Origin: a virus
IMG/VR virus record: IMGVR_UViG_3300042291_002084
Coordinates: 6,168-70,167 of that record
Length of the DNA: 64,000 bases
Direction: 5' to 3' (one strand)
This document shows positions 1 to 64,000 of the stretch, one piece after another; positions within the stretch are counted from its first letter, which is position 1, and each line of letters starts with the position of its first letter. The translations under genes and the position numbers were made by a program. A model generated the notes under the pieces. That model worked only from the letters and a program-made list of their open reading frames with translations, made no database searches and was not told the origin of the DNA.

Positions 1-27
1 ATCTCCGCATCTGTGACAATTTGACAT
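1..27 (-). CDS. N-terminus of small early protein running off the window (MSNCHRCGD...)
   Basis: ATG at 27 directly downstream of the first copy of the repeated promoter cassette. Confidence 0.6.
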
Positions 28-116
28 AGTGTTTTAGTTTTTAAGTTATAATATAAATTTAACCAATTAAAGGATACGATGTATGCGTTTCCTAAAATAT
101 TTTACAAGAGGTACTG

Positions 117-245
117 TCAGATTTCTAGACAGGAAGTTGAACAAATTCCAACGGAAATTATTGAATAGGTAACAATCGCACAAATAATTAGGATTAAACT
201 ATATCCTACTTTAATTAAGGTCTCTTCAAATTTTCTAGTTTTCAT
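117..245 (-). CDS. 42-aa small membrane protein (MKTRKFEETLIKVGYSLILIICAIVTYSIISVG...)
   Basis: Translated by hand; ATG follows repeat cassette; hydrophobic segment. Confidence 0.6.
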   Translation of the reverse strand: MKTRKFEETLIKVGYSLILIICAIVTYSIISVGICSTSCLEI

Positions 246-353
246 AGTATTTAAGTTTTTAAGTTATATAGTAAATATAACCAATCTTTAGATTAGTTTG
301 TAGAACCGCCAATAATAAAAGTCCAGAGACTCAGTAAATCTAGATAAATAAAA

Positions 354-371
354 AGCCCGATTTCTCGGGCT
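354..371 (-). terminator. Rho-independent terminator (GCCCGA-N-TCGGGC + U-tract on minus)
   Basis: Inverted repeat flanked by A-run; related copies at 667-682, 955-970, 2346-2361. Confidence 0.75.
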
Positions 372-378
372 CAATCAT

Positions 379-564
379 TTAATATCCGCGTTTAATAATT
401 TGTTTAGTCTCATTAACTAATTCTTTTGCCTCTTCCTTAACCTTCTCTAAATTAGAATCAGGATGGTTCTGACGAAAGAATGTTACTATCTTAGGAACGT
501 TTAACATTCCTGCATTGATTAATTCTGCGATCTCTGCTCTAATGTTTGTAGTTGTCATAATCAT
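379..564 (-). CDS. Small hypothetical early protein
   Basis: ORF between cassette promoter and terminator. Confidence 0.75.
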   Translation of the reverse strand: MIMTTTNIRAEIAELINAGMLNVPKIVTFFRQNHPDSNLEKVKEEAKELVNETKQIIKRGY

Positions 565-690
565 TTAGTTTTTAAGTTATATAGTAAATATAACCAATCT
601 TTAGATTAGTTTGTAGAATCGACAATAATAAAAGTCCAGAGACTCGATATAAATCTTCATGAAAAAACCCGATTTCTCGGGTCTGGTGAA

Positions 691-846
691 TTACATTTGG
701 ATGAGGTCGACCACTTCTTCGCCGGTCGCTCGCCCGTCTCTGATAATCCCATAGTTTGGGTCCATTCCAGAAAGAATAACATCTTCGATGAGTGCCTCTA
801 GCGTTGGGAACTCTTTAGTGTAGTAGTCGCAATTTAAAGAATACAT
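691..846 (-). CDS. 51-aa small protein (MYSLNCDYYTKEFPTLEALIEDVILSGMDPNYGIIRDG...)
   Basis: Translated by hand; bracketed by cassette promoter and terminator. Confidence 0.75.
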   Translation of the reverse strand: MYSLNCDYYTKEFPTLEALIEDVILSGMDPNYGIIRDGRATGEEVVDLIQM

Positions 847-977
847 AGTAGTTTAGTTTTTAAGTTATAATATAAATATAACCAATTACTCTTATTCGAT
901 AATGCGTTTATAATAATAAAAAGCTAGAGACCCTTGGCCAGTCTGCAAAGAAAAACCCGATCTCTCGGGCTTAATTA

Positions 978-1190
978 TTACTTGGATAGGATTAACATTC
1001 CACCACTTGCTTTGATTTTAAATCCAGCTTCTTTTAGGATTAGTGTGATCTCTCTCCTTACGTTCGATGCTGGAACAATTGATCTGGATACGCTTCTAAA
1101 ATGATATGAGTGACCTGGTGCAGAATCCGGTAAATCATTACCATCAATAAATCCTTTAGCGTTTAATAATTGGATTGCTTCTTTTAACAT
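978..1190 (-). CDS. Small hypothetical early protein
   Basis: ORF between cassette promoter and terminator. Confidence 0.75.
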   Translation of the reverse strand: MLKEAIQLLNAKGFIDGNDLPDSAPGHSYHFRSVSRSIVPASNVRREITLILKEAGFKIKASGGMLILSK

Positions 1191-1342
1191 AGTTATTTAG
1201 TTTTTAAGTTATAATATAAATATAACCAATTACTCTTATTCGATAATGCGTTTATAATAATAAAAAGCGGGAGACTCGCTAACTAGCGGACAAAAGAAAG
1301 GGTCAACCTTCGCCGACCCAATCCCTAACTTAAAACAATATC

Positions 1343-1564
1343 TTATCTTTCCAAGATTACCCAGTCTCCAAAGTGTCGATCAAATACTTGAAGAAGATTT
1401 TCATAATCACCTGACATCATCTCTTCAACGATTGGATCAGGATTATCTCCACTGTCTCGAATGAATACTCTCGCTAATCCAATTAAATGGAAGGCATTAC
1501 CCTCTGGTCCAGTTAAGTCAATAACTAGGGGTCCTTTCTCTTTTAATTCTTTTTTTCTAATCAT
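1343..1564 (-). CDS. Conserved small phage protein (IDLTGPEGNAF..I...MMSGDYE.LL motif)
   Basis: Motif familiar from phage early proteins; follows cassette promoter. Confidence 0.8.
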   Translation of the reverse strand: MIRKKELKEKGPLVIDLTGPEGNAFHLIGLARVFIRDSGDNPDPIVEEMMSGDYENLLQVFDRHFGDWVILER

Positions 1565-1696
1565 CTTATTTGTTGTTAGGTTATATAGTAAATATAACTA
1601 TTATACTCTAATGGGTAATGCGTCAACTAACAAAAAAGTCCAGAGACCACAAAGGCAAGTCATGATCAGACCTGCCTAGTAATTTTGGATTTGGGA

Positions 1697-2290
1697 TTAG
1701 TTTTTTCTTACCATACCAAGTTTGGAGATAATCGTGTTGATTACTGATCCAATTAGAGACCCTCCATTTACTGTAGCAACCTGGCCATTTACACCGGTTG
1801 GAGCTCCTTTTGCTGGTGCCTTTTCAATTGGAATAGCAGCCAACTTTGGGTCTGCGCTTAGGTGTTGAGTAAGAGCATCGATAACTCCTTGATCGATCAT
1901 AGCGTCCTTTGCAAAAGGCTTCGCGATAGTAATAATAGCATTCATTAAACCCGAATCAAGTTTATCGTAGAGGCTAAGAATCACCTGACCTTGAGACATC
2001 TTGTTATCTACTGCCATACGATCAATCATACCCATCGTACTTGCATACACTGGTTGCATGATTGCATCAACAGCTGCCTTGTTCTCTGGAGATCCTTTAG
2101 TATATTTCGGATCATCATTATCCCCAACCTGAGCGTTTAGGATTTTCGCTTTTTCACTGCCCGCAGTATTAGCACTAATCGAATCGATCAGACCTTTAAA
2201 GTCGTCTCTATATCGAGTTACTAATTTCAAGAATCCAATACTTTTAGATTCAAATAACTGATGAGCATCTCTAGTTAATAGGTGTTTCAT
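1697..2290 (-). CDS. Hypothetical protein with capsid-targeting-like N-terminus (MKHLL...QLFES)
   Basis: Minus-strand GATAAATAA box at ~2307-2315; N-terminal tag motif. Confidence 0.8.
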   Translation of the reverse strand: MKHLLTRDAHQLFESKSIGFLKLVTRYRDDFKGLIDSISANTAGSEKAKILNAQVGDNDDPKYTKGSPENKAAVDAIMQPVYASTMGMIDRMAVDNKMSQGQVILSLYDKLDSGLMNAIITIAKPFAKDAMIDQGVIDALTQHLSADPKLAAIPIEKAPAKGAPTGVNGQVATVNGGSLIGSVINTIISKLGMVRKN

Positions 2291-2368
2291 AGTAATAGTT
2301 TTCTTATTATTTATCTAGAGACCGGCTAGGATAAGACAAAAAGAAACCGGATTACTCCGGTCTATCAC

Positions 2369-2716
2369 TTAATAGAAAAGACTAAGTAGTCCAGCCACTT
2401 CTTCCTCACTTGCTCTTCTAAAAGAGTCCCGATCCGGAGTCAGGCTAGGATGAGCACTAACCGCTTGGTGATAAGCTTCTTCTAGACTAGTCGCCCATTC
2501 CTGATTCCAACCACCCTCTTCAAAATTATAGGTCCACTCTACCTTGGTAACGGGTCCCGATCCTAGGTGACTCAGCTGACGAGCAACAAAATACTCTAGA
2601 CTTTCAGCAGCTTTCCTGATTCCTGCCCTGTCTCCAGCTTGGGTAGCCTCAACCAACTTACCACTCCAGTATTCTATCTTCTTAGCATACCCGTTTTCAT
2701 AATTAAATTTTTTCAT
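2369..2716 (-). CDS. Hypothetical early protein
   Basis: ORF behind cassette promoter, ends at terminator. Confidence 0.8.
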   Translation of the reverse strand: MKKFNYENGYAKKIEYWSGKLVEATQAGDRAGIRKAAESLEYFVARQLSHLGSGPVTKVEWTYNFEEGGWNQEWATSLEEAYHQAVSAHPSLTPDRDSFRRASEEEVAGLLSLFY

Positions 2717-2819
2717 AGTCTTTAAGTCTTTAAGTTATACTATAAATATAACCATAATACTCTAATGGATAATGCGTTTACTAAGATAAATTTAATAAAT
2801 GTCTAGAGACACTTTTGGA

Positions 2820-3023
2820 TTAACCAATAGTGTAGGGAAGTTGCGCGCCACTTTGGTCAAGTACACTAGCCGCTTTTACTAGAGTCGAGATTCGGTTATA
2901 CATACCCGTTGCATACTTCTTCATGCCCTCTACAACTTCTGCACTTGGATCTTTTATATCCTTCAACATGTCTAATACCATGCCATTAATAAATTGCTCT
3001 TTTACTTCATCTGTTATTGCCAT
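2820..3023 (-). CDS. Small hypothetical protein
   Basis: ORF with purine-rich leader. Confidence 0.6.
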   Translation of the reverse strand: MAITDEVKEQFINGMVLDMLKDIKDPSAEVVEGMKKYATGMYNRISTLVKAASVLDQSGAQLPYTIG

Positions 3024-3029
3024 CTTTCT

Positions 3030-3630
3030 TCTTTTTTCTCTCTTCTACTCTCTCCTAACCTAGAGTTTTCAAGAGACGGTATAGGACAGACAAAAAACGG
3101 GTCCAACTGGTCGAACTTCCCAAACAGAGACGCTACAGGATTAAAGATGTCTAGCTTAGACGTCTGGCCGAACGCCTGAGACCGGTTAACTAGATAGCTA
3201 GCTAGCCAGACTAGTCGAATACTGGCTCCAGGTACCGGCCAGGCTAGGTCAGCCCGACCAGCCGAGGAGATATCTGCCCCAGGAGACAAAAATCGGCCCC
3301 TGGCTGCCCCCAGGAGCGCCTGGCCGAGCGCCTGCTAGATAGGCTAGATAGGGCTAGACAGACAGGCTAGCAAAATAATGATGAAAAAGATGATTTCAAA
3401 TTAAATTTTGTAACTATAGGCCACTCCTGCCCCGAAAAAAGTCCTCCTCCCCGAGCCCCGAGACTCCCCCATGGCCATGAGTCCTTCTCCAGGTAAATTA
3501 CTCCCCGTGTACCCGCCCGTGTATACCTTTATATAAGACTCGTGGTGACACTCAACCCCTCTTCCCCTAGTAAAATGTCCCCTCTTCTCTAGACAAAAAA
3601 TCCCCCAGGAAAATTATATATTTTTTTCCT
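3030..3630. other. GC-rich, motif-dense non-coding region at gene-strand divergence (candidate genome terminus/packaging or origin region)
   Basis: Much higher GC than flanks; many CTAG, CCWGG and GAGAC motifs; C-runs; genes diverge on either side. Confidence 0.6.
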
Positions 3631-3637
3631 TTCTTAA

Positions 3638-3647
3638 GTATAAATAA
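3638..3647 (+). promoter_or_regulatory. T4-type late promoter box TATAAATA (variants GATAAATAA recur at ~6101, 8177, 8493, 10379, 24260, 26095, 27912 and on minus at ~2310, 31483, 48290, 53506, 57878)
   Basis: Repeated 15-30 nt upstream of start codons of virion-like genes; matches T4 gp55 consensus TATAAATA. Confidence 0.7.
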
Positions 3648-3662
3648 TAAAAAATTTAGATT

Positions 3663-4058
3663 ATGAAAAATAATGTAAAAAACTTTAGTCAATTCGTGAA
3701 TGAAAGCGGACTGGGATATGGCTGGGCAAATCGTAAAGACCTACGTAAAGAACTAGTTGGAGGTAAAGGTCAAAAAAGAGAATATGATGAGCTTTCAGAA
3801 CCAGATAGAATGGAGCTAGAAGGTCTATTTGCTAGTATTAACTTACGTGGAGAAGAAAGAGCAAAGTTAATACTTGCTAACTTTACTAATAAACTTTCAA
3901 AATTTAACACACTTGAAGAAATTAAGGCTGCACTTGAAATTGCTCGTGAAGAGTTAGATACTAAGTTCGCGCCTGGAGATAATGAAGAGTCAAACTGGAG
4001 TGGTCGTGACTCTTCAGCAGGTGAAGAAGGATATTATGACCAAGAAGAAGAATATTAA
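3663..4058 (+). CDS. Putative internal virion protein, tag MKNNVKNFSQFVNES
   Basis: Late box + N-terminal tag; acidic C-terminus. Confidence 0.8.
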   Translation: MKNNVKNFSQFVNESGLGYGWANRKDLRKELVGGKGQKREYDELSEPDRMELEGLFASINLRGEERAKLILANFTNKLSKFNTLEEIKAALEIAREELDTKFAPGDNEESNWSGRDSSAGEEGYYDQEEEY

Positions 4059-4078
4059 ATAAATAAAAAATTTAGATT

Positions 4079-4459
4079 ATGAAAAACAGGGTAAAGAGAT
4101 TTGGTCAATTCATCAATGAAAACATGCATGATGAAGATATGGAATTTACACCTAGACAACAGGAATATCTGGACTCATATGCAAACGATCGCCATAGCGA
4201 ATATAATGAGTTAAAAGGAGAACTTGGAAGAGAACAAGGAGCTAGACCAAAAGCAGCTATTATCTGGAACCCTGAGACAAAGGATATAGAGATAATTTTT
4301 ATGTCTGATCCTACTCGCGATCAACACGGTTTCGAAGACGAAAAAGAAGCAAACCCTGAGGTTGAGATCTACTTTGTAGAATTCGATGAGACTGCGTCAA
4401 TCAGAACAGTCGGTGGAGAGCTTGATCTAGAAGACGTTAAAGTATTAGGAAGGCTGTAA
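4079..4459 (+). CDS. Putative internal virion protein, tag MKNRVKRFGQFINEN
   Basis: Same leader/tag DNA as 3663 and 4998. Confidence 0.8.
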   Translation: MKNRVKRFGQFINENMHDEDMEFTPRQQEYLDSYANDRHSEYNELKGELGREQGARPKAAIIWNPETKDIEIIFMSDPTRDQHGFEDEKEANPEVEIYFVEFDETASIRTVGGELDLEDVKVLGRL

Positions 4460-4474
4460 AAAAATATTCAAGTA

Positions 4475-4963
4475 ATGATACTAGGATTTAATGATTTTAT
4501 AAATGAGGAAACTCAAGAAAATAGAAATTATCGCTGGGCTGGGATAAAAAAAGATAGAGCAGATCAATTTATGCGGCAGGCAATGAGCAACAATCGTGAT
4601 TCTAGATATTTAGCAGCTAAAAGTAAATATTGTAATGAGGAAGGTTTACGTATATTAATGAATGATCGCGACCCAAGTATTCGAAGAAGAGTAGCATTGA
4701 ATCCATATACCCCAGCGAGTATTTTAAAAGATATGTTGCACGATGAAAAACTTCACCTATTAATCGCATCTAATCCTAATGCTTCACCGGAAATTCTTCG
4801 TGAACTATCAAGCTCAACTGATGATCAAGTTATATCTAAAATTGCTGGAAATAGAAATGCGCCAATTGACCTACTACTTAAATTGGAAAACTATCCAGAT
4901 GGGGTAACTAGAGGAAATGCTAAACGTAACAAGACGCATATTGCCTGGAGAGCTGCTCAATGA
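4475..4963 (+). CDS. HEAT/leucine-rich-variant (LRV) repeat protein with tag MILGFNDFINEE
   Basis: Repeats VALNPYTP, IASNPNASPEIL, IAGNRNAP. Confidence 0.8.
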   Translation: MILGFNDFINEETQENRNYRWAGIKKDRADQFMRQAMSNNRDSRYLAAKSKYCNEEGLRILMNDRDPSIRRRVALNPYTPASILKDMLHDEKLHLLIASNPNASPEILRELSSSTDDQVISKIAGNRNAPIDLLLKLENYPDGVTRGNAKRNKTHIAWRAAQ

Positions 4964-4997
4964 TCTATAATAAATAAATAAATAAAAAATTTAAGTT

Positions 4998-5357
4998 ATG
5001 AAAAATAATGTAAAACGATTCGGTCAATTCATCAATGAAGGATATCGAGAAGACGGGAGTCATAGTGGCTACCAAGAAATGAAAGGTCAGCGTGGAGAAC
5101 CAACTAAAGGAATAGCAGTTTGGGAATTTGGTGAGGGCTTTGGAGCAGAATGGTCAACAGTTTCGTATGCTGGAAAAGAAATGGACGTTCCATTCGACGG
5201 TGACGAAGATTATGCTGACGACGGTAACTTTACACAAGAAGGATTTAGTAAAATCTTTAAATGTGCTGAAGAACTTGGCGCTGATCCAGAGATGGTGTAT
5301 TCAGCGGAAGATGGTAAACTTATATATTCAGACCAGGATGTAAGTCAAGGTATATAA
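4998..5357 (+). CDS. Putative internal virion protein, tag MKNNVKRFGQFINEG
   Basis: Late box + tag; followed by terminator. Confidence 0.8.
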   Translation: MKNNVKRFGQFINEGYREDGSHSGYQEMKGQRGEPTKGIAVWEFGEGFGAEWSTVSYAGKEMDVPFDGDEDYADDGNFTQEGFSKIFKCAEELGADPEMVYSAEDGKLIYSDQDVSQGI

Positions 5358-5375
5358 TTAAAACCCAAATTTATT

Positions 5376-5404
5376 AAGGGACTCTAATCGGGGTCCCTTT
5401 TTTA
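5376..5404 (+). terminator. Rho-independent terminator
   Basis: AAGGGACTC-taatc-GGGGTCCCTT + T-run. Confidence 0.8.
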
Positions 5405-5445
5405 TTTTCAAGACTTTAAGTATAAATAATAAAAAGTATCCAACT

Positions 5446-6015
5446 ATGAAATACCTTACTCGCTATCCTAAACCTCTATTGGAAAATGATGATGAAGATG
5501 ATAGTGATCTTCTACTTGATTTTGAAGCGTTAGGTCTCCTAAAGCCAGAACAGATGGCAGAATCCCGACGCGCCAAATTTATCCAGAGTCTAGTAGATCT
5601 ATTTAGTAGAGTAGGTATTGAGTGGAGAGATACTGCCTCAAGTCAATCCCGAAGTCGTGGTACCCAAGTTCCTCGACTAACTGAAGAGGAAGCCTATCAA
5701 TTGGTTATGAGTGCCGCACCTGATATTATCCAGAGTTTAAGCCGTAATCGAGCTACGAAATTAACTCGTATCCATCAGGAGATCTCTTCATTAGGGGATT
5801 GGACTCGACCTGATAATCCCTTAACCTATTGGATTCAACCAGCTGGGGTACGAACACAATATTATGGCAGATTCTCCCCAACTACCCCTAAGCCAACAGT
5901 CTCAAGTTTTATTAAATTTAATGGTGAACTTACCCCAAAGGAGATGATTGCACTCTTTGTAAATCAAGTGGCTATTGACTTGTCACCTCGACTAATCCAC
6001 CGATCCCAAAGGTAA
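5446..6015 (+). CDS. Hypothetical protein, tag-like N-terminus (MKYLTRYPKPLLEN)
   Basis: TATAAATA box at ~5421. Confidence 0.75.
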   Translation: MKYLTRYPKPLLENDDEDDSDLLLDFEALGLLKPEQMAESRRAKFIQSLVDLFSRVGIEWRDTASSQSRSRGTQVPRLTEEEAYQLVMSAAPDIIQSLSRNRATKLTRIHQEISSLGDWTRPDNPLTYWIQPAGVRTQYYGRFSPTTPKPTVSSFIKFNGELTPKEMIALFVNQVAIDLSPRLIHRSQR

Positions 6016-6130
6016 GGGTGACGGCCTCGCCCCCTTATAATATAGCGACTCTTCTCTGGAATCTTATCCAAACAATTTGAGGAGTCCCTCTTTAGCCAAG
6101 GATAAATAACTAAAATAAATTAGCTATTTT

Positions 6131-7294
6131 ATGTTGCATATCCAGGATTATTGGCACTTTATTAGTGAACAGGAAAAGTTTAGTCTTGACCCTAAACAGC
6201 TACCCCAAAAGTCAGATCGACTAGGTAAAGGTGGAAGTTTCGAGACAAGTCTCTATGGTAACAAGACTAAAGAGGAATATTTCAAAATACTTAAAGCCAA
6301 AGACCCCAAAACAATTAAGAGGATACGTTTGATCTTTCCTGGTAATAACTGGGAAGTGATTGCCCTAAAATTGGTTAAAACACTAGGCGTAGTTACTGGA
6401 GTATTTACCAATATTGAGACTGCTAATAGATTTATTAATGGATTAGTAAGCAAAGGCGTAACTGCAGACGAATTAGTAATTGGTTCACATGGCCAATATG
6501 GACAATTGTTGTCACCTAAACAGGGAGACTCATACTATTTTGACAATAGCTTTCTTAAATCATTTAAACCACTGGTTCACAAAGGCACAAAAGTATTTTT
6601 TACTGCCTGTCATGGAGCAGATTATCTAGATTCACTTAAGGATGCATCCGAAAAACTTGGAGTGCCGGTATATGGCTCAGCAGGTATCTATAACTATATA
6701 ACCAATGCAAGTGAAAAAGGTTTCTATCTTTGTTTTCCTGCAAAATTTGAAACGGGCAAGGAAAAGTCAATTTCCGCAGTCTACTTGGATAGTGAAACAA
6801 ACGGTTATCGAATTACCTGGAAAGAGGGCGACACTCAGGGAGTAACTGGAGAAAAGGTAAGAGTAACACTAGACCCTTCTATATTTGGAATAAAACTTGC
6901 ACCAATTACAATTGGAACTCAACCAATAAATATAGAAACCGCTCGAACTTCCGAAGTTCGCGCAGCTAATTCAGTAATGAGAGTAGATGTTGACCTATTG
7001 CAAGAACTAGAAAAATCAATGTATACTGACCCAGCAATATATGCTAAATTTAAAGCTAAGCTTAATAGGATGCCAGGTAACGATAAGTGGGACAAGCAGG
7101 TAGCACTTCAAAAATCCCTAATTGATAATTTCAACAAGGGCCTAGTTAAGATTGAAATTAGTAAAGCTTCTAATTGGGTAAATATCAAGACACTAAAGGA
7201 TGTAACCTTCTATAAAGAAATAGACAATCAATATCTTTTAAATCATGGGCTATGTAAAAGATACGATAATCCACCAGTGAGCTGGCTAGACTAA
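6131..7294 (+). CDS. Putative caspase-fold (DUF4347/CHAT-like) protein with tag MLHIQDYWHFISEQ
   Basis: LVIGSHG and VFFTACHG motifs spaced like a His-Cys dyad. Confidence 0.6.
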   Translation: MLHIQDYWHFISEQEKFSLDPKQLPQKSDRLGKGGSFETSLYGNKTKEEYFKILKAKDPKTIKRIRLIFPGNNWEVIALKLVKTLGVVTGVFTNIETANRFINGLVSKGVTADELVIGSHGQYGQLLSPKQGDSYYFDNSFLKSFKPLVHKGTKVFFTACHGADYLDSLKDASEKLGVPVYGSAGIYNYITNASEKGFYLCFPAKFETGKEKSISAVYLDSETNGYRITWKEGDTQGVTGEKVRVTLDPSIFGIKLAPITIGTQPINIETARTSEVRAANSVMRVDVDLLQELEKSMYTDPAIYAKFKAKLNRMPGNDKWDKQVALQKSLIDNFNKGLVKIEISKASNWVNIKTLKDVTFYKEIDNQYLLNHGLCKRYDNPPVSWLD

Positions 7295-7309
7295 AATAAT
7301 AAGTGGTAA

Positions 7310-7825
7310 ATGAAATATATTAAAGGATACAGACTATTTGAAAATAAGTTGCTTAGTGAGTGGACTCCTGAAGAGATTAGGCCTACTCAAGATATCTCAG
7401 TAGAATTATTAGCTCAACTTTCAAAAAGCGAAGATGACACTATTAAATATGCAGTCGCACAACATCCAAATACGCCAATGAGTGTATTAGAGGAGATGTT
7501 GGATACAACTGACTCTAATTTTATCTCTATTGAATACTATGTAGCTAAGAATCCAAACTTATCACCAGAACTTGCAGTTAGGATAAGTCAATCTACTAGT
7601 GATAGTGTACGTGCGCAAATTGCAAAAAATCCAAATCTTCCTCTAGAAAATTTTGAAGAACTTGCCCAAGATCCTGACTGGTATGTTAGGTCAGTAATTG
7701 CACTAAGCGATAGAGTGTCAGATGAGATACTTTCAAAATTAGTTAGTGATGGCAACGAGCACGTAGTAAAGAGCGCGCGTATAGTAATTGATCATCGATT
7801 CCAAAGATTACTTAGTGAATTTTAA
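7310..7825 (+). CDS. HEAT/LRV repeat protein with tag MKYIKGYRLFEN
   Basis: Repeats VAQHPNTP, VAKNPNLS, IAKNPNLP, DPDWYVR. Confidence 0.8.
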   Translation: MKYIKGYRLFENKLLSEWTPEEIRPTQDISVELLAQLSKSEDDTIKYAVAQHPNTPMSVLEEMLDTTDSNFISIEYYVAKNPNLSPELAVRISQSTSDSVRAQIAKNPNLPLENFEELAQDPDWYVRSVIALSDRVSDEILSKLVSDGNEHVVKSARIVIDHRFQRLLSEF

Positions 7826-7839
7826 AATTAGATTAGTCA

Positions 7840-8184
7840 ATGAGTGTAGATGTAGAGATATTATGGGTGCCATGTGGAGCACAGGACTTGGAATCGTGGA
7901 TTGCACTAGTAGATCACGAGGTAGTTGGCCATATCTATTTACTTCATGAAAGAGACGATCGTCTTAAATTCCTAGACGCCTGGGTGCATCCAGAATGGAG
8001 ACGTAAAGGAATATTTAGAAAACTTTGGGAAGCCCGCTGGGAAAGCGTTCAAGCTCGATATTCAGGAAAGGTTGCCTATGCTTGGTGTAAGCCAGGTTCC
8101 TTACCTCTACTCCTAGAAAAAGGATTTGAAACTGGCGAAATATGTACATACGTAGAGTTAACTGTTCCTAGTAGAGATAAATAA
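7840..8184 (+). CDS. GNAT family N-acetyltransferase
   Basis: Motif A WVHPEWRRKGI and C-terminal LEKGF. Confidence 0.8.
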   Translation: MSVDVEILWVPCGAQDLESWIALVDHEVVGHIYLLHERDDRLKFLDAWVHPEWRRKGIFRKLWEARWESVQARYSGKVAYAWCKPGSLPLLLEKGFETGEICTYVELTVPSRDK

Positions 8185-8202
8185 TAAAAATAAATAAAAA
8201 TT

Positions 8203-8436
8203 ATGCTTTACTTTAAACATAAAAACATTGATCTTTACTCTAAATTCAATGAAGAAACTGGAGAATTAACTCACATGTCAATACATAATACTGATTTTTC
8301 TACATCTCTACAGGTAATTGAAGAGTCACAAAGAGAACTTTTAAAATCTGAACTTGCATCAAATGCAGACCCTATTGAAGCTGAAGCATTTGAAACAGCG
8401 GTTACACCAATTCGATTAAAATTAGGAACTGTGTAA
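8203..8436 (+). CDS. Small hypothetical late protein
   Basis: ORF behind GATAAATAA. Confidence 0.65.
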   Translation: MLYFKHKNIDLYSKFNEETGELTHMSIHNTDFSTSLQVIEESQRELLKSELASNADPIEAEAFETAVTPIRLKLGTV

Positions 8437-8456
8437 ATATTATTTGATATTAAAAC

Positions 8457-8487
8457 AAATGTCTAAACAAAAGTTTAGACATTTTTT
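8457..8487 (+). terminator. Rho-independent terminator
   Basis: AAATGTCTAAAC-aaaa-GTTTAGACATTT + T-run. Confidence 0.75.
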
Positions 8488-8520
8488 GTTTAGATAAATA
8501 ACTAAAATAAAAACAATAAT

Positions 8521-10017
8521 ATGTCATTTATTAATTGGGGATCAGAGTCTCCCAAACAAAAAGAAAATCGTCGAAGATTTGAAGAAGAGCAAATGTTATA
8601 TGAGCAGGCTATTAGATTCTCTAGAACGACTGGTTCAATGGCAGGAGCAGCGGGTTCAGGATCAGTTGCAGATAAACCACCTATCGAATTATCTGCACAT
8701 CAGTGTACTATCGCTGGATTCAAGATTAGATGTTCTTCAGGAGAAGAACCAGTTAAGATTTCAGTTGATTGGGGAGATGATTTTAAAGAAGACATTATAA
8801 TATCTGATTCAATCGACTATACTTATTCTCATGAATATGGTGCAGGTTCTCCAGGAGAATATACTATTTTGATTAAGAGTAAACAACTTGATCGAATATC
8901 TAAATTTACAATCGACGGTGGGGTTACAAATTGGAATAAATTCCTTAGCGGAATTACTGGACTTCCTCTATTAATTAATCTAGTTGAACTTGAATTAACT
9001 TATACTTATTTAACTAATTTTGATACTGAGGCACCGTTAGCGGCTACTCTTAATAGTCTATATCTTAATGAAAATTATGATTTAAATGAATTTAATCCAA
9101 CTTATCCTTTGCCTGCAACTCTTAGTGAATTAATTATACTATCTGGCTCAATTGATTCATTTAATTTAACTCATCCGTTGCCTGCATCAGTACAATCGCT
9201 TTCTCTAAACGGAAATGGAATGACTTCGTTTAATTTAAACATAGAGCCAAATAACAATTTACTATTTTTAAGACTATATGGTAATCAACTCACTCAATTT
9301 ACAAGCGACTTAAGTGCAGCAACAAACTTATATAGGCTTGAACTAGATGGTAATCAAATGACATTGTTTAACCCAAGTGCACCTCTACCGAATAGTTTAA
9401 GAGTATTGTCATTATCCCAAAATCAGTTAGCTTCATTTAACCCAACTTATCAATTACCACCGCTAAATACTCTTAATTTAGGATCAAATAGGTTAACAAC
9501 ATTTGGATATTCTCATCCATGGCCACAGTATTTAACGTATTTATATTTACAAAATAATTTATTAACTTCGTTTAACCCTACTTACCGAGTTACAAGTGCT
9601 GAAGTTTTTCAACTTAGTGATAACATGTTAACATCATTTGACTATTCCCATGTATTGCCAAGCAATATACAGCACCTTTCATTATATGGAAATAGATTAA
9701 CGTCATTTTCATTAATTCAACCTTTTCCAGCAAACGGGCGAAGTATCTATGTATATGGAAATAATCAGCTGACTTCAGTAGATCTTTCAAATGTTACTAA
9801 TCCAACTGACCAGCTAAATTCAGTATGGTTTGCTTGGTGTAAACTTCCATCATCTGAAATAAATGAGATACTTATCCATTGTAATACAATAATGACAACT
9901 AGTAAAAGTCGCCAAATTCGATTAGATGGACAATCCCCTGCTGCTCCACCGAGTGGTGCTGGACTTAGCGCTAAGACTTCTTTACAAGCAAAAGGGGTTT
10001 ACGTATATACAGATTAA
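8521..10017 (+). CDS. Leucine-rich-repeat protein with PKD-like domain (probable virion surface/adhesin protein)
   Basis: VDWGD..HEY..PGEYTI PKD motif; ~12 repeats LxxLxLxxNxLTxF; N-terminal module shared with 10407. Confidence 0.85.
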   Translation: MSFINWGSESPKQKENRRRFEEEQMLYEQAIRFSRTTGSMAGAAGSGSVADKPPIELSAHQCTIAGFKIRCSSGEEPVKISVDWGDDFKEDIIISDSIDYTYSHEYGAGSPGEYTILIKSKQLDRISKFTIDGGVTNWNKFLSGITGLPLLINLVELELTYTYLTNFDTEAPLAATLNSLYLNENYDLNEFNPTYPLPATLSELIILSGSIDSFNLTHPLPASVQSLSLNGNGMTSFNLNIEPNNNLLFLRLYGNQLTQFTSDLSAATNLYRLELDGNQMTLFNPSAPLPNSLRVLSLSQNQLASFNPTYQLPPLNTLNLGSNRLTTFGYSHPWPQYLTYLYLQNNLLTSFNPTYRVTSAEVFQLSDNMLTSFDYSHVLPSNIQHLSLYGNRLTSFSLIQPFPANGRSIYVYGNNQLTSVDLSNVTNPTDQLNSVWFAWCKLPSSEINEILIHCNTIMTTSKSRQIRLDGQSPAAPPSGAGLSAKTSLQAKGVYVYTD

Positions 10018-10024
10018 TAAAATT

Positions 10025-10387
10025 ATGAAAGATCTAATATTTGCATATTCTCAATTTATTAATGAGTCTAGAACAGCTGGGCTAAATTTTATTGAATTCT
10101 CAAAAGCTCGACTTGAAGGTGCCTCTAAGATTACCAAAATGGCTAAGGAGAAGGGCGGATCTGCCTTATTAACATATCAACATTTTGTAGTTAAGTTACC
10201 TTATTATAAGAAGGCCTCACTTGGAAAATTTGATAGTTCCATAATGCAAACGGAGCTTTCTAAACTAGTAAAAGACTTAGCTCGAGGGACCTCAAATAAA
10301 ATTAGACTTGAGCAGGTAGAATTTCAAAGATTAGTTGGTAAAATTGAGGTAATTGGAGAGTTATTAATTAAGTTCCAAGATAAATAA
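10025..10387 (+). CDS. Putative internal virion protein, tag MKDLIFAYSQFINES
   Basis: Start reassigned to ATG 10025 (avoids overlap, exposes tag). Confidence 0.7.
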   Translation: MKDLIFAYSQFINESRTAGLNFIEFSKARLEGASKITKMAKEKGGSALLTYQHFVVKLPYYKKASLGKFDSSIMQTELSKLVKDLARGTSNKIRLEQVEFQRLVGKIEVIGELLIKFQDK

Positions 10388-10406
10388 TTAAAATTAACCA
10401 AGAGTA

Positions 10407-10802
10407 ATGGGGCAAATAAATTGGGGCATAGAATCTAACGCTCAAAGAAAAGCTCGTCGTAAACAATACGAAGAGGATGAACTTTGGATGAGGGCTGTAC
10501 AATTAGCTAGAATTACAGGAGCAGTTGGATTTAATGCAGTAACTGGTGCAGGTGGAGAAGTTCCACCACGTCAACCAGCAATGGTCAATAAGTCAACTCC
10601 TGCAGGTTTAGTAGACGGCTTAAATACTCAATTTATCTTGGAATATGAACCTATTCCAGGCAGTGACCACCTATATATGAATGGACTTTTACAAGATAAC
10701 GAATTTGGAGGAGATTACATGATAAATAAGAATATAATTACATTCGATGAACCTCCAATAATAGGTTCAGTTATTAAATGTACTTACATGATATTTATTT
10801 AA
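10407..10802 (+). CDS. Small structural/decoration protein
   Basis: N-term INWG.ES module shared with 8521; C-term DG.NT.F.L...LY.NGLLQ...DY domain shared with C-terminus of 11379 fibre. Confidence 0.75.
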   Translation: MGQINWGIESNAQRKARRKQYEEDELWMRAVQLARITGAVGFNAVTGAGGEVPPRQPAMVNKSTPAGLVDGLNTQFILEYEPIPGSDHLYMNGLLQDNEFGGDYMINKNIITFDEPPIIGSVIKCTYMIFI

Positions 10803-10821
10803 AATTACAATATACACTAAA

Positions 10822-11052
10822 ATGGAGGAAGCTAAATATTCAACATCTGATCTATACTTAAGCGCATTCTTAAAATCGAATGGACAAAAAATGAGTGTTG
10901 TTAAAAATAAGAACAAGGCAACTTTTGTTTTTGACGAAACTCAAGAATTAAATACCTTAGTAAATAACTATTTAACTGATGATGCTCAGTGTAATCCATT
11001 AAGTTTTGCAAACGCAATAAAAAATATTAAAAATTTATTATATAATCTCTAA
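10822..11052 (+). CDS. DUF5659-like small (winged-helix) protein
   Basis: YSTSDLYLSAFL...K..FVF pattern recalled for DUF5659. Confidence 0.6.
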   Translation: MEEAKYSTSDLYLSAFLKSNGQKMSVVKNKNKATFVFDETQELNTLVNNYLTDDAQCNPLSFANAIKNIKNLLYNL

Positions 11053-11378
11053 CTTTTTAAAAATCAGTTAGATATATAATATAGAGAACACTTTTATAAT
11101 ATTTATATCAACGGTAAATCCGTTTAATTATTTAAATTAATAACATACTTAAGGAAGGCTATCATAGCTTTCGTATATTTTATTAAAATTTATCCCCTTA
11201 TCTAGTGATGATTCATATCTATTGAAGTATAACAAACGTTGTATTGAATCATCAGTATTCCAACATTTAGATTAATATTTAACAAGGCGGCAACTGTTCC
11301 GTCCGCATCGTCATATTTTAATATCTATGAAAATAATCGGTGTGTAAATTTACAGTCATAAAAATAAATTAAAAAAAT

Positions 11379-14300
11379 ATGGCAAAAACTAAAATTATAT
11401 TAAATCGCCAATCTGATTTAATACTTAATAGTGCACAAATAGTTCAGCCAGTAGGAATCGTAAAATCAGATTTACCAGGATTAGTAGATGATCTATCTTC
11501 TCTAGGAACGGCAATTGATGCTGAGGAATCATCTAGGATTGCGGCGATTAGCTCTGAAGAGACTGCGCGTATTGCAGCAGATTCAGGTTTATCTTCTGAA
11601 ATTTCAGTAGAACGTGTTCGTATTAACACAATCCTTAGTGGATCCGATGTTAATTTAAACCAGTTTAAGGAAGTAGTCGATTTTGTTAACTCTATTGATT
11701 TAGCTAATGATAATGCATTATTGGCCGCAGTTACTGATATTACATCTGACCTTACTGCTGAATCTGCAAGAGCGCTTGCTGCTGAATCTACATTAACTAC
11801 TGACTTATCATCTGAGGTGTCTGCACGAATTTCTGCAGTATCTGATGAAGAATCTGCTAGAATTGCTGGAGATAATTCACTAGCTTCTGATTTAGCTGAT
11901 GAGATGTCTGCTCGTATTGCAGCAGATGACCAATTATCTTCTGATCTAGCTGATTTACAGACATACGTCGATACTACTGTTAATTCTGCTATTAGTACTC
12001 TGACTTCTGACTTAACTGATGAGACCTCTGCTCGTATTGCTGATGTTAATGCTGAAGAGACTAGAGCTCTTGCTGCTGAGGCTGCTTTACAATCTGCTAT
12101 TGATGCAGAAACTGCTGCAAGAATTGCTGCTGATGAAACTCTAGATGATAAAATTGCTGATATTATCTCTAATAGTAATGCTCCTATAGTTGACTCGTTT
12201 ACTGAAATGGTGGCTAGTTTAGAAGCTGAAATCACTAGAGCTGAAGCCGCAGAAATGGAAATTTCTATCAATTTAACAGAAGAAGAAACACGTGCTCTTG
12301 CTGCTGAAGTTGTATTACAAGATGCTATCGATGCTGAAGAGACTCGTGCTACTGCGGCTGAAGCTGTATTACAGGCTGCTATTGATGCTGAAACCGCTGC
12401 TCGTATTGCTGCTGATGAAACTCTTGACGATAAAATCGCAGATATTATCTCTAATACTAATGCTCCTATCGTTGACTCATTCACTGAAATGGTTGCTAGT
12501 TTAGATACTGAAATTGCTAGAGCTGAAGCTGCTGAAGATGTATTAACTAACAATTTAGATGCGGAAGTTACTCGTGCTACTGATGCTGAAGCTGCATTGG
12601 ATGCCGCTAAATTAAATTTAGCAGGTGGTACTATGTCTGGTGCTATTGATATGAATGGTAATAGCATCAATGACGTTAATAATATTACAGCAAATAATAC
12701 TACTTCAGGTACTGTAAGTGTTAATAATTTATTTGATTTAGATGCCGGTGCTATCTATTTTGGAAATAACTTAGATGGTGATAATGCTCAAACTATTATC
12801 AACCTTCCACTACCAACAAATGGAGGTGATGCTGCTAATAAAGCTTATGTCGATGCTCAAGCTTTAAGAATCGATGCTATCCTTGAAGGATCTGATGTTG
12901 ACTTGAATCAATTCAAAGAGGTAGTTGATTTTGTACAATCTATTGACTTAAGTAACGATGAAGCATTAATGAATGCTATGATTAATATCGAAACGTCAAT
13001 TGCTCAAGAAACTGCTGATCGTGAAACTGCTGATTCTGTAATCGAAGATATAATTTCAACTTTAGATCAAACGTTAACTTCTAACATTTCTACTTTAACA
13101 TCTACATTAGATACTGAAATCTCAGAAAGAATATCTGCGATTGACTCGGTTGAGTCTAGTATTTCAGATCTTTCTGATTCTTTAGATTCATCGGTTATTA
13201 CTATTAATGATTCTATTAATGGAGTTTCTATCGACTTATCTGATGAAGTTATTAGAGCTACTGCTGCTGAAACCTTACTTCAATCTAATATTGATGACCA
13301 AGCACTAAGAATTACTACTATCCTTGAAGGTTCTGACGTTGACTTGAATCAATTCAAAGAAGTAGTTGACTTTGTTAACTCTATAGATTTGACAAACGAT
13401 GAAGCATTAATGAATGCGATGATTAATATCGAGGATTCTATTGCTCAAGAAACTTCTAGTAGAGAATCTGCTGATTTAGTAATTGAAGATATGATTTCTT
13501 CTTTAGATCTATCGTTATCTTCTAATATGTCTATATTAACTAATACGGTAGATACTGAAATTGCAGATAGAATATCCGCTATTGAAACGGTTGAGACTAG
13601 TATTTCTGATCTTACTACTACTTTAGATGCTTCAATTATGACTATTAATGATTCTATTAATGGTGTTGCATCTGATGTATCTGCGGAAGAAGCTAGAGCT
13701 ATTGCTGCTGAAACCGCACTTCAAACTAGTATTAACACTCAAGCTGAAGCAATTTCTGCTATTCTTGAAGGATCTGATGTTGACTTAAATCAATTTCGTG
13801 AAGTAGTTGCTTTTGTTGAAAGTATTGATTTAACAAATGATGAAGCATTAATGAATGCAGTTGTTAATATTGAAACATCAATTTCTCAAGAAACTGGTGA
13901 TCGTGAAGCTGCTGATTCTGTAATTTCTGATACTATTTCTTCTTTAGATCAAACGTTAACTTCTAACATTTCTACTTTAACATCTACATTAGATACTGAA
14001 ATTGCAGATAGAATATCTGCTATTGAATCAGTTGAGGATGCTATCTCGGATGTTTCTGATTCATTAGATTCTTCAGTTATATTTATTAATGATTCTATTA
14101 ATGGTAAATTAGACGTAACTGGTGGTTATATGACTGGTGATATCAACATGAGTGGTGGTTATAATATTAACAATGCATTTAGGGTTAATGCTGATGGAAT
14201 TAATACAAATAAGTTAAATAGCCCTAATAATAATATTGAGTTAGCTGTACCTTTAAATACGCAAGGTAATGCTATTACTAACTTGCCAGCACCTACAAAC

Positions 14301-17096
14301 GGAGGAGACGCAGCTAACAAGACTTATGTTGATAGTGCTGATGCTACATTACAATCTAATATTGATGAACAAGCTGCAAAAATTGAAGCTATTCTTGAAG
14401 GATCTGATGTTGACTTAAATCAATTTCGTGAAGTAGTTGCTTTTGTTGAAAGTATTGATTTAACAAATGATGATGCTTTATTGACTGCTATTACTAATAT
14501 CAATTCTGCGATTGATTCCGAAGTTGCTGATAGAGTTGCTGATGTTGATGCTGAAGAAGCTAGAGCTATTGCTGCTGAAGCTGCATTGGATGCCGCTAAA
14601 TTAAATTTAGCTGGTGGTACTATGAGTGGTGGTATTAATATGGCTGAAAATACTATTGACAATGTATCAGTATTAACAACTAATGATTTTTATACTAATG
14701 GTATCGCATCAAAAGCTGTAGGAGGAGAAGTATATTTGCTTTCACCAGTTAATGCTAATGGTAATAGTATTGTTTCGTTACCAGCACCAACTAACGATGG
14801 TGATGCTGCTAACAAATTGTATGTTGATACAGAATCTACAAGAGCACTTGCTGCTGAAGCTGCTAAATTAAATTTAGCTGGTGGTACAATGACTGGTGGT
14901 ATTAATCTGGGTGGGAATGCTATTAGTGATATTTATGAACTATATTCGCAATACATATATACAAAAGGATTAAGGGCACTTGTTGGTAGTAATATTTTCC
15001 TTTCTGACAATTTAGATGCTGGTGAATATAGGAGAGTAATCAACTTACCTGCGCCAATTAACGGTGGAGATGCTACTAATAAAACTTATGTTGATGCTGT
15101 CGATGCTCAATTATCTTCCGACTTAGCTGACTTACAAACTTATGTTGATACAACAGTTGATTCTGCTATTACTACGTTAACGACTGATTTAGCTACTGAA
15201 ACTGCTGCAAGAATCGCTGACGTTGATGCTGAAGAAGCTAGAGCTATCGCTGCTGAAGGTGTATTAGATGCTGCATTAGATGCTTATAAACTTTCTACTG
15301 ACTCTACTATTTCACAAGTACATAGTTTACATACTGCTGCTGAAGGTGTATTACAATCTAATATTACTGCTGAAGCTAATGAAAGAGCTGCAGAAGATAT
15401 CACTTTACAAGGTAATATTGATATTGAAGCTACGAGAGCACAAGCTGCAGAAACTGCTATTGCTTCTGACTTAGGTACAGAAACTGCTGCAAGAATTGCT
15501 GGAGATTCTGCTGAAGAGGCTAGAGCAACTGCTGCTGAATTCTTATTAACTTCTAATTTATCTAATGAAGTTTCTAGAGCTACTGCAGCTGAAGGAGTAT
15601 TACAATCTAATATTGATACTGAAACTGCAAGAATAGATGCTATACTTGTTGGTGCTTCTGCTAATGCTGATAATTTCGCTAAAATCGTTACGTTAATCAA
15701 TTCTGTTGATACTGAAAACGATACTGCATTTGCTTCGTATGTACTTGCTAACGATGCTGCTTTATCTGCTGAAGTTACTAGAGCAACTACTGCTGAAGGA
15801 GTATTATCTACTGATTTAACGACTGAAGTTACTCGTGCTACTGCTGCGGAAGGTGTACTAACTACTGATTTAGCTACTGAAGTTACTCGCGCTACTGCTG
15901 CTGACGCTACATTAACTGCTGCGATATCTGCTGAAGAAGTTTCAAGAATTGCTGGAGATTCTGCTTTACAATCATCATTGAATAATGAAATTGCAGATAG
16001 GATCGCTGCTGCACAAGCTGCACAAGTTGCTATTGGTGCTGAAGTTACTAGAGCAACTGCTGCGGAAGGAGTATTAACTTCTGCTGTGTCTGCGGAAATC
16101 GCTAGAGCTGAAGCTGCTGAATCGGTATTAACTACTAATTTAGCTACTGAAGTTACTGCTAGAGGAGTTGCAGATTCTGAATTATCTAACCGCATTTCCC
16201 CTATGGAAGAAATTCTTGAATTTAAAAAAGAATTTATTTACGAAAATAATGCACAAGTATTTGCTAACGGCCAACCAGGCTTAGAAGATGCTCAACTACG
16301 TGATGGTTGGTACTATCAGAACACGGTTGCAGGTCAAAAAATTAACTGGTACTTCTTTGATGGTGTAAACCATGCAAACATTGCTTTAGGTAATTTCTCA
16401 GCATATGCGGTAATGACTTTTGATTCTGATGCTAGTTCACCAATCTTGTCTGTATACACAATGCCAACAGGCTCAGGTGATGTTATCCCTGGATTTGCAC
16501 ATTCAAGCCTAGCCTATGGTAATCTAAACGCGACTCCAGTTGTTGGTAAAAAATACCTAGTCTACTTTGGTCAAAACCCTACAATTAACCCAGAGCTTCC
16601 GAGAATTCAGCTTTCACTTTCAGTAGGATCCTCTAATGGTGATATGAATCCATTAGAAAGAGTTTCAACCGCAGCGTTTGGTTCTAATTCAGGTGCAGCT
16701 GTAAATAATGTTAAGTTTATGGTTGAGTCTGTAGGTGTATATTCTCCAGATTTTAAAGGAGAAGCTAAACTTAGAATTAGAAAAGCAAGTTTTACTAATT
16801 TAGCTACAGAAGTTGCTAGAGCTCAAGCTGCTGAATTAATACTAACAAATGATTTTGCTAATATCTATAGTAAAAAAGTTGCAATTACTGGAACACCAAA
16901 TGGAGTTTTAACTACGTTCACATTAGCATTACCTGTTAGAATTGGATCAGAGATGATTTATATAAGCGGTTTGTTAATGGAAGAAGGCGCAGATTATACT
17001 ACGATTATCACTTCTGGTAAAGTTACTGGCGTCGAATTCCTAGATGCACCATCTACTGAAATGAAAGTTAGAGCATACGGTGTTTGTGGAATTTAA
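11379..17096 (+). CDS. 1905-aa repetitive coiled-coil fibre protein (tail/head fibre)
   Basis: ExxRAxxAExxL coiled-coil repeats, ILEGSDVDLNQFxEVV x5, KLNLAGGTMxGxI x4, LPAPTNGGDAANKxYVD x4; C-terminal beta domain. Confidence 0.85.
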   Translation: MAKTKIILNRQSDLILNSAQIVQPVGIVKSDLPGLVDDLSSLGTAIDAEESSRIAAISSEETARIAADSGLSSEISVERVRINTILSGSDVNLNQFKEVVDFVNSIDLANDNALLAAVTDITSDLTAESARALAAESTLTTDLSSEVSARISAVSDEESARIAGDNSLASDLADEMSARIAADDQLSSDLADLQTYVDTTVNSAISTLTSDLTDETSARIADVNAEETRALAAEAALQSAIDAETAARIAADETLDDKIADIISNSNAPIVDSFTEMVASLEAEITRAEAAEMEISINLTEEETRALAAEVVLQDAIDAEETRATAAEAVLQAAIDAETAARIAADETLDDKIADIISNTNAPIVDSFTEMVASLDTEIARAEAAEDVLTNNLDAEVTRATDAEAALDAAKLNLAGGTMSGAIDMNGNSINDVNNITANNTTSGTVSVNNLFDLDAGAIYFGNNLDGDNAQTIINLPLPTNGGDAANKAYVDAQALRIDAILEGSDVDLNQFKEVVDFVQSIDLSNDEALMNAMINIETSIAQETADRETADSVIEDIISTLDQTLTSNISTLTSTLDTEISERISAIDSVESSISDLSDSLDSSVITINDSINGVSIDLSDEVIRATAAETLLQSNIDDQALRITTILEGSDVDLNQFKEVVDFVNSIDLTNDEALMNAMINIEDSIAQETSSRESADLVIEDMISSLDLSLSSNMSILTNTVDTEIADRISAIETVETSISDLTTTLDASIMTINDSINGVASDVSAEEARAIAAETALQTSINTQAEAISAILEGSDVDLNQFREVVAFVESIDLTNDEALMNAVVNIETSISQETGDREAADSVISDTISSLDQTLTSNISTLTSTLDTEIADRISAIESVEDAISDVSDSLDSSVIFINDSINGKLDVTGGYMTGDINMSGGYNINNAFRVNADGINTNKLNSPNNNIELAVPLNTQGNAITNLPAPTNGGDAANKTYVDSADATLQSNIDEQAAKIEAILEGSDVDLNQFREVVAFVESIDLTNDDALLTAITNINSAIDSEVADRVADVDAEEARAIAAEAALDAAKLNLAGGTMSGGINMAENTIDNVSVLTTNDFYTNGIASKAVGGEVYLLSPVNANGNSIVSLPAPTNDGDAANKLYVDTESTRALAAEAAKLNLAGGTMTGGINLGGNAISDIYELYSQYIYTKGLRALVGSNIFLSDNLDAGEYRRVINLPAPINGGDATNKTYVDAVDAQLSSDLADLQTYVDTTVDSAITTLTTDLATETAARIADVDAEEARAIAAEGVLDAALDAYKLSTDSTISQVHSLHTAAEGVLQSNITAEANERAAEDITLQGNIDIEATRAQAAETAIASDLGTETAARIAGDSAEEARATAAEFLLTSNLSNEVSRATAAEGVLQSNIDTETARIDAILVGASANADNFAKIVTLINSVDTENDTAFASYVLANDAALSAEVTRATTAEGVLSTDLTTEVTRATAAEGVLTTDLATEVTRATAADATLTAAISAEEVSRIAGDSALQSSLNNEIADRIAAAQAAQVAIGAEVTRATAAEGVLTSAVSAEIARAEAAESVLTTNLATEVTARGVADSELSNRISPMEEILEFKKEFIYENNAQVFANGQPGLEDAQLRDGWYYQNTVAGQKINWYFFDGVNHANIALGNFSAYAVMTFDSDASSPILSVYTMPTGSGDVIPGFAHSSLAYGNLNATPVVGKKYLVYFGQNPTINPELPRIQLSLSVGSSNGDMNPLERVSTAAFGSNSGAAVNNVKFMVESVGVYSPDFKGEAKLRIRKASFTNLATEVARAQAAELILTNDFANIYSKKVAITGTPNGVLTTFTLALPVRIGSEMIYISGLLMEEGADYTTIITSGKVTGVEFLDAPSTEMKVRAYGVCGI
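13761..14473 (+). repeat. Near-identical ~80-bp internal repeats of the fibre gene (13761-13843 and 14391-14473; related copies ~11630, 12880, 13320)
   Basis: attcttgaaggatctgatgttgacttaaatcaatttcgtgaagtagttgcttttgttgaaagtattgatttaacaaatgatga occurs twice. Confidence 0.85.
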
Positions 17097-17178
17097 AAAT
17101 ACTTTGTATAAAATAATTCACACAAATAGTTTGACTATTTAAAGTCAAATTTTAAATAAATAAAAAAAACATTTAAAA

Positions 17179-19752
17179 ATGGAAAATTTTAACACTTACC
17201 AACAAGTGATTGATGCATTAAAAGCAGCTTACGTTGATGCTAGAAATATTAAACGTTTAGCTAACGCTAAAAAAAGACAAGTAAATAATGCAGGTTCTTT
17301 TTTGACTAGAAAAGAAAATGAGAAGGAGTCTTTAGAAAGTAAAGCTAATTCTGTTAAACAAGTAATGAATAGCAATACGAGTAGCTCTTTTACTGATATT
17401 CAGGATTCTAAAAACTCAATATTTAGAGAAGATTTAACTGCATTAAGATCTAGATTAGTAGAGATCGAAAAGGAAAAGCTAAAGCTTGATGCTCGTGCAC
17501 TATTAGATACTGAAGTTACGCCGGACGACTATAATGCACTGACTGCTACTCAACTACAAACTATTGGAATGATCCAAAATATGATTGTAACTGCAATAGG
17601 CCAAACAGATACAATTTATTCTGATACTTATACTAGTGGGAATTATTATAACCTAAAATCATCTGCAATTCCTAATTATAGTGGAGGTAATCATGGAGAT
17701 GTAGAAGATTATTATATGCAATTAGTGGCGAAATTCGAAAATTTATGTGTTGATACACAAACAAAATTCGAAGATTTAATGCAAGCGTATTTTGGGATAA
17801 CTACTAGTTGTAGAGATAAAAAAGAGGATATTTATTATTTCGTTACTGGTATTGAAGTTACTAAAGGTCAATTAGCTTTATTATTAGAAAATGGAGGTAC
17901 TGAATCAGAGATATCCGCTAAAGAAACTGAGATTGATGCATATAAAAATAATATATTAATTGCTGCAGAATATTTAAAAATGGATATCGAAGCTTTTGAC
18001 TTGTTTGATAGTAAATTCGTTTTACTTGTTGAAGAATATTTCGATGCTATATCAGATGCCTATACAGATTTATTATCTTATTGGCAAAATAATGAAAGCT
18101 ATATAACTCACAAGGGATTTAGAGATCCTCAAATGAAATCCCAAGAATTATTATTTGATATTATTGGAGTGTTTTTTAATAAAATGGAAACTATTTTCGG
18201 ACAGGTCAATGGTATATCTCCTTATACTTATATGGAAGATAAATTAAAATGGGCATTAGAATTAGATACTGATGCAAAAAGAGAGTTTGAAAGTAAATCA
18301 TTAGATCAATATCATCTTGTATCTCCATATAATTTGACTGAGAATTATAATGAAAATGGAGTGGAAGGAAGAAGAATTCGTAGAGAGGTTCCTATGGACA
18401 AGGCTGCGGCTATACTTCACTATGTCGGATCCTTACACGATGCATTCAGTGATTATATTCAAACAGAAGCGGAACGTCAGCAATATACGTCCAACTTAAA
18501 TCTGTGGATAAATGAATATTCCGGTGCATTGAGTGAATGGAATACAATAAGTACTGCACATGCGGCGAGTGTATTAGAATACTTGAATACTGACGATGAA
18601 ACTATGAAATTAGCTAATCGTAGATATACTGGTACTCCTGAACAAGAAGCTGCTCTTCAAGCTGCTACTGAAGCTAAAATTAATGCTCAACTTGATTTGT
18701 TATATGCGGATAATTCGGTAACAGAAACTGCTAGTAGTCGTGCTCGATATATGGCGATATTCCCTGAGTTTTATTCTACATTTACTCCATTGTATGCGGA
18801 TTGGAGACCTTCTTTAGAAGCTAGACTATTATTGACACCAACTCATAATTCTTTACTCGATGCAAAGAATACTGCAGAATCCACATTAAATTCCATAATT
18901 GATACTGTAGGTGTAGATGGACCTGGATATGCTGAAGCACTTCAAAATTTCACAGAAGCTGAAGCTGCATATGCTGCATTTGTTATTATAGGTGGTGAAT
19001 GGGATTCTACTTACCAATTTGAGATAGCTAAATTTCAACCATTAAGAGATTATATAAATAGTGTTGAATTACCTGAATACTCAAATTTAGGCTTTGTGAC
19101 AGGTCAGGCCCTTCTTCATATCGAAGATTTATATGAAGATGTTCAAAAAGCTAAAGCTGCTACTGATGTTGATTTAACGCAAAAAATTGTCGAAGTTTCC
19201 ACGCTTGAAAGTAATATGACTGCTATATATGCATCTGGCGCAGATATGCTTTCCGCTTTCAGAACGTTACGTCCTGAGTTAAATAGAATAGAGAAGCTAA
19301 CTCAAGATTTAAGTAAATTAAGATTTGCGCAAGAACGTTATTTAGGCGAAATCGTTGCTAAACTTGGTGGACATGTTAACTTATTGAATAATTTACCATC
19401 TACTGAAGTTATGTTACAAAATGGAATAGATTTCCTTACATCTGAAAGTAATTATGCATTCAATACGCATAAAGATAAAGTTGCTACTTACTTCAATACA
19501 GCTAAAGCAGAATCAATTCATTATAGTTACTTTCCTATGCAAAATGAATTATGTCCTTCTGAATTGCCTGCAAATTTGATACTTGATGGAGATATTCTAC
19601 TTTATATTAAAAACAACCAAGGATTATCTAGAATTAACGTGAATTATCGTGAAACTTTAAAAACGTATACTCGACAATCGGTTAGCGTCAATTTTGCAAA
19701 TCAAGCTATCGCATATGTTAATGATGGAGGATCATTTACTGCATGGTCATAA
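17179..19752 (+). CDS. 857-aa helical/coiled-coil protein, paralogue of 19821
   Basis: N-terminus MENFNTYQQVIDALKAAYVDARNIKRLAN matches next gene. Confidence 0.85.
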   Translation: MENFNTYQQVIDALKAAYVDARNIKRLANAKKRQVNNAGSFLTRKENEKESLESKANSVKQVMNSNTSSSFTDIQDSKNSIFREDLTALRSRLVEIEKEKLKLDARALLDTEVTPDDYNALTATQLQTIGMIQNMIVTAIGQTDTIYSDTYTSGNYYNLKSSAIPNYSGGNHGDVEDYYMQLVAKFENLCVDTQTKFEDLMQAYFGITTSCRDKKEDIYYFVTGIEVTKGQLALLLENGGTESEISAKETEIDAYKNNILIAAEYLKMDIEAFDLFDSKFVLLVEEYFDAISDAYTDLLSYWQNNESYITHKGFRDPQMKSQELLFDIIGVFFNKMETIFGQVNGISPYTYMEDKLKWALELDTDAKREFESKSLDQYHLVSPYNLTENYNENGVEGRRIRREVPMDKAAAILHYVGSLHDAFSDYIQTEAERQQYTSNLNLWINEYSGALSEWNTISTAHAASVLEYLNTDDETMKLANRRYTGTPEQEAALQAATEAKINAQLDLLYADNSVTETASSRARYMAIFPEFYSTFTPLYADWRPSLEARLLLTPTHNSLLDAKNTAESTLNSIIDTVGVDGPGYAEALQNFTEAEAAYAAFVIIGGEWDSTYQFEIAKFQPLRDYINSVELPEYSNLGFVTGQALLHIEDLYEDVQKAKAATDVDLTQKIVEVSTLESNMTAIYASGADMLSAFRTLRPELNRIEKLTQDLSKLRFAQERYLGEIVAKLGGHVNLLNNLPSTEVMLQNGIDFLTSESNYAFNTHKDKVATYFNTAKAESIHYSYFPMQNELCPSELPANLILDGDILLYIKNNQGLSRINVNYRETLKTYTRQSVSVNFANQAIAYVNDGGSFTAWS

Positions 19753-19772
19753 ATTAATCTAATAAGCAAAAA

Positions 19773-19801
19773 GAGTGGAGTTTTAAACTCCACTCCTTTT
19801 T
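19773..19801 (+). terminator. Terminator-like hairpin between the two paralogues
   Basis: GAGTGGAGTTT-t-AAACTCCACTC + T-run. Confidence 0.7.
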
Positions 19802-19820
19802 AAAATAAAAAAACCATAAA

Positions 19821-22800
19821 ATGGAAAATTTTAACAATTATCAACAAGTTATTAATGCTCTTAAAGCTGAGTATGTTAATGCTAGAAATCTTAAAAGAGT
19901 AGCTAACACTGCGCGCAGAGCAACTATAAACGCGGCTTCATTTAAAAATAGAAAAGAAAATGAGAAAACGACATTAGAAAATAGAGTAGATTCTATTGAA
20001 ACTGCTTTGAATAGTACGTTATCTAATGCTATTAGTGAAGCTGATCTAAAAAAATGGGCAGATTTAAAATCTAAATTATCCGAACTGAAGGGTAAATTAG
20101 AACATATAGAGAACGAAGAGTATTTATTAGTACGATCATTTGACGTGGCTCCTTGGGATTATTCAGAAGTTTCTGATATAGATTCTAATAGTTTTACTAT
20201 GCTTAAAAATCTATTAACTACTGCTATCAGTGATGCTGAAATAGCTATAAATAATGCATATGGAGAGGATTATTATGATATTCAACAATCAACAAAATTC
20301 CGTTATTCTGATAAAAAGTTTACTGATTCCGAACTTATGTCTAAGCATAGCGAAAAGAAAGCTGTTTTAGATGGATTATTTCAAAAAGCTGAAGATGCAA
20401 TTACTGAATATACAGAAGATATGTTTGATAAAGCTAATACGGTTAACATCCTGTTTAATGATTGTGTGGATTTATCTACATCGTTGGCTGGCGCTAAAGA
20501 ATATTTAGCAAACTTATTAGTTTCTGGTGGAGCTCAATCCTATATAGATGATGCAGAAGAAGATATTGAATCATATAAATCGCAAATGATTAATCGTGCA
20601 CATGAATTAAAATTAGCTAAAGAAAAATTGATTGAGTGGACAGTAGCTAGATTTAATATTGTTGCTGAATATATTGAAGATGCAAGAGATTATGCTAATC
20701 AGGAATATTATGATTTTGTAGATGATAATAGTCAACTCCTAAGAGATGAAGTAGCAGGTAGACCTGAATACTTAGATTGGAGAACTACTAAACTTTATTA
20801 TTCTTTATTCGATTCATTAGCTACATCTTCTAATATCCAAGGATTAAACCTAAATGAATTCAATGAAATTCAATCGCAGTTGGATTCTGTTAGAACCGAC
20901 CTATTTAATGTAGATAATCGTGTGGTTAAAAATTCACAGAGAATAGGCATTTTACAAAATCCTAATAGTATGATAATAGAAAATAATGGTAAATTTGAGT
21001 TTAGTTCTGATTTTCATACATCGGATATTATTTTTTATAAGGAGCATAATGCAGCTCTAAATAGTGCGACTAGTGAATATATAACTCAAAATGTGACAAG
21101 AAATTTTAGAAAATCGGAGGTAAGAGATCTATTCTTTATTAAATCTGGTATAGCGTTAGAAAAAGCATTAAATATTACAGGGAGTATTAGAGAAGCTAAA
21201 TTTGTATTGAGAAGAGCGAATAAGGAGCTTATCTGGAGTACTGAATATTACACCGGAACTCAAGAGCAACAATCCGAGTATAATAATTTTATATCAGAAC
21301 ATAATCCTGACTTTCAACTTTTTAATCAAAGTGAACAATCATATCATTACAATAATGCGATATATCAGTTTAATTTAGGTATTTTTGAGAACGAGTTTAA
21401 CTTATTAAATACGTTAGCTGCTACAAAAACTAGCACAGAAGATTATATATCATCTCTTACTAGCTTAGAAGCAGGTGTAATTGACCAATCTTTTGCTTAT
21501 GGAAACGGGTTTAATGCTCTCATTTTTTCAACGGCTATTCAATCTGATGGTAAAATATTAGTTGGTGGTCAATTTGCTGATTACAATGGAATAGGTGCAA
21601 ATGGAATTACTCGATTAAACACAGATGGTTCAATAGACACTTCTTTTGTTTACGGAACAGGGTTTAATAATTTTGTTCAGTCAATCGCTATTCAATCTGA
21701 TGGTAAAATATTAGTTGGTGGTAGTTTTACAACTTACAACGGAACAAGTGCTAATAATATAATTCGATTAAATTCAGATGGTTCAATAGACACTTCTTTT
21801 GTTTATGGTACAGGATTTAATTTAGAAGTTGAATCAATCGCTATTCAATCTGATGGTAAAATATTAGTTGGTGGTGGTTTTACAAATTACAATGGAACAA
21901 GTGCAAATTATATTATTCGATTAAATACGGATGGTTCAGTTGATACTTCTTTTGTTTATGGTACAGGGTTTAATGCTAAAGTTAAATCAATTGATATTCA
22001 ATCTGATGGTAAAGTATTATTTGGTGGTCAATTTACAACTTACAACGGAACAGGGGCATATCGTATTATTAGATTAAACTCTGATGGTTCAGTGGATACT
22101 TCTTTTGTTTATGGTACAGGGTTTGATTCTACTGTTTATTCAATGGCTATTCAATCTGATGGTAAAATAGTAGTTGCAGGTTATTTTACAGGTTACAATG
22201 GAATAGGTGCAAATGGAATTACTCGATTAAACACAGATGGTTCAATAGACACTTCTTTCGTTTATGGTACAGGGTTTAATGGTGGTGCTTTATCAATCGC
22301 TATTCAATCTGATGGTAAAATAGTAGTTGGTGGTGATTTTTCATCTTACAACGGAACAAGTGCTAATAATATAATTCGATTAAATTCAGATGGTTCAATA
22401 GACACTTCTTTTGTTTATGGTACAGGATTTAATTTCTATATTTTTTCAATCGCTATTCAATCTAATGGAAATATATTAGCTGGTGGTCAATTTACGACTT
22501 ACAATGGAGTAAGTGCAAGTAAAATTGTAAGTTTAAATTCTATTACTGTATTTGAAAGTGATGAAGCTGAAGCAGCTTATCCAGAGGCCTTAATTTCTAG
22601 AAATGCTGCGGTAGAACAATATAATTTATTCTTAGATACTGAATTAGGAGAAAAATTGTTCGAGGAGAACTGGAATGGTAACGGCCGATCTCTTTTAGAT
22701 ATTAAGCGTACTTATGATAATAGCTATGCGAATTATACTGCAGCTGAGGCGGCATGGAATGCTGCATTAGCTGAATTCGAAGTTCTTAAATCTCAAATGA

Positions 22801-23360
22801 CTTTAGGTGAGCCTAGTGAATGGAGTAAAAGACAGGCAATTAAAATAGGAACGTTTGTTAGTCTTGCAGAAGACCGATTATCAAATTTAGAAACTCTTAA
22901 GTCTGGCCATGGTTCATATTTAAATTCATTAAAGGCTAGAATAATAAATTTAATGTTAGACGTACTGTCGGTTACTGACGAGCAATTTGCGGAAAATCAA
23001 CATTCTATTCTTAATAATGCGGTTAAGGATTTCTTAGAAAATGCCAACAACAATAATAAGTTAGCAATATCTATAGTAGAAAAACTACACACCGAATCAA
23101 TTAAGACGACTTGCGAAGATAGGTTGTTAGCGATGAGCTACGGGTTTAATAATACATATGAAATACCGTATAGAACATCTGGCTTATTCAGCTCAGATCA
23201 AGGACAACAACTTGGTATATTAACTGATGGTAGTTTAAGAGTTCACTATGCGACAAGTTTACTGAATATAATTAACACAAAAGTTCTTAGATTCAATCCA
23301 GACTCATTCGCTGATGCTATTATAGCTGAAGCTACTAATGGAACTCCATTAGTACCGTAA
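19821..23360 (+). CDS. 1179-aa coiled-coil protein with inserted delta-60 (DUF5122) beta-propeller
   Basis: Seven IAIQSDGKILVGGxF...IIRLNxDGSxDTSF repeats. Confidence 0.88.
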   Translation: MENFNNYQQVINALKAEYVNARNLKRVANTARRATINAASFKNRKENEKTTLENRVDSIETALNSTLSNAISEADLKKWADLKSKLSELKGKLEHIENEEYLLVRSFDVAPWDYSEVSDIDSNSFTMLKNLLTTAISDAEIAINNAYGEDYYDIQQSTKFRYSDKKFTDSELMSKHSEKKAVLDGLFQKAEDAITEYTEDMFDKANTVNILFNDCVDLSTSLAGAKEYLANLLVSGGAQSYIDDAEEDIESYKSQMINRAHELKLAKEKLIEWTVARFNIVAEYIEDARDYANQEYYDFVDDNSQLLRDEVAGRPEYLDWRTTKLYYSLFDSLATSSNIQGLNLNEFNEIQSQLDSVRTDLFNVDNRVVKNSQRIGILQNPNSMIIENNGKFEFSSDFHTSDIIFYKEHNAALNSATSEYITQNVTRNFRKSEVRDLFFIKSGIALEKALNITGSIREAKFVLRRANKELIWSTEYYTGTQEQQSEYNNFISEHNPDFQLFNQSEQSYHYNNAIYQFNLGIFENEFNLLNTLAATKTSTEDYISSLTSLEAGVIDQSFAYGNGFNALIFSTAIQSDGKILVGGQFADYNGIGANGITRLNTDGSIDTSFVYGTGFNNFVQSIAIQSDGKILVGGSFTTYNGTSANNIIRLNSDGSIDTSFVYGTGFNLEVESIAIQSDGKILVGGGFTNYNGTSANYIIRLNTDGSVDTSFVYGTGFNAKVKSIDIQSDGKVLFGGQFTTYNGTGAYRIIRLNSDGSVDTSFVYGTGFDSTVYSMAIQSDGKIVVAGYFTGYNGIGANGITRLNTDGSIDTSFVYGTGFNGGALSIAIQSDGKIVVGGDFSSYNGTSANNIIRLNSDGSIDTSFVYGTGFNFYIFSIAIQSNGNILAGGQFTTYNGVSASKIVSLNSITVFESDEAEAAYPEALISRNAAVEQYNLFLDTELGEKLFEENWNGNGRSLLDIKRTYDNSYANYTAAEAAWNAALAEFEVLKSQMTLGEPSEWSKRQAIKIGTFVSLAEDRLSNLETLKSGHGSYLNSLKARIINLMLDVLSVTDEQFAENQHSILNNAVKDFLENANNNNKLAISIVEKLHTESIKTTCEDRLLAMSYGFNNTYEIPYRTSGLFSSDQGQQLGILTDGSLRVHYATSLLNIINTKVLRFNPDSFADAIIAEATNGTPLVP
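21478..22545 (+). repeat. Seven tandem 153-bp units encoding delta-60 repeats
   Basis: caatctgatggtaaa recurring every 153 bp. Confidence 0.9.
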
Positions 23361-23401
23361 ATGAAGTCTAATCGTAAATTAATTTTACTAATATTAAACA
23401 G

Positions 23402-23435
23402 AAAAGAGACCTTTTACGAGGTCTCTTTTTTTTTT
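23402..23435. terminator. Bidirectional terminator between convergent genes
   Basis: AAAAGAGACC-ttttacga-GGTCTCTTTT. Confidence 0.8.
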
Positions 23436-23613
23436 AAAGTTATTTAGATAGTTTAAAATTTTAGTATGTAAATAGAAAATACTCCAAGGTATTTGAACAT
23501 TACATATTATAGTTATATGTGGAATTATATTAAGGCTATATGGAAAGGCATAATTAAATATAAGTTGAATAATATAAGCAATGTCACTAGGCATTTTATA
23601 GATACTATTTGAT

Positions 23614-24183
23614 TTAGTGACCATACGTTTTTTCAACAAATAACTTAACGATCTCTAATTTTTCTTCTTCAGAATTAGAGGTTGACCATAGCCACAAATA
23701 TGATTTTTCTACTTGACCACTTCTTTTTCGCTTGTCTTCAATAATCCTATTAAATGTTACAATATCTGAATCATCTACTTCAACATCAATCTTTAAATTA
23801 TCACAAAGATAAAATAACTCCATTATATCATTATGATAATAAGCGTCCTTTGCCTCTATATAGATTAGGTTAAGTTCAGGATCTTCTACTTTATCTGGAT
23901 GAGTAATTTTTACAATCTCACGATAAATCTTCTTCATTTTTAATTTAGTAGATTCAGTAAACTCTGCAAGATTATAGTTCTTAGATTTAGGTTTATTTGA
24001 TTCATTAGGGGTGCCCTGAGTACTTTCAGATGAGATATTTGACTCCTTCATAAAATCATTTATCTGTTTTAAGAAATCCGGAGTATTAACTGTAATAATT
24101 TCTGAAACATACTCGTCATTTGTTTTAATAAGTGAGTATTCCTTAACTATTTTCTTAAGCTCAAGCTTTTTTAATTTGTTCAT
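23614..24183 (-). CDS. J-domain (DnaJ-like) protein
   Basis: KKIYREIVKITHPDK (HPD motif). Confidence 0.8.
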   Translation of the reverse strand: MNKLKKLELKKIVKEYSLIKTNDEYVSEIITVNTPDFLKQINDFMKESNISSESTQGTPNESNKPKSKNYNLAEFTESTKLKMKKIYREIVKITHPDKVEDPELNLIYIEAKDAYYHNDIMELFYLCDNLKIDVEVDDSDIVTFNRIIEDKRKRSGQVEKSYLWLWSTSNSEEEKLEIVKLFVEKTYGH

Positions 24184-24283
24184 TTAGAATACTCCTATAT
24201 TTTCAGTATATAGTTATTTATTTACACACCACTTAGTAAAAATTTGTGAAATTCGCTAAGATAAATAAAATAAAAGATATCCA

Positions 24284-24685
24284 GTGAAGACTAAACATAT
24301 CATACATTTTCCAAAATGGACAAATATCACTAAGCTTAATGAAAGTTTAGAGGATTATAATATAGTAAAGGCCGAAGCTCAAGCTTTAACTACTGAATTA
24401 AATGAAAAAATTGGACCTTCTCTTACTACTGCTGAATTAATGAAGTGGTTTAAAGGACTACTTAACTTATATAACCAAGGAAAATATCAAACCTTTATCT
24501 ATATTCAAATGCAAAATGTTGTTGTGCCGAATTATACTACATTTGAGAGAATCTTTACTAAAAAAAATACTGATCTTAAACTTGATGATATTGAAGCGAT
24601 TAAATTCTTTAAGGGTCTAACTCAAATTGAACCGACACATATTCGTGACACTAATGCCAAACTCAAAGAGTTAGGTTTTATTTAA
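24284..24685 (+). CDS. Hypothetical tagged protein (…FPKW…KLNES)
   Basis: GATAAATAA upstream; GTG start. Confidence 0.7.
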   Translation: MKTKHIIHFPKWTNITKLNESLEDYNIVKAEAQALTTELNEKIGPSLTTAELMKWFKGLLNLYNQGKYQTFIYIQMQNVVVPNYTTFERIFTKKNTDLKLDDIEAIKFFKGLTQIEPTHIRDTNAKLKELGFI

Positions 24686-24718
24686 TACTTGCCTGCTACC
24701 TTAGGCAAATTATAGTTG

Positions 24719-24748
24719 GCCCGGACGAGAGTTCGGGTTTTCTTTTTT
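24719..24748 (+). terminator. Rho-independent terminator
   Basis: CCCGGAC-gaga-GTTCGGG + T-run. Confidence 0.7.
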
Positions 24749-24757
24749 AAGAGAATC

Positions 24758-25642
24758 CTAAATCTCGTGATTTAGGATTCTATCAGAAGTCAAACTAGCT
24801 TTAGCTAATTTAGATTTCATTATTTTTAATGCTTTAGAATATACTAATCTTGCCCATTCTGACGTTTTGCCATAACTTTGAGAAATAGTTGAAAAAGTTT
24901 CAGGTATACCATATGTTATTCCAATACGTCGACATACTATATCTTTCTGTACTGCCGTTAGTCTGCTTAGTGCAATCATTGCAGTTGTTTGGATATCAGT
25001 ATCATCAACTATTTCGCTAGCCGTTGATCCACTCGCGATCCAACTCATTGGTGCAAAAGTTTCTTCTGGATCATTTGATTCTAGCGGAACGCTTCTATGA
25101 TCTGAATTGACTACTCTTTTAATATTCGTTAAAGTCATATCATATCCTAATTTAATCAACTCTTCATGAATCTCTTCAAATGTTCCAGGTCGACCTTCAT
25201 CTTGTTGAATCCTTTCATCAACTCGTTTTATTTTGGCAAGGTCAGTTATTATATTTTGAGGAAGTCGTACTGGTCTTGAATCAGTATTAAGATATAACAT
25301 TATTTCTTTTCTAATATGCCATACTGCAAATGAGATAAATTTAAATCCTCGAGTAGGATCAAATAGTCTAGCTGCATCACAAAGTCCAATATTTCCTTGA
25401 CTAATTAACTCTTCCATTGAAATGTAAGCATTTGAATATTGTTTAGCAACAGATATTACAAATCTTAAGTTTGCAGAAATAAGTTGCTGAATTGCCTCCT
25501 CATCTCCTTTTTGAGCTCTGATGCCTATCTCAAATTCCTCATCTGCACTTAATAAAGGAACACTATCTACTTCACTAAAGTAACGATTGATGTTACCTGT
25601 TCTAGTAGTTATCTTTTCCTTTGCAATTTTTAGCTGTCTCAC
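24758..25642 (-). CDS. Sigma-70 family RNA polymerase sigma factor (RpoD/RpoS-like)
   Basis: Region 1.2 PLLSADEE; region 2 ANLRFVISVAKQY…ELISQGNIGL…FDPTRGFKFISFAVWHIR; region 4 HTH. Confidence 0.93.
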   Translation of the reverse strand: MRQLKIAKEKITTRTGNINRYFSEVDSVPLLSADEEFEIGIRAQKGDEEAIQQLISANLRFVISVAKQYSNAYISMEELISQGNIGLCDAARLFDPTRGFKFISFAVWHIRKEIMLYLNTDSRPVRLPQNIITDLAKIKRVDERIQQDEGRPGTFEEIHEELIKLGYDMTLTNIKRVVNSDHRSVPLESNDPEETFAPMSWIASGSTASEIVDDTDIQTTAMIALSRLTAVQKDIVCRRIGITYGIPETFSTISQSYGKTSEWARLVYSKALKIMKSKLAKASLTSDRILNHEI

Positions 25643-25755
25643 GATCTTTTTAAATTAGTTGCTGATTGCTCAGCATGGTTTATAAAAATAATTAGTTAGT
25701 TGTATATAATAAAGAACTAAAAAAAATTGAATAGTTAAATAAAATAAACAAAAAT

Positions 25756-26103
25756 ATGAGATTTACAGATTCAGAAAGGCTAGATTTTTTAGAAAAATGG
25801 GAAACTAGCTCACATAGTAACACATGGTTTACTATTTTAACACAACATGTTAATAAACAAGATTATCCAACACTAAGAGAGTTTTGTGACTATTCAATTG
25901 ATTTTGAAAAGATGATTGACTCTAATGGACTTGATGTAATTGCATGGCATCATATACCAGTACATATACAAGAAATTGTAATTGGAGTTTGGGAAAACGA
26001 AAATCGTATACTTACTGATGATGAAAAGGCTTCTATTCAAACTGAATCTAATTCTTACTGGAAGGAAGTATGGGAATTAGAGGAATCTATCGAAGATAAA
26101 TAA
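25756..26103 (+). CDS. Hypothetical protein
   Basis: ORF, AT-rich leader. Confidence 0.7.
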   Translation: MRFTDSERLDFLEKWETSSHSNTWFTILTQHVNKQDYPTLREFCDYSIDFEKMIDSNGLDVIAWHHIPVHIQEIVIGVWENENRILTDDEKASIQTESNSYWKEVWELEESIEDK

Positions 26104-26123
26104 TAAAAACATTTTAATTACTA

Positions 26124-27332
26124 ATGTCATATATTAAGAATTATTCAAACTGGCTTAGATTATTTGAGCAGGTGACAGTTGCACCAGCAGTTACCACTTC
26201 TCCAGGTGGAGTGACTACTGAAAAGTCAAAATATGGAGAGTATACATTTAACCAGCTTTTTCCAGACAACATGATTACACCAAAGCCTGAGAGCTATGCT
26301 TCAGTAATTCAACGAATGGGTGCAGATCTTAAAAAAGCACTGTCAGAGGGTAGGAACTTAACTGATATTAAAATTAACGTTGAATCAAGTGCAAGTTCAC
26401 AGAGGCCTACTACAAATGTCCCTAAGGGATATACGAAACTAGATCATAATTATGGCGGTGGTCAACCAAGTAATGAATTTCTTGCAAAGAATCGAGGTAT
26501 TAATATGAAGAATGTAATTGTTCAAGAACTTTCAAAACTAGGAATTCAAGTACCTGCAGAAAATATTAATGTTGTACCTAGACCAGACGGTAAATGGGTT
26601 GCTACTTCTGAAGATGAATCTGAGCAATATGTAAAAGTAAAAATCGAAGGTCTTTTTGAGAAACCTAAGACAGATATTCCAGAAAAACCAACTCCAGTTT
26701 ATGAATATTCAATTGTATATTCATGGTATCAAGTAGGAGAATCAAATAAAAAATATGTATTAGTAAATAATCCATTATCTTATAAAACTAGCTATTCACC
26801 AGATGAATTAAAATATAGGAAACTTGATCACGGAACAGTTAAAAATAGTGACGATTTTAGAGCAGCTGTTCAAGATTCCCCTGAAGATATTACAATTGCT
26901 GGATATGGATATACTGCACCAGAAGGAGTTGAATTCTTTGCTTTCGGTGAATTAAGTAATTATAAAACAGTTAAAGGAAATATTTTCTATTATGCAGATG
27001 AAGAATCTTGGAAAAAAGATGTACTTACTATAAATAAACTTAATCCAACTCAATGGGAAGTTAAAGCAGGTACATTACAAAAACCTGGTGAAAAACTTCC
27101 TTTTACAGTTCATGCAAAAGGAAATTGGAATTTAGGAAAAGGCGCTCAAGCTAATTTTGAACATGGTACAGGAAACTTTAGTCGATCTATCTATACACTT
27201 AAACCAAAAGGTGATGAGCTTAAAAAAGATAAAAAAGGAAAAGAATATTATTCTGAAATTAAAATAAAGCAATGGAGTGGTTCTACTGAAGAGCCTACGG
27301 CTAAACCTGATAATACACGAGAGGCACAATAA
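26124..27332 (+). CDS. Tagged virion protein with OmpA-like (peptidoglycan-associating) domain
   Basis: Tag MSYIKNYSNWLRLFEQ; IKINVESSAS…NEFLAKNRG..MK..I resembles OmpA_C. Confidence 0.6.
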   Translation: MSYIKNYSNWLRLFEQVTVAPAVTTSPGGVTTEKSKYGEYTFNQLFPDNMITPKPESYASVIQRMGADLKKALSEGRNLTDIKINVESSASSQRPTTNVPKGYTKLDHNYGGGQPSNEFLAKNRGINMKNVIVQELSKLGIQVPAENINVVPRPDGKWVATSEDESEQYVKVKIEGLFEKPKTDIPEKPTPVYEYSIVYSWYQVGESNKKYVLVNNPLSYKTSYSPDELKYRKLDHGTVKNSDDFRAAVQDSPEDITIAGYGYTAPEGVEFFAFGELSNYKTVKGNIFYYADEESWKKDVLTINKLNPTQWEVKAGTLQKPGEKLPFTVHAKGNWNLGKGAQANFEHGTGNFSRSIYTLKPKGDELKKDKKGKEYYSEIKIKQWSGSTEEPTAKPDNTREAQ

Positions 27333-27341
27333 GCCTCTCTT

Positions 27342-27821
27342 TTATTTAAAACAGGTTGTTGCTTTTATATAATAATTAAATATACCAATCGACAGGAATT
27401 TACTTTGTTCTTTAATATAGAAATTAACACTTGTTCCAATATAAGTAAATTGAGTATCTAGTATAAGTGCACGGTGTCCTGGAGAACCCATCCATCCTTT
27501 TACAATATCTTTAGCTAGTTCAATATACATCATACTACTATTACACTGAGTTAATGCACATATTTCGCCAAGCCCACTATGTGAATGCTCAAACTTATTA
27601 AACTTAATCATCCAAGTATTATGCTTGGTTGCAGCATCTGATATTGTTTGAGATACTGTAAGTTTAGGTAACCCCTTAATTGATCTTTCATGGTTTATCA
27701 AGTCTATTACTAGGCTATTTAATAACTTAGTATTTATTGAATCACCTCCAATTTTACTAGTCGATATTTGAGAATAACCTAAAGTTGTAAATAAGACAAA
27801 TACTAAAATTATGAGTTTCAT
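27342..27821 (-). CDS. Secreted CAP/SCP domain protein
   Basis: Signal peptide; LINHERSIKGL..L, HS…EI, WMGSPGHRALIL. Confidence 0.88.
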   Translation of the reverse strand: MKLIILVFVLFTTLGYSQISTSKIGGDSINTKLLNSLVIDLINHERSIKGLPKLTVSQTISDAATKHNTWMIKFNKFEHSHSGLGEICALTQCNSSMMYIELAKDIVKGWMGSPGHRALILDTQFTYIGTSVNFYIKEQSKFLSIGIFNYYIKATTCFK

Positions 27822-27935
27822 TTTTTAAATATTAAAGGGTTATTGATTTATTATACATAGTTTCATATCTATATAAAACAAAAAAGGCTATTAAAAGTAT
27901 AAATCTTTGAGATAAATAATAAAAATAATATTTAG

Positions 27936-29798
27936 ATGAGTATGCATATTATTCAAGATTTCAGTAAATGGAAAAAAATAAATGAACAGGCTTTACCTCC
28001 TAGAGAAAGAGAAAGAGGTGTTGAAAATAATAAAATAGTTGCAATTCCACTTGATGCAACATCATTAAAACTAAAAATTGTTAATGACACAGATGTAATT
28101 GATGCAAATGGTAAATTAACAAATATGACCTTCACGTTCATTATGGACTGGCTTAAGAAACAAACAGCTATTTGGAATTATTATAAAGCTAAATTAGGTG
28201 ATCTTTCAACAAATGTTGTAGTATACTCAATTGCAAAAGATAATTCAAGAAAACAGGTAATTGTATTTAACATATATTCTAAGACTGCATTAAAACAGCA
28301 GGATCCAACTAAGCCTGGAATAAATCCAGCAGTTCAATTTATTAGAGAAGATGAAATATCTTCTGCATTAGATGGAAAGATCTTAGGTTCAGGCGCACAA
28401 GTTAATCAAACACAACAAGCTGACCAAACTACGTTAAACTTACCTATTAAATCAGCTGACATTATTAATTCAACAAGTACACCTTTAATTACATTTATTA
28501 AAGATACTTATAATAAAGTTAAAGCAAAAGTTACTGGAAATCCTATTCTTGCAACAGTTAAGTCTGAAGTAGTTGCTTCAAAACTTGGAACTGGTTCCCA
28601 AACTTTTGTTAAAGCATTAAATTCTGGCTTTGGAATACTTGATGCTACCTTTAATGAAGATACTGAAACAAATATTACACAAAGCCTAGTTGATAAATTA
28701 GTTAAACCTGAAGAATTAAATGTTGACTTATTTAATAAAGTTGCAAGCGTAACTCAACCAATTAGCGCTGGTGATATTAAAGTACCTGCTGGAGGATTTA
28801 GGGAAGGAATTCAAGGAGATCCTGAATTGAAAAAAGTACAAGATTTATTAGCTAAAAAATTAGCTCGTCATCTTAGAGACCATGCAACATACCAAGCATT
28901 TGTAAAAGCTGGTAAAAATGGGTTTGTTGGTAATTATGGACCATTGACTCATAATTTAGTTGTACTATTAAAAAGTATTGCTGAAAATCCACCATATCCA
29001 AATAAAGATGGTTCGATAATTGAACAAGATTTTGTACAAATGATTCAAGAAATAAATGAATCTTTCTATATTGGATTAGACGGGTCTACTCTAATTACTG
29101 AATCTACTTTTAATTTCAGTAATGCTGAAGCAATTCAACCAAGTGCACCAGCTGCAACTCAAGACAAGAGTACGCCAGCTAAAAAAAAAATTAAATCTTC
29201 TACAAGTCCAACGTCAACTAAGCCAGAAGGTCTAGATGTTAAAGCATTTCAAAAATGGATGGTAGCTTCTGGAAAAGATGGATGGTCTAACTCCGATATT
29301 GATAATATTTGGGGACCTAAAACGTCTACTGCCTGGAATAAATGGAGTGATGAGTGGTCTCAATATACTATTCCATTAGAAGGAGAGGATACTGATAAAG
29401 TAGATGTAGCAGATCAACCAAGCAAAGATGCAGTTGATAAAATGTTTGATAGTTTAGTACAAAACATTGAGAAGTATGTTGAGAATTCTATGAATTTTGA
29501 AAAATACTTTAATTCGGCTGATGCTTGGAATAAAGGAATTGCTCAAGAGTGGAAAAACGCATGGTATCCAGAGTATACAAAAATTAAAAAAGTGGTTGCC
29601 TCACTTGACCAAAATGATAGTGATACTAGTAGATATACCACAAATTTAAGTAGAATATTAAAAATGTTTAAAGGATATAAATTTATGAATACTTGGAATG
29701 GTCATACTGACGATGATAGTTTTTACATAAACATATTATATCATGCAACTAGGGCAGGTGGAAACTATCGTGCATATAAAATAACTTGCGATTTTTAA
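27936..29798 (+). CDS. Tagged virion protein with peptidoglycan-binding (PG_binding_1-like) repeats
   Basis: ELKKVQDLL…GNYGPLT and DVKAFQKWM…DNIWGPKT; tag FSKWKKINEQ, internal INES/ITES. Confidence 0.7.
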   Translation: MSMHIIQDFSKWKKINEQALPPRERERGVENNKIVAIPLDATSLKLKIVNDTDVIDANGKLTNMTFTFIMDWLKKQTAIWNYYKAKLGDLSTNVVVYSIAKDNSRKQVIVFNIYSKTALKQQDPTKPGINPAVQFIREDEISSALDGKILGSGAQVNQTQQADQTTLNLPIKSADIINSTSTPLITFIKDTYNKVKAKVTGNPILATVKSEVVASKLGTGSQTFVKALNSGFGILDATFNEDTETNITQSLVDKLVKPEELNVDLFNKVASVTQPISAGDIKVPAGGFREGIQGDPELKKVQDLLAKKLARHLRDHATYQAFVKAGKNGFVGNYGPLTHNLVVLLKSIAENPPYPNKDGSIIEQDFVQMIQEINESFYIGLDGSTLITESTFNFSNAEAIQPSAPAATQDKSTPAKKKIKSSTSPTSTKPEGLDVKAFQKWMVASGKDGWSNSDIDNIWGPKTSTAWNKWSDEWSQYTIPLEGEDTDKVDVADQPSKDAVDKMFDSLVQNIEKYVENSMNFEKYFNSADAWNKGIAQEWKNAWYPEYTKIKKVVASLDQNDSDTSRYTTNLSRILKMFKGYKFMNTWNGHTDDDSFYINILYHATRAGGNYRAYKITCDF

Positions 29799-29799
29799 T

Positions 29800-30159
29800 A
29801 TGCAAAATAGAGCAAAAACATACAAACAATTTATTCTTGAAGCTTACATAGATGATTCTGGTGAGCTTCAGGATTTTAATTCTCCTAATGATGATGATTA
29901 TGATGCCAAACTAATTGATGAGGCTCAGCGTATTCAGGAATTCCTAGAAGATCTTGGAGCAACTGATGTCCAATTAACAGTACGCGAACCATATATTAGA
30001 TTTAAGTTTATATACGGAGATTATAAATATTATATGGGCGTAGATCTAGATAATGGAACAGTTAGAATCTACACAGATAGTTCTGAACTATACGCAGATT
30101 CAATGGAAAGTTTTATTGATGTAGTAAATGCAAATGGATTGGATTTTTTAAATTATTAA
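29800..30159 (+). CDS. Putative internal virion protein, tag AKTYKQFILEA
   Basis: Very close to T4 IPIII capsid targeting sequence MKTYQEFIAE. Confidence 0.8.
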   Translation: MQNRAKTYKQFILEAYIDDSGELQDFNSPNDDDYDAKLIDEAQRIQEFLEDLGATDVQLTVREPYIRFKFIYGDYKYYMGVDLDNGTVRIYTDSSELYADSMESFIDVVNANGLDFLNY

Positions 30160-30163
30160 TGGG

Positions 30164-31111
30164 ATGGAATTATTAGACTTTAATTATTGGACAAGCATAG
30201 TTGAGAGTGCAGCAAATCAACAAGTAAATAAAGTATTTACAATTGGGCCTGACTTCAATACTTTAGTCACAGATACTTATTACCAAGTAGCCGACTCAGT
30301 TTTAAGTGAATTCGCAAACGGTTTTGAATATGAACTTCACTTAAATCCTAGTGAGTTATCAATTAAAATAGTATTTGGTGACGATGACGATGATATTCGA
30401 TCAAGTATATATGGAGTAGCTGAATCATTTAATGTAGTATTGAAGTCATTAATTTATATAGAGGGCTATTATGGAAGTGGAAGTCATCTCTTATCTAGTA
30501 CAAATTTGCCTAAATTACTTCAGGTGCAATTTCGTAATGAAATTATAGATAAATCAAATGACACAACTACTATTCGAGTAAGCGCAAGACCTGATGATTT
30601 TGAATTAAAATTAAATAATATTGCTAAAATTGTTGGCGCTGGTTCAAATGCATGGTCATCAATGAGTGCTGATTTTACAGCCCCAACAATCGCTGAATAT
30701 TTAGCAGCAGTTAGACCAAAGGAAGAAACAGATAAAGAAGAAGCAATCAAAGTACTTGCTAATAAGTTAAATAACAGTATTCGATATCAAACAGCTCTTG
30801 AAGTATTTAAAATAATTGTATCTGATCTTAACTTAAATATTGATGAACTAGTTTCCCAAATTTCTGAGAAAACAGAGTCATTTAAAGCAATAGATTTAGA
30901 TAAATTACCAGAAGATGAAAAGAAGAAAACTCTTACTGAGATCTTAAAATTTCAAAACTATCTACTGAACTTGTCAAATCCACGTAAAATTCAAGAATCT
31001 AAAATTGCAGTCGACTCACTAATTGATATATTTAGAATACTGATTAAACAGGTCGGCGATCTTAAAACAGTCAAAAAAGAACTTACTGCGGTTGCTAGAC
31101 TTCCTCGCTAG
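30164..31111 (+). CDS. Hypothetical tagged protein (MELLDFNYWTSIVES)
   Basis: ORF; tag-like N-terminus. Confidence 0.75.
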   Translation: MELLDFNYWTSIVESAANQQVNKVFTIGPDFNTLVTDTYYQVADSVLSEFANGFEYELHLNPSELSIKIVFGDDDDDIRSSIYGVAESFNVVLKSLIYIEGYYGSGSHLLSSTNLPKLLQVQFRNEIIDKSNDTTTIRVSARPDDFELKLNNIAKIVGAGSNAWSSMSADFTAPTIAEYLAAVRPKEETDKEEAIKVLANKLNNSIRYQTALEVFKIIVSDLNLNIDELVSQISEKTESFKAIDLDKLPEDEKKKTLTEILKFQNYLLNLSNPRKIQESKIAVDSLIDIFRILIKQVGDLKTVKKELTAVARLPR

Positions 31112-31150
31112 AGGATCCTTTCTTAAGTCGCATAATAACCAATAATTATT

Positions 31151-31456
31151 TTATTGAGCCTCTCCAGTATTATCAGAAGGCACTGACTTTTCTTTTTGTA
31201 TATGATTAATAATATATCCTGAAATTGCAAACTCAATACTTGCCCAAATAGCAAGATCAGAAGTAGACATAGTGGATATTTTAGTAAGAAGGAAAAATAT
31301 CATTCCCCATTGCGCAATGATAAAGGCTATTCCAGATTCAATTCTTTTCTTAGAGAATAAGGAAGGCTTAGAGCTATAGATTTTACTAAATTCGGAAGTT
31401 ATCCATTTAATGTTGCTCCAACCAAAGAAATATTTTTTTGTTTTTTCAGGTGCCAT
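31151..31456 (-). CDS. Two-TM membrane protein, holin-like
   Basis: Two hydrophobic segments; late box upstream. Confidence 0.55.
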   Translation of the reverse strand: MAPEKTKKYFFGWSNIKWITSEFSKIYSSKPSLFSKKRIESGIAFIIAQWGMIFFLLTKISTMSTSDLAIWASIEFAISGYIINHIQKEKSVPSDNTGEAQ

Positions 31457-31642
31457 CTCATAATATTATTTTTATACTATTATTTATCTGGTACACTTTA
31501 CTTTGAGTGGATATTGGTGGTTATCGTGATTGCACAGATAGATAAGCAGAATATGCTTTATTAGTTATTATAGTATCTACTTTATTTTGACTGAATAAAG
31601 AAGTACGTATAATAATTAATAACAATACTAATAGATTTTTCA

Positions 31643-31882
31643 TTAATTTTGATTTTTGTTTTTATATATCAAATTAATTACTTTTCCAAATAGTTGATCT
31701 ATCTTTTTTGATTTAGTGAATGATTGAAATGATTGTATTTCATCTAAACTAATGGTATCGATAACCGATTGGAAATCTATTTCATCTAAGAAATATTTAT
31801 CCAGTAATTCTGTATCAATTAACTTTTTATTTTCAATTAGATATTGAATGTATTCTCTTTCGTATTTAAATTCTCTTTTCAT
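31643..31882 (-). CDS. Small hypothetical protein
   Basis: ORF in very AT-rich block. Confidence 0.55.
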   Translation of the reverse strand: MKREFKYEREYIQYLIENKKLIDTELLDKYFLDEIDFQSVIDTISLDEIQSFQSFTKSKKIDQLFGKVINLIYKNKNQN

Positions 31883-31931
31883 TTTATAAATATTATATAT
31901 AATATATAATTATATAAAAAAAAATAGAATT

Positions 31932-32852
31932 ATGAAATATATTAAATTATACGAACAATTTAGACTTATCTTAGAACAATTGGATAGTCAAGGAAAACAA
32001 TTATTTTTACTATGTGGACCAAGTGCAACTGGTAAAACTTATTTAGCTGGTCAAATCGGAATTGAACACTGGGTGAAATCAACAGATTTTAAAGGTAATT
32101 GTCTAATCACAACTGATAATGAAGATGGTGAACAAGAAAAAATTACTGAGTTATTGGAAGCAAAAGGTTGTCCTAAGTTAGCAGAGATATCAAAATCTGA
32201 TATAAAAGATATTGGTGGAGTTTTTTTGATTGCTTATGTAGGTGATGGTGTAGATAAAAAATGGTTTGACCAGTGGAAGAATGAAGCTGATGAAGAAGAA
32301 AAGAATATTCTAAATCCATTATTTGAGATTCTTACTAAAGAAAATACTTTTTGTCCACAAACGATTACACAACAAGATAGTAGAGTTTTAAAACTAGCAC
32401 TAATTTCTTATTTATGGGGACCTGGTACAATTTTATTTGATGATGTTAGACCAACAATCACTAAGTTTTATGATGATATAACAGAGTATATTATTTACAC
32501 ACCTATTACTACTTATTTAAGTGATAATTTAGTGAAGAGATTGGTAAAAGAACCTGATATGAATATAAAAGGTAAGATTGAAAAGTTTTTTGAATGGTTT
32601 CAATTATCAGAAACTGTTGATACTTCATTTCCTGATGATAAAAAATACACATTGGACGAGATTGAAGAATCTATGATAGAATTGAATGAAAAACTAAAAA
32701 CAAAAATAACTATTGAAGATTTTATCACTATTTCTAAAATTAATGATAAAATGAAAGAAGATGGTTTCTACTTTAAAAGTGGTGGAATTCAAGGAGATAA
32801 AGATAAAAGTAAAGTGTTTAATTCAAGAAGTGGTGAGAAGTTAAGTTTATAA
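31932..32852 (+). CDS. P-loop kinase/NTPase with tag MKYIKLYEQFRLILEQ
   Basis: Walker A LLCGPSATGKT; ILFDD Walker B-like. Confidence 0.8.
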   Translation: MKYIKLYEQFRLILEQLDSQGKQLFLLCGPSATGKTYLAGQIGIEHWVKSTDFKGNCLITTDNEDGEQEKITELLEAKGCPKLAEISKSDIKDIGGVFLIAYVGDGVDKKWFDQWKNEADEEEKNILNPLFEILTKENTFCPQTITQQDSRVLKLALISYLWGPGTILFDDVRPTITKFYDDITEYIIYTPITTYLSDNLVKRLVKEPDMNIKGKIEKFFEWFQLSETVDTSFPDDKKYTLDEIEESMIELNEKLKTKITIEDFITISKINDKMKEDGFYFKSGGIQGDKDKSKVFNSRSGEKLSL

Positions 32853-32858
32853 AGTTAT

Positions 32859-33044
32859 TTAAATTCCAAGTTCTTCTAGTTTTCTATGTCTAATAGTTGA
32901 AATATTATCAACCATAAATAAATATAAATTATAATCACCTTGTACTTCGTGACATTTTACAAAATAAAATGTATAAATTTCTTTCTCTAAAAATTCAATC
33001 ATTAAATCATAACTACTAAACGATAATAAATCACTAGTTTTCAT
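32859..33044 (-). CDS. Small hypothetical protein ending RHRKLEELGI
   Basis: ORF. Confidence 0.55.
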   Translation of the reverse strand: MKTSDLLSFSSYDLMIEFLEKEIYTFYFVKCHEVQGDYNLYLFMVDNISTIRHRKLEELGI

Positions 33045-33091
33045 AAGTGATTGTAATTGTTTATTTGGACCATCATCTTCTAAGTAGAAAA

Positions 33092-33111
33092 GGGTTTCGA
33101 CAGGATTTGAA
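33092..33111 (-). pseudogene. Orphan tRNA 3' fragment (T-loop + acceptor 3' strand)
   Basis: Minus TTCAAAT-CCTGT-CGAAACC-C with no matching 5' half. Confidence 0.5.
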
Positions 33112-33132
33112 TAGTTTATTCTATCACCAAAA

Positions 33133-33205
33133 TGATCTACTATGGACTCGAACCACCGACACCTAGTTTTGGAGACTAGTGCTCTACCGACTGAGCTATC
33201 TCTGT
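33133..33205 (-). pseudogene. tRNA-Trp(CCA) pseudogene lacking acceptor 3' strand
   Basis: Intact D arm, anticodon arm CTAGT-CTCCAAA-ACTAG and T loop, but 5' ACAGAGA is faced by GTAGATC. Confidence 0.75.
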
Positions 33206-33212
33206 ATAAAAA

Positions 33213-33346
33213 AGGAGAAGTCGTCGGGTCTTTCAGGGTTTCTGGTTACTATCTTTAAAAGGAGGTGGGTGCACTGTCTACTCTAAACCCTTTTTCGACC
33301 TTCATCCACCTGGAAAAATAACTACAGCTTCACTAACTTCTCCCCT
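33213..33346 (-). ncRNA. Candidate ~133-nt structured RNA with pseudoknot
   Basis: Closing stem GGAGAAGT/ACTTCTCC; AGGTGG/CCACCT crossing GGTC..AGGGTTT/AAACCCT..GACC. Confidence 0.55.
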
Positions 33347-33351
33347 ATTTT

Positions 33352-33504
33352 TTATTTTACCTCATCTAAATCAAATACTCGTACTAGTTTAGTAAATCGA
33401 GTATATACTATTTTTACTGAGGATAAAGGTTTTCTTCTTTTTCTCCCCTTAGAAGGCTTTTTAATTTTAGAAGATGGGAGATCTCCTTTTATTACTACTC
33501 TCAT
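33352..33504 (-). CDS. 50-aa basic protein (MRVVIKGDLPSSKIKKPSKGRKRRK...)
   Basis: ATGA overlap with stop of upstream ORF. Confidence 0.45.
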   Translation of the reverse strand: MRVVIKGDLPSSKIKKPSKGRKRRKPLSSVKIVYTRFTKLVRVFDLDEVK

Positions 33505-33695
33505 GTTTTTCCTAGATCTTCTTTTTTACGCAGGATGTTAATTGAACCGTTTGCCCAGTGTTCTACGATATTGCCATCCTTCATGTAGATTTTAGGTAGA
33601 CCTTTGCCCCAAGTATCAGCAGTTACTTGATCATCAAATGCCTTCTTAAATTCTTCAGATTTTAAGTATTCATGTAACTCATCCATACTATACAT
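33501..33695 (-). CDS. Small hypothetical protein in tRNA cluster
   Basis: ORF. Confidence 0.7.
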   Translation of the reverse strand: MYSMDELHEYLKSEEFKKAFDDQVTADTWGKGLPKIYMKDGNIVEHWANGSINILRKKEDLGKT

Positions 33696-33709
33696 AATTA
33701 TTATTTAAG

Positions 33710-33782
33710 CGGACTCAGTAGGATTCGAACCTACGACCAATAGATTAACAGTCTACTGCTCTACCGACTGAGCTATGAGTCC
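33710..33782 (-). tRNA. tRNA-Asn(GTT)
   Basis: Cloverleaf GGACTCA/TGAGTCC, anticodon loop CTGTTAA, TTCGAAT. Confidence 0.95.
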
Positions 33783-33835
33783 AAATGAGGAAGACAGAAG
33801 CCTAGGACTTCTGTCATCAATAGTTATACTATTGA

Positions 33836-33907
33836 CAGGTAATAGATGAATCGAACATCTGTCATCAAGAAAACATCTCGATATCCTAGCCGCTAGACGA
33901 ATTACCC
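33836..33907 (-). tRNA. tRNA-like RNA with non-canonical anticodon loop (ATGTTTT), Glu/Asp-type D arm
   Basis: Acceptor GGGTAAT/ATTACCT, D arm GTCTAGCGGCTAGGAT, T arm AGATG-TTCGATT-CATCT. Confidence 0.65.
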
Positions 33908-33940
33908 ATAACGTCTGTAACTATTGTTCCAATAAGATAG

Positions 33941-34013
33941 CGGTCCTGAAGGGATTCGAACCCTCGATCTCCGCCGTGACAGGGCAGCGTCCACTCCGCT
34001 GGACCGCAGGACC
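33941..34013 (-). tRNA. tRNA-Asp(GTC)
   Basis: Cloverleaf GGTCCTG/CAGGACC, loop CTGTCAC. Confidence 0.95.
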
Positions 34014-34015
34014 AT

Positions 34016-34235
34016 TAAAAAGAGCCGGCTTACATTCCATCTTCCGGCTCTTGTACTCAATCTTCTCGCTAGCATCCGATTGAAGGTAGAGTTTAGCTCC
34101 CAAACTCTTCCACTCTCTAAAAGGCATTACACTATTATGGAATACGTAAGCAAGACCCTTAGTTTTATAGCCAACTAAGATAAACTGCTATTTAGCGCAT
34201 AACTGCGGGAATATTTTTTAGTTATGTAAACTCTA
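34016..34235 (-). ncRNA. Candidate ~220-nt multi-hairpin RNA with own promoter-like and terminator-like ends
   Basis: Hairpins CATAACT/AGTTATG, CTTAGTT/AACTAAG, AGAGTTTGG/CTAAACTCT, TCAATC/GATTGA, AAGAGCCGG/CCGGCTCTT+U-run; GAAAC-N16-GTATAA at 34242-34268. Confidence 0.45.
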
Positions 34236-34278
34236 TTAATATTATACCATACTTTAATTAGAAGTTTCACAGCATTTG

Positions 34279-34354
34279 TAGAATAGGTTGGATTCGAACC
34301 AACGTGATCCTGTTCCCAAAACAGGCGAGATAAACCAGACTCCTCTACTACTCT
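34279..34354 (-). tRNA. tRNA-Pro(TGG)
   Basis: Anticodon arm CCTGT-TTTGGGA-ACAGG; T arm GTTGG-TTCGAAT-CCAAC. Confidence 0.93.
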
Positions 34355-34359
34355 ATAAA

Positions 34360-34700
34360 AAACCCAAGCAGTAATTCTTGATCAGGGACACTTGCTTGGG
34401 GTTGATACTAGTTATAAAGTTGTCTATAAAGGTAACGTCTTACACGTATAGATCAGGTCTCATTTCCCAGCACCAGAGAACGACCAGGAGAGTGAGCAGT
34501 TCTTATGGTATGCCCCCAGGTCAATGGCTGCTGATACTATCAGCAGCCGGCAAACGACCCATCCTGGGACGCTGTTCTTATGGGTAGCGTGATGGGTACG
34601 GTTATAATAAGTTGGGCAGGATCAGACGCGTTCTGCCTGCCGGGACCTCGTCGTTGTTATTCTCCGAAGATTATGAATAACAGAGCGGACCGAGACACTA
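34360..34700 (-). ncRNA. GC-rich structured RNA region (several hairpins incl. twin CCATAAGAAC loops)
   Basis: Multiple inverted repeats between tRNA-Ile2/Met and tRNA-Pro. Confidence 0.55.
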
Positions 34701-34702
34701 GG

Positions 34703-34776
34703 TGGTCCTTCTAGGGATCGAACCTAGGACCTACTGATTATGAGTCAGTTGCTCTAACCAACTGAGCTAAAGGACC
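34703..34776 (-). tRNA. tRNA with CAT anticodon (Ile2-like or elongator Met)
   Basis: GGTCCTT/AAGGACC-A, loop CTCATAA. Confidence 0.92.
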
Positions 34777-34838
34777 TGGTGGAACTTATAAAACCCATCT
34801 TTTTCAAGGTAAGGAAACACGGCCCCTAGTTTTTTGCG

Positions 34839-34958
34839 TAGTTAGGACAGGGCTCGAACCTGCAACCTATCGGCAAGATTTACTTTGATACCTTCAGGTC
34901 ATGACTCCTTATCTTCTCAACACTCGCCAATCGCTCTCACCAATTGAGCTACCTGACT
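34839..34958 (-). tRNA. 120-nt tRNA-like RNA with ~45-nt insertion replacing the anticodon loop
   Basis: Acceptor AGTCAGG/CCTAACT (1 mismatch), D arm GCTC-AATTGGTGA-GAGC, 9-bp stem ATTGGCGAG/CTTGCCGAT, T arm GCAGG-TTCGAGC-CCTGT. Confidence 0.75.
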
Positions 34959-35086
34959 AAATTACTGGGGATTTGGCCTCAGGTACCCCAGTGTCGTAAG
35001 TTAACCTTTACTTACACCACCATCCGTGACACTTAGCTTTGTCCGATAGTTGTTGTTGTCCTAGTGCTAAGTTCAAACAACGGCTG

Positions 35087-35168
35087 TACTTCCGGAGAGA
35101 CTCGAACTCTCACACCTCGCGATACTAGCTCCTAAGGCTAGCGTGTCTACCAATTCCACCACGAAAGC
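35087..35168 (-). tRNA. tRNA-Leu(TAG)
   Basis: Loop CTTAGGA, long variable arm, GGTAGACACG D arm. Confidence 0.95.
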
Positions 35169-35174
35169 AAAGTA

Positions 35175-35251
35175 TGGTGATTCCACCAGGATTCTAACCT
35201 GGAACCTATGCCTTAGAAGGGCAGTGCTCTATACAGTTGAGCTATGGAACC
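35175..35251 (-). tRNA. tRNA-Arg(TCT), CCA encoded
   Basis: Loop CTTCTAA; T loop variant TTAGAAT. Confidence 0.92.
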
Positions 35252-35326
35252 TTTTTTAAATTAATCCAATATGTCAAAGAACTTTGGTTAAGTAGGCAAA
35301 CTTAATTACCTACCAGAACCTGGTTG

Positions 35327-35399
35327 TAGCGAGGGAGGGACTCGAACCCCCAACCTTTGGGTTATGAGCCCACTGAGCAGCCAATTGCTCCTCCTCGCA
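35327..35399 (-). tRNA. Initiator-type tRNA-Met(CAT)
   Basis: Unpaired 1:72, GGG/CCC anticodon stem, loop CTCATAA. Confidence 0.92.
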
Positions 35400-35442
35400 A
35401 TATAAAGTTATTATACTCTTTTTCTAACTACATTAAAACAAA

Positions 35443-35469
35443 AAACCTCAACTGAACAAGTTGAGGTTT
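35443..35469 (-). terminator. Terminator hairpin upstream of tRNA cluster (possible attenuator)
   Basis: AAACCTCAACT-tgttc-AGTTGAGGTTT + U-run. Confidence 0.8.
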
Positions 35470-35492
35470 AATATTTAATTATATTAGATCAC

Positions 35493-35576
35493 TCAACTTT
35501 TTAACAAGACTCTATAATCACCCGATTCCATTGGAAGGGCAAGATTAAGTATAGAATTATTTGTTAATTGTTTCAT
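35493..35576 (-). CDS. 27-aa putative leader peptide MKQLTNNSILNLALPMESGDYRVLLKS
   Basis: Stop codon lies within AAGTTGAG, complementary to the terminator 5' arm. Confidence 0.45.
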   Translation of the reverse strand: MKQLTNNSILNLALPMESGDYRVLLKS

Positions 35577-35633
35577 TGAAAGTATTAGCTGTTTATTTTA
35601 CTTTATTATTTATACTAAAATTTTAAAAAGGTT

Positions 35634-36995
35634 TCACTTTTTAGAAAAATTAAATATTTTTTTAATTAGTGAGTCTTGCTCAACTACTCCATATAGTTCA
35701 TCAACGTCAGTTTGATTTAATTCAAGGCCATCCCAAGTTTGTATTGAACTTAATTTAAAGCCAGCAACATTCACTAAATATTGCGGTGAATTTAAAGAAT
35801 AATAACTTGCACCAATATACGCTAGGTTATTATCTGTATATACTGGATTATTTGGATTAGTGTTTTCTACAGCAAGCTCACGCTCAACATAAATTCGAGT
35901 AGCTCCAGATTCTTGTCTAGTTACTACTACATGTGCCCATCTATCTTTTATTAAAAACTCAGTAAATGTAAAGTTTGGACTTTCTGAATATGCCATTGCA
36001 ATTCCAACATTAATAGTATTATTACTATAGTTAATATAGAAACCAAAATATTTATCGTGTTTAAATCTATTATCAAAGGAACTTAATATAACAATTCCTT
36101 TTTTCCCAACCGATGATGGAACAAATAATCTAAAACTAATAGAAAAATCCCCTTTGAAATTTAATGAATTTTCAGGTAAACTAATAAAGTTATTGCCATC
36201 TGACTCAAAATAGAGAGAGCCATCTGATGATTCACCAAAATCCATTTGGGAAGGCATGATTCCATCTTTAGTAGGAGTAACAATCATTCCATCAAACCCA
36301 CTAATTGAATCAGTGGTGTCGCCATCAAGTATCCAAGCAGATTTAGATATTACCTTTTCAATATCATCAGTTGGCTCTAATAGAGTAGGAATATCGACTG
36401 ATTCAAATATTTCAATTGGCTCAAGTTCTGGCGCTTTAGGTTTATCTAGTAATTCAGATTGTAATTTTACTTTAGCAAGGCTTGCACGGTATTCAGAAAC
36501 TTTTCTTTGTCTCTCAAGTTCAACCATTCGTCTTTCCTCTGCTTCTAGTGCAAGTTGATCAATTCTAGATTTATCGAATGCCTCTTTAGCAGCTTTATTT
36601 TTTGCAATTAATCGAGCAACTTCTAAATTATTTTGAGGCAGCTTAGTAATAATTTCAGGTTGAGATCTTTTAAAAAGAGAAAGATATTTATGGGTAGCTG
36701 ATAAAATAGTTGATTTTACCTTTTTAAAAATATCAGAAATCTTACTGTTTGATTCTATACTTTTCTCCCAATCTTCACAAGATTCAACTCGAGCCAATAG
36801 TTCTCGATATATTGATATTTGTTGAAGAGTCTCAATATCGTCCTCTTGATAATATCGATACTGTCTTATTTTTAATAAATTCGATACGATTAAATTTACT
36901 TCAGTTAGCGCAGAATCTTTATTTGGATGATCTATAAGTAGAGAAGAAAAGGTTGATTCAAAATTTGATCTATTTAGAAGATTCATTTTTAGCAA
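35634..36995 (-). CDS. Coiled-coil + LamG/concanavalin-A-like domain protein
   Basis: DFSISF…RWAHVVVTR…TRIYV…AYIGA…IQTWD..LNQTDVDELY. Confidence 0.8.
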   Translation of the reverse strand: MLKMNLLNRSNFESTFSSLLIDHPNKDSALTEVNLIVSNLLKIRQYRYYQEDDIETLQQISIYRELLARVESCEDWEKSIESNSKISDIFKKVKSTILSATHKYLSLFKRSQPEIITKLPQNNLEVARLIAKNKAAKEAFDKSRIDQLALEAEERRMVELERQRKVSEYRASLAKVKLQSELLDKPKAPELEPIEIFESVDIPTLLEPTDDIEKVISKSAWILDGDTTDSISGFDGMIVTPTKDGIMPSQMDFGESSDGSLYFESDGNNFISLPENSLNFKGDFSISFRLFVPSSVGKKGIVILSSFDNRFKHDKYFGFYINYSNNTINVGIAMAYSESPNFTFTEFLIKDRWAHVVVTRQESGATRIYVERELAVENTNPNNPVYTDNNLAYIGASYYSLNSPQYLVNVAGFKLSSIQTWDGLELNQTDVDELYGVVEQDSLIKKIFNFSKK

Positions 36996-37245
36996 GGTTA
37001 AATTTAATCAGCATTTCATTTCTAAGAACTAGGGCATGTCTGCGCTGAGTAAAGGTTGAACCTAATTCAAGGTTGCCTAGTGCACCAAGAAATATATTTA
37101 ACTCAGAGTCAGTTGCAGATTCAGCAATAAAATCATATTCATCATCTGTAATATTGAATAGGACTTTAATTACGTTATCAAACATATCTTGAAGTCCTCC
37201 TCCACTTAATACACAAGCATCAACTTCTGGTCTTAATATTTTCAT
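36970..37245 (-). CDS. Hypothetical protein
   Basis: ORF in operon. Confidence 0.7.
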   Translation of the reverse strand: MKILRPEVDACVLSGGGLQDMFDNVIKVLFNITDDEYDFIAESATDSELNIFLGALGNLELGSTFTQRRHALVLRNEMLIKFNLAKNESSK

Positions 37246-37250
37246 AGTTT

Positions 37251-37916
37251 TTATTTTTTAAAGTTAAATCCAATACCTATTGTTAATGTGTGCATCCATT
37301 TTACTGAACTTACACTTCTAAAGTTAATGTTATCAGATATTGTAAAATTTATTTTTTTATTTTGAAATAGAGATATTTTAGTATTTCCATAGACTATTGC
37401 ATCTTGTATTCTTAATAGATTAGGTTGATAATAATATTCACAAGATATTGAGAATCTAGAATGTAAATAAGTAGATTTTAATCTAACCGAATGTCGTATT
37501 ACCTCCTTATGTGGAAGTTTTACATAATTTGTATTTTGATACAGAGTAGCATAGCTTAGCGAAAAATATTTCCATGATTTACCGAATCCTAGTCCAATTG
37601 AATGATCGCTAGTTATACTTCGGGTTAATGAATAATTAAATACGTGTAAAATAAATGTTTTTCTATAATTAATATTAGTCTTTTGTTGTAATTCATTAGC
37701 TATTATCTTATTACTGTATGAAATAGAGTATGTAGTATTTGTATTAAATTTTAATTTATTTCTACTTATTGTATTATCTCCAGAATATGCTGCATTAATT
37801 TGAGTAGTACTATTTTTTAAATATACTCCAGTAATACTATTTATTGAGGCACCAAAGATTGAGTCTTGTGAATAACTAAATACTGGTATAAAAAAAATAA
37901 GTAGTAATAGTTTCAC
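37251..37916 (-). CDS. Putative outer-membrane beta-barrel protein (DUF481-like)
   Basis: Signal peptide ending YSQ; amphipathic strands; C-terminal LTIGIGFNF. Confidence 0.65.
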   Translation of the reverse strand: MKLLLLIFFIPVFSYSQDSIFGASINSITGVYLKNSTTQINAAYSGDNTISRNKLKFNTNTTYSISYSNKIIANELQQKTNINYRKTFILHVFNYSLTRSITSDHSIGLGFGKSWKYFSLSYATLYQNTNYVKLPHKEVIRHSVRLKSTYLHSRFSISCEYYYQPNLLRIQDAIVYGNTKISLFQNKKINFTISDNINFRSVSSVKWMHTLTIGIGFNFKK

Positions 37917-38099
37917 CTATTCATTTATAATTTTTATTTCTCTATTTGGATTATCTGAGTGTTCCCATAAATCTCTAGTAAGTGTACCAACTACCCAATT
38001 ACACATTTCTTCACTATACGTCTCGCATATCTTAACAAATGGATATTTCTCACCAGTGTCTGGATTGATATCAACAAATCCAATACTATATTTCTCCAT
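37917..38099 (-). CDS. Small hypothetical protein
   Basis: ORF in operon. Confidence 0.65.
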   Translation of the reverse strand: MEKYSIGFVDINPDTGEKYPFVKICETYSEEMCNWVVGTLTRDLWEHSDNPNREIKIINE

Positions 38100-38309
38100 A
38101 AATTAATTTTGTTAGTTGGTATATTGATGGAGCACCAATTTCTCCAAATTCTCTAAATATTTCTAGCATATTCTTTTTATTTTTTTACATTCGCCCGCTT
38201 ATTGTTAGATTCCTAGCCTTTTGACAGTGCTTCTCAATTTCAATTAGCCACTTAACTATTGATATAATACTTACTTTTTTAAGACTGTTCTTGAGCATAG
38301 TTAAAATTT

Positions 38310-38546
38310 TTATTTTATATTTCGAATATCTGATACTTTATTTGAACTGAATGGATAATATCGAATAACATATATTTGATTATTTATCGTATCTTCCACC
38401 ATAACTTCATATCCATCCCTAGCTAATAAACTAGTCGTTGGCTGTATGATGCACTTTGGATATTTTCTTTGCGCATCATTTAATCGATCTATTTGATTAA
38501 CACAACTAGTTAATCCAATTAAGCTAAGTAATAATAATTTTTTCAT
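38310..38546 (-). CDS. Small lipoprotein
   Basis: MKKLLLLSLIGLTSC lipobox. Confidence 0.8.
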   Translation of the reverse strand: MKKLLLLSLIGLTSCVNQIDRLNDAQRKYPKCIIQPTTSLLARDGYEVMVEDTINNQIYVIRYYPFSSNKVSDIRNIK

Positions 38547-38551
38547 AATTT

Positions 38552-39502
38552 TTAATTTGATATTTGTGCTTTAATTATTGGGTGTGATTGATAATCTAAT
38601 ATTTTAAACATATCAATCTCTAATTTATCTAATTCATAATCTAACATATCAGGATGAATGTCTAATTTAGATAACGTAAAAGGTTCTCTTGATCTTTTTG
38701 GTATGTTTCTGGTGACTAATTTAGATTCTAACCATTCGTCATCTTTTACTTCCATACCTGGTGTAAATTCATTCTCGTATAGTTTTTTTCTTTCTTCTTT
38801 AGTAAGTTCTCTGCCAATCTGTTCCGTTGCTTGCTCAACGTGGTTTGAATATAAATGAACATCACCTAAATTACCAATCAATTCATCTGGAACCATATTA
38901 ACAACTTTAGCAATGATTTCCAATAACAATCCGTAAGATGCAATATTGAATGGTAAACCTAAGAATGTATCTACTGAACGTTGATTCCACATAAGCGAGA
39001 TTGCTCTGGTTGGAATATTTAATTCATTCATCCTACTAGCTAATGCTAATTCAAAATCTAAACCAATTGATTCGTATTGTTCTTTATTAGATAGAGCTTT
39101 ATTATACTCATCATCACTTTTGTTAACAAAAAATAATCGTTCTTTAACACTCAATTCTCTTGTATACATTTGAAACCCATAATGACACGGTGGAAGAACC
39201 ATTGAATCCAATTCTCCAACATTCCAAGCATTTACCATCAAACGTCTTGAATCTGGATTTGTTTTAAGGTCTTGAATTAGTTTTTCTATTTGGTCACATT
39301 TTGGAATATCTTTAAAATGTGTTACAGCACCATGATGCCAACCAGATGGAACTTGTTGAACACCACACCATGCTCTCCATTGCTTACCATATACTGGACC
39401 GAGTTCTCCGAATTTATCACTAAACGCTTTGTCATTTTTTATTTTTTCTATAAATTGTTCTTTAGAAAAAGGTGTGCCGTCTTCATTGATGTATTCTTTC
39501 AT
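38552..39502 (-). CDS. thyA: Thymidylate synthase, C-terminal polypeptide
   Basis: [20 protein letters not shown] (catalytic Cys), [26 protein letters not shown]. Confidence 0.93.
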
Positions 39503-40128
39503 TCTTCTAATTTTTTAAGTTTTCGTATTTCCCAAGCTTTCTTTAAAGACTCGGATGCTTTTCGATTATGTTCTTCACTATTGATTTTACCCTTTCTACC
39601 AGAAACTTTTCCTTTTCGATCTTCGCTCATTTTCTTTATAGTTTCTTCTGAATGTTTAAATCCAGTAAGAGTATTTTTGATTTTTTCTCTGGTTTCAAGA
39701 GAATGATTTTTCGCATAGAAACCATTTTTTTCACCAATACGTTCTTTGGCTTTTTTGGACATTTTATTCTTTGCATCTTCCGAATGTTTCTTATTATAGT
39801 TAGGGTTATTTACACCTTTAACTGATTCAGAATATTCCAATCTTATCATTTCATATAATTTAGAATTTGGAATATATCTCTGTTGGTTTTTATCTTTTAC
39901 ATTTAACATCATCCAAAGAGCTAACCTCAATCCTTTATGATTAGGGTATATTCTACATAAAAGTAAATGAGCTATAAAATGTTCTCTTGCAGTTAAAACT
40001 ACTAGATTCTCGATATCTTCACTTCCATTTAAACATCGCGGTATAATATGATGCCTTTCTGTATATCCTTCAATTTTTCTTGTTTTTGCTCTTTCGATTA
40101 ATTGAAGATAAATCTTATTATAATCCAT
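39499..40128 (-). mobile_element. MobE-like HNH homing endonuclease with NUMOD3 repeats, inserted in thyA
   Basis: MDYNKIYLQLIERA…ERHHIIPRCLNGSEDIENLVVLTAREHFIAHLLL; KHSEETIKKMS-type repeats. Confidence 0.9.
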
Positions 40129-40435
40129 TATTTTCTTTCCATTTTTCATACTCTTTTAAGTATGCGTTATAAGCATCTCCATCCCAAATGTGACAATCAT
40201 TGTCTACAAGGAATTTAATGTTTGTATCACCACGTAAGAACCAGATTAATTCGGTTGCTATAAGTCGGAACGGCATTCGTTTTGTCGTGAGCAATGGAAA
40301 CCCATCTTTCATATTGTGACGGATCTGTCTACCATATACTGAAATCGTTCCTGTTCCTGTGCGGTCACCTTTCTGATGTCCATTATCAAGTATGTCTTGA
40401 AGAAGTACTTGATAGTCTTTGTCTAATTTATTCAT
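40118..40435 (-). CDS. thyA: Thymidylate synthase, N-terminal polypeptide
   Basis: DRTGTGT, GFPLLTTK, ELIWFLRGDTNI, IWD; stops after 105 aa. Confidence 0.93.
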   Translation of the reverse strand: MNKLDKDYQVLLQDILDNGHQKGDRTGTGTISVYGRQIRHNMKDGFPLLTTKRMPFRLIATELIWFLRGDTNIKFLVDNDCHIWDGDAYNAYLKEYEKWKENNGL

Positions 40436-40692
40436 ACAAATTTTACATTAAGGTTCGTTCTTAGTTTATTTGCTAAAAATTCAAGATTATCTTTAATGAT
40501 TGGATTATCTTTAAATGCTTTTCCAATTACTAGTAAAGTTCTCATGATTCCATTATCATCGGTATTTAGATGATTATTTAAATAATTGTTAAACTCATTT
40601 AGTTTTTCATCTAGTCGCCGATCTCCTTTAAAAATTTCTCTACAATCGTTGTGTATTTTTTCATACTTCAACATATTTTCTGTTTTATCCAT
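40432..40692 (-). CDS. Hypothetical protein
   Basis: ORF overlapping thyA start (ATGA). Confidence 0.65.
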   Translation of the reverse strand: MDKTENMLKYEKIHNDCREIFKGDRRLDEKLNEFNNYLNNHLNTDDNGIMRTLLVIGKAFKDNPIIKDNLEFLANKLRTNLNVKFV

Positions 40693-40695
40693 GCT

Positions 40696-41112
40696 TTATA
40701 TTTTTAACTTTCTTTTCATTCGTCTTATTTCTAGATTTAGCTTATCTCTCTCTTCTATTGCGATCGAAAGCCTCATAGCTAATGGAAGACCATATAATTT
40801 AAGGTCTTTAAATCTAGAATCAATTTGAGTAAATTTTTGTTTAAACTCCTTATCTACATCACAAATATCGCTTACTTTAGTACGATAATAGATAATACTT
40901 GAATGATCTAATCCGCCGGTCACTGAACCAATTTCATTAAGTGTATATAATGAATTTCTTCGCAAAGCCTCACATAGCATCATACGAGCATCTGTAACCT
41001 TTCGTAATCTGCTTCCATTATTGATTTGTTCTTTAGTTATACCAGTAACTTCAGTAACTATTCCAAATAATAGAGAAGCATCTTGAACAAGTGATTTATC
41101 TAAGCCTTTCAT
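40696..41112 (-). CDS. DnaA domain-IV-like HTH protein
   Basis: SR.R.V..AR.M..…TL.EIG…GGLDHSSII matches Bac_DnaA_C pattern. Confidence 0.8.
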   Translation of the reverse strand: MKGLDKSLVQDASLLFGIVTEVTGITKEQINNGSRLRKVTDARMMLCEALRRNSLYTLNEIGSVTGGLDHSSIIYYRTKVSDICDVDKEFKQKFTQIDSRFKDLKLYGLPLAMRLSIAIEERDKLNLEIRRMKRKLKI

Positions 41113-41121
41113 AGAGAATAA

Positions 41122-41361
41122 TTATTGGATTATTTCATATTTACCACAAATGATTTTATTCGACCCTTCATATTCAAACATAATACACTCACCACTAACA
41201 CTAGTCGTATATGAACGAACGATAAATTCTTCACTATTAGTTTTAATAACTATATCTGAATGCTTAGATCTAGTGAGTGAGTAGATTGAAATTATCCCAA
41301 TCATAATTATTATTATATACATTATGATTCCATCATCAATTGAGCGATTAAATATTTTCAT
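41122..41361 (-). CDS. Small membrane-anchored protein
   Basis: N-terminal hydrophobic helix. Confidence 0.6.
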   Translation of the reverse strand: MKIFNRSIDDGIIMYIIIIMIGIISIYSLTRSKHSDIVIKTNSEEFIVRSYTTSVSGECIMFEYEGSNKIICGKYEIIQ

Positions 41362-41367
41362 TAGTTT

Positions 41368-41559
41368 TTAATTAGAAGGTTTAACTGAGTATGCATCGAA
41401 TTCTTCACTAAAATAAAAAACAAAAATTTCATTATGATTAAATTCTTCAATTGAAATATCCATTGATTTACAATATCTCTGTATTGCATCTTCATTTGAA
41501 ATATTTAAATAACATTTCATCATTCCTAGAGCGCCAATTGAAATTAATTTATTTTCCAT
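41368..41559 (-). CDS. Small hypothetical protein
   Basis: ORF in operon. Confidence 0.6.
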   Translation of the reverse strand: MENKLISIGALGMMKCYLNISNEDAIQRYCKSMDISIEEFNHNEIFVFYFSEEFDAYSVKPSN

Positions 41560-41561
41560 TT

Positions 41562-41924
41562 TTATTTTTTTAAGTATGAATCAATTCTGTTTGTACTAAT
41601 TGCAATTAAAATAACTGCGCTTAATCCTCCAAGTACCCAAATAGGATTATCGTGTTCTACTGATATTATACTCGATAAAACTAAAATTAAAAGCCCAGCG
41701 CCTATTAAAATAGGAATAGTTGCTTTTTTCTCAGTAACCGATTCAATACGTTCATTCCATACTAGCCTTTCAATTGCATCTTGCATATCTTTACCATATG
41801 CCGGTACAACATGTTCAGAGCCATCAATTTCTCGAATTGTTATATTATATCTATAGTATCCTGGATTATCTTTACTTTCCCTAACGAGTTCAGCATATAC
41901 TGCTCTTCTTCTTTCTTTTTTCAT
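41562..41924 (-). CDS. Membrane protein (2 C-terminal TM)
   Basis: Hydrophobic helices. Confidence 0.75.
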   Translation of the reverse strand: MKKERRRAVYAELVRESKDNPGYYRYNITIREIDGSEHVVPAYGKDMQDAIERLVWNERIESVTEKKATIPILIGAGLLILVLSSIISVEHDNPIWVLGGLSAVILIAISTNRIDSYLKK

Positions 41925-42124
41925 TTTTCTATTCTTGTTAAAATTGATTTAATTATAACCAATTCTGCTTCTAATTCTGATTTTAATTGTACTGAATCCC
42001 ACGTGCCATTCATGTCCATTTTAATGACTCTATCTTTCCATGTATTTAAACGATCTTGCATATGATTTGCTTGATAAATTGTTTTAAGATCGTCGATAAA
42101 GTTAATTATATCAATTGATTCCAT
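41921..42124 (-). CDS. Small hypothetical protein
   Basis: ORF, ATGA overlap. Confidence 0.65.
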   Translation of the reverse strand: MESIDIINFIDDLKTIYQANHMQDRLNTWKDRVIKMDMNGTWDSVQLKSELEAELVIIKSILTRIEK

Positions 42125-42156
42125 TTTTGTTTATTAATTAATAATATAATAATACT

Positions 42157-42185
42157 AAAAAAGCCGAGACTTTTAATCTCGGCTT
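42157..42185 (-). terminator. Rho-independent terminator
   Basis: AAGCCGAGA-cttttaa-TCTCGGCTT. Confidence 0.8.
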
Positions 42186-42203
42186 CTTAAATAGTTAGTT
42201 TAA

Positions 42204-42896
42204 TTATTTGTTGATATCTTTACGATCTTCTTCGTTAAAATCTAAAGTTTGTGAAGATATGTTTAAATCAAGTCCTGCAAATTTAGAAGAACGGAAAGAA
42301 GATACTTTACTAGATACATTAGAGTAAAGAGTATTTACTGAATCGGTAGTTGCATTGTAATTTACTGAATTACTTGCAGAGATACCCATAGAAGCACCAG
42401 CTTTAATTGCATCTTGATTAGCACCTAAAAATAAGAAATTCCAACCCATTTTTTTCTTTTCTTCAATTAATCCAAATACTTTATTTTTATCGTATTCTCT
42501 ACTTGCATTTTCATGACCATCAGTAATAATAACAAAAATAACGTCATCCGTAGTATTCAAATCATTAATTGTTTTACCGACTGCATCAAAAAGTGCAGTA
42601 GTTCCATTAGGGCGGAATGTTTCACCATTAATTAAGTCTTTAACTTCATTGATAGGTCTAGCAGTATAATCAATTTGATATTCATGATCGAATTGAACAA
42701 GAGTCATTGTTGCATCGCCTTTAGCATTTCTTTGTTCTTTAATAAAAGAATTAAGTCCTTCAACTGTAGGTCTTGCAATAGAATCCATAGATCCTGAACG
42801 ATCTAAAACTACTACAATTTGCGTAGGTTTTTGATCAACGGTTGTTTCAGTTACAACCGTTGTAGTTGTGGTAGTTATTACTTTTTTCTTAGCCAT
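42204..42896 (-). CDS. von Willebrand factor A domain protein
   Basis: MIDAS VLDRSGSM, TALFDA, IITDGHENAS. Confidence 0.92.
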   Translation of the reverse strand: MAKKKVITTTTTTVVTETTVDQKPTQIVVVLDRSGSMDSIARPTVEGLNSFIKEQRNAKGDATMTLVQFDHEYQIDYTARPINEVKDLINGETFRPNGTTALFDAVGKTINDLNTTDDVIFVIITDGHENASREYDKNKVFGLIEEKKKMGWNFLFLGANQDAIKAGASMGISASNSVNYNATTDSVNTLYSNVSSKVSSFRSSKFAGLDLNISSQTLDFNEEDRKDINK

Positions 42897-42903
42897 ATTG
42901 ATT

Positions 42904-43554
42904 TTATTTTTTGGTTTTTATTTTTTTCTTATTTACCGTAGGTGATATTAACTTATATCCAAGTAACGATTCTAGGTTTTCTTTAGATGTTGAATACATT
43001 ACTGCAGTTTCATCATTTGTATAAATATAACCAGATATTAATTTACCAGTAGTTAAACTATATACTAATTTCCAACATCTAGTCGGCACATACAGGCCTT
43101 TTATTATCTTAACGTTAGAGTCCCAATATCCGCCACATATTATCCATAATGAATCCTTTTGAGATAGTGATCGAATTAAGGTTTCCTGCTTTTTCCAAAC
43201 TCCGCGATTTAAACTTTTAGTTTGAGGAAGTCGATTATAGTACATAAAAGTTAAAGAATCTAGATGGCAATTATATGCAAAGTCTTCTGCATTTGCTAAG
43301 TGCCCTCTTTCATAGCCAGAGTTAGAATAGGACGACTCACCAACAAGTTGATACTTTGAATCATTTGTCCAACGATTAGCTCTTTCGCATGGTCCGCCGC
43401 CGCGATAAAGTCGATATTCGACGTATACTGGCATCTCAATCGTAGTATCAATATATGAAGTATACGCTGCATTTTTAATAACTGCATTTGGTTTTACTTG
43501 AGATAATCCAACCAGGGATATTAAAACTAAACTTACAGTACTTAAGATTTTCAT
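42904..43554 (-). CDS. Secreted DNA/RNA non-specific endonuclease
   Basis: Signal peptide; GYERGHLA, PQ..LNRGVW..E, VP..WK. Confidence 0.9.
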   Translation of the reverse strand: MKILSTVSLVLISLVGLSQVKPNAVIKNAAYTSYIDTTIEMPVYVEYRLYRGGGPCERANRWTNDSKYQLVGESSYSNSGYERGHLANAEDFAYNCHLDSLTFMYYNRLPQTKSLNRGVWKKQETLIRSLSQKDSLWIICGGYWDSNVKIIKGLYVPTRCWKLVYSLTTGKLISGYIYTNDETAVMYSTSKENLESLLGYKLISPTVNKKKIKTKK

Positions 43555-43565
43555 AAAATCATTGA

Positions 43566-43988
43566 CTATTTTCTAGATATTAATTTTGGATTATCTTCAA
43601 GGATTTTTACAATTGATTCAACTATCTCTCGTGGACCAAATGTTGTTTTCCAATCATGTGATTCGCTTACTTTGTGAACCCAGTCAATATACTTTAAGTA
43701 CACCTCATCCGTATCTATTGAGTAACTATCCCCAATAAATTCAAGTATATCTGGGATGTTTAGTTTCATACCAGTAGAGATATTAGGATACGACCATACT
43801 TGATTTTGACTATCGATTATATCAAGATTTCCTTCAATAAACTGTATGATTTCATCTCTAGTTAAAGTTGTAATTTTAACTTTCCATTCATCAATTACAG
43901 TAAATCCAGTATTTGATTTAATTAATTTAAGGATTGGGCCTTCACTATTTAATAAGTCAATTGATCTAGTTGAGTTTAAATTTTTCAT
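43566..43988 (-). CDS. Hypothetical protein
   Basis: ORF in operon. Confidence 0.7.
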   Translation of the reverse strand: MKNLNSTRSIDLLNSEGPILKLIKSNTGFTVIDEWKVKITTLTRDEIIQFIEGNLDIIDSQNQVWSYPNISTGMKLNIPDILEFIGDSYSIDTDEVYLKYIDWVHKVSESHDWKTTFGPREIVESIVKILEDNPKLISRK

Positions 43989-44000
43989 AACTTTATTTTT

Positions 44001-44519
44001 TTATCTTTCAATTCCTAATTCTTTGAATGTTACTGGAGTATAGTCTACATGTTCACATGATACGCAGTGGTATCTATCATCAGGTACCCATTCATCCTTA
44101 AATCCATTTTCTTCTAATTTCATTATTTGATTCTCATGAATATGCCCGTGTATGTTTCTAGGAACTCTGAATTCTAATTCTCGTTCATGTACCGGACAAT
44201 GTGACAACCAGATGCCTTTGTATTTAACCATACCAGATACTCCTTGTACATATTGCAATAACGCCGGAATATCCTTCATCATATCATGGTTGCCTAATAC
44301 TACTTTCTTCATACCGTTTAAACGGTTTAGTAATGGATATGATTTGCTAGATTCCATTGTTACATCACCTAAGATCCAAACTACATCTCGTTTGTTAACT
44401 TTCTTATTCCATTGTGAAATAATATGCTCATCATGTTCTTCAACAGTATTGAACCCACGTTTAAGAGCCATATTGGTGTGACCAAAGTGTAAATCTGCTA
44501 TAAAATGGACAACGCTCAT
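44001..44519 (-). CDS. Calcineurin-like metallophosphoesterase
   Basis: DLHFGH, LGDV, GNHD, SHCP, HGHIH. Confidence 0.92.
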   Translation of the reverse strand: MSVVHFIADLHFGHTNMALKRGFNTVEEHDEHIISQWNKKVNKRDVVWILGDVTMESSKSYPLLNRLNGMKKVVLGNHDMMKDIPALLQYVQGVSGMVKYKGIWLSHCPVHERELEFRVPRNIHGHIHENQIMKLEENGFKDEWVPDDRYHCVSCEHVDYTPVTFKELGIER

Positions 44520-44944
44520 AATCGTATTAAATTTATTCTTTTTTCTGGGCGGACTGTTCTCTCAATAGTAAACATTGGAGAAGAGTATGCGGATAATATC
44601 TTTTGGGCAGTATTCGGCCCAGGAATCCCATTTATTTGTTTGTTATGTAGAGTTCCACCTTCAAATGTAACTCCCATCTGACCTTCAACTTGAGTTAAAG
44701 GGCTTGAGTATTTAAAAATGAGAGCGCTGTGTACTCCACTTGCGCTCTCAAGATTAAAACCTTTAAAATCCCATTCTTTTTCATGAATAAAATCAAGTAA
44801 TTCTTTTCCAAGTTCACCAGTAAAAATAATTTGATTTGGAAGTTTATCATGTTCAATAACTAAATCTGAAACATGCTCAGATATGATTGAAAAAAGTTTT
44901 TGAGAAAATTCTAAATCTTTTTTTAATGGTACTCGAAATGTCAT
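44516..44944 (-). CDS. Hypothetical protein
   Basis: ORF in operon. Confidence 0.7.
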   Translation of the reverse strand: MTFRVPLKKDLEFSQKLFSIISEHVSDLVIEHDKLPNQIIFTGELGKELLDFIHEKEWDFKGFNLESASGVHSALIFKYSSPLTQVEGQMGVTFEGGTLHNKQINGIPGPNTAQKILSAYSSPMFTIERTVRPEKRINLIRL

Positions 44945-45228
44945 TAGGCAACAGTTTTTTGAGAAGAGAGTTCTTCAGACATTTTCCAAAGTATTCCATT
45001 TACTCGACTTGACCCAACACCCTCAACTTTCATTTTTCCATTACTACTACAATGGAATGTACGCTTAGCATCATCCATACAAGTAAGATTGTAAGTTGAT
45101 GAAGTATTAGATAAGACACCGAAATGAAAAACAAATGTCTCTTTTTCATAATAACTAGGATTCGTTTCAGCGAATTTGCAAAGCACATCATAGACACGCT
45201 CAGCAGTTTTAGTCGGCATCTTTTTCAT
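44944..45228 (-). CDS. Hypothetical protein
   Basis: ORF in operon. Confidence 0.7.
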   Translation of the reverse strand: MKKMPTKTAERVYDVLCKFAETNPSYYEKETFVFHFGVLSNTSSTYNLTCMDDAKRTFHCSSNGKMKVEGVGSSRVNGILWKMSEELSSQKTVA

Positions 45229-45230
45229 AC

Positions 45231-45431
45231 TTATTTAACTACACCCATTATTTTTGACTCAACTACACTCACTACTGAAAACTCAGCAATTGAATCTTTA
45301 AATCTTTCTTTTAATAAATCTTCAGCTTCTGAAATTGATCCAGCATCTACTAGATATTGCTCATAGATTTTTTTAGGTCTTCCTGTTTGATCATCAATTG
45401 TCTCAAACTTTACTTTTGCAATGTAATACAT
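45231..45431 (-). CDS. DUF4494-like protein (Bacteroidetes-associated)
   Basis: KV.FE…G..KK..EQYLVDA.S..EAE…F.V..V…KI pattern. Confidence 0.75.
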   Translation of the reverse strand: MYYIAKVKFETIDDQTGRPKKIYEQYLVDAGSISEAEDLLKERFKDSIAEFSVVSVVESKIMGVVK

Positions 45432-45441
45432 AGTTATTGGT

Positions 45442-45780
45442 TTATTGGTTTACTTTATTATTTAAAGAGTCAATTACTCTTTGGATTTCTCTTAGTTCGT
45501 GCTTGTATTCTAAAATATTATTCATCATTATCAGTTTAGCCTCCTTTAAAAAAGCAATGACTAACTTATCAGTAGTTGGATTATATTCAATTGTATTTAT
45601 GATTCCCATTTGGTCTAATGAATTAGCATTTTTTATAAAATCTTCCATATACTTTATTGAATCAGCTGATCCACATAGAGTATCACAATCTAGAAATTGA
45701 GTAATATATGAATTACCATATGTTTGGTGTTTATCCCTTAATTTTTCAATATTTGGCAATCTTTTTTCTCGAGTTGACAT
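45442..45780 (-). CDS. Hypothetical protein
   Basis: ORF in operon. Confidence 0.7.
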   Translation of the reverse strand: MSTREKRLPNIEKLRDKHQTYGNSYITQFLDCDTLCGSADSIKYMEDFIKNANSLDQMGIINTIEYNPTTDKLVIAFLKEAKLIMMNNILEYKHELREIQRVIDSLNNKVNQ

Positions 45781-45783
45781 ATT

Positions 45784-47088
45784 TTATATACTTCGTTTTT
45801 TACCATAGTTTCCTTTAAATACTGGAAACCTTAATGAATTATTTCCATGTTGATCAGTTGTTTCTTCAAAGTACTGGACACAAATTACTGAATCAAGTAT
45901 ATCTGATTGATTTGAATAATAATGCCTACGTTGATCAATAGTAAATCCACTTCCTACTTGAACCGGTGAACCTTTGTGATTAACAATAACTGCACTCAAC
46001 ATATCTTCTTCAATTTCCTTTCCATCTACTATTACTCTTTGTGGGCCCATTATTAAACTAGCAACAGTATATTCTGCATCAAAAAATTCTTTAATTTTAA
46101 GCATGTGTTTAGATCTACCTGGAGAATATTGAGTATCTCTTCTTGCAATTAGCCCTTCCCAATTAGAATCTTTAGATTGACTCTTTAATTCTTCAAGAGC
46201 ATCTTCATCTTTAATTCTTATTTGAGGAAGTATTTCTAAGATAGATGATGATTTTAAATCACCTAACCATTGTGCTCTAGTTTCAATACGGGTAGAAAAT
46301 AGTGGTGATTCATCTGTTCCTGCAAACTCGCCAGCTTGTAAGATATCAAAGATTTGATATCTTGGGTTTTCGATAGTATGGTCTTTACGTTGTATTTGCT
46401 TTAGGATTCCCTGGAAGTCATCTGAGCTATCTGCATTCATAAGACATAGTTCACCATCTAAAACAGAATCAGTGATCCCTAATCGTCTTATTTCCTCTGC
46501 TACTTTTCCAAGAGTTAAAAATTCTTTACCGTTTCTTGAAAAGAATCGTACTTCATCTCCATGAATAAAACAGATACATCGAACTCCATCTAATTTTCTA
46601 GACACAAACCAGGTTCCATCAAAAATATTTACACCTTTTACTTTTGATGCATCATGTGCAAGGGCAACTTCAAAGGTTGGTATAAATTTAGGAATTACCC
46701 TATTAATAATTGTAGTAGTTGCGCGAGTTTCAAGGTTTCTATCAATTACTTGATATATTAGGTCAGTCCATTCTTCATAATCTTTAATAAACCGATTCAT
46801 TGCTTCAATTGCAGAGTGGCCAGTTATATGCCTCTCATTAAAATCATTAAGCATCATAAAAAGATCATCATATACTTCATTTGATGAAATTAAGTCACTA
46901 CGCTTTTTAAGATTAGTAGAAGTTAATCCAAAATTCCAATATGGATGATATGTATAGAATAGGATCTTTTTAATAAAGGGATGATACTGATACTTAGTAA
47001 GAACGTCAACTTTATGATTAGTTGAGTTTGATGAATTCATCTCATTGACAAATTCGCGAAGTAATTTAAAATCATCAGAGTGACGCAT
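45784..47088 (-). CDS. ATP-dependent DNA ligase
   Basis: SRKLDGVR, LDGEL, IFDIL, WEGLIAR, LKIK, VGSGF, SLRFPVF. Confidence 0.95.
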   Translation of the reverse strand: MRHSDDFKLLREFVNEMNSSNSTNHKVDVLTKYQYHPFIKKILFYTYHPYWNFGLTSTNLKKRSDLISSNEVYDDLFMMLNDFNERHITGHSAIEAMNRFIKDYEEWTDLIYQVIDRNLETRATTTIINRVIPKFIPTFEVALAHDASKVKGVNIFDGTWFVSRKLDGVRCICFIHGDEVRFFSRNGKEFLTLGKVAEEIRRLGITDSVLDGELCLMNADSSDDFQGILKQIQRKDHTIENPRYQIFDILQAGEFAGTDESPLFSTRIETRAQWLGDLKSSSILEILPQIRIKDEDALEELKSQSKDSNWEGLIARRDTQYSPGRSKHMLKIKEFFDAEYTVASLIMGPQRVIVDGKEIEEDMLSAVIVNHKGSPVQVGSGFTIDQRRHYYSNQSDILDSVICVQYFEETTDQHGNNSLRFPVFKGNYGKKRSI

Positions 47089-47115
47089 ATTTCTTTTTTT
47101 AATTATAATACATAA

Positions 47116-47553
47116 TTAAAAAGAAAGTTTACAATCAGGGGACATATTTTTTTCGCACCAACCGGAAGGGAGCTCAACTGCAAATCGGGCAGGTTTATGA
47201 CTTTGATATTTTGGAATTTGGTCATCATCTACTTCGTCAGATGGATCCATTGTTTCATGATTAATATATTCCATGTTACTATCGAAGAATATTATATCTA
47301 GTGGAAAATTTACTTTTTTCATCCAAAAAGAAAGAGGTTGATCTTCACTATATACAAAGAGTATTCCTGAATTTTCATGTGGAGCATCTAATGAATCTGA
47401 ATACCCCTTAGCTTGACTTTGTGGAGTTGCTGCAACTTTTAATTTTAATGAGATATCAGAGATAGCCGCTTCTATTTCTTTACCATCAATATCATTTTTT
47501 CTACAATATTCTTCAAATAGGGGTATTGAATAGTGAAATATAGCGTGACTCAT
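47116..47553 (-). CDS. DUF192 family protein
   Basis: VA.TP….G…GILFVY…FWMKKVNFPLDIIF…AVELPSG. Confidence 0.85.
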   Translation of the reverse strand: MSHAIFHYSIPLFEEYCRKNDIDGKEIEAAISDISLKLKVAATPQSQAKGYSDSLDAPHENSGILFVYSEDQPLSFWMKKVNFPLDIIFFDSNMEYINHETMDPSDEVDDDQIPKYQSHKPARFAVELPSGWCEKNMSPDCKLSF

Positions 47554-47861
47554 TAGTTTGTTGATTTTTTAGATTCAAGATTGGAAACCCGTACGGTAAG
47601 ATCATTAATCGCTGCTTCAAGCTCACGAAATGATGATTTTTTAGTTGATTCATCATCCACATATAATTGATCTTCGCCAGTTTCTCCATAGTTACCAGCA
47701 TAATAATCTGCTTGAAATGCGCTTGATCCTTCAAGTCCATTGTTTGGTGGGTTTTCACCATCTTGACCTCGTTCATCCCAATTTTTATCACTCCAATCAA
47801 GATCAGAGTTTTCATTAATTTTATAAGTCTGTATAAATGAAGAAAAGTTTTTAACTCCCAT
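47553..47861 (-). CDS. Acidic tagged protein, paralogue of 47944
   Basis: VKNFSSF…INEN; C-term INDLTVRVSNLE. Confidence 0.75.
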   Translation of the reverse strand: MGVKNFSSFIQTYKINENSDLDWSDKNWDERGQDGENPPNNGLEGSSAFQADYYAGNYGETGEDQLYVDDESTKKSSFRELEAAINDLTVRVSNLESKKSTN

Positions 47862-47891
47862 TTAATATAATCTTTTTTTTATTTATTAAAT

Positions 47892-47920
47892 AAAAAAAGC
47901 GAATGTTTCCATTCGCTTTT
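47892..47920 (-). terminator. Rho-independent terminator
   Basis: AAAAGCGAATG-ttt-CCATTCGCTTTT. Confidence 0.75.
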
Positions 47921-47943
47921 ATATAAACTTTTTTAAAGAATTT

Positions 47944-48270
47944 TTATTTTTCTTCAGCGTTTTCTTCACCTTCAGCAGGCTCTTCTCCTTCTTCACCTTC
48001 TTCAGAATCTTCCTCTTCTTCAGGCTCAAGTTTTTTAACTCTTTCAGAAAGATCATCAATCATAGATTTTAAATCTTCTAGAGTTAATTCTTCTTCTGGT
48101 TGCTCTTCATCACCTTCTTCAGAATCTTCAGCATTCAGTGCTTCATCATCTTCTTCTGGATTTGCACCATAGTATCCAGACTCAGTGTCGTCGTTGTTGT
48201 AGTCTTCAAATCCTTCAGACTCGTTTAATGTACGAGTTTTCATGAATCCTGCAAAGTTCTTTACTCTCAT
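47944..48270 (-). CDS. Highly acidic tagged protein (scaffold/core-like)
   Basis: VKNFAGF…LNES; IDDLSERVKKLE; late box. Confidence 0.8.
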   Translation of the reverse strand: MRVKNFAGFMKTRTLNESEGFEDYNNDDTESGYYGANPEEDDEALNAEDSEEGDEEQPEEELTLEDLKSMIDDLSERVKKLEPEEEEDSEEGEEGEEPAEGEENAEEK

Positions 48271-48306
48271 TTTTAATAACTTTTTTATTATTTATCCTTG
48301 CTGATA

Positions 48307-48789
48307 CTATTTTTTCTCAGATTTAAACTGTTCAATCGTTTCATCAATAACTCGGATTTGTTCCATTGCTGGACGAAGTAACATCGATACTGCAAATAAT
48401 CTATGTGCAGGCTCTTCACCCTTTCCTGTAACTTTACCTAGAAAGAAATTAATTGATTCTAGAGTAGTTGAAGGTAAACTAACAGTATGTCTCTCAGTTG
48501 AACGATCATCTACTTCTTTTAATTCACTAGATAATGATAATAAAGCCATTAAGATTAAGTACGCTTCGTTTGGACCTTTCCACTCAACTTTATTGTTTAA
48601 TAGATTTTTAACATATTTCAAATCAGCTGGAGAAATATTAATTTCAAAATTTCCCATTCTTCGCTGGATTAAAACATCAAGTTCAGACATAGGAGTCTCT
48701 ACTTCATTTCCAAGCTGAGGCTCAACATTTTCATTTTCGATAGTATTAACTACCTCTTGTTCTTCGATTGTGTTTGTTTCTTCTAACAT
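48307..48789 (-). CDS. Hypothetical protein
   Basis: ORF. Confidence 0.75.
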   Translation of the reverse strand: MLEETNTIEEQEVVNTIENENVEPQLGNEVETPMSELDVLIQRRMGNFEINISPADLKYVKNLLNNKVEWKGPNEAYLILMALLSLSSELKEVDDRSTERHTVSLPSTTLESINFFLGKVTGKGEEPAHRLFAVSMLLRPAMEQIRVIDETIEQFKSEKK

Positions 48790-48833
48790 AGTTTAATATT
48801 TTAAAGTATTAAACTATTGTAGTAGATAAGGTT

Positions 48834-50252
48834 TTAAGCAATAGTAAAGTTTTTTTCTATTGTTTCAGCTTTTGCAATCTCATTACTTGGAGCAGATGAA
48901 CCGCCAGCATTAACCCTAACACAGGCTTCAATAGCAGACTTTTTATTAGTAAATGAATTAGGATCAATATTTAGATTCTTTAATCCGTTTATTATAAATG
49001 CAGCAGCTACTCGAGCAGAAAATTTAGGGTCATTTAATTTATCAGGATCAGTAACAATATCAATTCCAGTTAAATCTGAATATCTTTGGTAATTTGATTT
49101 AAATGTTAATTGATTAAAACCTCTACCTCGATATTTATAACCATCGCCTACTTTAGTATTACCAGTATTCCAACCTAAATTGTCAGTTGCAGTCGGACCA
49201 TATACCTTATCGAAAAATGCAGATGGGCTAGATTTAAGTTTAGTTAAAGCATCATCAGATAAGTCACTCACTCTAGATCCAAATAGACCTCGAATTCGCG
49301 CATTTGGGGTAGTTGCATAACTTAATTCGTTTTGTGGAATAAAATTACTCTCTTTTCCAATAGTTGATAATATCCCAATAATAGCATACTTATTAGTTAC
49401 ACCAAGAGATTTAATTTGACTAATTAGGGTATTAATATTTTGAGCTTGGGTACCAGTATAATTGGATTTTATTTCTTTATCTTCTAGTGCATCATCAATA
49501 AGTTCATCCGAATCTTCACTAGATAGGTCAGACGTACCTACTTGATTTCCAGAATCGTCTAATCCAAATTTATCTTTAAACCATATAAAATGTTCTGGAT
49601 GTTCAGCAAAGATATTATCTAATTCTTCTGGAGTAAGAGTAGGAGCCATATCTGGCATCATTCTAAAAAGCCAATCTAAGATTACTTGATTATTTAATAT
49701 TCTTTCCCCTCGGGTTTTTCCTGGAGAGCTTTGATATTCATCTTTTAAATCATTTGAATCATCTGAATCGCGACCAACTCGACGTACACCTATATGAATA
49801 TGATCAAAGTGATCGGGTACTCGCCATCCAACTTGATATCGATATCCGCCAGAATTGAAATTAAACCATGAACCTCCTTTATATTCTGGATGACCACACC
49901 ATTGCATTAAATGCGCAAGTAGAGTATCTCCACTCTTTCCACTAGTTGCAATATCAATAGCATATGAATCATCTTGACCTTCATAGTGATCTGAGGTATT
50001 TCCGCTTGCAGTTTTTTCCTTAGATCTCTTTTGAGAAATAATAGTATTTTTTCCAACAAAATCATTAGCAATTTTAGCAAAAGCTAATGCTCTAGGCATA
50101 CTTCCATCCCAGTCTCCACCCTTTCCGCCAACATTTGCTTTACCGCTATCTAATGAGCCAACGGTTAATCCAAATGTTTTATCTGGATAGTTTGCATCAG
50201 GATCAAATGAAAATGTCTCGTTAAGTTTAACCCAATCTTTAAAAGTAATCAT
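48834..50252 (-). CDS. Tagged two-domain cell-wall hydrolase (M15-like peptidase + GH19 lysozyme)
   Basis: SDHYEG…AIDI…HFDHIH; KESNF…GDGYKYRGRGFNQLTFKSNY…PD.L. Confidence 0.8.
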   Translation of the reverse strand: MITFKDWVKLNETFSFDPDANYPDKTFGLTVGSLDSGKANVGGKGGDWDGSMPRALAFAKIANDFVGKNTIISQKRSKEKTASGNTSDHYEGQDDSYAIDIATSGKSGDTLLAHLMQWCGHPEYKGGSWFNFNSGGYRYQVGWRVPDHFDHIHIGVRRVGRDSDDSNDLKDEYQSSPGKTRGERILNNQVILDWLFRMMPDMAPTLTPEELDNIFAEHPEHFIWFKDKFGLDDSGNQVGTSDLSSEDSDELIDDALEDKEIKSNYTGTQAQNINTLISQIKSLGVTNKYAIIGILSTIGKESNFIPQNELSYATTPNARIRGLFGSRVSDLSDDALTKLKSSPSAFFDKVYGPTATDNLGWNTGNTKVGDGYKYRGRGFNQLTFKSNYQRYSDLTGIDIVTDPDKLNDPKFSARVAAAFIINGLKNLNIDPNSFTNKKSAIEACVRVNAGGSSAPSNEIAKAETIEKNFTIA

Positions 50253-50286
50253 TGCTTATTAATATGATTTTAATTATTTATTTTAA

Positions 50287-50781
50287 TTATTTAGTTAAAT
50301 GACGATCAATTATAATCAATTGACTTGTACTTATTTTAGGATAAGCATCGTCTGCTGAAAGGAATCCAGCCCAATCAACTTCCTCCTCCTGTAGAGTAGA
50401 TTTAGGTAATCTCTCACTATCTAATCCTATTTCAGAAAGATCTTCTATATTACATACAAAATAAATTAAGCGACCATCCGGTTTACCGTTCTTATAGAAT
50501 ATTACTTGGTGAGATTCTGGATCAAGTTGATCTTGTGAAAGAACAATAGAGGTCTCTTCTTCAAGTTCTCTAAGTGCAGCTAAGATTGGCTCCTCATCAG
50601 GACGATCCAATTTTCCTTTAGGAATACCTAAAGTTGGTTTTCTCCAAGAAGCATTTGTTGGGTGAACTAATAATATTTTATTATTCCAAATAATTGCAAC
50701 ACCTGCTGCTACTCTGTGTTCTTCTGGCATATCAATTGCCCATCGTTCATTAACGAACTCATTAAAATTTAATATTCCCAT
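50287..50781 (-). CDS. Nudix hydrolase with tag MGILNFNEFVNE
   Basis: Nudix box PKGKLD…AALRELEEET. Confidence 0.9.
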   Translation of the reverse strand: MGILNFNEFVNERWAIDMPEEHRVAAGVAIIWNNKILLVHPTNASWRKPTLGIPKGKLDRPDEEPILAALRELEEETSIVLSQDQLDPESHQVIFYKNGKPDGRLIYFVCNIEDLSEIGLDSERLPKSTLQEEEVDWAGFLSADDAYPKISTSQLIIIDRHLTK

Positions 50782-50786
50782 TCTAA

Positions 50787-51644
50787 TTAATTTATATATT
50801 TGTTATAGTCAATTACTCCAGATGGTTTTAAGAGTAATGAGTCATAATATTTTTGTTTATAATATGGTTTAACGTGATCTTCAAACATTTTCTTTTTAAA
50901 CCAGCTCGGAAGCTTGGCTGAATAGTAATCTTCATATGCATCCTCATATAATTTTACACCTTGAGATGGCGTAAGATCAGATGACCGATTAATTGATTCT
51001 AGAAAAAGTTTTCCGTCCGATTCAATTAAGCTAATTGAATAATATTCTGGAGACCATTTATCATTTATCTTTTTACAAATATCTAAAGCTTCACCAAGAT
51101 GCTTCCAACGAGCCATATCAATATCAAAAGGAGTTTTATTAATTTTCTTTTGTACATGAATAGGTGAATCGCCTGAGGCAAGCACTTCAAATCTAGAGGA
51201 AGGTACTCTTTTTTCTTGAAAAGAGCTATATGGTTTTTCAGATTTCTTAAATTTTCCATATGTTTTAAACTCATCTTCCCCATTTGCAGAGTATCCAATA
51301 ATTGGAAATTTCATCTTTTTTACAAGGGACCGATCCTTTATTTTATTTGGAATAAATGATTCACCGTTAAATTCTGAATTTAATTCAGAGTTAGTTGGAA
51401 TAGTCGATTGATTATAAACAGTACTACAAAAACTTTCATCTATTTTATTTGATGAAAAACTAAAATTATTCCATTGAATAACAGGAATATCTTTAGGTAT
51501 TTGTAGAGCAGATTCAATATTATTAACTACTTCAAACATTGGTAAATTACTTAACTTTGATGAAGCTAAGGCAATTTTCTTTTCAAAGTTTTTTGGATCC
51601 TTTGAATAATATGCAGAATAACTTTTAAAATTCTTTAAACTCAT
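50787..51644 (-). CDS. Degenerate ATP-grasp (RimK-like) fold protein
   Basis: FIP…KFPII…FQEK…RFEVL…GKLFLESIN resembles ATP-grasp with altered catalytic residues. Confidence 0.45.
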   Translation of the reverse strand: MSLKNFKSYSAYYSKDPKNFEKKIALASSKLSNLPMFEVVNNIESALQIPKDIPVIQWNNFSFSSNKIDESFCSTVYNQSTIPTNSELNSEFNGESFIPNKIKDRSLVKKMKFPIIGYSANGEDEFKTYGKFKKSEKPYSSFQEKRVPSSRFEVLASGDSPIHVQKKINKTPFDIDMARWKHLGEALDICKKINDKWSPEYYSISLIESDGKLFLESINRSSDLTPSQGVKLYEDAYEDYYSAKLPSWFKKKMFEDHVKPYYKQKYYDSLLLKPSGVIDYNKYIN

Positions 51645-51645
51645 C

Positions 51646-53487
51646 TTATTTAAACTGGGAGAAACGGCTACTTGCGCTTGGAGTAAACGACTTAGCCTCA
51701 GTTTCTTGATCAGCAGTTATTTTTTGTATATCTTTATCTAAATTATCAGCAACTTCATGATCAACTACATCACCTTCTCCTCCTCTAGTAACTTCGCCAC
51801 GACCGATTGCATCAAAGAATTCGTCAAACTCATTATCTACTTTATCTTTATCGTAGTTATCCATTACTACTCTCATAATCGCTGGTTCACCATGTAATCT
51901 AGCAAAGTGATTTTGATAATCTAATACTCTATCGTATGTTTCTTTATCTCTAGAATCAAGTTCAACATATGGCACGTATACTGCACCAGTCTCCTCTCTT
52001 TTCTTTTTAATTTGTTTATCAACCCAATCATTATAGCCTCCATTTCCATGGCCTTCAACTTCTTTTTTAGTCCATTCGCCAGGCTTACCAGTCCATGGTT
52101 TACCGTGAATAATCTTCCAAATTTGTTTTCCTATAAAGAATGGGAGACTTGCCATTGCTGCTTTTGGAAATTTAGGTAAAGTCTTGGTTGTCCATGAAAC
52201 GAGTCGGGCACGTATTCCAGGATGAGTTGCAATATTTCCGATTCCTTTTTGATATGCTGCAAATTCAGCAGCTGTAGTAAATAGTTTATCTGCGCCAGCG
52301 GCTCCGCCATATCGTACCTCTTTTATTCCAGATTTAACAAAGGACTCAGAAGGTATGCGCCCTATCATTTTTCCCTCTTTACTATATGCATATAATAATT
52401 TACCATCATCACTTAATTTAAAAGTACTACCGACTTTTGCAGCATTATCCATTTTTTCAATAGCTTCTTTTGCAAGTCGAGTATCTAATAATTTAAATGA
52501 GTCACAAAAAGTGGTCATTTTTGTTCCAAAATTAGTAAGAGATTTTCCTAAGAACTCAAAGATCGGACGAAGCATTAATCCTAGTCCTGGAATATAATCT
52601 GTAACTTTAGCAAAGTTTTGGATAAATTTACCAAGCAGGGTTGTGCCCGATCCAATAGCTCCACCGATTAGTGATACTATCTTTCTAAGTAATCGTATAA
52701 CCATACCAGATTCCTTTGTACTTAGTCGAGAAACAGCAACTGCTGCTTCATCAACTTGACCGGCAGATAATTTAACTAGTATTGGACTCGCAGAGTGCGC
52801 ACCCCATTTTAAAGGTTTTAACATATCACCGCCGCCAATTACTAAAGCAGCAATAAGTGATATTGTACCCAACATATATTTTTTACGAACAAAATATATT
52901 ATTGCGTTTATTAAATCTGCAACAACGCCTACTCCTGGAAAAATAAAATCTCCGACTACTCCAATAATATCAATAACAAATTGAAGTATTCCAATAGGGG
53001 ATCCATTTTCTGTACATGCAAGGTATAACTTTTTAAGAACTGACCAGAACCCACTATTTGTTCGGGCAGTATGTGGTCCACCAGTAAAAGCAGTAGTTAA
53101 ATCAGCTGGGGTAAATGCATCTGATCCTGGAGCAAGAGACATATCTGACTCTGCTAAAAATAGTCCTTTTAAATAATCCTTAAATGTATCGATTGACTCA
53201 GTTATTTCTTGGGAATCTGGAAATATTTTACGAGCAGATTCTAGAATAGAATTTGTTCCAGTTGTCATTCCTCGATAATAATCTGAAATTGCATTTTTTC
53301 CTTGATCTAAGATCATTGAAAGATGCAGGTCAAATAAGGCTGACTCTGAAATACTTGATTCAATTGAATTAATAAACATTGACTCATTAATAATTGAATC
53401 AACAGTAAGTCGATTACTTGAGTTTAATACTTTATTTAAACTATTAAATTGTTCAATTTGACTTTCATTTATTACGAAATCTGACAT
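51646..53487 (-). CDS. Virion/ejection-type protein with hydrophobic PT-TG-like segment
   Basis: Multiple xxES sites; LQFVIDIIGVVGDFIFPGVGVVADLINAIIY…ISLIAAL. Confidence 0.65.
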   Translation of the reverse strand: MSDFVINESQIEQFNSLNKVLNSSNRLTVDSIINESMFINSIESSISESALFDLHLSMILDQGKNAISDYYRGMTTGTNSILESARKIFPDSQEITESIDTFKDYLKGLFLAESDMSLAPGSDAFTPADLTTAFTGGPHTARTNSGFWSVLKKLYLACTENGSPIGILQFVIDIIGVVGDFIFPGVGVVADLINAIIYFVRKKYMLGTISLIAALVIGGGDMLKPLKWGAHSASPILVKLSAGQVDEAAVAVSRLSTKESGMVIRLLRKIVSLIGGAIGSGTTLLGKFIQNFAKVTDYIPGLGLMLRPIFEFLGKSLTNFGTKMTTFCDSFKLLDTRLAKEAIEKMDNAAKVGSTFKLSDDGKLLYAYSKEGKMIGRIPSESFVKSGIKEVRYGGAAGADKLFTTAAEFAAYQKGIGNIATHPGIRARLVSWTTKTLPKFPKAAMASLPFFIGKQIWKIIHGKPWTGKPGEWTKKEVEGHGNGGYNDWVDKQIKKKREETGAVYVPYVELDSRDKETYDRVLDYQNHFARLHGEPAIMRVVMDNYDKDKVDNEFDEFFDAIGRGEVTRGGEGDVVDHEVADNLDKDIQKITADQETEAKSFTPSASSRFSQFK

Positions 53488-53550
53488 TATGATTCTTTTC
53501 TTATTATTTATCTAGTCAGATACGAATTTCGCTTAATTTACTAGGTTCAC

Positions 53551-54630
53551 CTAAAGTAAGGCAATGAATTCGTTAGGTCTAACATTTTTTAAATAAGAGT
53601 CTATGAAATACTTATATGCTTGTTTTAATCCATCATCATCACATTCAGATAAATATGCGTATATTTCATAAAGATCGTCAAGAGTATTAAATGAAAATGC
53701 TGAACATATCCAATCAAATTTATATGAAACTGGAATCAATCCAAATATCATAGCTTCAAATATTCTAGCTGGTATAAATTGACGTTCATCATACTTATCC
53801 TTAGTAATATTTAACATGACTCTGCCGATTTCTAAAGTATTCCAAATATGTTCACGATCATTTCTTAATACGTGATAAGTGCGTTCACGATCAAATTGTT
53901 GAAATTCTTTTTCTTTACAAATTAAATAAAATGGTACCCCTTTTGAATTAGACTCATTATTAACCCAGTCCAATGAATCAAATAAGATTGAATTCTTAGA
54001 GTTTCCAGCTTTATAATTTGAAGTATCAATATTTCCATAGAATACTGAAACTGGTCGATTTATCTTATCGTAAGTTGACATATTTACATCAACACATTCT
54101 TGTAAAAATTTATTAGATATTCCTGGAAAATCAATAGACGGTATAATAATAGTTACAAAACATTTATATTTTTCATGAAATACTTGAGAAAGAGAAAGAT
54201 CAGTATCTAAGATGAGTATTTGATGTGGTAAATAACCAGCAGAAACGGCGGCCTCAATGATTAGCTCAAACTCGCGAGCATCTTTCCATTTCTTAGATAA
54301 AGTTGAAAGATTTCTAAATCTAGCTTTTAAATATAATTTACTATACTCTTTATTTCGTATTTTTTCAATAACTAGATTTATATCATAATATGTATTTTCA
54401 ATTAATTCCGTTTTGTATTTATTAAAAATATCGCCTCTTTCATCTGATGGAAAGGATTTAATTTGGGCAGATTCAATAACTTCTTCTGGATAATATGAAT
54501 AAAAATCAAATTTATCTTCCATAAATGATTCTCTAATTGAATCAATTAATCCAAGTTGATATAGTGAGTGTCCTGGAGAATCTATATCATGTAGGTCAAG
54601 TAAACCGAAATAAGAGTATAAGCTTTTCAT
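53551..54630 (-). CDS. GT-B glycosyltransferase (CgeB/beta-glucosyltransferase-like)
   Basis: VFYGN…VMLNITK..Y…FIPARIFEAM..G..P. Confidence 0.7.
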   Translation of the reverse strand: MKSLYSYFGLLDLHDIDSPGHSLYQLGLIDSIRESFMEDKFDFYSYYPEEVIESAQIKSFPSDERGDIFNKYKTELIENTYYDINLVIEKIRNKEYSKLYLKARFRNLSTLSKKWKDAREFELIIEAAVSAGYLPHQILILDTDLSLSQVFHEKYKCFVTIIIPSIDFPGISNKFLQECVDVNMSTYDKINRPVSVFYGNIDTSNYKAGNSKNSILFDSLDWVNNESNSKGVPFYLICKEKEFQQFDRERTYHVLRNDREHIWNTLEIGRVMLNITKDKYDERQFIPARIFEAMIFGLIPVSYKFDWICSAFSFNTLDDLYEIYAYLSECDDDGLKQAYKYFIDSYLKNVRPNEFIALL

Positions 54631-54722
54631 ATTTTATATTTTTAATTATAATACACTAAATTATAGTAGATATTAATATTTACATATTAATCTTTAGGTT
54701 TCATCTGGGTGAACCCTAATAT

Positions 54723-54752
54723 AAAAAATGAGCGCCTATTCAGACGCTCATT
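54723..54752 (-). terminator. Rho-independent terminator
   Basis: AATGAGCG-cctattcaga-CGCTCATT. Confidence 0.7.
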
Positions 54753-54777
54753 ATGAGGTAAAGGAAAATTGAAAGTA

Positions 54778-55578
54778 TTAATTGTTTTTCAAGGCAACAA
54801 TATGAGTAATAAAGTTTTTACCATACTCCACTGCATCGATTTTACGAACAACATCAAAGTTTTCTTCAAGAATAGAAACTATCTCTTGGAATTTTTCAAC
54901 ACGATTCGTTTTTAATGGTTTGTACATAAAGTGATATTCAATAATAAATACTCGAACATTAGACCAATCAGTAACTGATTTGATTAATTCGTATTCAGCA
55001 CCTTCAACATCCATTTTAATCGCAGTTGCTCCATGTTCTTTAATAGCAGCATCAATATTGATTGCTGGAACATGCAAGATCTCACGACCACGAATTGGTA
55101 AAATTGAATGTTTTCCAGAGTCATTAGATATAAAAAAGTCAACCGCTTCTTCATTTCCTGGAACAATTGCTTTTTGTACAACTGTACAGTTTGACTCTAC
55201 TCCATTTACTTTAATATTTTCTAGAGCAAATGATGCATTGTGTGGAAGAGCTTCATAAGAAACTACACTTTGTATTTTTGGAAATTGTCTAGCCATACGA
55301 ATAGCAAATAATCCAATATGGCCACCAATATCTAACCATTTATCTTCTTGATTAAATACTGCATTTACATCCATTTCTGGACCATATGCAGAAGAAGTAA
55401 GAGGTTTAATATATTCTCCACTTTTTGGGCTTTTTGAAACGTTTGTCCCAACGTTATACTTAACTTCATTTAATCCTTTTCGGATATAAAATTGAAAGTC
55501 ACCATATTTTGTTTTCCAATCGATCAATTCTAATTGATCGAATTTTTTAGCAGTGTTAAAGTCTATACGAGTATCCAT
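54778..55578 (-). CDS. FkbM family SAM-dependent methyltransferase
   Basis: WLDIGGHIGLF, SYEA, IKMDVEGAE, IIEYH. Confidence 0.9.
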   Translation of the reverse strand: MDTRIDFNTAKKFDQLELIDWKTKYGDFQFYIRKGLNEVKYNVGTNVSKSPKSGEYIKPLTSSAYGPEMDVNAVFNQEDKWLDIGGHIGLFAIRMARQFPKIQSVVSYEALPHNASFALENIKVNGVESNCTVVQKAIVPGNEEAVDFFISNDSGKHSILPIRGREILHVPAINIDAAIKEHGATAIKMDVEGAEYELIKSVTDWSNVRVFIIEYHFMYKPLKTNRVEKFQEIVSILEENFDVVRKIDAVEYGKNFITHIVALKNN

Positions 55579-55601
55579 CTAAATATTGTTTTTATGTATT
55601 A

Positions 55602-55886
55602 TTATACTGCAGGAACTTCTTTAGTTTTAGCAGGTGATGGTTTTACTCTTTCAATTGTAAGAATACCTTGGTTAACAGATGTAGAAAAATTAATGTTTTT
55701 CTTTTTAGCATAGTACCATACTAACCCTCGAGTATTTTGGATCTCTTGAGTAGATGTAAATCCTGAAATTTCAAAGAAAGTACCAACTTTTAATGCGTCT
55801 AATCTTTCTTTAATTACTGAAGTTACAGGTTTCATTGCGATTTTTGCTGATTTCTTGATCGGCCCGATTTTAATAGAATTTTTCAT
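55602..55886 (-). CDS. Small basic DNA-binding-like protein
   Basis: L.VG.FF.I…RV pattern. Confidence 0.65.
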   Translation of the reverse strand: MKNSIKIGPIKKSAKIAMKPVTSVIKERLDALKVGTFFEISGFTSTQEIQNTRGLVWYYAKKKNINFSTSVNQGILTIERVKPSPAKTKEVPAV

Positions 55887-55940
55887 AATAATTAGTTTTT
55901 ATTTTTGGTTATTATACATATAAATTAAACTAATTAAAAT

Positions 55941-55970
55941 AAAAAAGGGATATTTTTTAAATATCCCTTT
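55941..55970 (-). terminator. Rho-independent terminator
   Basis: AAAGGGATATTT-tt-TAAATATCCCTTT. Confidence 0.75.
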
Positions 55971-55972
55971 GA

Positions 55973-56260
55973 TTATACATTTAAATCTCGAGTAGTCGGC
56001 AGCTTTTTGCTTGTCTTCTTTACTTTATGTTTTTTAGTTAGTTCCATTTTTTCAAGACTTGACTCTTTAAATCTTTCATTTTTAAATCCAATCATAACTA
56101 GATAAGAGGATCCTTCGATTGCAGTTATCTTGCCAATTCGATCTTTGACTTTTACTGATTCGCCAATTTTAAATTTTTGAGTATTCTTGATAAATGGATC
56201 GAGCGACTCTTTTAGGGAGCCGCTCATAAAATCCTGATATGATAAAATTAAAGATTTCAT
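55973..56260 (-). CDS. Tagged SH3/KOW-like small protein
   Basis: ILSYQDF…LKES; FKIGESVKV…GKI. Confidence 0.7.
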   Translation of the reverse strand: MKSLILSYQDFMSGSLKESLDPFIKNTQKFKIGESVKVKDRIGKITAIEGSSYLVMIGFKNERFKESSLEKMELTKKHKVKKTSKKLPTTRDLNV

Positions 56261-57861
56261 TTAATATCTTTTTTAAATAGGTCTAAACCTACATAATCTT
56301 GTTTAAGGACAGTAAGAGTAGATTCAATAGATTCTCTAATGCCTGTTAATTTTTTAACAGCATCTGAATCAAGGTCTGGACTAGAAATAGCAGCTTGCAA
56401 TTTTTCCATTGTTTGTTCTAATTTAGTAATATCTACTGAAATTGAAGATTTCTTTTCTTCTATTTTCTTATATGCGTCTTTCTTCTCATCAATTTTAGTT
56501 TTGAAGATAGGGCTAATATCATAATTGAATTTAGTCATACAAAACTCATATAATGCATGTTCATCAACTTTTTTCCAATTACGTTCTACTGTGTTTATCT
56601 TGTCGCAAATATAAAACTCTTCATTCAATTTTAAAATAGTTGCTTCAGCAAGAGTTCGGTCATTTGATAATTCTTTAATAAAATCAAGATTAAACAAGTT
56701 TTTAGAATTTTCAAATAGAGTAATTACTCTTTCTTTAATTGAAGTATTTTCCAATACTAATGCTTCCATTAAATTAATATCTTCAATATTTAAAACTTTT
56801 GATTCATTTAAATAAAGATCTAATTCACGATTTTCATTTGTTTTAAAACCAATATTGAAATTTCTAATTGAATTTGATTCAACACCAGTTCCATCAATAT
56901 TTTTCTTAAATCCTAGTGTTGCAAAAGATTCAGATACTTTATAGAATTTAGGAAACTTTTCTTTTACGTAAGCTGGATCAATTTCAGCGATTTTAAATGT
57001 TCCATCAATATAAACACTTGTCTCTTTTCCAGTAAGCCCCTTAGATTCGCGTATAGATACAAATCTATCATCCATATAAACAATTAAACCGTCTTTTGCT
57101 TTAGTTGCTGGAGTAATTAAATTAGTAACTTGCGTAAATGAATCGCCTTCACCTAATGTAAAATATCCAGTAGTTTGTGATTCTACAATACGTAGATCTG
57201 AAATTAGCTGGTTTATTACAGGGACAGTATTTCCATATTTAAGTTTAAGAATATCTGAAGTATAAGATTCGTTAATTAACATCTTTTTAAGATCTTCACT
57301 AACTTCATTATAATTTTGACTAGGCATTGAATCTAGTGAATACACTGCATTCAATAGAAGGATAACTGAACGATTTTCATTTAAGTAACGTTCAGTGTTT
57401 TTTACTTGTGTTGCAATTACTGTATCATAATTATGAGAAGCAAATGCATTAATAAAACTTTCACATAATACAAAGTCTAAAATCCCTTCATTTAAGTAGT
57501 TTTCAAAAACTTCAACTTGAGAAGAAATTACAGGATTACTCCAAGATTTAGATTCTTTAATTGCATTTAATTTTTCTAATAAATTTGCTTTTTTAGCAAT
57601 TGAATAAGTTAAAACAGTATCAGTATTTTCAATTTTTTCAAATTGAGATACAATTGATTCTAATACTGGACTAGCAACATTTGATTTAATTGCAGCAATT
57701 CCATTTTTTAGATTAGAATAGATGCTATCTTGCGATTCGCCTAATACGATTGACTTATCAATTGACTCAGTTAACAGTTTAACCAATGGCTGTGAATTAA
57801 TTGCAGTATTGCTTTTAAGTTCATTTAATATTTTATCTACGAAGCCTTTCATTTCGTGCAT
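56257..57861 (-). CDS. Putative head core/structural protein
   Basis: Late box; many (L/I)xES sites; C-terminal coiled coil. Confidence 0.7.
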   Translation of the reverse strand: MHEMKGFVDKILNELKSNTAINSQPLVKLLTESIDKSIVLGESQDSIYSNLKNGIAAIKSNVASPVLESIVSQFEKIENTDTVLTYSIAKKANLLEKLNAIKESKSWSNPVISSQVEVFENYLNEGILDFVLCESFINAFASHNYDTVIATQVKNTERYLNENRSVILLLNAVYSLDSMPSQNYNEVSEDLKKMLINESYTSDILKLKYGNTVPVINQLISDLRIVESQTTGYFTLGEGDSFTQVTNLITPATKAKDGLIVYMDDRFVSIRESKGLTGKETSVYIDGTFKIAEIDPAYVKEKFPKFYKVSESFATLGFKKNIDGTGVESNSIRNFNIGFKTNENRELDLYLNESKVLNIEDINLMEALVLENTSIKERVITLFENSKNLFNLDFIKELSNDRTLAEATILKLNEEFYICDKINTVERNWKKVDEHALYEFCMTKFNYDISPIFKTKIDEKKDAYKKIEEKKSSISVDITKLEQTMEKLQAAISSPDLDSDAVKKLTGIRESIESTLTVLKQDYVGLDLFKKDIK

Positions 57862-57917
57862 AGTTATTTTTTTTTTATTTATCTCAATAAATGAGTAATT
57901 ATTTATTTTTGACTTTA

Positions 57918-59933
57918 TTACTCGTATGTACTACGTGTATTTCGAAGATCGGTTCTGATCGATATTGCATCAGCTACTCCAAATCTATTTACTAATGGAG
58001 CAACTCCAATATCTTTAATACGAGTATCTGCTTCAGAAAATTTACTAGTTACATCCCAACGCTCAATAGTATTTAATTTAGTTCGAATGTCTTCAAAGAT
58101 TAATGCTGTGCTTTTTTGAGAAGTTGCTCGAGCTTTAGCTTCAACTATTGCTAAATCAACATCTGCTTGTTCACTCGGCTTTCTCCATTCTCCAGTATAC
58201 ATTAAAGTCTCTCGACCATCTTGAGCAACTGACGTTAGATAAACTGTCCGATTTGCTGAAGTAACAACGGATTCACTATCTTTTTTAGAGATATTAAATG
58301 TAATCCTGCCAGTTGATAAATTTTCAAGATTTGAATCATTTACGTTATCTACTGATATTTTACCAGAGTCAGTTTCAAAAACCAAACGGTATTTTGCAGA
58401 ATTTACATTTAGATCTAATGGAACTAGTGGATTAGATCCATTTGATAATGAAGAGTCAGTAAATACTTTTATTTTTAGAATATTGTCAAATGGCGATAAT
58501 ACAAATCTCCATTTACCTGGACTAAAAATTACCTCTTCTGTAGAATCATGAACAGTCACGCCAGATTCAATTTTAGATATTGAAATATTATTATTTGTAA
58601 AAAATATTGGTATATATTCAGTACGGACAACTTCTGTAACAATAGGAGCAGATAGTATATCCTGTTGAGTAATAACTCGTGGCCGACCTACTGCTGGTGG
58701 TTCAATGAATAATTTAGTAGCCTCAAAATTATTTTTTACAATCTTATTATAAATTTTTTGAGATTGTGGTTTATCTAATAGTGGAATATTCGTTAATTCC
58801 TTTCCATATTTTTTTGGAGAAATTAAACTAAATGAACCTTCTCGAATAATTTGTTCACCATTTCGCCTATTTGTTAATCTTGCAATATAATCAATTGACA
58901 TACTAATTGCTTCATTCGCGTTTTTTAATACTGGTCGAAATACATTAGGCTCGTCATATGAATCTTCTTGAAAAAATATAAGTCTCGAAGTATTAATAAA
59001 GGCAGAGCCTACTTGTTCAAATACACTTAACTGATGAACTATAATCCAGTCATCTGCTGGGTTTCTACGATTTAACATAGACAATAATTCTCCAGGAAAT
59101 CCAGAATTAAAAGTTAAGTAAAATTCTAAGTAATCGCCAACGATTGATTCATTAATTTGGGCGCCTACATTATCAAATTCATTACTTTGTGAAAGTGTTG
59201 CAGCATATGAATTAGATGCTTCATATGAGTCATAACTAGTTAAAGTATTCGTATATATTGTATTCTTCTTACCACATTCTAATAGAGTAATAGTAATAGG
59301 ATTATTATAAATAAAACCTACTGGTGATGATGGAAGATCTGGGGTTATTGCAGCAGCAAAGGTTAATGTTGGATTTGGAGCAGTAACAAAATCTTCATTT
59401 ATATTTTTTATAGATGGTACTAGGATATCAATATACCTGTCATATAGTGAATTAGAAAGAAATAATGGTTTAGGGTTAAATGTTATAAGTTGAGAAATTG
59501 TTTCTGGTGCAAGTAAAATATTTGCAAAAGTATTAACAACTCCATTATTTTCTTTATTTGTAATTGAAAGAATAACAGCTTTAAATGTATCAAAGTCAAA
59601 TCCTGAAACAAAGTGAAATCGTACTTTGTCCATTACCACATTATATCCAGATAGTGTACTACTTACTAAGTTAGTATTATATTGTAAATAATCCGGAATT
59701 TTTTCACTATCTAGGTATGCATATTGATTATTTTCTAATGCAACTACTGATATATCTTGAATATTTTTAGTAGTTAAATACGAACTATCTTTGTTAAAGA
59801 TTTGGTGTCCGCCAATAACATTATTTTCTAAAAATATAAAATCATCTGTATAGAAATTAAGTGAACCGAGCGGTTCAAATTGATATTCAACTACACAGTA
59901 TTGAGTTAAGCTAATAAATCTACTTTGAGCCAT
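57918..59933 (-). CDS. 671-aa beta-rich structural protein
   Basis: Long ORF in structural operon. Confidence 0.8.
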   Translation of the reverse strand: MAQSRFISLTQYCVVEYQFEPLGSLNFYTDDFIFLENNVIGGHQIFNKDSSYLTTKNIQDISVVALENNQYAYLDSEKIPDYLQYNTNLVSSTLSGYNVVMDKVRFHFVSGFDFDTFKAVILSITNKENNGVVNTFANILLAPETISQLITFNPKPLFLSNSLYDRYIDILVPSIKNINEDFVTAPNPTLTFAAAITPDLPSSPVGFIYNNPITITLLECGKKNTIYTNTLTSYDSYEASNSYAATLSQSNEFDNVGAQINESIVGDYLEFYLTFNSGFPGELLSMLNRRNPADDWIIVHQLSVFEQVGSAFINTSRLIFFQEDSYDEPNVFRPVLKNANEAISMSIDYIARLTNRRNGEQIIREGSFSLISPKKYGKELTNIPLLDKPQSQKIYNKIVKNNFEATKLFIEPPAVGRPRVITQQDILSAPIVTEVVRTEYIPIFFTNNNISISKIESGVTVHDSTEEVIFSPGKWRFVLSPFDNILKIKVFTDSSLSNGSNPLVPLDLNVNSAKYRLVFETDSGKISVDNVNDSNLENLSTGRITFNISKKDSESVVTSANRTVYLTSVAQDGRETLMYTGEWRKPSEQADVDLAIVEAKARATSQKSTALIFEDIRTKLNTIERWDVTSKFSEADTRIKDIGVAPLVNRFGVADAISIRTDLRNTRSTYE

Positions 59934-59939
59934 AGTTAG

Positions 59940-60725
59940 TTATTTCTTTTTAAAGGATTTTAATTTATAAGTATATCCAAAACTTATTTGCTGAAGGGTG
60001 TTTGCACCTAATATAATATTATGGACGTCATATAAATTAACTCCAAAATTTAAACCAATTGCATCACCTGTATTATTTAATGTTTTAATATAACTTCCTC
60101 CAACTAACCACTGTACTTTATTTTGAATAATCGTTGGGTAATCTTTAGGCGGAATACTTGAAATTGTCAATGAGTCAACTTTTAACCAGGTTGGGCCAAT
60201 GAGTCTACTTTTCCAAGTTCCTCGAGATTCCTCAGTAAGAACAATTTTAATTGGTAGTTTACTAAATGAAAATTCACCTCGATATGCGGCAGTATTTTTA
60301 TTTACCCACCCATCCCAAAATACAAATGGGTCTTTTTCAGTAGGGTATTTTAAGGAAAGATTTAATTGATTTGTATCTAATGGATCACGTTTAGCAAAAC
60401 CTGAAACAACTTTCTTATCTAATGTAATAATTGCATTAGTAATACTAAGTAATCTTTCATCTTGGCCTCTAACTTTTTTATATAATTCTAAATTAGTTGA
60501 CCTTAACTCACTGATTAGATCCTCCTGTGATTTATAATAATCAACAATTTTAGCATATTGTCCATTTGCCTCCTTAGTTAATTTATCAGATGCAATAATT
60601 GATTTCTTAACATCATCAGACAAATTAAGAAGATCCTGTTGAGTAAGACTTATTTTCCAAGACATAAAGATAATCACAAATATTAAAACAATAAATGCAA
60701 TTCTATTAAAATTATCCTTATTCAT
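59940..60725 (-). CDS. Membrane-anchored coiled-coil protein with C-terminal beta strands (spanin-like?)
   Basis: N-terminal TM, coiled coil, amphipathic C-terminal strands. Confidence 0.6.
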   Translation of the reverse strand: MNKDNFNRIAFIVLIFVIIFMSWKISLTQQDLLNLSDDVKKSIIASDKLTKEANGQYAKIVDYYKSQEDLISELRSTNLELYKKVRGQDERLLSITNAIITLDKKVVSGFAKRDPLDTNQLNLSLKYPTEKDPFVFWDGWVNKNTAAYRGEFSFSKLPIKIVLTEESRGTWKSRLIGPTWLKVDSLTISSIPPKDYPTIIQNKVQWLVGGSYIKTLNNTGDAIGLNFGVNLYDVHNIILGANTLQQISFGYTYKLKSFKKK

Positions 60726-60957
60726 ATTTTTTAATTATTTCTAGAATATCATCAGGCGTTAATTGTTTGCCTGTGAGCTCCTCTAATTTATTTATTATCT
60801 CTTTTTCCTGTTCTCGAGTACTAGCAAGTACGTCGCTTACCATTTGTCTCTCTTCTTCTAATTTCTTAGCCTCTCTTTCAATTCTTTTAAATTGAGAGTG
60901 AATTGCTGAGTAAGTTGAGTATAGGCTAAATAGCTGGCCATGTAGTGTATTTTCCAT
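60718..60957 (-). CDS. Small coiled-coil protein
   Basis: ORF in operon. Confidence 0.7.
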   Translation of the reverse strand: MENTLHGQLFSLYSTYSAIHSQFKRIEREAKKLEEERQMVSDVLASTREQEKEIINKLEELTGKQLTPDDILEIIKKYE

Positions 60958-60958
60958 A

Positions 60959-62521
60959 TTAATTATCTTTAATTGTCACATCAAGTCCGCTAAGAAGAAT
61001 TCTTTCAAGTCTAGATATTGAATTAACTAATTGTGAAATATCAATACTTGAAGTATTATTAATAACTTGTGCCTCCGAGGTAGGCATAGAGGATTGAGGT
61101 GAGTTTTGTGAATTATTTGTAGATGATTCATTTGTTTGAATCAGTGTGTTATCTGAATTATTTGAAGTAGATGGAGATTCTGAAAAATTAGAGGTGGAAG
61201 TATTGTTTGCTGATTGTGATGAGCTATTTTGATTAATGTCAACCGATTCAGCAGGTTTTAATACTTCAATATTTTGTCGATCGACTGTCACCATATTAAG
61301 TTCATTTGAATCAACTGAAGAATTTGATCGATCTATATTTTCAGAATTATTAGAAGACTGACTTGATTCAGTATTTGATTCTACTTGTTCTAAATTATTT
61401 ACGGATGATTGGGAAGACATCTCAGTTTCTCTAGATGCAGAAGATGTCTCATTTAAATTAACTGTATTTAATGTAGATTGTCTACTTATACTATATGGAT
61501 TTTCTTCATTTGAAGATTCTGAAGTATTATTAACGTCGCCGAGTTTGGTAGTACTCTCAGTAACCGATTGCATATTTAATTCAGATTGAGAAGCTGAAAG
61601 ATTTTGAGTATCATCAGATGAATTTTCTATACTTTGGTTAATTTGATTATTTAAAGTATCCAACTGTGATTGGCTACTAGTAGAAGATTCAGTATTCTCA
61701 GCAGAGTCGTTATTTATAGAAGACTCAGTATTCTCAGTAGATTCGTTATTTATAGAAGACTCAGTATTCTCAGTAGATTCATTATTTATAGGTGATTCAG
61801 TAGTTTCATCTATTAAATTATTAATAGTCGATTCATTAGTCTCAACGGATGAATTATCAATGTCACTATTTAATGTAGTTAAGGACGTTTGGTTAGAGCC
61901 AATTTCTGATTCTGATTTAACTTCAGGTAGGTCTGCCTCTAAATTAATGTTAATAGGTGAAGATTGATCTTCCTCAAAACTACTTAATTCTTCAACTAAT
62001 TCTTCTTTATTGGATAAAACGCTTTCAATATTCTCTTTAATTGCAAGTGAGTCAACCGACTCTTCAGATTGGTCATTGATTGCATTAGCGATTGGTGAAA
62101 TAATTGAAGTCTCACTAGATTCAATTGGATTTATTGTGTTAGCGGAAGATTTATTTTTAGATTCAGCTGGTTCATAAGATAACCACTTAGCTTCAACTTG
62201 CTCATTTTTTAAATTTTTCCATGCAACTATTCCTAAACTAGAATCAAAAATATTTACGCCTGATTCCTGTAAGGAAGACTGTAGTTTTAATAATACTTCA
62301 GATTTATTATTTCCAATTATTGTATTATCTGAATCATATACAATTGTGTCTTTATCTGGTGGCTGTTGTCCAGGAGTATTATCATACCCTGACTTTTTCC
62401 ATTTTTTCCAGTTTAACCCAACTTGTTCTTTTTTTGAATCAATCGGATCCTCTAAATTAGAATTAATCTGATTTACAGAGGAATATTTTTCTCCTTTATT
62501 TGGATTGATATTGTCGGTCAC
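60959..62521 (-). CDS. Low-complexity S/N/E/T-rich protein
   Basis: GTG start; contains 12-aa tandem repeats. Confidence 0.75.
   Translation of the reverse strand: MTDNINPNKGEKYSSVNQINSNLEDPIDSKKEQVGLNWKKWKKSGYDNTPGQQPPDKDTIVYDSDNTIIGNNKSEVLLKLQSSLQESGVNIFDSSLGIVAWKNLKNEQVEAKWLSYEPAESKNKSSANTINPIESSETSIISPIANAINDQSEESVDSLAIKENIESVLSNKEELVEELSSFEEDQSSPININLEADLPEVKSESEIGSNQTSLTTLNSDIDNSSVETNESTINNLIDETTESPINNESTENTESSINNESTENTESSINNDSAENTESSTSSQSQLDTLNNQINQSIENSSDDTQNLSASQSELNMQSVTESTTKLGDVNNTSESSNEENPYSISRQSTLNTVNLNETSSASRETEMSSQSSVNNLEQVESNTESSQSSNNSENIDRSNSSVDSNELNMVTVDRQNIEVLKPAESVDINQNSSSQSANNTSTSNFSESPSTSNNSDNTLIQTNESSTNNSQNSPQSSMPTSEAQVINNTSSIDISQLVNSISRLERILLSGLDVTIKDN
61681..61800. 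repeat. 36-bp tandem repeat x3 (encodes SINNESTENTES)
   Basis: tagaagactcagtattctcagtagattcgttattta units at 61681, 61717, 61753. Confidence 0.9.
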
Positions 62522-62541
62522 CTCTAATTCTTTTTTATTAT

Positions 62542-62754
62542 TTATTTAATTTTTAGAGCATCTGGTAAATTAACCTTCATAGGTTGAGTTTGTGTAATAT
62601 CTGTAAATATATCATTTTGACTATTTGCCTCTTCTATCTCTTCATTAATAATATTTATAAGTAGTGAGTATTCAGAATAATCTAAATTATATAAAGTGTC
62701 AAATGATTGGTTAAGCTTCACTGCCAAGTCTTTATTGAGCTTAAATAAGTTCAT
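62542..62754 (-). CDS. T4 gp51-like baseplate hub assembly protein
   Basis: NLFKLN..L…..SFDTLYNLDYSEY.LLI pattern, downstream of gp26-like gene. Confidence 0.6.
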   Translation of the reverse strand: MNLFKLNKDLAVKLNQSFDTLYNLDYSEYSLLINIINEEIEEANSQNDIFTDITQTQPMKVNLPDALKIK

Positions 62755-63733
62755 CAAGTCCAGCTGAAATAATGAAAATATCTTTGATAGTGAAGCTTCC
62801 TTGCGAAAAAACGTGGCTCTCAGTAACGTCTTTACATATTTCACAAACACTAGCAACTTTATTTAAGCTAGCTGCTTTTAATTGTTCAGTAAATTTATGG
62901 ATAAAAATAAACTTATTTTCTGGCCAAGTAAGTGATTCAAATTTTAAATCAACTATATCTTGTGGACTTGCCATTCTCCAATCATTAACTAGATATGGAC
63001 CAAATTTATAGAATGCTTCGTCTATTTCTACGCCACGTTTAATATCATCCTTTTGCTTATTTCTAAATCTGCCCTCTGTACCAATGGTAGGTAAGTAAAT
63101 ATAAAAAGTCTCATTTAATTTTTCTGAGATAATTTTAAAACATCTTTCTTCTGGTGAATACCATTTCATTAAGTCAGTAGGATATTCAAATCCATGAAGA
63201 TTCATACTCAATACTTGTGTATTATTAATATGGCCATCATTTTTACATTTAATATTAGCAAAAAGTTTATTTTCCTGATTAGGAAAGGTCAATTCGTATA
63301 ATCTAAATAGGATATGGTAACGATCTATTTCTAAATAATCATTAAAATTTAAAGGTCTTCCTCCAGGTACTCGAAGTTTTGTACAAGCATTTAAAATAAA
63401 GTTGATCTTTTCTCTAACATCAATTGGATCATTTTCATCGATTGTTGACCAGTGACGAATTTCTTTAGTTTTAGCTGGGCGTAATAATAATTCAGCACCT
63501 TCTGGATAAAATAAACCCTTTGATGGAATATGACTAAGATCTAATAATTTCCAAGAAGATTCAGAAGCTGCTGATAACTCTGGATTTTCTGAATACCCTC
63601 GAGATTGACCGAGTGACGGTTTTACGTAAGGTTCAGGAATATCTTCTTTAACTGAAATAGTATTTACTCCATGAAGTCTATCTTGCTCTTCTAGGAAGCG
63701 AGCTGCTTCTTCTTCATCAATGTAAGCTGACAT
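62741..63733 (-). CDS. T4 gp26-like baseplate hub subunit / tail assembly chaperone
   Basis: IPSKGLFYP…LRPAKTKEI…DRYHIL..L.ELT, Cys motifs C….H and CEIC. Confidence 0.7.
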   Translation of the reverse strand: MSAYIDEEEAARFLEEQDRLHGVNTISVKEDIPEPYVKPSLGQSRGYSENPELSAASESSWKLLDLSHIPSKGLFYPEGAELLLRPAKTKEIRHWSTIDENDPIDVREKINFILNACTKLRVPGGRPLNFNDYLEIDRYHILFRLYELTFPNQENKLFANIKCKNDGHINNTQVLSMNLHGFEYPTDLMKWYSPEERCFKIISEKLNETFYIYLPTIGTEGRFRNKQKDDIKRGVEIDEAFYKFGPYLVNDWRMASPQDIVDLKFESLTWPENKFIFIHKFTEQLKAASLNKVASVCEICKDVTESHVFSQGSFTIKDIFIISAGLDELI

Positions 63734-63807
63734 ATAAAAACGTTTTTTATTTTATATACTAAAGCTCACAATTGGTTCTATCATTAGTGAGGTTACCTCT
63801 AATTAAA

Positions 63808-63999
63808 TTAAGCTGGAACCATGGGTATTTTATAATCAACACCATTGATTTTAACTTTCCAAGTTCGAGTAGGCGTAATTGTTTCGGTTGTAATTAAACC
63901 GGCAGTAACCCCAGATGAACCTACAACAAACTGATTACTTCCAGTTGCGATTGCGCCGGAACCTAATATAATACAGCCATCAAATGTTTTTGCCCATGC
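63808..63999 (-). CDS. C-terminus of fibre/adhesin-like protein (…IILGSGAIATGSNQFVVG…WKVKINGVDYKIPM)
   Basis: Translated by hand; YadA-head-like repeat; runs off the window. Confidence 0.65.
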   Translation of the reverse strand, partial: AWAKTFDGCIILGSGAIATGSNQFVVGSSGVTAGLITTETITPTRTWKVKINGVDYKIPMVPA

Positions 64000-64000
64000 A

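Follow-up and report, generated by a model that had tools for sequence, protein, structure and literature searches.

What are the repeated palindromic elements that precede a run of small genes in an uncultured virus, and what would read or cut them? The window analyzed here, a stretch of 64,000 nucleotides from IMG/VR record IMGVR_UViG_3300042291_002084, carries on its minus strand a one-directional array of small ORFan genes, the head of which lies at positions 28-2810. A first-pass annotation of this DNA had offered two readings, either an early promoter with an operator and a fixed upstream activator site, or an array of gene cassettes rearranged by a recombinase. From the sequences of the window and of its relatives, we infer that the element is a promoter, and an early one. 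On balance we favor an array of early promoters that would be read by the host enzyme, each combined with a phased protein site and insulating terminators, and shuffled in the manner of the PeSL units of T4-type phages.

The inverted repeat GTTATA-N7-TATAAC was found exactly at six positions of the window (263, 576, 864, 1208, 1580, and 2734), against 0.01 expected, and none of 100 shuffled sequences reached six matches. A seventh copy, at 45, which had been counted with the others, is degenerate, one mismatch turning its right arm into TTTAAC. GAGAC starts 45 nt after the end of the palindrome in five copies (326, 639, 927, 1271, and 1643), and for the one at 2806 the distance is 54 nt. In copy 45 GAGAC is missing, the coding strand reading ACCTCTTG where the other copies have GTCTCTnG. 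This rigid spacing had been noted from the outset, and so had two pairs of near-identical copies: 263 and 576 are indeed identical at 103 of 114 positions and 864 and 1208 at 99 of 114, compared with 73-91 of 114 for the remaining pairs. The genes behind the elements are unrelated, as proposed, no two array genes of this contig falling into one family by BLASTP.

All array genes are encoded on the minus strand, so that each element lies upstream of its gene, and the hairpins, initially taken to end the gene behind the same element, belong to the previous gene. Cassette 1 (28-116) contains the degenerate core (45-63; coding-strand left arm GTTAAA) and ACCTC in place of GTCTC (108-112), and is predicted to drive an ORF whose ATG lies at 27-25 and which runs past the window start. 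A 42-aa ORF of no known family (117-245) is preceded by cassette 2 (246-372), composed of a leader, the core (263-281), the GTCTC box (326-330), and the terminator hairpin of the upstream gene (353-372). Cassette 3 (565-683; core 576-594, box 639-643, terminator hairpin 662-683) precedes a 61-aa ORF of family 4, also present in relatives (379-564), and cassette 4 (847-972; core 864-882, box 927-931, terminator 953-972) precedes a 51-aa ORF of family 0, which occupies another array position in relatives (691-846). A 70-aa ORF without relatives among the arrays compared (978-1190) and a 73-aa ORF of family 14 (1343-1564) follow cassette 5 (1191-1319; core 1208-1226, box 1271-1275, terminator 1300-1319) and cassette 6 (1565-1680; core 1580-1598, box 1643-1647), respectively. 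Cassette 7 (2717-2819; core 2734-2752) serves a 115-aa ORF of family 44 (2369-2716), and its GTCTC box (2806-2810) lies one helical turn farther away than in cassettes 2-6. The first gene of the array, a 67-aa ORF (2820-3023), has no class-1 core upstream; beyond it, a GC-rich non-coding array head on the same strand (3060-3520) is conserved in three relatives and carries more GTCTC boxes (3073, 3127, 3178, 3283, and 3460).

The shared element stands before the genes of cassettes 1-7, as had been described, but not before the 197-aa ORF at 1697-2290. The region upstream of that gene (2291-2363) lacks the palindrome and instead has another motif, GATAAATAAT (2306-2315), abutting a GTCTC box (2318-2322; GAGAC at 2318), with a terminator at 2344-2363, and a different promoter type is predicted for it. 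Four of the hairpins (353-372, 953-972, 1300-1319, and 2344-2363) are minus-strand terminator-like GC hairpins with T-runs, and the one at 662-683 was found by eye in the sequence. In cassettes 2-5, and likewise at the 197-aa gene, the GTCTC box is preceded at a distance of 15-45 nt by a GC hairpin with a T-run; no terminator hairpin was found at cassettes 1 and 7. Terminator-like sites numbered 18, where 5.4 would be expected, and most of them are coding-strand sites just upstream of cassettes.

In coding-strand orientation, the ~100-bp cassette consists of the terminator hairpin, the GTCTC box, a −33 region that varies among three types (ACGCATTACC, TCTACC, or ATTGTCAAG), the core nTTATATTTA-N2/3-TATAAC-TTAAAAAC, and the ATG, the leader being short and A-rich. 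Of 89 unique copies, 81 have TATAAC 15-17 nt before the ATG, cores occur upstream of genes only, and no Shine-Dalgarno sequence was seen in the upstream regions of array genes. This record has 14 core copies on one strand in one cluster and none in the remaining 61 kb; the related record G002 has 17, also on one strand in one cluster, and none in the remaining ~123 kb. Records G001, G003, G004, and G005 have 19, 21, 13, and 2 copies, likewise in a one-strand cluster, and a reversed core pattern used as a control gave no match in these four. The array is at least 9.3 kb long in this contig and runs on past its left end. The core was present in eight IMG/VR contigs and in no fewer than 173 stretches of freshwater and marine metagenomes, and three core strings were absent from the literature searched (open papers and preprints). 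A stretch of ~26 nt is near-invariant across phages whose genes are only ~70% identical, a conservation that is partly by construction, since the copies were gathered by patterns containing the core and some of the scans also required the leader TTAAAAAC. A near-invariant stretch of this length is longer than a sigma-A promoter requires and would suggest a dedicated factor, an observation that runs against the reading we prefer.

The box has the consensus GTCTCynGAcTTTT and lies 39/40, 49/50, 59/60, or 69 nt upstream of the core, in 10-bp steps. GTCTC, which was never included in any search pattern, occurred 126 times in the interval 30-95 nt upstream among 169 unique copies, 116 of these occurrences being at offsets ending in 9 or 0; counted by sequence cluster (n = 130), 80 of 90 boxes were phased. 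Five-mers of the same composition showed no 10-bp comb. The density of GTCTC was 5.2 per kb in intergenic and 1.0 per kb in coding sequence, with control 5-mers at ~1 per kb. The type of box (GTCTC, GCTCy, or AGGGTAAA) is uniform within a contig and differs between lineages. Because these offsets keep the box always on the same helix face, its placement indicates a site for a putative protein on that face. The arrangement recalls Class I activator-dependent promoters, in which the upstream site is allowed only at one-helical-turn steps from the core promoter, as with CRP sites at −61.5, −71.5, and so on. It differs from the CRP case in having a 5-bp asymmetric core rather than a 22-bp palindrome, in the host phylum and polymerase, and in a binding protein that is so far putative.

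The window belongs to a large freshwater phage with crAss-like head genes, which most likely infects Bacteroidota and, within them, probably Flavobacteriales. Four observations point to such a host: the large terminase of G002 aligns over 99% of its length with the Cellulophaga phage phi14:2 protein at 34% identity, the next matches being to Flavobacterium and Bacteroides phages; TAnnTTTG occurs elsewhere in G002; the Shine-Dalgarno sequence is missing; and one bacterial-genome match lies in a Flavobacteriales MAG. Pfam matches were obtained for 1 of 22 array proteins of this record and 4 of 62 of G001 and G002 together, one of the latter four being a sigma-70 protein with regions 2 and 4.

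The 7-nt spacer of the palindrome holds within the window but not across the family: of 89 unique copies, 61 have a spacer of 6 nt and 28 one of 7 nt, and eight different spacer sequences occur. Seventeen of the 89 lack the outer G yet retain its partner C, without compensation. As a DNA hairpin, the palindrome has a ΔG of −1.3 to −3.1 kcal/mol (z −2.0 to +0.7); when it was compared with 200 shuffles, 11 to 152 of them folded equally well. Its symmetry ends at 6 bp per arm, the next position pairing in 30 of 89 copies (A/T 27, G/C 3). Given the variable spacer, the uncompensated loss of G, and the weak hairpin, the palindrome is best read as a putative Bacteroidota-type −7 box (TAnnTTTA) adjoining a conserved start-site/leader sequence.

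The Flavobacterium −7 element is reported to span −12 to −5 (PMC6847099, PMC9723704), and the core agrees with it at 7 of 8 positions. A match at −12 to −5 places the predicted start inside TATAAC, with a leader of ~20 nt; the median 5′ UTR reported for F. psychrophilum is 24 nt. Host sigma-A promoters are described as having a nearly invariant G at −5 (PMC6847099), whereas 87 of the 89 copies end the −7 element in A and two end it in G, under a collecting pattern that permitted either base, and the core does not read TAnnTTTG. T-type copies have TTG 21 nt upstream (TTG-N21), and the phi14:2 middle promoters, in the sequences printed in the preprint, read TTG-N20-TAnnTTTG (bioRxiv 10.1101/2020.03.07.982082). 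The −33 TTG is absent in K- and Y-type copies, including all seven window copies, which are of the ACGCAT or TCTACA type, but the −33 element is reported to be weak in Flavobacterium anyway (PMC6847099). Outside the array of G002, canonical TAnnTTTG was present in 16 of the 49 upstream regions listed. The cassettes resemble the Bacteroidota sigma-A promoter (−33 TTTG/−7 TAnnTTTG) and the phi14:2 middle promoters in a TAnnTTT at the right distance from the gene, in the TTG 20-21 nt upstream (T-type), in an A/T-rich upstream part, and in a tripartite layout. They differ in the last base, in having ACGCATTACC or TCTACC at −33 in many copies, all window copies among them, in 14 more invariant bases downstream, and in the upstream GTCTC box.

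According to the host-read promoter model, the left palindrome arm would belong to a −7 element of the Bacteroidota type (TAnnTTTG, which here reads TAtaTTTA), TATAAC as the right arm would cover the predicted start site (about −2 to +4), and the palindrome would be a by-product of two A/T-rich parts, the −7 box and the start region. RNA polymerase, most likely the host enzyme, would start at the core early in infection, and a protein on the phased GTCTC box may help or control it. The hairpins would insulate each transcription unit from its neighbors, and the repeated cassettes would provide homology at which ordinary recombination could swap, lose, and gain genes. The part of the initial proposal that consisted of an early promoter with a fixed upstream site is consistent with the ATG distance (81/89), the single-strand cluster, the −7-like core, and the box at 10-bp steps.

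A tentative alternative, which we hold to be possible although rather doubtful, is that the promoter is read by a phage-specified enzyme or factor, either a crAss-type virion RNA polymerase or a phage sigma factor, with the 26-nt core as recognition sequence, possibly melted or in hairpin form as in N4. It would account for the long invariant stretch and for an invariant A where host promoters have a nearly invariant G, and it fits the crAss-like head genes and the sigma-family proteins encoded by these phages. In phi14:2, the virion RNA polymerase is reported to read the early genes, and host-type promoters to serve those of the middle and late periods (bioRxiv 10.1101/2020.03.07.982082). In G002, too, canonical TAnnTTTG stands before replication and structural genes, and this record stops within an open ORF of at least 1699 aa with no assigned function. 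On the other hand, matches to phi14:2 gp66 and gp65 were absent from this record and G002 (tblastn, blastp), the DxDxD motif was absent from the G002 ORFs of at least 250 aa, from its end ORF, and from the ORFs of at least 700 aa of G001, G004, G005, and this record, and the four large virion-module ORFs of G002 that were compared gave no PDB sequence match to 6VR4; since all the records searched are fragments, these absences are weak evidence. The sigma gene with regions 2 and 4 lies inside the array behind a class-1 core and thus cannot be needed for the first transcription of the array. The hairpin is also weak and not kept by compensatory change, and in these two respects, at the ΔG values given above, it does not resemble an N4-type hairpin promoter. 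In a wider form that we likewise put forward with reserve, the cassette could be the recognition unit of phage-specified early transcription in crAss-related phages of Bacteroidota, the core being read by a virion polymerase or sigma factor, the lineage-specific phased box by a co-evolving phage protein, and the same cassette also serving as a shuffling substrate. The phi14:2 preprint reports no common motif for the early transcripts (bioRxiv 10.1101/2020.03.07.982082); if a phage-delivered enzyme does read the core, this would be the first consensus early promoter for a large group and would fill that gap.

It is unlikely that the palindrome is an operator at which a dimeric phage or host repressor spans the start site and shuts off all early units. 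Both 6-bp arms are kept in 68 of 89 copies, the site shares sequence with the predicted −7 box and start region, and lytic phages commonly shut off their early genes in a coordinated fashion. However, the change from a 6-nt (61 copies) to a 7-nt spacer (28 copies) rotates the half-sites by ~34 degrees, the outer G is missing in 17 of 89 copies while its C stays, other roles explain both arms, and the 62 array proteins include no recognizable helix-turn-helix repressor. On the spacer and the lost G, the operator for a dimeric protein, a part of the initial promoter proposal, was not upheld.

Gene order differs among the arrays of relatives. Aligning these relatives, a check named beforehand, revealed varying gene content and mosaic junctions inside the cassettes, in agreement with the likeness to T4 PeSL units drawn at first. 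Thirty-six of 50 promoters are closer to a paralogue in the same genome than to the promoter of the orthologous gene, and G001 6631-6823 matches G002 8204-8394 through the cassette, after which the genes differ. Of 40 HSP ends between G001 and G002, 13 lie in both genomes inside the zone from −90 to +30 around a core, which makes up ~11.5% of the sequence, although junctions are not placed to the base because relatives are only 67-93% identical.

Differing order and junctions within cassettes would also be expected of an integron-like system in which a recombinase cuts the palindrome and moves single-gene cassettes, as the first-pass annotation had suggested, but we consider this very improbable. 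A tyrosine recombinase (PF00589) was found in none of six records, namely this one and five relatives (all fragments), by a search whose control was positive in all 14 genomes used for it. For both tyrosine and serine recombinases, two sites can recombine only if their crossover regions match, whereas the spacer here varies in length and has eight sequences; a tyrosine-recombinase core site was not supported by these findings. In all three records that reach far enough (G001, G003, and G004), an ORF of 230-261 aa with HTH_17 and Resolvase domains, of the serine recombinase type, lies on the other strand, 3-6.5 kb past the distal array end; it is not in this record or G002, whose arrays run off the contig. 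The conservation of this gene was counted in favor of a recombinase and against the host-promoter reading. A serine-recombinase site of the res/hix type, which needs ~12-bp inverted half-sites around a 2-bp crossover, does not fit the symmetry of 6 bp per arm; the short arms are also A/T-rich. Integron attC and tyrosine-recombinase core sites are similar in being imperfect inverted repeats between single-gene cassettes, but the element here lies 5′ of the gene at a fixed, promoter-like distance from the ATG rather than at cassette 3′ ends, its spacer varies, and no integrase was found. Contig joints of the "goes back" kind in reads gave no circles; their sides of 31-43 nt are explained by more promoter copies on contigs extending past this record. 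Homologous recombination between 100-bp repeats would be enough for the shuffling. Finally, a 5′-leader RNA hairpin controlling stability or translation of transcripts that start farther upstream, for example at the GTCTC box, is barely credible: the fixed ATG distance and a fold of −4.1 to −6.4 kcal/mol in five window copies would suit it, but the copies fold no better than shuffles (z −1.6 to −0.3) and have no compensatory changes, the 10-bp phasing of GTCTC relative to the core is a property of DNA rather than RNA, and Bacteroidota are reported to favor unstructured leaders (PMC6847099).

PeSL (promoter-early stem-loop) units of T4-type phages are described as a repeated strong early promoter and stem-loop terminator before ORFans (Arbiol et al. 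2010, PMC2839356; Comeau et al. 2014, PMC4122927). As reported there, they are composite, with an early-type promoter that has an A/T-rich upstream part, and they lie mostly before ORFans in a plastic region, forming exchange points between unrelated genes, features that the present cassettes parallel, with a promoter that is a predicted one. The cassettes differ in belonging to a phage lineage with crAss-like head genes and another host phylum, in having Bacteroidota-type promoter elements instead of sigma-70 −35/−10 elements, in lacking a Shine-Dalgarno sequence, in lying all in one unidirectional cluster, and in the 26-nt invariant core and helically phased GTCTC box, which do not figure in the PeSL descriptions of these sources. 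Mini-circles, formed when adjacent copies recombine, are a further PeSL feature, which the contig joints here did not show. Over the cores, no TTGACA/TATAAT pair was found at 16-18 nt, and because of this, the crAss-like head genes, and the missing Shine-Dalgarno sequence, the cassette is, judged from these features, an analogue of PeSL and not a member. Phages SPO1 and T5 offer another comparison, in the host-takeover early-gene modules of the former and the pre-early region of the latter, which are terminal clusters of many small genes without assigned function, each or nearly each with a strong early promoter and terminator of its own. Their promoters are plain host sigma promoters, for which we know of no reported phased upstream box or conserved start-site block.

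The phages concerned are uncultured and widespread in freshwater and marine environments, and the cassette offers a sequence handle for their early or host-takeover gene sets. It also delimits single transcription units and tracks gene turnover between strains. The GTCTC box, quantized in 10-bp steps, would provide a clean and testable case of face-of-helix control in Bacteroidota, a phylum in which little is known of promoter architecture apart from the −7 box.

The palindrome GTTATA-N7-TATAAC was found six times in the 64-kb window, with all copies lying at 263-2752, against an expectation of 0.01, and none of 100 shuffles reached six. A seventh copy, at 45, carries one mismatch. The repeat reported in the first-pass annotation is thus confirmed, as are its near-identical pairs, since copies 263 and 576 are identical at 103 of 114 positions and copies 864 and 1208 at 99 of 114, with every other pair at 73-91. 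The spacing described for GAGAC holds too: in five copies the box begins exactly 45 nt past the end of the palindrome, in the copy at 2734 it begins 54 nt past it, and the copy at 45 lacks it.

All plausible genes in window 1-3023 are on the minus strand. Read on this strand, the intergenic regions are composed of a GC hairpin with a T-run, GTCTC(T/C)nGAC TTTT, 35-45 nt of A/T-rich sequence, the core, (T)GGTTATATTTA-N2/3-TATAAC-TTAAAAAC, and the ATG; this order identifies the element as a 5' regulatory cassette, with the 'GAGAC box' (GTCTC on the coding strand) located upstream of it. The hairpin and T-run form the terminator of the preceding gene (18 terminator-like sites versus 5.4 expected). 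The gene at 1697-2290 is an exception: it lacks the palindrome, and its GTCTC box directly adjoins GATAAATAAT. A sigma-70 consensus scan placed no TTGACA/TATAAT pair on the cores, no Shine-Dalgarno sequence precedes the genes, ARAGORN returned 0 genes, and the 9.8-kb array gave a single, sub-threshold Rfam match (Ocean-V, 21.6 bits versus a gathering score of 75). We conclude that this is a real and strongly non-random regulatory array.

The window covers bases 6168-70167 of the 70,167-bp IMG/VR record, and the array runs to the first base of the record. The 14 copies in this record, on the minus strand only, are confined to genome positions 544-8918, the remaining 61 kb being free of them. 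In one sequencing run, a contig extends 4.8 kb beyond the end of the record at the array side. Scanning IMG/VR with the core gave 51 loci on 8 contigs. Whole-record scans of five related phage records gave 19 copies in G001 (41.5-59.5 kb), 17 in G002 (within the first 17 kb), 21 in G003 (22.7-39.7 kb), 13 in G004 (11.6-27.2 kb), and two in G005 (contig end); copies were confined to one strand in each scanned record, and the reversed-pattern control gave 0. At least 173 freshwater and marine metagenome stretches carry the core, and its single match in the bacterial-genome scan was on a contig of a Flavobacteriales MAG. No DNA match to the window-side array was found in cultured phages, in which a 96-nt cassette had chance-level matches only (E 0.07 to 3), and the core strings do not occur in the literature searched (open papers and preprints).

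A pattern that fixed only TTA(T/A)ATTT(A/G)-N2/3-TA(T/A)AA(C/T) recovered 89 unique copies from the 8 contigs together with this record. The GTCTC box was part of no search pattern, and its distance was measured upstream of TTATATTT. It lay at 49/50 nt in 49 of the 89 copies, at 59/60 nt in 16, at 39/40 nt in 6, at 69 nt in 2, and at 48/58 nt in 3, an exact box being absent from the 13 others. The same distribution was observed in metagenome contigs, which supplied a further 80 unique copies as an independent set (39/40 nt, 5; 47-50 nt, 27; 57-60 nt, 17; 75 nt, 1; none, 30). When the occurrences were pooled, the distance had 9 or 0 as its last digit in 116 of 126, and the box remained phased in 80/90 when counted by sequence cluster (130 clusters); 5-mers of the same composition showed no such comb. 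The inserts that account for the additional 10 or 20 nt are not alike in sequence; it is their length that is kept and no particular repeat. The density of GTCTC in the arrays is 5.2 per kb in intergenic regions versus 1.0 per kb in coding regions, with control 5-mers at about 1 per kb. An enrichment of GAGAC on the coding strand within genes was discarded as compositional, CAGAG being biased alike. We infer that the helical-turn steps reflect a protein bound to the DNA on the side that has to face the polymerase. The type of box is uniform within a contig: 16 multi-copy contigs have GTCTC and four have GCTC(T/C) or AGGGTAAA at similar distances. A lineage-specific box next to a universal core suggests a binding protein that evolves faster.

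Three G002 proteins, the large terminase, the portal, and the major head protein, belong to crAss-like families. For the terminase, the first match is that of Cellulophaga phage phi14:2 (34% identity over 99% of its length), ahead of those of Flavobacterium and Bacteroides phages. A 1661-aa protein has a weak match to the crAss muzzle domain, and a TROVE protein is also present. The canonical Bacteroidota -7 box, TAnnTTTG, was found in 16 of the 49 listed G002 upstream regions outside the array, and also in front of phi14:2 middle genes. Because of these crAss-like and phi14:2-like genes, the occurrence of TAnnTTTG in G002 and phi14:2, and the lack of Shine-Dalgarno sequences, the host is very likely a member of the Bacteroidota. 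The Flavobacterium -7 box, as described in two reports (PMC6847099, PMC9723704), spans -12 to -5, with T-12, A-11, T-8, T-7, T-6, and G-5 nearly invariant. The array core TATATTTA agrees at all of these bases except the last, which is A in 87 and G in 2 of the 89 copies. In this register, TATAAC would lie at about -2 to +4 and the predicted leader would measure about 20 nt; for the 5' UTRs of F. psychrophilum a median of 24 nt is given. The -33 region is of three types, among which ACGCAT is found at the array head in four of five long arrays and in most window copies, and TTGTCA, with TTG-N21, is distal in the array.

Alternatively, by analogy with phi14:2, the non-canonical core might belong to a phage enzyme and not to the host polymerase, a reading that is less likely but keeps some weight because every record is a fragment. 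In phi14:2, according to one report (bioRxiv 10.1101/2020.03.07.982082), the virion polymerase gp66 transcribes the early genes, which have no common motif, and the middle promoters are tripartite and of host type. However, gp66 and gp65 gave no match as tblastn/blastp queries, no DxDxD motif was detected in G002 ORFs of at least 250 aa or in ORFs of at least 700 aa of G001, G004, G005, and this record, and the four large G002 ORFs searched had no matches among PDB sequences. At E <=1e-10, no PHROG family was found for gp66 or gp65 of phi14:2. At the end of G002, an ORF of at least 1699 aa (L243:128-5224 (+), a stretch of that record) has no similarity to Pfam, PDB, or gp65/gp66; as this ORF runs off the end, the CheckV estimate of '100% complete' for G002 was rejected.

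An operator reading of the palindrome, also put forward in the first-pass annotation, is weak. Both full arms are kept in 68 of the 89 copies; in 17, another base stands in for the outer G, while its partner C is unchanged in all, and there is no consistent pairing at the next position outward. The arms are separated by 6 nt in 61 copies and by 7 nt in 28, with eight different spacer sequences. Single-stranded DNA folds of the six window copies reached -1.3 to -3.1 kcal/mol, values equaled by 11-152 of 200 shuffles, and RNA folds of the palindrome were no better than shuffles. What is conserved instead is the run TATATTTA, the block TATAAC-TTAAAAAC, and the distance to the ATG (15-17 nt in 81/89 copies), although the core, plus the leader in some scans, was built into the search patterns and the conservation of these parts is partly by construction. 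The palindrome is thus not the selected feature. A T4-late-like TATAAATA on its opposite strand was also rejected, as it is found only in TTTATAT-type spacers (three window copies), is missing from the TTTACT spacers that make up the majority, and is directed away from the genes. The suggestion of a tyrosine-recombinase core site is disfavored because the spacer is variable (6 or 7 nt), and no such gene was found in this record or its five relatives.

A serine recombinase with an N-terminal HTH_17 and a Resolvase domain, an order that we take to be IS607-like, is encoded in G001, G003, and G004 on the other strand relative to the array, beside an AAA_25 gene (L247:3840-4625, L258:10131-10823, and G003:C1:46205-46528, all (-), L247 and L258 being stretches of relatives). 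It lies 3-6.5 kb past the distal array end in all three records that extend so far; the sequences of G002 and of this record stop within the array. The palindrome has no symmetry beyond 6 bp, and no link between the resolvase and the cassettes was found. Logan contigs of four DNA runs, mapped on the sequence of this record (L005), are interrupted at the repeated cores. The sides of the joints listed are short (20-43 nt), and their depth is that of one 6.1-kb contig reaching past this record or of co-occurring relatives; the joints show neither circles nor strain rearrangements and were given no weight for or against either.

Gene content and order vary between relatives, with junctions in the cassettes. 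A common core order (BLASTP families 5-15-6, 16..7, 1, 17-18-19-20, and 8) is accompanied by single units, for example families 0, 4, and 14, which are placed differently, and by slots with unrelated genes. By ungapped identity, a crude measure, 36 of 50 promoters are closer to a paralogue in the same genome than to the promoter of the orthologous gene. Between G001 and G002, 13 of 40 HSP ends fall in the zone from -90 to +30 around a core in each genome (this zone takes up about 11.5% of the sequence), and G001 6631-6823 corresponds to G002 8204-8394, an intergenic and cassette segment with different genes behind it; the relatives are 67-93% identical, and junctions were not resolved to the base. 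The comparative data fit homology exchange within cassettes. T4-type PeSLs show the same behavior, with exchange at cassettes, in two reports (PMC2839356, PMC4122927). The proposed likeness to these early promoter/terminator cassettes holds for how the array works, but not for membership in the PeSL family, from which it differs in lineage, host-type elements, the lack of Shine-Dalgarno sequences, the invariant core, and the phased upstream box.

Other features were observed near the array. A GC-rich non-coding array head at window 3060-3520 (-) is conserved in G001, G002, and G003 (68% mean column identity, with long invariant blocks). Within it are CTAG-rich repeats, terminator-like hairpins, and several GTCTC boxes that are themselves conserved. 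The head may act as a structured RNA or as a DNA site; its consensus fold has a covariation term of about 0, an uninformative value from four sequences only. Early non-coding RNAs are abundant in phi14:2 (bioRxiv 10.1101/2020.03.07.982082). Four consecutive genes at window 3663-5357 (+) share N-termini MKNxVKxFxQFxNE and an upstream block AAAAAATTTAGATTATG, and look like a paralogous family diverging from the array head. A conserved intergenic motif, TTTACTCCGTAGT(A/G), with a TTACT/AGTAA hairpin and a CCGT loop, lies upstream of cassettes at L005 about 1290-1440, 3990-4010, and 5685-5700 (-) and in many relatives. ARAGORN did not call the tRNA-like stretch (T-arm GGTTCGAATCC) in which one copy lies, and the depth of this stretch is 5-10 times the local contig depth in 4/4 runs. 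Farther away, at window 38552-40149 (-), an ORF for an HNH+NUMOD3 homing endonuclease is directly followed by a thymidylate synthase ORF of 316 aa, with a profile match in two stretches (G002 ThyA, 407 aa), which may represent an endonuclease insertion or a split gene.

Further promoter-like motifs were also noticed. (G/A)ATAAATAA(C/T) occurs 15 times in the window versus 4.7 expected, each time on the same strand as the neighboring genes and about 20-25 nt ahead of ATGs (2306, 6101, 8176, 8493, 10379, 26095, 27911 (+/-), and eight more); this candidate target of a phage sigma resembles the T4 late TATAAATA. At 73-85 kb in G002 (L060/L061), small minus-strand genes have canonical TAATTTTG -7 boxes that are preceded by repeated TTGCAACAAAA boxes, a further promoter subclass, perhaps with its own activator.

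Two different phage genes of the sigma family were identified, one with r1.2+r2 only at window 24758-25642 (-), and the other with r2+r4 (L057:3073-3792 (-)) inside the G002 array, behind a class-1 core. Judged from gene content only, with Pfam matches in 1/22 and 4/62 of the array proteins, the array would be the early class, read by the polymerase present at infection, and would make a sigma factor for later gene classes.

What the first reader, a model, noticed from the sequence alone, without database searches (positions are those of the whole stretch)
38552..40435. Thymidylate synthase split into two genes by an intron-less MobE-like homing endonuclease
Seen: ThyA-N (105 aa) stops at 40118. 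The HNH/NUMOD3 ORF starts at 40128, overlapping that stop region, and its TGA overlaps the ATG of ThyA-C (ATGA, 39499-39502). There is no non-coding space for a group I intron core and the ORFs are in different frames, so it is not an intein. All catalytic motifs are intact. The break falls in the variable insertion after IWD, and KEY appears on both sides (YLKEYE / MKEYIN). Known: T4 td carries a self-splicing intron, whereas phage Aeh1 nrdA is split by mobE into two polypeptides that reassemble. Inference: a naturally split, translationally coupled two-chain ThyA; ribosomal bypassing between the KEY codons is a less likely alternative.
Basis: partly seen in the sequence, partly recalled or inferred. 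Interest (0 to 1): 0.78.

Follow-up and report, generated by a model that had tools for sequence, protein, structure and literature searches.

The report
Endonuclease-split phage thymidylate synthase gene
An uncultured lake phage encodes its thymidylate synthase as two separate genes with a selfish DNA-cutting-enzyme gene between them, apparently with no RNA or protein splicing, so the two pieces most likely just reassemble.

Summary
On the minus strand lie ThyA-N (40435-40118, 105 aa), an HNH+NUMOD3 endonuclease gene (40128-39499) and ThyA-C (39502-38552, 316 aa), joined by 11-nt and 4-nt (ATGA) overlaps.

- **Identity:** each half alone passes the thymidylate-synthase equivalog cut-off, and together they tile the profile at 2-92 and 92-end. 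The endonuclease is 47% identical to T4 MobE.
- **No splicing signal:** no group I intron was found; the same scan finds the T4 td intron. There is no room for a split intein.
- **Relatives:** they are mostly unsplit (79 of 80 loci). The same break point recurs in many metagenomic phages, with three unrelated endonuclease types or with none.
- **Mobility:** a 90%-related cassette has near-identical flanks in a diverged thyA, the mark of homing with co-conversion.
- **Function:** both halves look constrained. A complex model passes its controls.

Most likely this is a two-chain enzyme, a new member of the Aeh1 nrdA/mobE "genes-in-pieces" kind. I found no report in print. The scan has noted it before on other DNA. 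Activity is untested.

The parts
40118..40435 (-). thyA-N: N-terminal 105 aa of thymidylate synthase, with its own TAA stop
   Evidence: ORF. PF00303 positions 1-82, E 7e-30. TIGR03284 127.6 bits, profile 2-92. Aligns to solved TS 3uwl residues 3-92.
40121..40174 (-). C-terminal tail of ThyA-N (residues 88-105, AYNAYLKEYEKWKENNGL): first helix segment of the small domain, ending at the break
   Evidence: A tail of this type ends 24 of the 26 short N-fragments fetched. It is 100% identical to L097 over 40154-40050. It is in the predicted N/C interface.
40118..40128 (-). 11-nt overlap of the thyA-N end with the endonuclease start
   Evidence: Sequence. Met at 40128 is invariant in 15 of 15 homologues.
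39499..40128 (-). Free-standing HNH + NUMOD3 homing endonuclease gene (209 aa), MobE-like, in a different frame from thyA
   Evidence: NUMOD3 64.4 bits, HNH 20.7 bits. phrog_655 'homing endonuclease', E 1.7e-52. 47% identity over 126 aa to T4 MobE, E 6e-32. H26 H27 N41 H50 H54 invariant.
39499..39502 (-). ATGA: endonuclease stop overlapping the thyA-C start
   Evidence: Sequence.
38552..39502 (-). thyA-C: C-terminal 316 aa of thymidylate synthase, with its own ATG. It carries the DSRR, PPCH, NQRSVD, LPFN and DVHLY motifs and the IKA...N end
   Evidence: PF00303, E 1.8e-55. TIGR03284 175.5 bits, from profile position 92. Aligns to 3uwl from residue 122. Motif residues are invariant in 30 sequences.
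39410..39502 (-). N-terminal head of ThyA-C (residues 1-31, up to GELGP): second helix segment of the small domain
   Evidence: Shared by other C-fragments that start at the same point. About 97-100% identical to L097. In the predicted interface. Copied at a second break site in other phages.
40050..40170 (-). Upstream near-identical tract shared with metagenome locus L097 (candidate co-conversion tract)
   Evidence: Sliding identity 0.97-1.00 here against 0.50-0.90 (mostly 0.73-0.83) over the rest of thyA-N. The DNA upstream of thyA is unrelated.
39390..39810 (-). Downstream near-identical tract shared with L097 (3' part of the endonuclease gene plus the first ~37 codons of thyA-C)
   Evidence: Sliding identity 0.90-1.00, then 0.33-0.50 in the next loop.
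40432..40692 (-). Upstream 86-aa ORF whose TGA overlaps the thyA-N ATG (ATGA): the region is one tightly packed operon
   Evidence: ORF list and sequence. No terminator-like site in 37800-41400.

Best explanation
The phage's thymidylate synthase gene exists as two cistrons, thyA-N (105 aa) and thyA-C (316 aa). They are separated by a free-standing MobE-like HNH/NUMOD3 homing endonuclease gene. The break lies in the surface 'small domain' segment that long thymidylate synthases have and the 264-aa E. coli type lacks.

The three genes are read from one transcript as three separate proteins; the overlapping stop/start codons suggest coupled translation. No RNA or protein splicing takes place. ThyA-N and ThyA-C fold together non-covalently into one ThyA protomer, and two such protomers would form the usual dimer, (N.C)2. 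The active site is built from both pieces.

The endonuclease is a selfish passenger. It cuts thyA alleles that lack it and is copied in by repair, together with the adjoining thyA sequence. That sequence includes the stop codon, the start codon and the two tail segments, so homing spreads the split state itself.

Shown: the gene anatomy, the family memberships, the absence of a detectable intron or intein, intact relatives, recurrence of the break, the mosaic identity pattern, and conservation of both halves. Inferred: expression as separate proteins, assembly, enzyme activity and endonuclease activity.
For: **Anatomy**
- ORFs and overlaps are as described.
- The halves tile the thymidylate-synthase profile without loss: TIGR03284 positions 2-92 and 92 onward, each above the cut-off; PF00303 positions 1-82 and 82 onward.
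- The tail plus head between the IWDGD and GELGP anchors is 18+31 = 49 aa. The intact 423-aa ThyA of Flavobacterium phage immuto has 51 aa there.

**No intron**
- No RF00028 hit at E<=10 in 37500-41500. The same kind of scan finds the T4 td intron at 40.3 bits, E 2.9e-8.
- RNA fold z-score is -0.99.

**Endonuclease**
- phrog_655, 47% identity to T4 MobE, HNH residues invariant.

**Presence/absence among relatives**
- 79 of the 80 IMG/VR loci most like ThyA-C have one continuous ORF; 1 is split at the same point.
- 96 of the 120 listed N-fragment hits are 96-125 aa long, 27 of them on contigs of 10 kb or more.
- 24 of the 26 short ones fetched end with the same tail type.
- Of 29 loci found with a tail pattern, 22 are interrupted: 14 by a NUMOD1-type ORF, 4 by a 323-aa-type endonuclease (one of them frameshifted), and 4 with no gene between N and C but still split by an ATGA overlap.

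**Mobility**
- L097 carries a 90%-identical endonuclease in a thyA whose body is only about 75-85% identical and whose upstream neighbour is unrelated. Its flanks are 97-100% identical.

**Constraint**
- Catalytic motifs are invariant in 26 N-sequences and 30 C/full-length sequences.
- Window against L097 for N: dN 0.086, dS 1.36, ratio 0.063.
- The window copy departs from >=95%-conserved columns at 2 of 51 (N) and 2 of 103 (C), within the range of the other members.

**Assembly**
- Complex model ipSAE 0.88 (three runs, 0.88-0.89) against 0.00 for the best of 3 controls. That mark was reached by 58 of 80 solved complexes and 2 of 110 mismatched pairs.
- The runs share at least 98% of their contacts, and the partner's pLDDT is at least 91. 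Both tails are in the interface.
- Because ThyA structures are solved, this pass may be from memory; it shows likeness to an intact ThyA fold.

**RNA-library contigs**
- Contigs of relatives carry the unspliced junctions. X7 record 19 (39488-40210) and X8 record 30 (39954-40241) bridge N/HNH. X4 record 14 (39374-39945) and X8 record 29 (39382-39646) bridge HNH/C.
Against: - No direct evidence of expression, assembly or activity.
- The RNA-library contigs may stem from DNA in those libraries, and contigs cannot show transcripts or rule out a rare spliced form.
- The complex model is expected to pass for halves of a family with solved structures.
- dS is saturated in most comparisons. Six of 11 N-fragment comparisons gave no estimate, and the C-fragment ratios of 0.22-0.44 include variable loops.
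- Pfam HNH is just below its cut-off (20.7 against 21.4 bits).
- Only about 28% of the phage genome is in the record, so a second thymidylate synthase elsewhere cannot be excluded. None (ThyA or ThyX) was found in the 70 kb held.
- In the set closest to ThyA-C the split is rare (1 of 80).
- Several of the 29 pattern loci are probably the same phage sampled more than once (L130/L133/L144, L138/L143, L147/L152), so the counts are not independent events.
Confidence: 0.8

Rival explanations
1. Same two-chain enzyme, different history. The break is older than this HNH gene. thyA was already in two cistrons, and the junction, now an intergenic site inside an essential function, serves as a landing site that different homing endonucleases colonise, replace and lose. 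On this reading the HNH did not split the gene in this lineage.
For: The same break point, with homologous tail and head sequences, carries three unrelated endonuclease types and in 4 loci no gene at all (N stop overlapping C start, ATGA). One endonuclease copy is frameshifted while both thyA halves stay intact (L148). The review PMC2988022 (passages read) raises the same possibility for split gene 43 of Aeromonas phages 25 and 44RR.
Against: The near-identical flanks shared with L097 show that the stop/start-bearing junction travels with the HNH gene. So in any given genome the split could equally have arrived with the endonuclease. Empty junctions can also arise by clean loss of the endonuclease. 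The order of events was not tested with a rooted tree.
Confidence: 0.4
2. The gene is dead. The endonuclease insertion inactivated thyA, the two ORFs are decaying remnants, and the phage relies on the host enzyme or on another phage gene.
For: No activity data. Only ~28% of the genome is in hand. Thymidylate synthase is dispensable for some phages (recalled, not tested).
Against: Both ORFs are full length, with all family-invariant motifs. Deviations from conserved columns are normal (2 of 51 and 2 of 103). N dN/dS against L097 is 0.063. The split form persists across diverged phages, including after loss or decay of the endonuclease. The halves retain precise stop/start overlaps.
Confidence: 0.07
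3. A single ThyA chain is restored by splicing: either a cryptic self-splicing intron that overlaps the endonuclease ORF, or protein trans-splicing by split-intein halves at the new ends ('fractured gene' type).
For: T4 td and other thyA genes do carry group I introns (annotation). Fractured genes with an endonuclease between split-intein halves exist (PMC2677866; search listing and start of the abstract only). The two thyA halves are in the same frame.
Against: No intron model hit at E<=10, while the control is found. There is no non-coding base between the three ORFs. No unusual RNA structure. HEG-less relatives have N and C abutting with a 4-nt overlap and a frame change, which leaves nothing to splice. 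No intein or Hint family was reported in either half at E<=0.01. The tail and head together (49 aa) only match the 51 aa of the intact relative, which leaves no room for intein halves.
Confidence: 0.03
4. Ribosomes bypass the insert from the first KEY to the second (T4 gene 60-like hopping).
For: K-E-Y occurs on both sides and N and C share a frame. A mobile-element origin of the gene 60 bypass is reported (bioRxiv 10.1101/2022.08.31.505936; search listing only).
Against: The Tyr codons differ (TAT and TAC). The codon after the first is GAA, not a stop. The distance is about 650 nt against 50 nt in gene 60 (the gene 60 features are recalled). The gap is itself a conserved, translated ORF. ThyA-C has its own ATG, conserved in other C-fragments.
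Confidence: 0.01

Closest known systems
nrdA-a / mobE / nrdA-b of Aeromonas phage Aeh1 ('genes in pieces' ribonucleotide reductase). Crona et al. 2011, PMC3045599 (abstract read); review PMC2988022 (passages read); Friedrich et al. 2007 recalled, not seen.
   Same: A free-standing HNH (Mob-type) endonuclease gene sits inside an essential nucleotide-metabolism gene that is contiguous in relatives. It yields two polypeptides that must reassemble without RNA or protein splicing, and the sequences at the new ends are linked to the insertion.
   Different: The host gene is thymidylate synthase, not nrdA. The break lies in a variable surface segment rather than, as described for mobE and mobA, a functionally critical region. 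The tails here are mostly native small-domain sequence. The same break point is shared by many phages, with several endonuclease families and with empty junctions. Activity is untested here, whereas the Aeh1 enzyme was shown to be active.
T4 td group I intron with I-TevI (and thyA introns of Bacillus with I-BmoI)
   Same: The same host enzyme family is targeted by a homing endonuclease (listing for I-BmoI).
   Different: There the endonuclease rides in a self-splicing intron and one polypeptide is made. Here there is no intron core, the site is different, the endonuclease is HNH rather than GIY-YIG, and there are two polypeptides.
T4 gene 39/60 split by mobA, and split gene 43 of Aeromonas phages 25 and 44RR (PMC2988022, passages read)
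   Same: Essential phage genes divided into separate cistrons at a site occupied by a free-standing endonuclease. For gene 43 there is the same doubt over whether the endonuclease made the split or invaded an existing one.
   Different: Different enzymes. No bypass element here. Population-wide turnover of endonucleases at one break point is documented here by metagenomic loci.
Fractured genes with split inteins (Dassa et al. 2009, PMC2677866; listing and start of the abstract only)
   Same: A gene in two pieces with a homing endonuclease gene between them, found in environmental sequence.
   Different: No intein halves here, so no protein ligation is expected.

Membership tests
Thymidylate synthase ThyA (PF00303 / TIGR03284) | Profile match above the curated cut-off | tested here: met
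   PF00303: 104.5 and 188.4 bits against a cut-off of 24.3. TIGR03284: 127.6 and 175.5 bits against 108.35. The two halves tile profile positions 2-92 and 92 onward.
Thymidylate synthase ThyA (PF00303 / TIGR03284) | Catalytic and substrate-binding motifs: DRTGTG Arg, ELxWF Glu, IWD Trp, DSRR Arg pair, PPCH Cys, NQRSxD, LPFN Asn (Asn rather than Asp, i.e. dUMP type), DxHxY, C-terminal IKA. The roles of these residues are recalled from E. coli/L. casei TS, not from a call. | tested here: met
   All are present in the window halves. They are invariant in the alignment of 26 N-fragments and in the alignment of 30 C-fragment or full-length sequences.
Thymidylate synthase ThyA (PF00303 / TIGR03284) | One polypeptide per protomer | tested here: not met
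   Two cistrons with their own stop and start. This is the point of the finding.
Thymidylate synthase ThyA (PF00303 / TIGR03284) | dUMP to dTMP activity | not testable with these tools
   Needs complementation or an enzyme assay.
Free-standing HNH homing endonuclease, T4 Mob type (MobE-like) | HNH nuclease motif and similarity to MobE | tested here: met
   47% identity over 126 aa to T4 MobE, E 6e-32. H26 H27 N41 H50 H54 are invariant in 15 sequences. phrog_655, E 1.7e-52. Pfam HNH alone is 0.7 bit under its cut-off.
Free-standing HNH homing endonuclease, T4 Mob type (MobE-like) | DNA-binding NUMOD-type modules | tested here: met
   NUMOD3 64.4 bits, two stretches.
Free-standing HNH homing endonuclease, T4 Mob type (MobE-like) | Not inside an intron or intein | tested here: met
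   No RF00028 hit at E<=10, with a positive control. The gene is in a different frame from thyA and has its own start and stop.
Free-standing HNH homing endonuclease, T4 Mob type (MobE-like) | Sporadic presence among related genomes, with co-converted flanks | tested here: met
   79 of 80 related loci lack any insert at this site. L097 shares 97-100% identical flanks in an otherwise ~75-85% identical thyA-N.
Free-standing HNH homing endonuclease, T4 Mob type (MobE-like) | Site-specific cleavage of endonuclease-less alleles | not testable with these tools
   Needs purified protein and an unsplit thyA target.
Genes-in-pieces by endonuclease insertion (Aeh1 nrdA/mobE type) | Host gene contiguous in relatives; endonuclease gene exactly between two intact halves | tested here: met
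   intact relatives; anatomy.
Genes-in-pieces by endonuclease insertion (Aeh1 nrdA/mobE type) | Halves reassemble into an active enzyme; tails needed for assembly | not testable with these tools
   Only a model: ipSAE 0.88 against 0.00 for the best control, with both tails in the interface. This may reflect memory of solved ThyA structures.
Group I intron (T4 td type) | Catalytic RNA core and non-coding intron sequence | tested here: not met
   No hit at E<=10. The control T4 td intron scores 40.3 bits. There are zero non-coding bases between the ORFs. Fold z-score -0.99.
Split intein / fractured gene | Intein N- and C-halves at the new protein ends | tested here: not met
   No intein or Hint family at E<=0.01. 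Tail plus head is 49 aa against 51 aa in the intact homologue.
Programmed translational bypass (T4 gene 60 type) | Matched take-off and landing codons, a stop after take-off, a short (~50 nt) gap (features recalled) | tested here: not met
   TAT against TAC, next codon GAA, a gap of about 650 nt that is a conserved ORF.

The most novel reading that the evidence does not exclude
The endonuclease does not travel alone. It moves as a 'fission cassette' made of a ThyA tail with a stop codon, the endonuclease gene, and a start codon with a ThyA head. The two flanking helical segments act as a portable clasp that holds the severed protein together.

This window would hold the original (native small-domain) version of that clasp. 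In other phages a related HNH gene sits at a second break, after the GxxWR motif. There it is flanked by a second copy of the same head ([16 protein letters not shown]...) and by a YLKK-type tail, so those ThyA proteins carry the helix twice.

If true, this is a general third way, besides introns and inteins, for a selfish endonuclease to invade the middle of an essential gene without killing it. It would also explain where such 'reassembly tails' come from.
Probability: 0.35. Interest if true: 0.75.

Novelty: new member of a known kind. Interest (0 to 1): 0.55.

Why it matters
Thymidylate synthase is the textbook host of a phage self-splicing intron (T4 td). Here the same enzyme family tolerates a homing endonuclease with no splicing at all, by being made as two chains. 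This happens in many wild phages, not in a single isolate.

That makes thyA a natural, population-scale system for studying three things: how selfish endonucleases invade essential genes, how the cost is neutralised, and how endonucleases replace each other at one site.

Practically, it marks a permissive split point in ThyA, a widely used selection marker. It also warns annotators that ~105-aa and ~316-aa 'partial thymidylate synthases' in phage contigs are probably functional halves, not pseudogenes.

Tried and rejected
- **The look-up of encoding contigs was closed.** I could not fetch the contigs of the C-fragments P0032, P0047, P0051, P0111 or of the HNH homologues. That some N-fragments, HNH homologues and C-fragments lie on the same contigs is suggested only by equal contig lengths (171179; 12096; 1901; 4735; 1933; 2280). 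This is indirect.
- **Rfam on related loci.** An E-value scan of five loci (L041, L138, L155, L130, L073; 47,941 bases) gave no hit at E<=0.1. My guess that the I-TevI-like insert in L138 is a td-like intron is therefore unconfirmed.
- **Regulatory signals.** Promoter-like sites were at chance level (20 found against 22.4 expected) and there were no terminator-like sites in 37800-41400. No internal regulatory signal can be claimed.
- **RNA fold of the insert** was not unusual (z -0.99).
- **dN/dS.** Six of 11 N-fragment comparisons gave no estimate because dS is saturated. The C-fragment ratios (0.22-0.44) are rough.
- **The commonest insert in other phages.** I read it by eye as GIY-YIG-like. 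Neither Pfam nor PHROGs confirmed a GIY-YIG domain. Only NUMOD1 was found: 18 bits for the L073 copy, below the cut-off, and 29.7 bits for the L155 copy, above it. I therefore call it a NUMOD1-type endonuclease-like ORF.
- **Read laying.** No joint that skips the endonuclease was listed in the three RNA-library runs or the DNA run. These are contigs, which drop rare variants, so this is not evidence of absence. Parts without cover are not interpreted.
- **Run search.** Two lake-water metagenome runs hold 0.87 and 0.84 of the sampled words and may include the source sample. Small-share rows were not used for habitat.
- **Other copies and genes.** ThyX was not found in the 70-kb record, but the record is about 28% complete. 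No second copy of any of the endonuclease types was found in the window. Eight of 10 large window ORFs had no PHROG hit, so the phage type stays unresolved.
- **Literature.** Searches found no report of a naturally split thymidylate synthase. Subscription-only papers are not covered, and supplements were closed and not consulted.
Full report
**Observation.** On the minus strand the ORF list and sequence show three genes:
- thyA-N: ATG 40435 to TAA 40120-40118, 105 aa.
- An HNH/NUMOD3 ORF: ATG 40128 (an upstream in-frame ATG lies at 40149) to TGA 39501-39499.
- thyA-C: ATG 39502 to TAA 38554-38552, 316 aa.

The endonuclease start overlaps the thyA-N end by 11 nt, and its stop overlaps the thyA-C start as ATGA. 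Translating the whole stretch in the thyA-N frame shows that N and C share one frame, with starts 933 nt apart. The 615 nt between them are full of stops in that frame, and the endonuclease uses another frame. The only correction is that the two thyA halves are in frame with each other.

**What the parts are.**
- Pfam places thyA-N on PF00303 positions 1-82 and thyA-C on 82 onward.
- The NCBIfam equivalog TIGR03284 (cut-off 108.35 bits) gives 127.6 bits for N (profile 2-92) and 175.5 bits for C (from 92). Nothing of the family profile is lost at the break.
- Against solved structures, N aligns to residues 3-92 and C to residues 122 onward of the 315-aa enzyme 3uwl. The 264-aa E. coli-type chains align straight across. 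The break therefore lies in the extra small-domain segment of the long enzymes.
- The middle ORF has NUMOD3 (64.4 bits) and a near-threshold HNH match. It hits phrog_655 'homing endonuclease' at E 1.7e-52 and is 47% identical over 126 aa to T4 MobE (E 6e-32).
- In an alignment with 14 homologues the Met at 40128 and the residues H26, H27, N41, H50 and H54 are invariant. Most close homologues are 205-209 aa long, which fixes the start at 40128.

**Splicing and bypass.**
- An E-value scan of 37500-41500 against all Rfam families found no group I intron at E<=10. The same kind of scan on the T4 td region finds RF00028 at 40.3 bits, E 2.9e-8.
- There is no non-coding base between the three ORFs. 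The insert RNA folds no better than shuffles (z -0.99).
- No intein-type family appears in either half. The ThyA-N tail after IWDGD (18 aa) plus the ThyA-C head before GELGP (31 aa) add up to 49 aa. The uninterrupted 423-aa ThyA of Flavobacterium phage immuto has 51 aa between the same anchors. That leaves no room for split-intein halves.
- The K-E-Y repeat uses different Tyr codons, is not followed by a stop, and spans about 650 nt of a conserved ORF. Bypassing is not credible.

**Relatives.**
- The nearest named genomes, the Flavobacterium immuto phages, have one continuous thyA with the same three lineage-specific insertions.
- Of the 80 IMG/VR loci most similar to ThyA-C, 79 have a single ORF from the N start to the C end. 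One (L073) is split at the same point by a 232-aa ORF.
- The split is nevertheless common. A search with ThyA-N, restricted to proteins of 57-184 aa, returned 3764 hits. Of the 120 listed, 96 are 96-125 aa long, 27 of them on contigs of at least 10 kb, up to 390 kb.
- Of the 26 short N-fragments I fetched, 24 end in the same tail type as the window, around AYL-K/R-E-Y/C-E-K.
- Several ThyA-C relatives of 305-326 aa start at the same point as the window's C half.
- A DNA pattern for the tail found 29 IMG/VR loci. Of these, 22 are interrupted, 2 are continuous and 5 are cut by contig ends.
- Of the 22 interrupted loci, 14 carry a NUMOD1-type ORF. Four carry a 323-aa endonuclease of another family (phrog_3339/DUF7487), and one of those (L148) is frameshifted while both thyA halves stay intact. 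Four (L129, L138, L139, L143) have no gene at the junction, yet N and C remain separate cistrons with an ATGA overlap.
- Some of these loci are probably the same phage sampled repeatedly, so they are not 22 independent events.

**Mobility.** A metagenome contig (L097) carries a 90%-identical HNH gene between thyA halves. Aligned with the window and scanned in 30-nt windows:
- the DNA upstream of thyA is unrelated;
- the body of thyA-N is mostly about 75-85% identical;
- 40154-40050 is 100% identical and 39810-39390 is 90-100% identical;
- the next thyA-C loop drops to 33-50%.

With about 20% divergence next door, a 105-nt tract without a single change is far beyond chance (my estimate: 0.8^105, about 7e-11). 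This is the pattern expected when a homing endonuclease gene is copied into a new genome together with its flanks. Here the flanks include the thyA-N stop, the thyA-C start and both end segments.

**Function of the halves.**
- The motifs that define the family are invariant in 26 N-fragments and in 30 C-fragments or full-length proteins.
- The window's own copies differ from >=95%-conserved columns at 2 of 51 and 2 of 103 positions, no more than other members.
- For thyA-N against L097, dN is 0.086, dS 1.36 and the ratio 0.063. Most other comparisons are saturated.
- A complex prediction of C plus N, each with its alignment, scored ipSAE 0.88 in three runs against 0.00 for the best of three controls. 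The runs share at least 98% of contacts, the partner's pLDDT is at least 91, and the tail of N and the head of C are both in the interface. That mark was reached by 58 of 80 solved complexes and 2 of 110 mismatched pairs. Because intact ThyA structures are solved, this pass may be from memory; it shows that the halves fit an ordinary ThyA fold.
- Contigs from three RNA libraries carry relatives of the unspliced N/HNH and HNH/C junctions. They cannot prove transcription.

**Mechanism.** Most likely (0.8) the three genes are translated from one message into three proteins. ThyA-N and ThyA-C associate non-covalently into a ThyA protomer, and this dimerises as usual. The active site draws on both chains: the DRTGTG Arg, the ELxWF Glu and the IWD Trp come from N, and the Cys, the Arg pair, the Asn and the His/Tyr come from C (residue roles recalled). 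The HNH enzyme promotes its own spread by cutting thyA alleles that lack it. Anatomy, family membership, recurrence, mosaicism and constraint are shown. Expression, assembly and both enzyme activities are inferred. Whether this HNH created the break, or arrived at or brought in an older break, is open (rival 1, 0.4).

**Comparison and novelty.**
- The closest known case is the mobE-split nrdA of Aeromonas phage Aeh1, whose tails are needed for assembly (PMC3045599, abstract). Next come T4 gene 39/60 with mobA and the split gene 43 of Aeromonas phages (PMC2988022, passages).
- The present case is the same kind of thing in a new host gene, one otherwise famous for its intron. Unusually rich natural variation comes with it: three endonuclease families and empty junctions at one break point.
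- It also extends to a second break after the GxxWR motif, and to three-piece genes (L155).
- At that second break the C piece starts with a second copy of the window-type head. This suggests that endonuclease and end segments can move as one unit (novel case, 0.35).
- Full-text searches found no report of a naturally split thymidylate synthase. Papers that mentioned the terms did not describe one (passages read).
- Within this scan the same arrangement has been noted before on other DNA: 130 notes in at least 116 genomes hold the search words, and several follow-ups reached the same reading, including the clasp idea. I reached my reading before seeing them (statement). My partly test their claim that the second-site ends derive from an older break.

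**Caveats.**
- There is no experimental evidence of any kind.
- The record is about 28% of a genome.
- The phage is otherwise poorly annotated.
- Counts of loci include probable duplicates.
- Supplementary files of papers were not available.

Noticed in passing
L041 2747-4633 (+), also L043: A single 628-aa thyA ORF with an in-frame insert of about 260 aa after the GELGEIYGAGWRRW motif. The insert hits phrog_2081 'HNH endonuclease' (E 4e-47) and has no Pfam hit. It looks like an endonuclease-like module embedded in frame, with no intron hit in Rfam.
   Followed up: partly
L155 8336-11638 (-): thyA in three pieces. The order is N (109 aa), a NUMOD1-type ORF (237 aa), a 65-aa middle piece that ends after GYGWRNW plus a YLKK-type tail, a 249-aa HNH gene, two small ORFs, then a 246-aa C piece. 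The head of the C piece repeats the helix already present in the middle piece.
   Followed up: partly
L138 2205-4421 (+); also L143, L139: N and the next thyA piece abut with an ATGA overlap and no endonuclease. Further on, an I-TevI-like gene (GIY-YIG + I-TevI zinc finger + NUMOD3) interrupts thyA at QRSV|DTFLG. The downstream similarity starts (about 3975) before any start codon, which suggests a td-like intron. Rfam gave no hit at E<=0.1.
   Followed up: partly
L148 8319-9290 (-): The 323-aa-type endonuclease at the thyA junction is broken into 266-aa and 56-aa ORFs while both thyA halves remain intact. This looks like a decaying endonuclease in a persisting split gene.
   Followed up: no
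P0169, P0185, P0239 (proteins); P0033: A second class of thyA fragments: 164-171 aa N pieces that end after G-x-G-W-R-N-W plus a KLYEDYLKKVK-type tail, and C pieces that go from the head directly to IDQI. In these forms the usual GKQWR reads G[A/Y/H]GWR.
   Followed up: partly
window 38552-40435 and L001 4009-5280: This phage ThyA lineage is about 420 aa long against 264-316 aa in solved enzymes. It has three extra segments: after IWD, between FQ.Y and ISLMWNQRS, and between EQIGR and REP. The intact immuto enzyme shares them.
   Followed up: no
window 39840-40035: Within the otherwise near-identical HNH cassette shared with L097, the nuclease-domain part is only 60-90% identical. This suggests a further recombination breakpoint inside the endonuclease gene.
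   Followed up: no
window, large ORFs (e.g. 51646-53487, 56257-57861, 57918-59933, 17179-19752): Eight of 10 large ORFs tested have no PHROG hit. Only a DNA ligase (45784-47088) and an endolysin-like domain (48834-50252) were recognised. The phage is very divergent.
   Followed up: no
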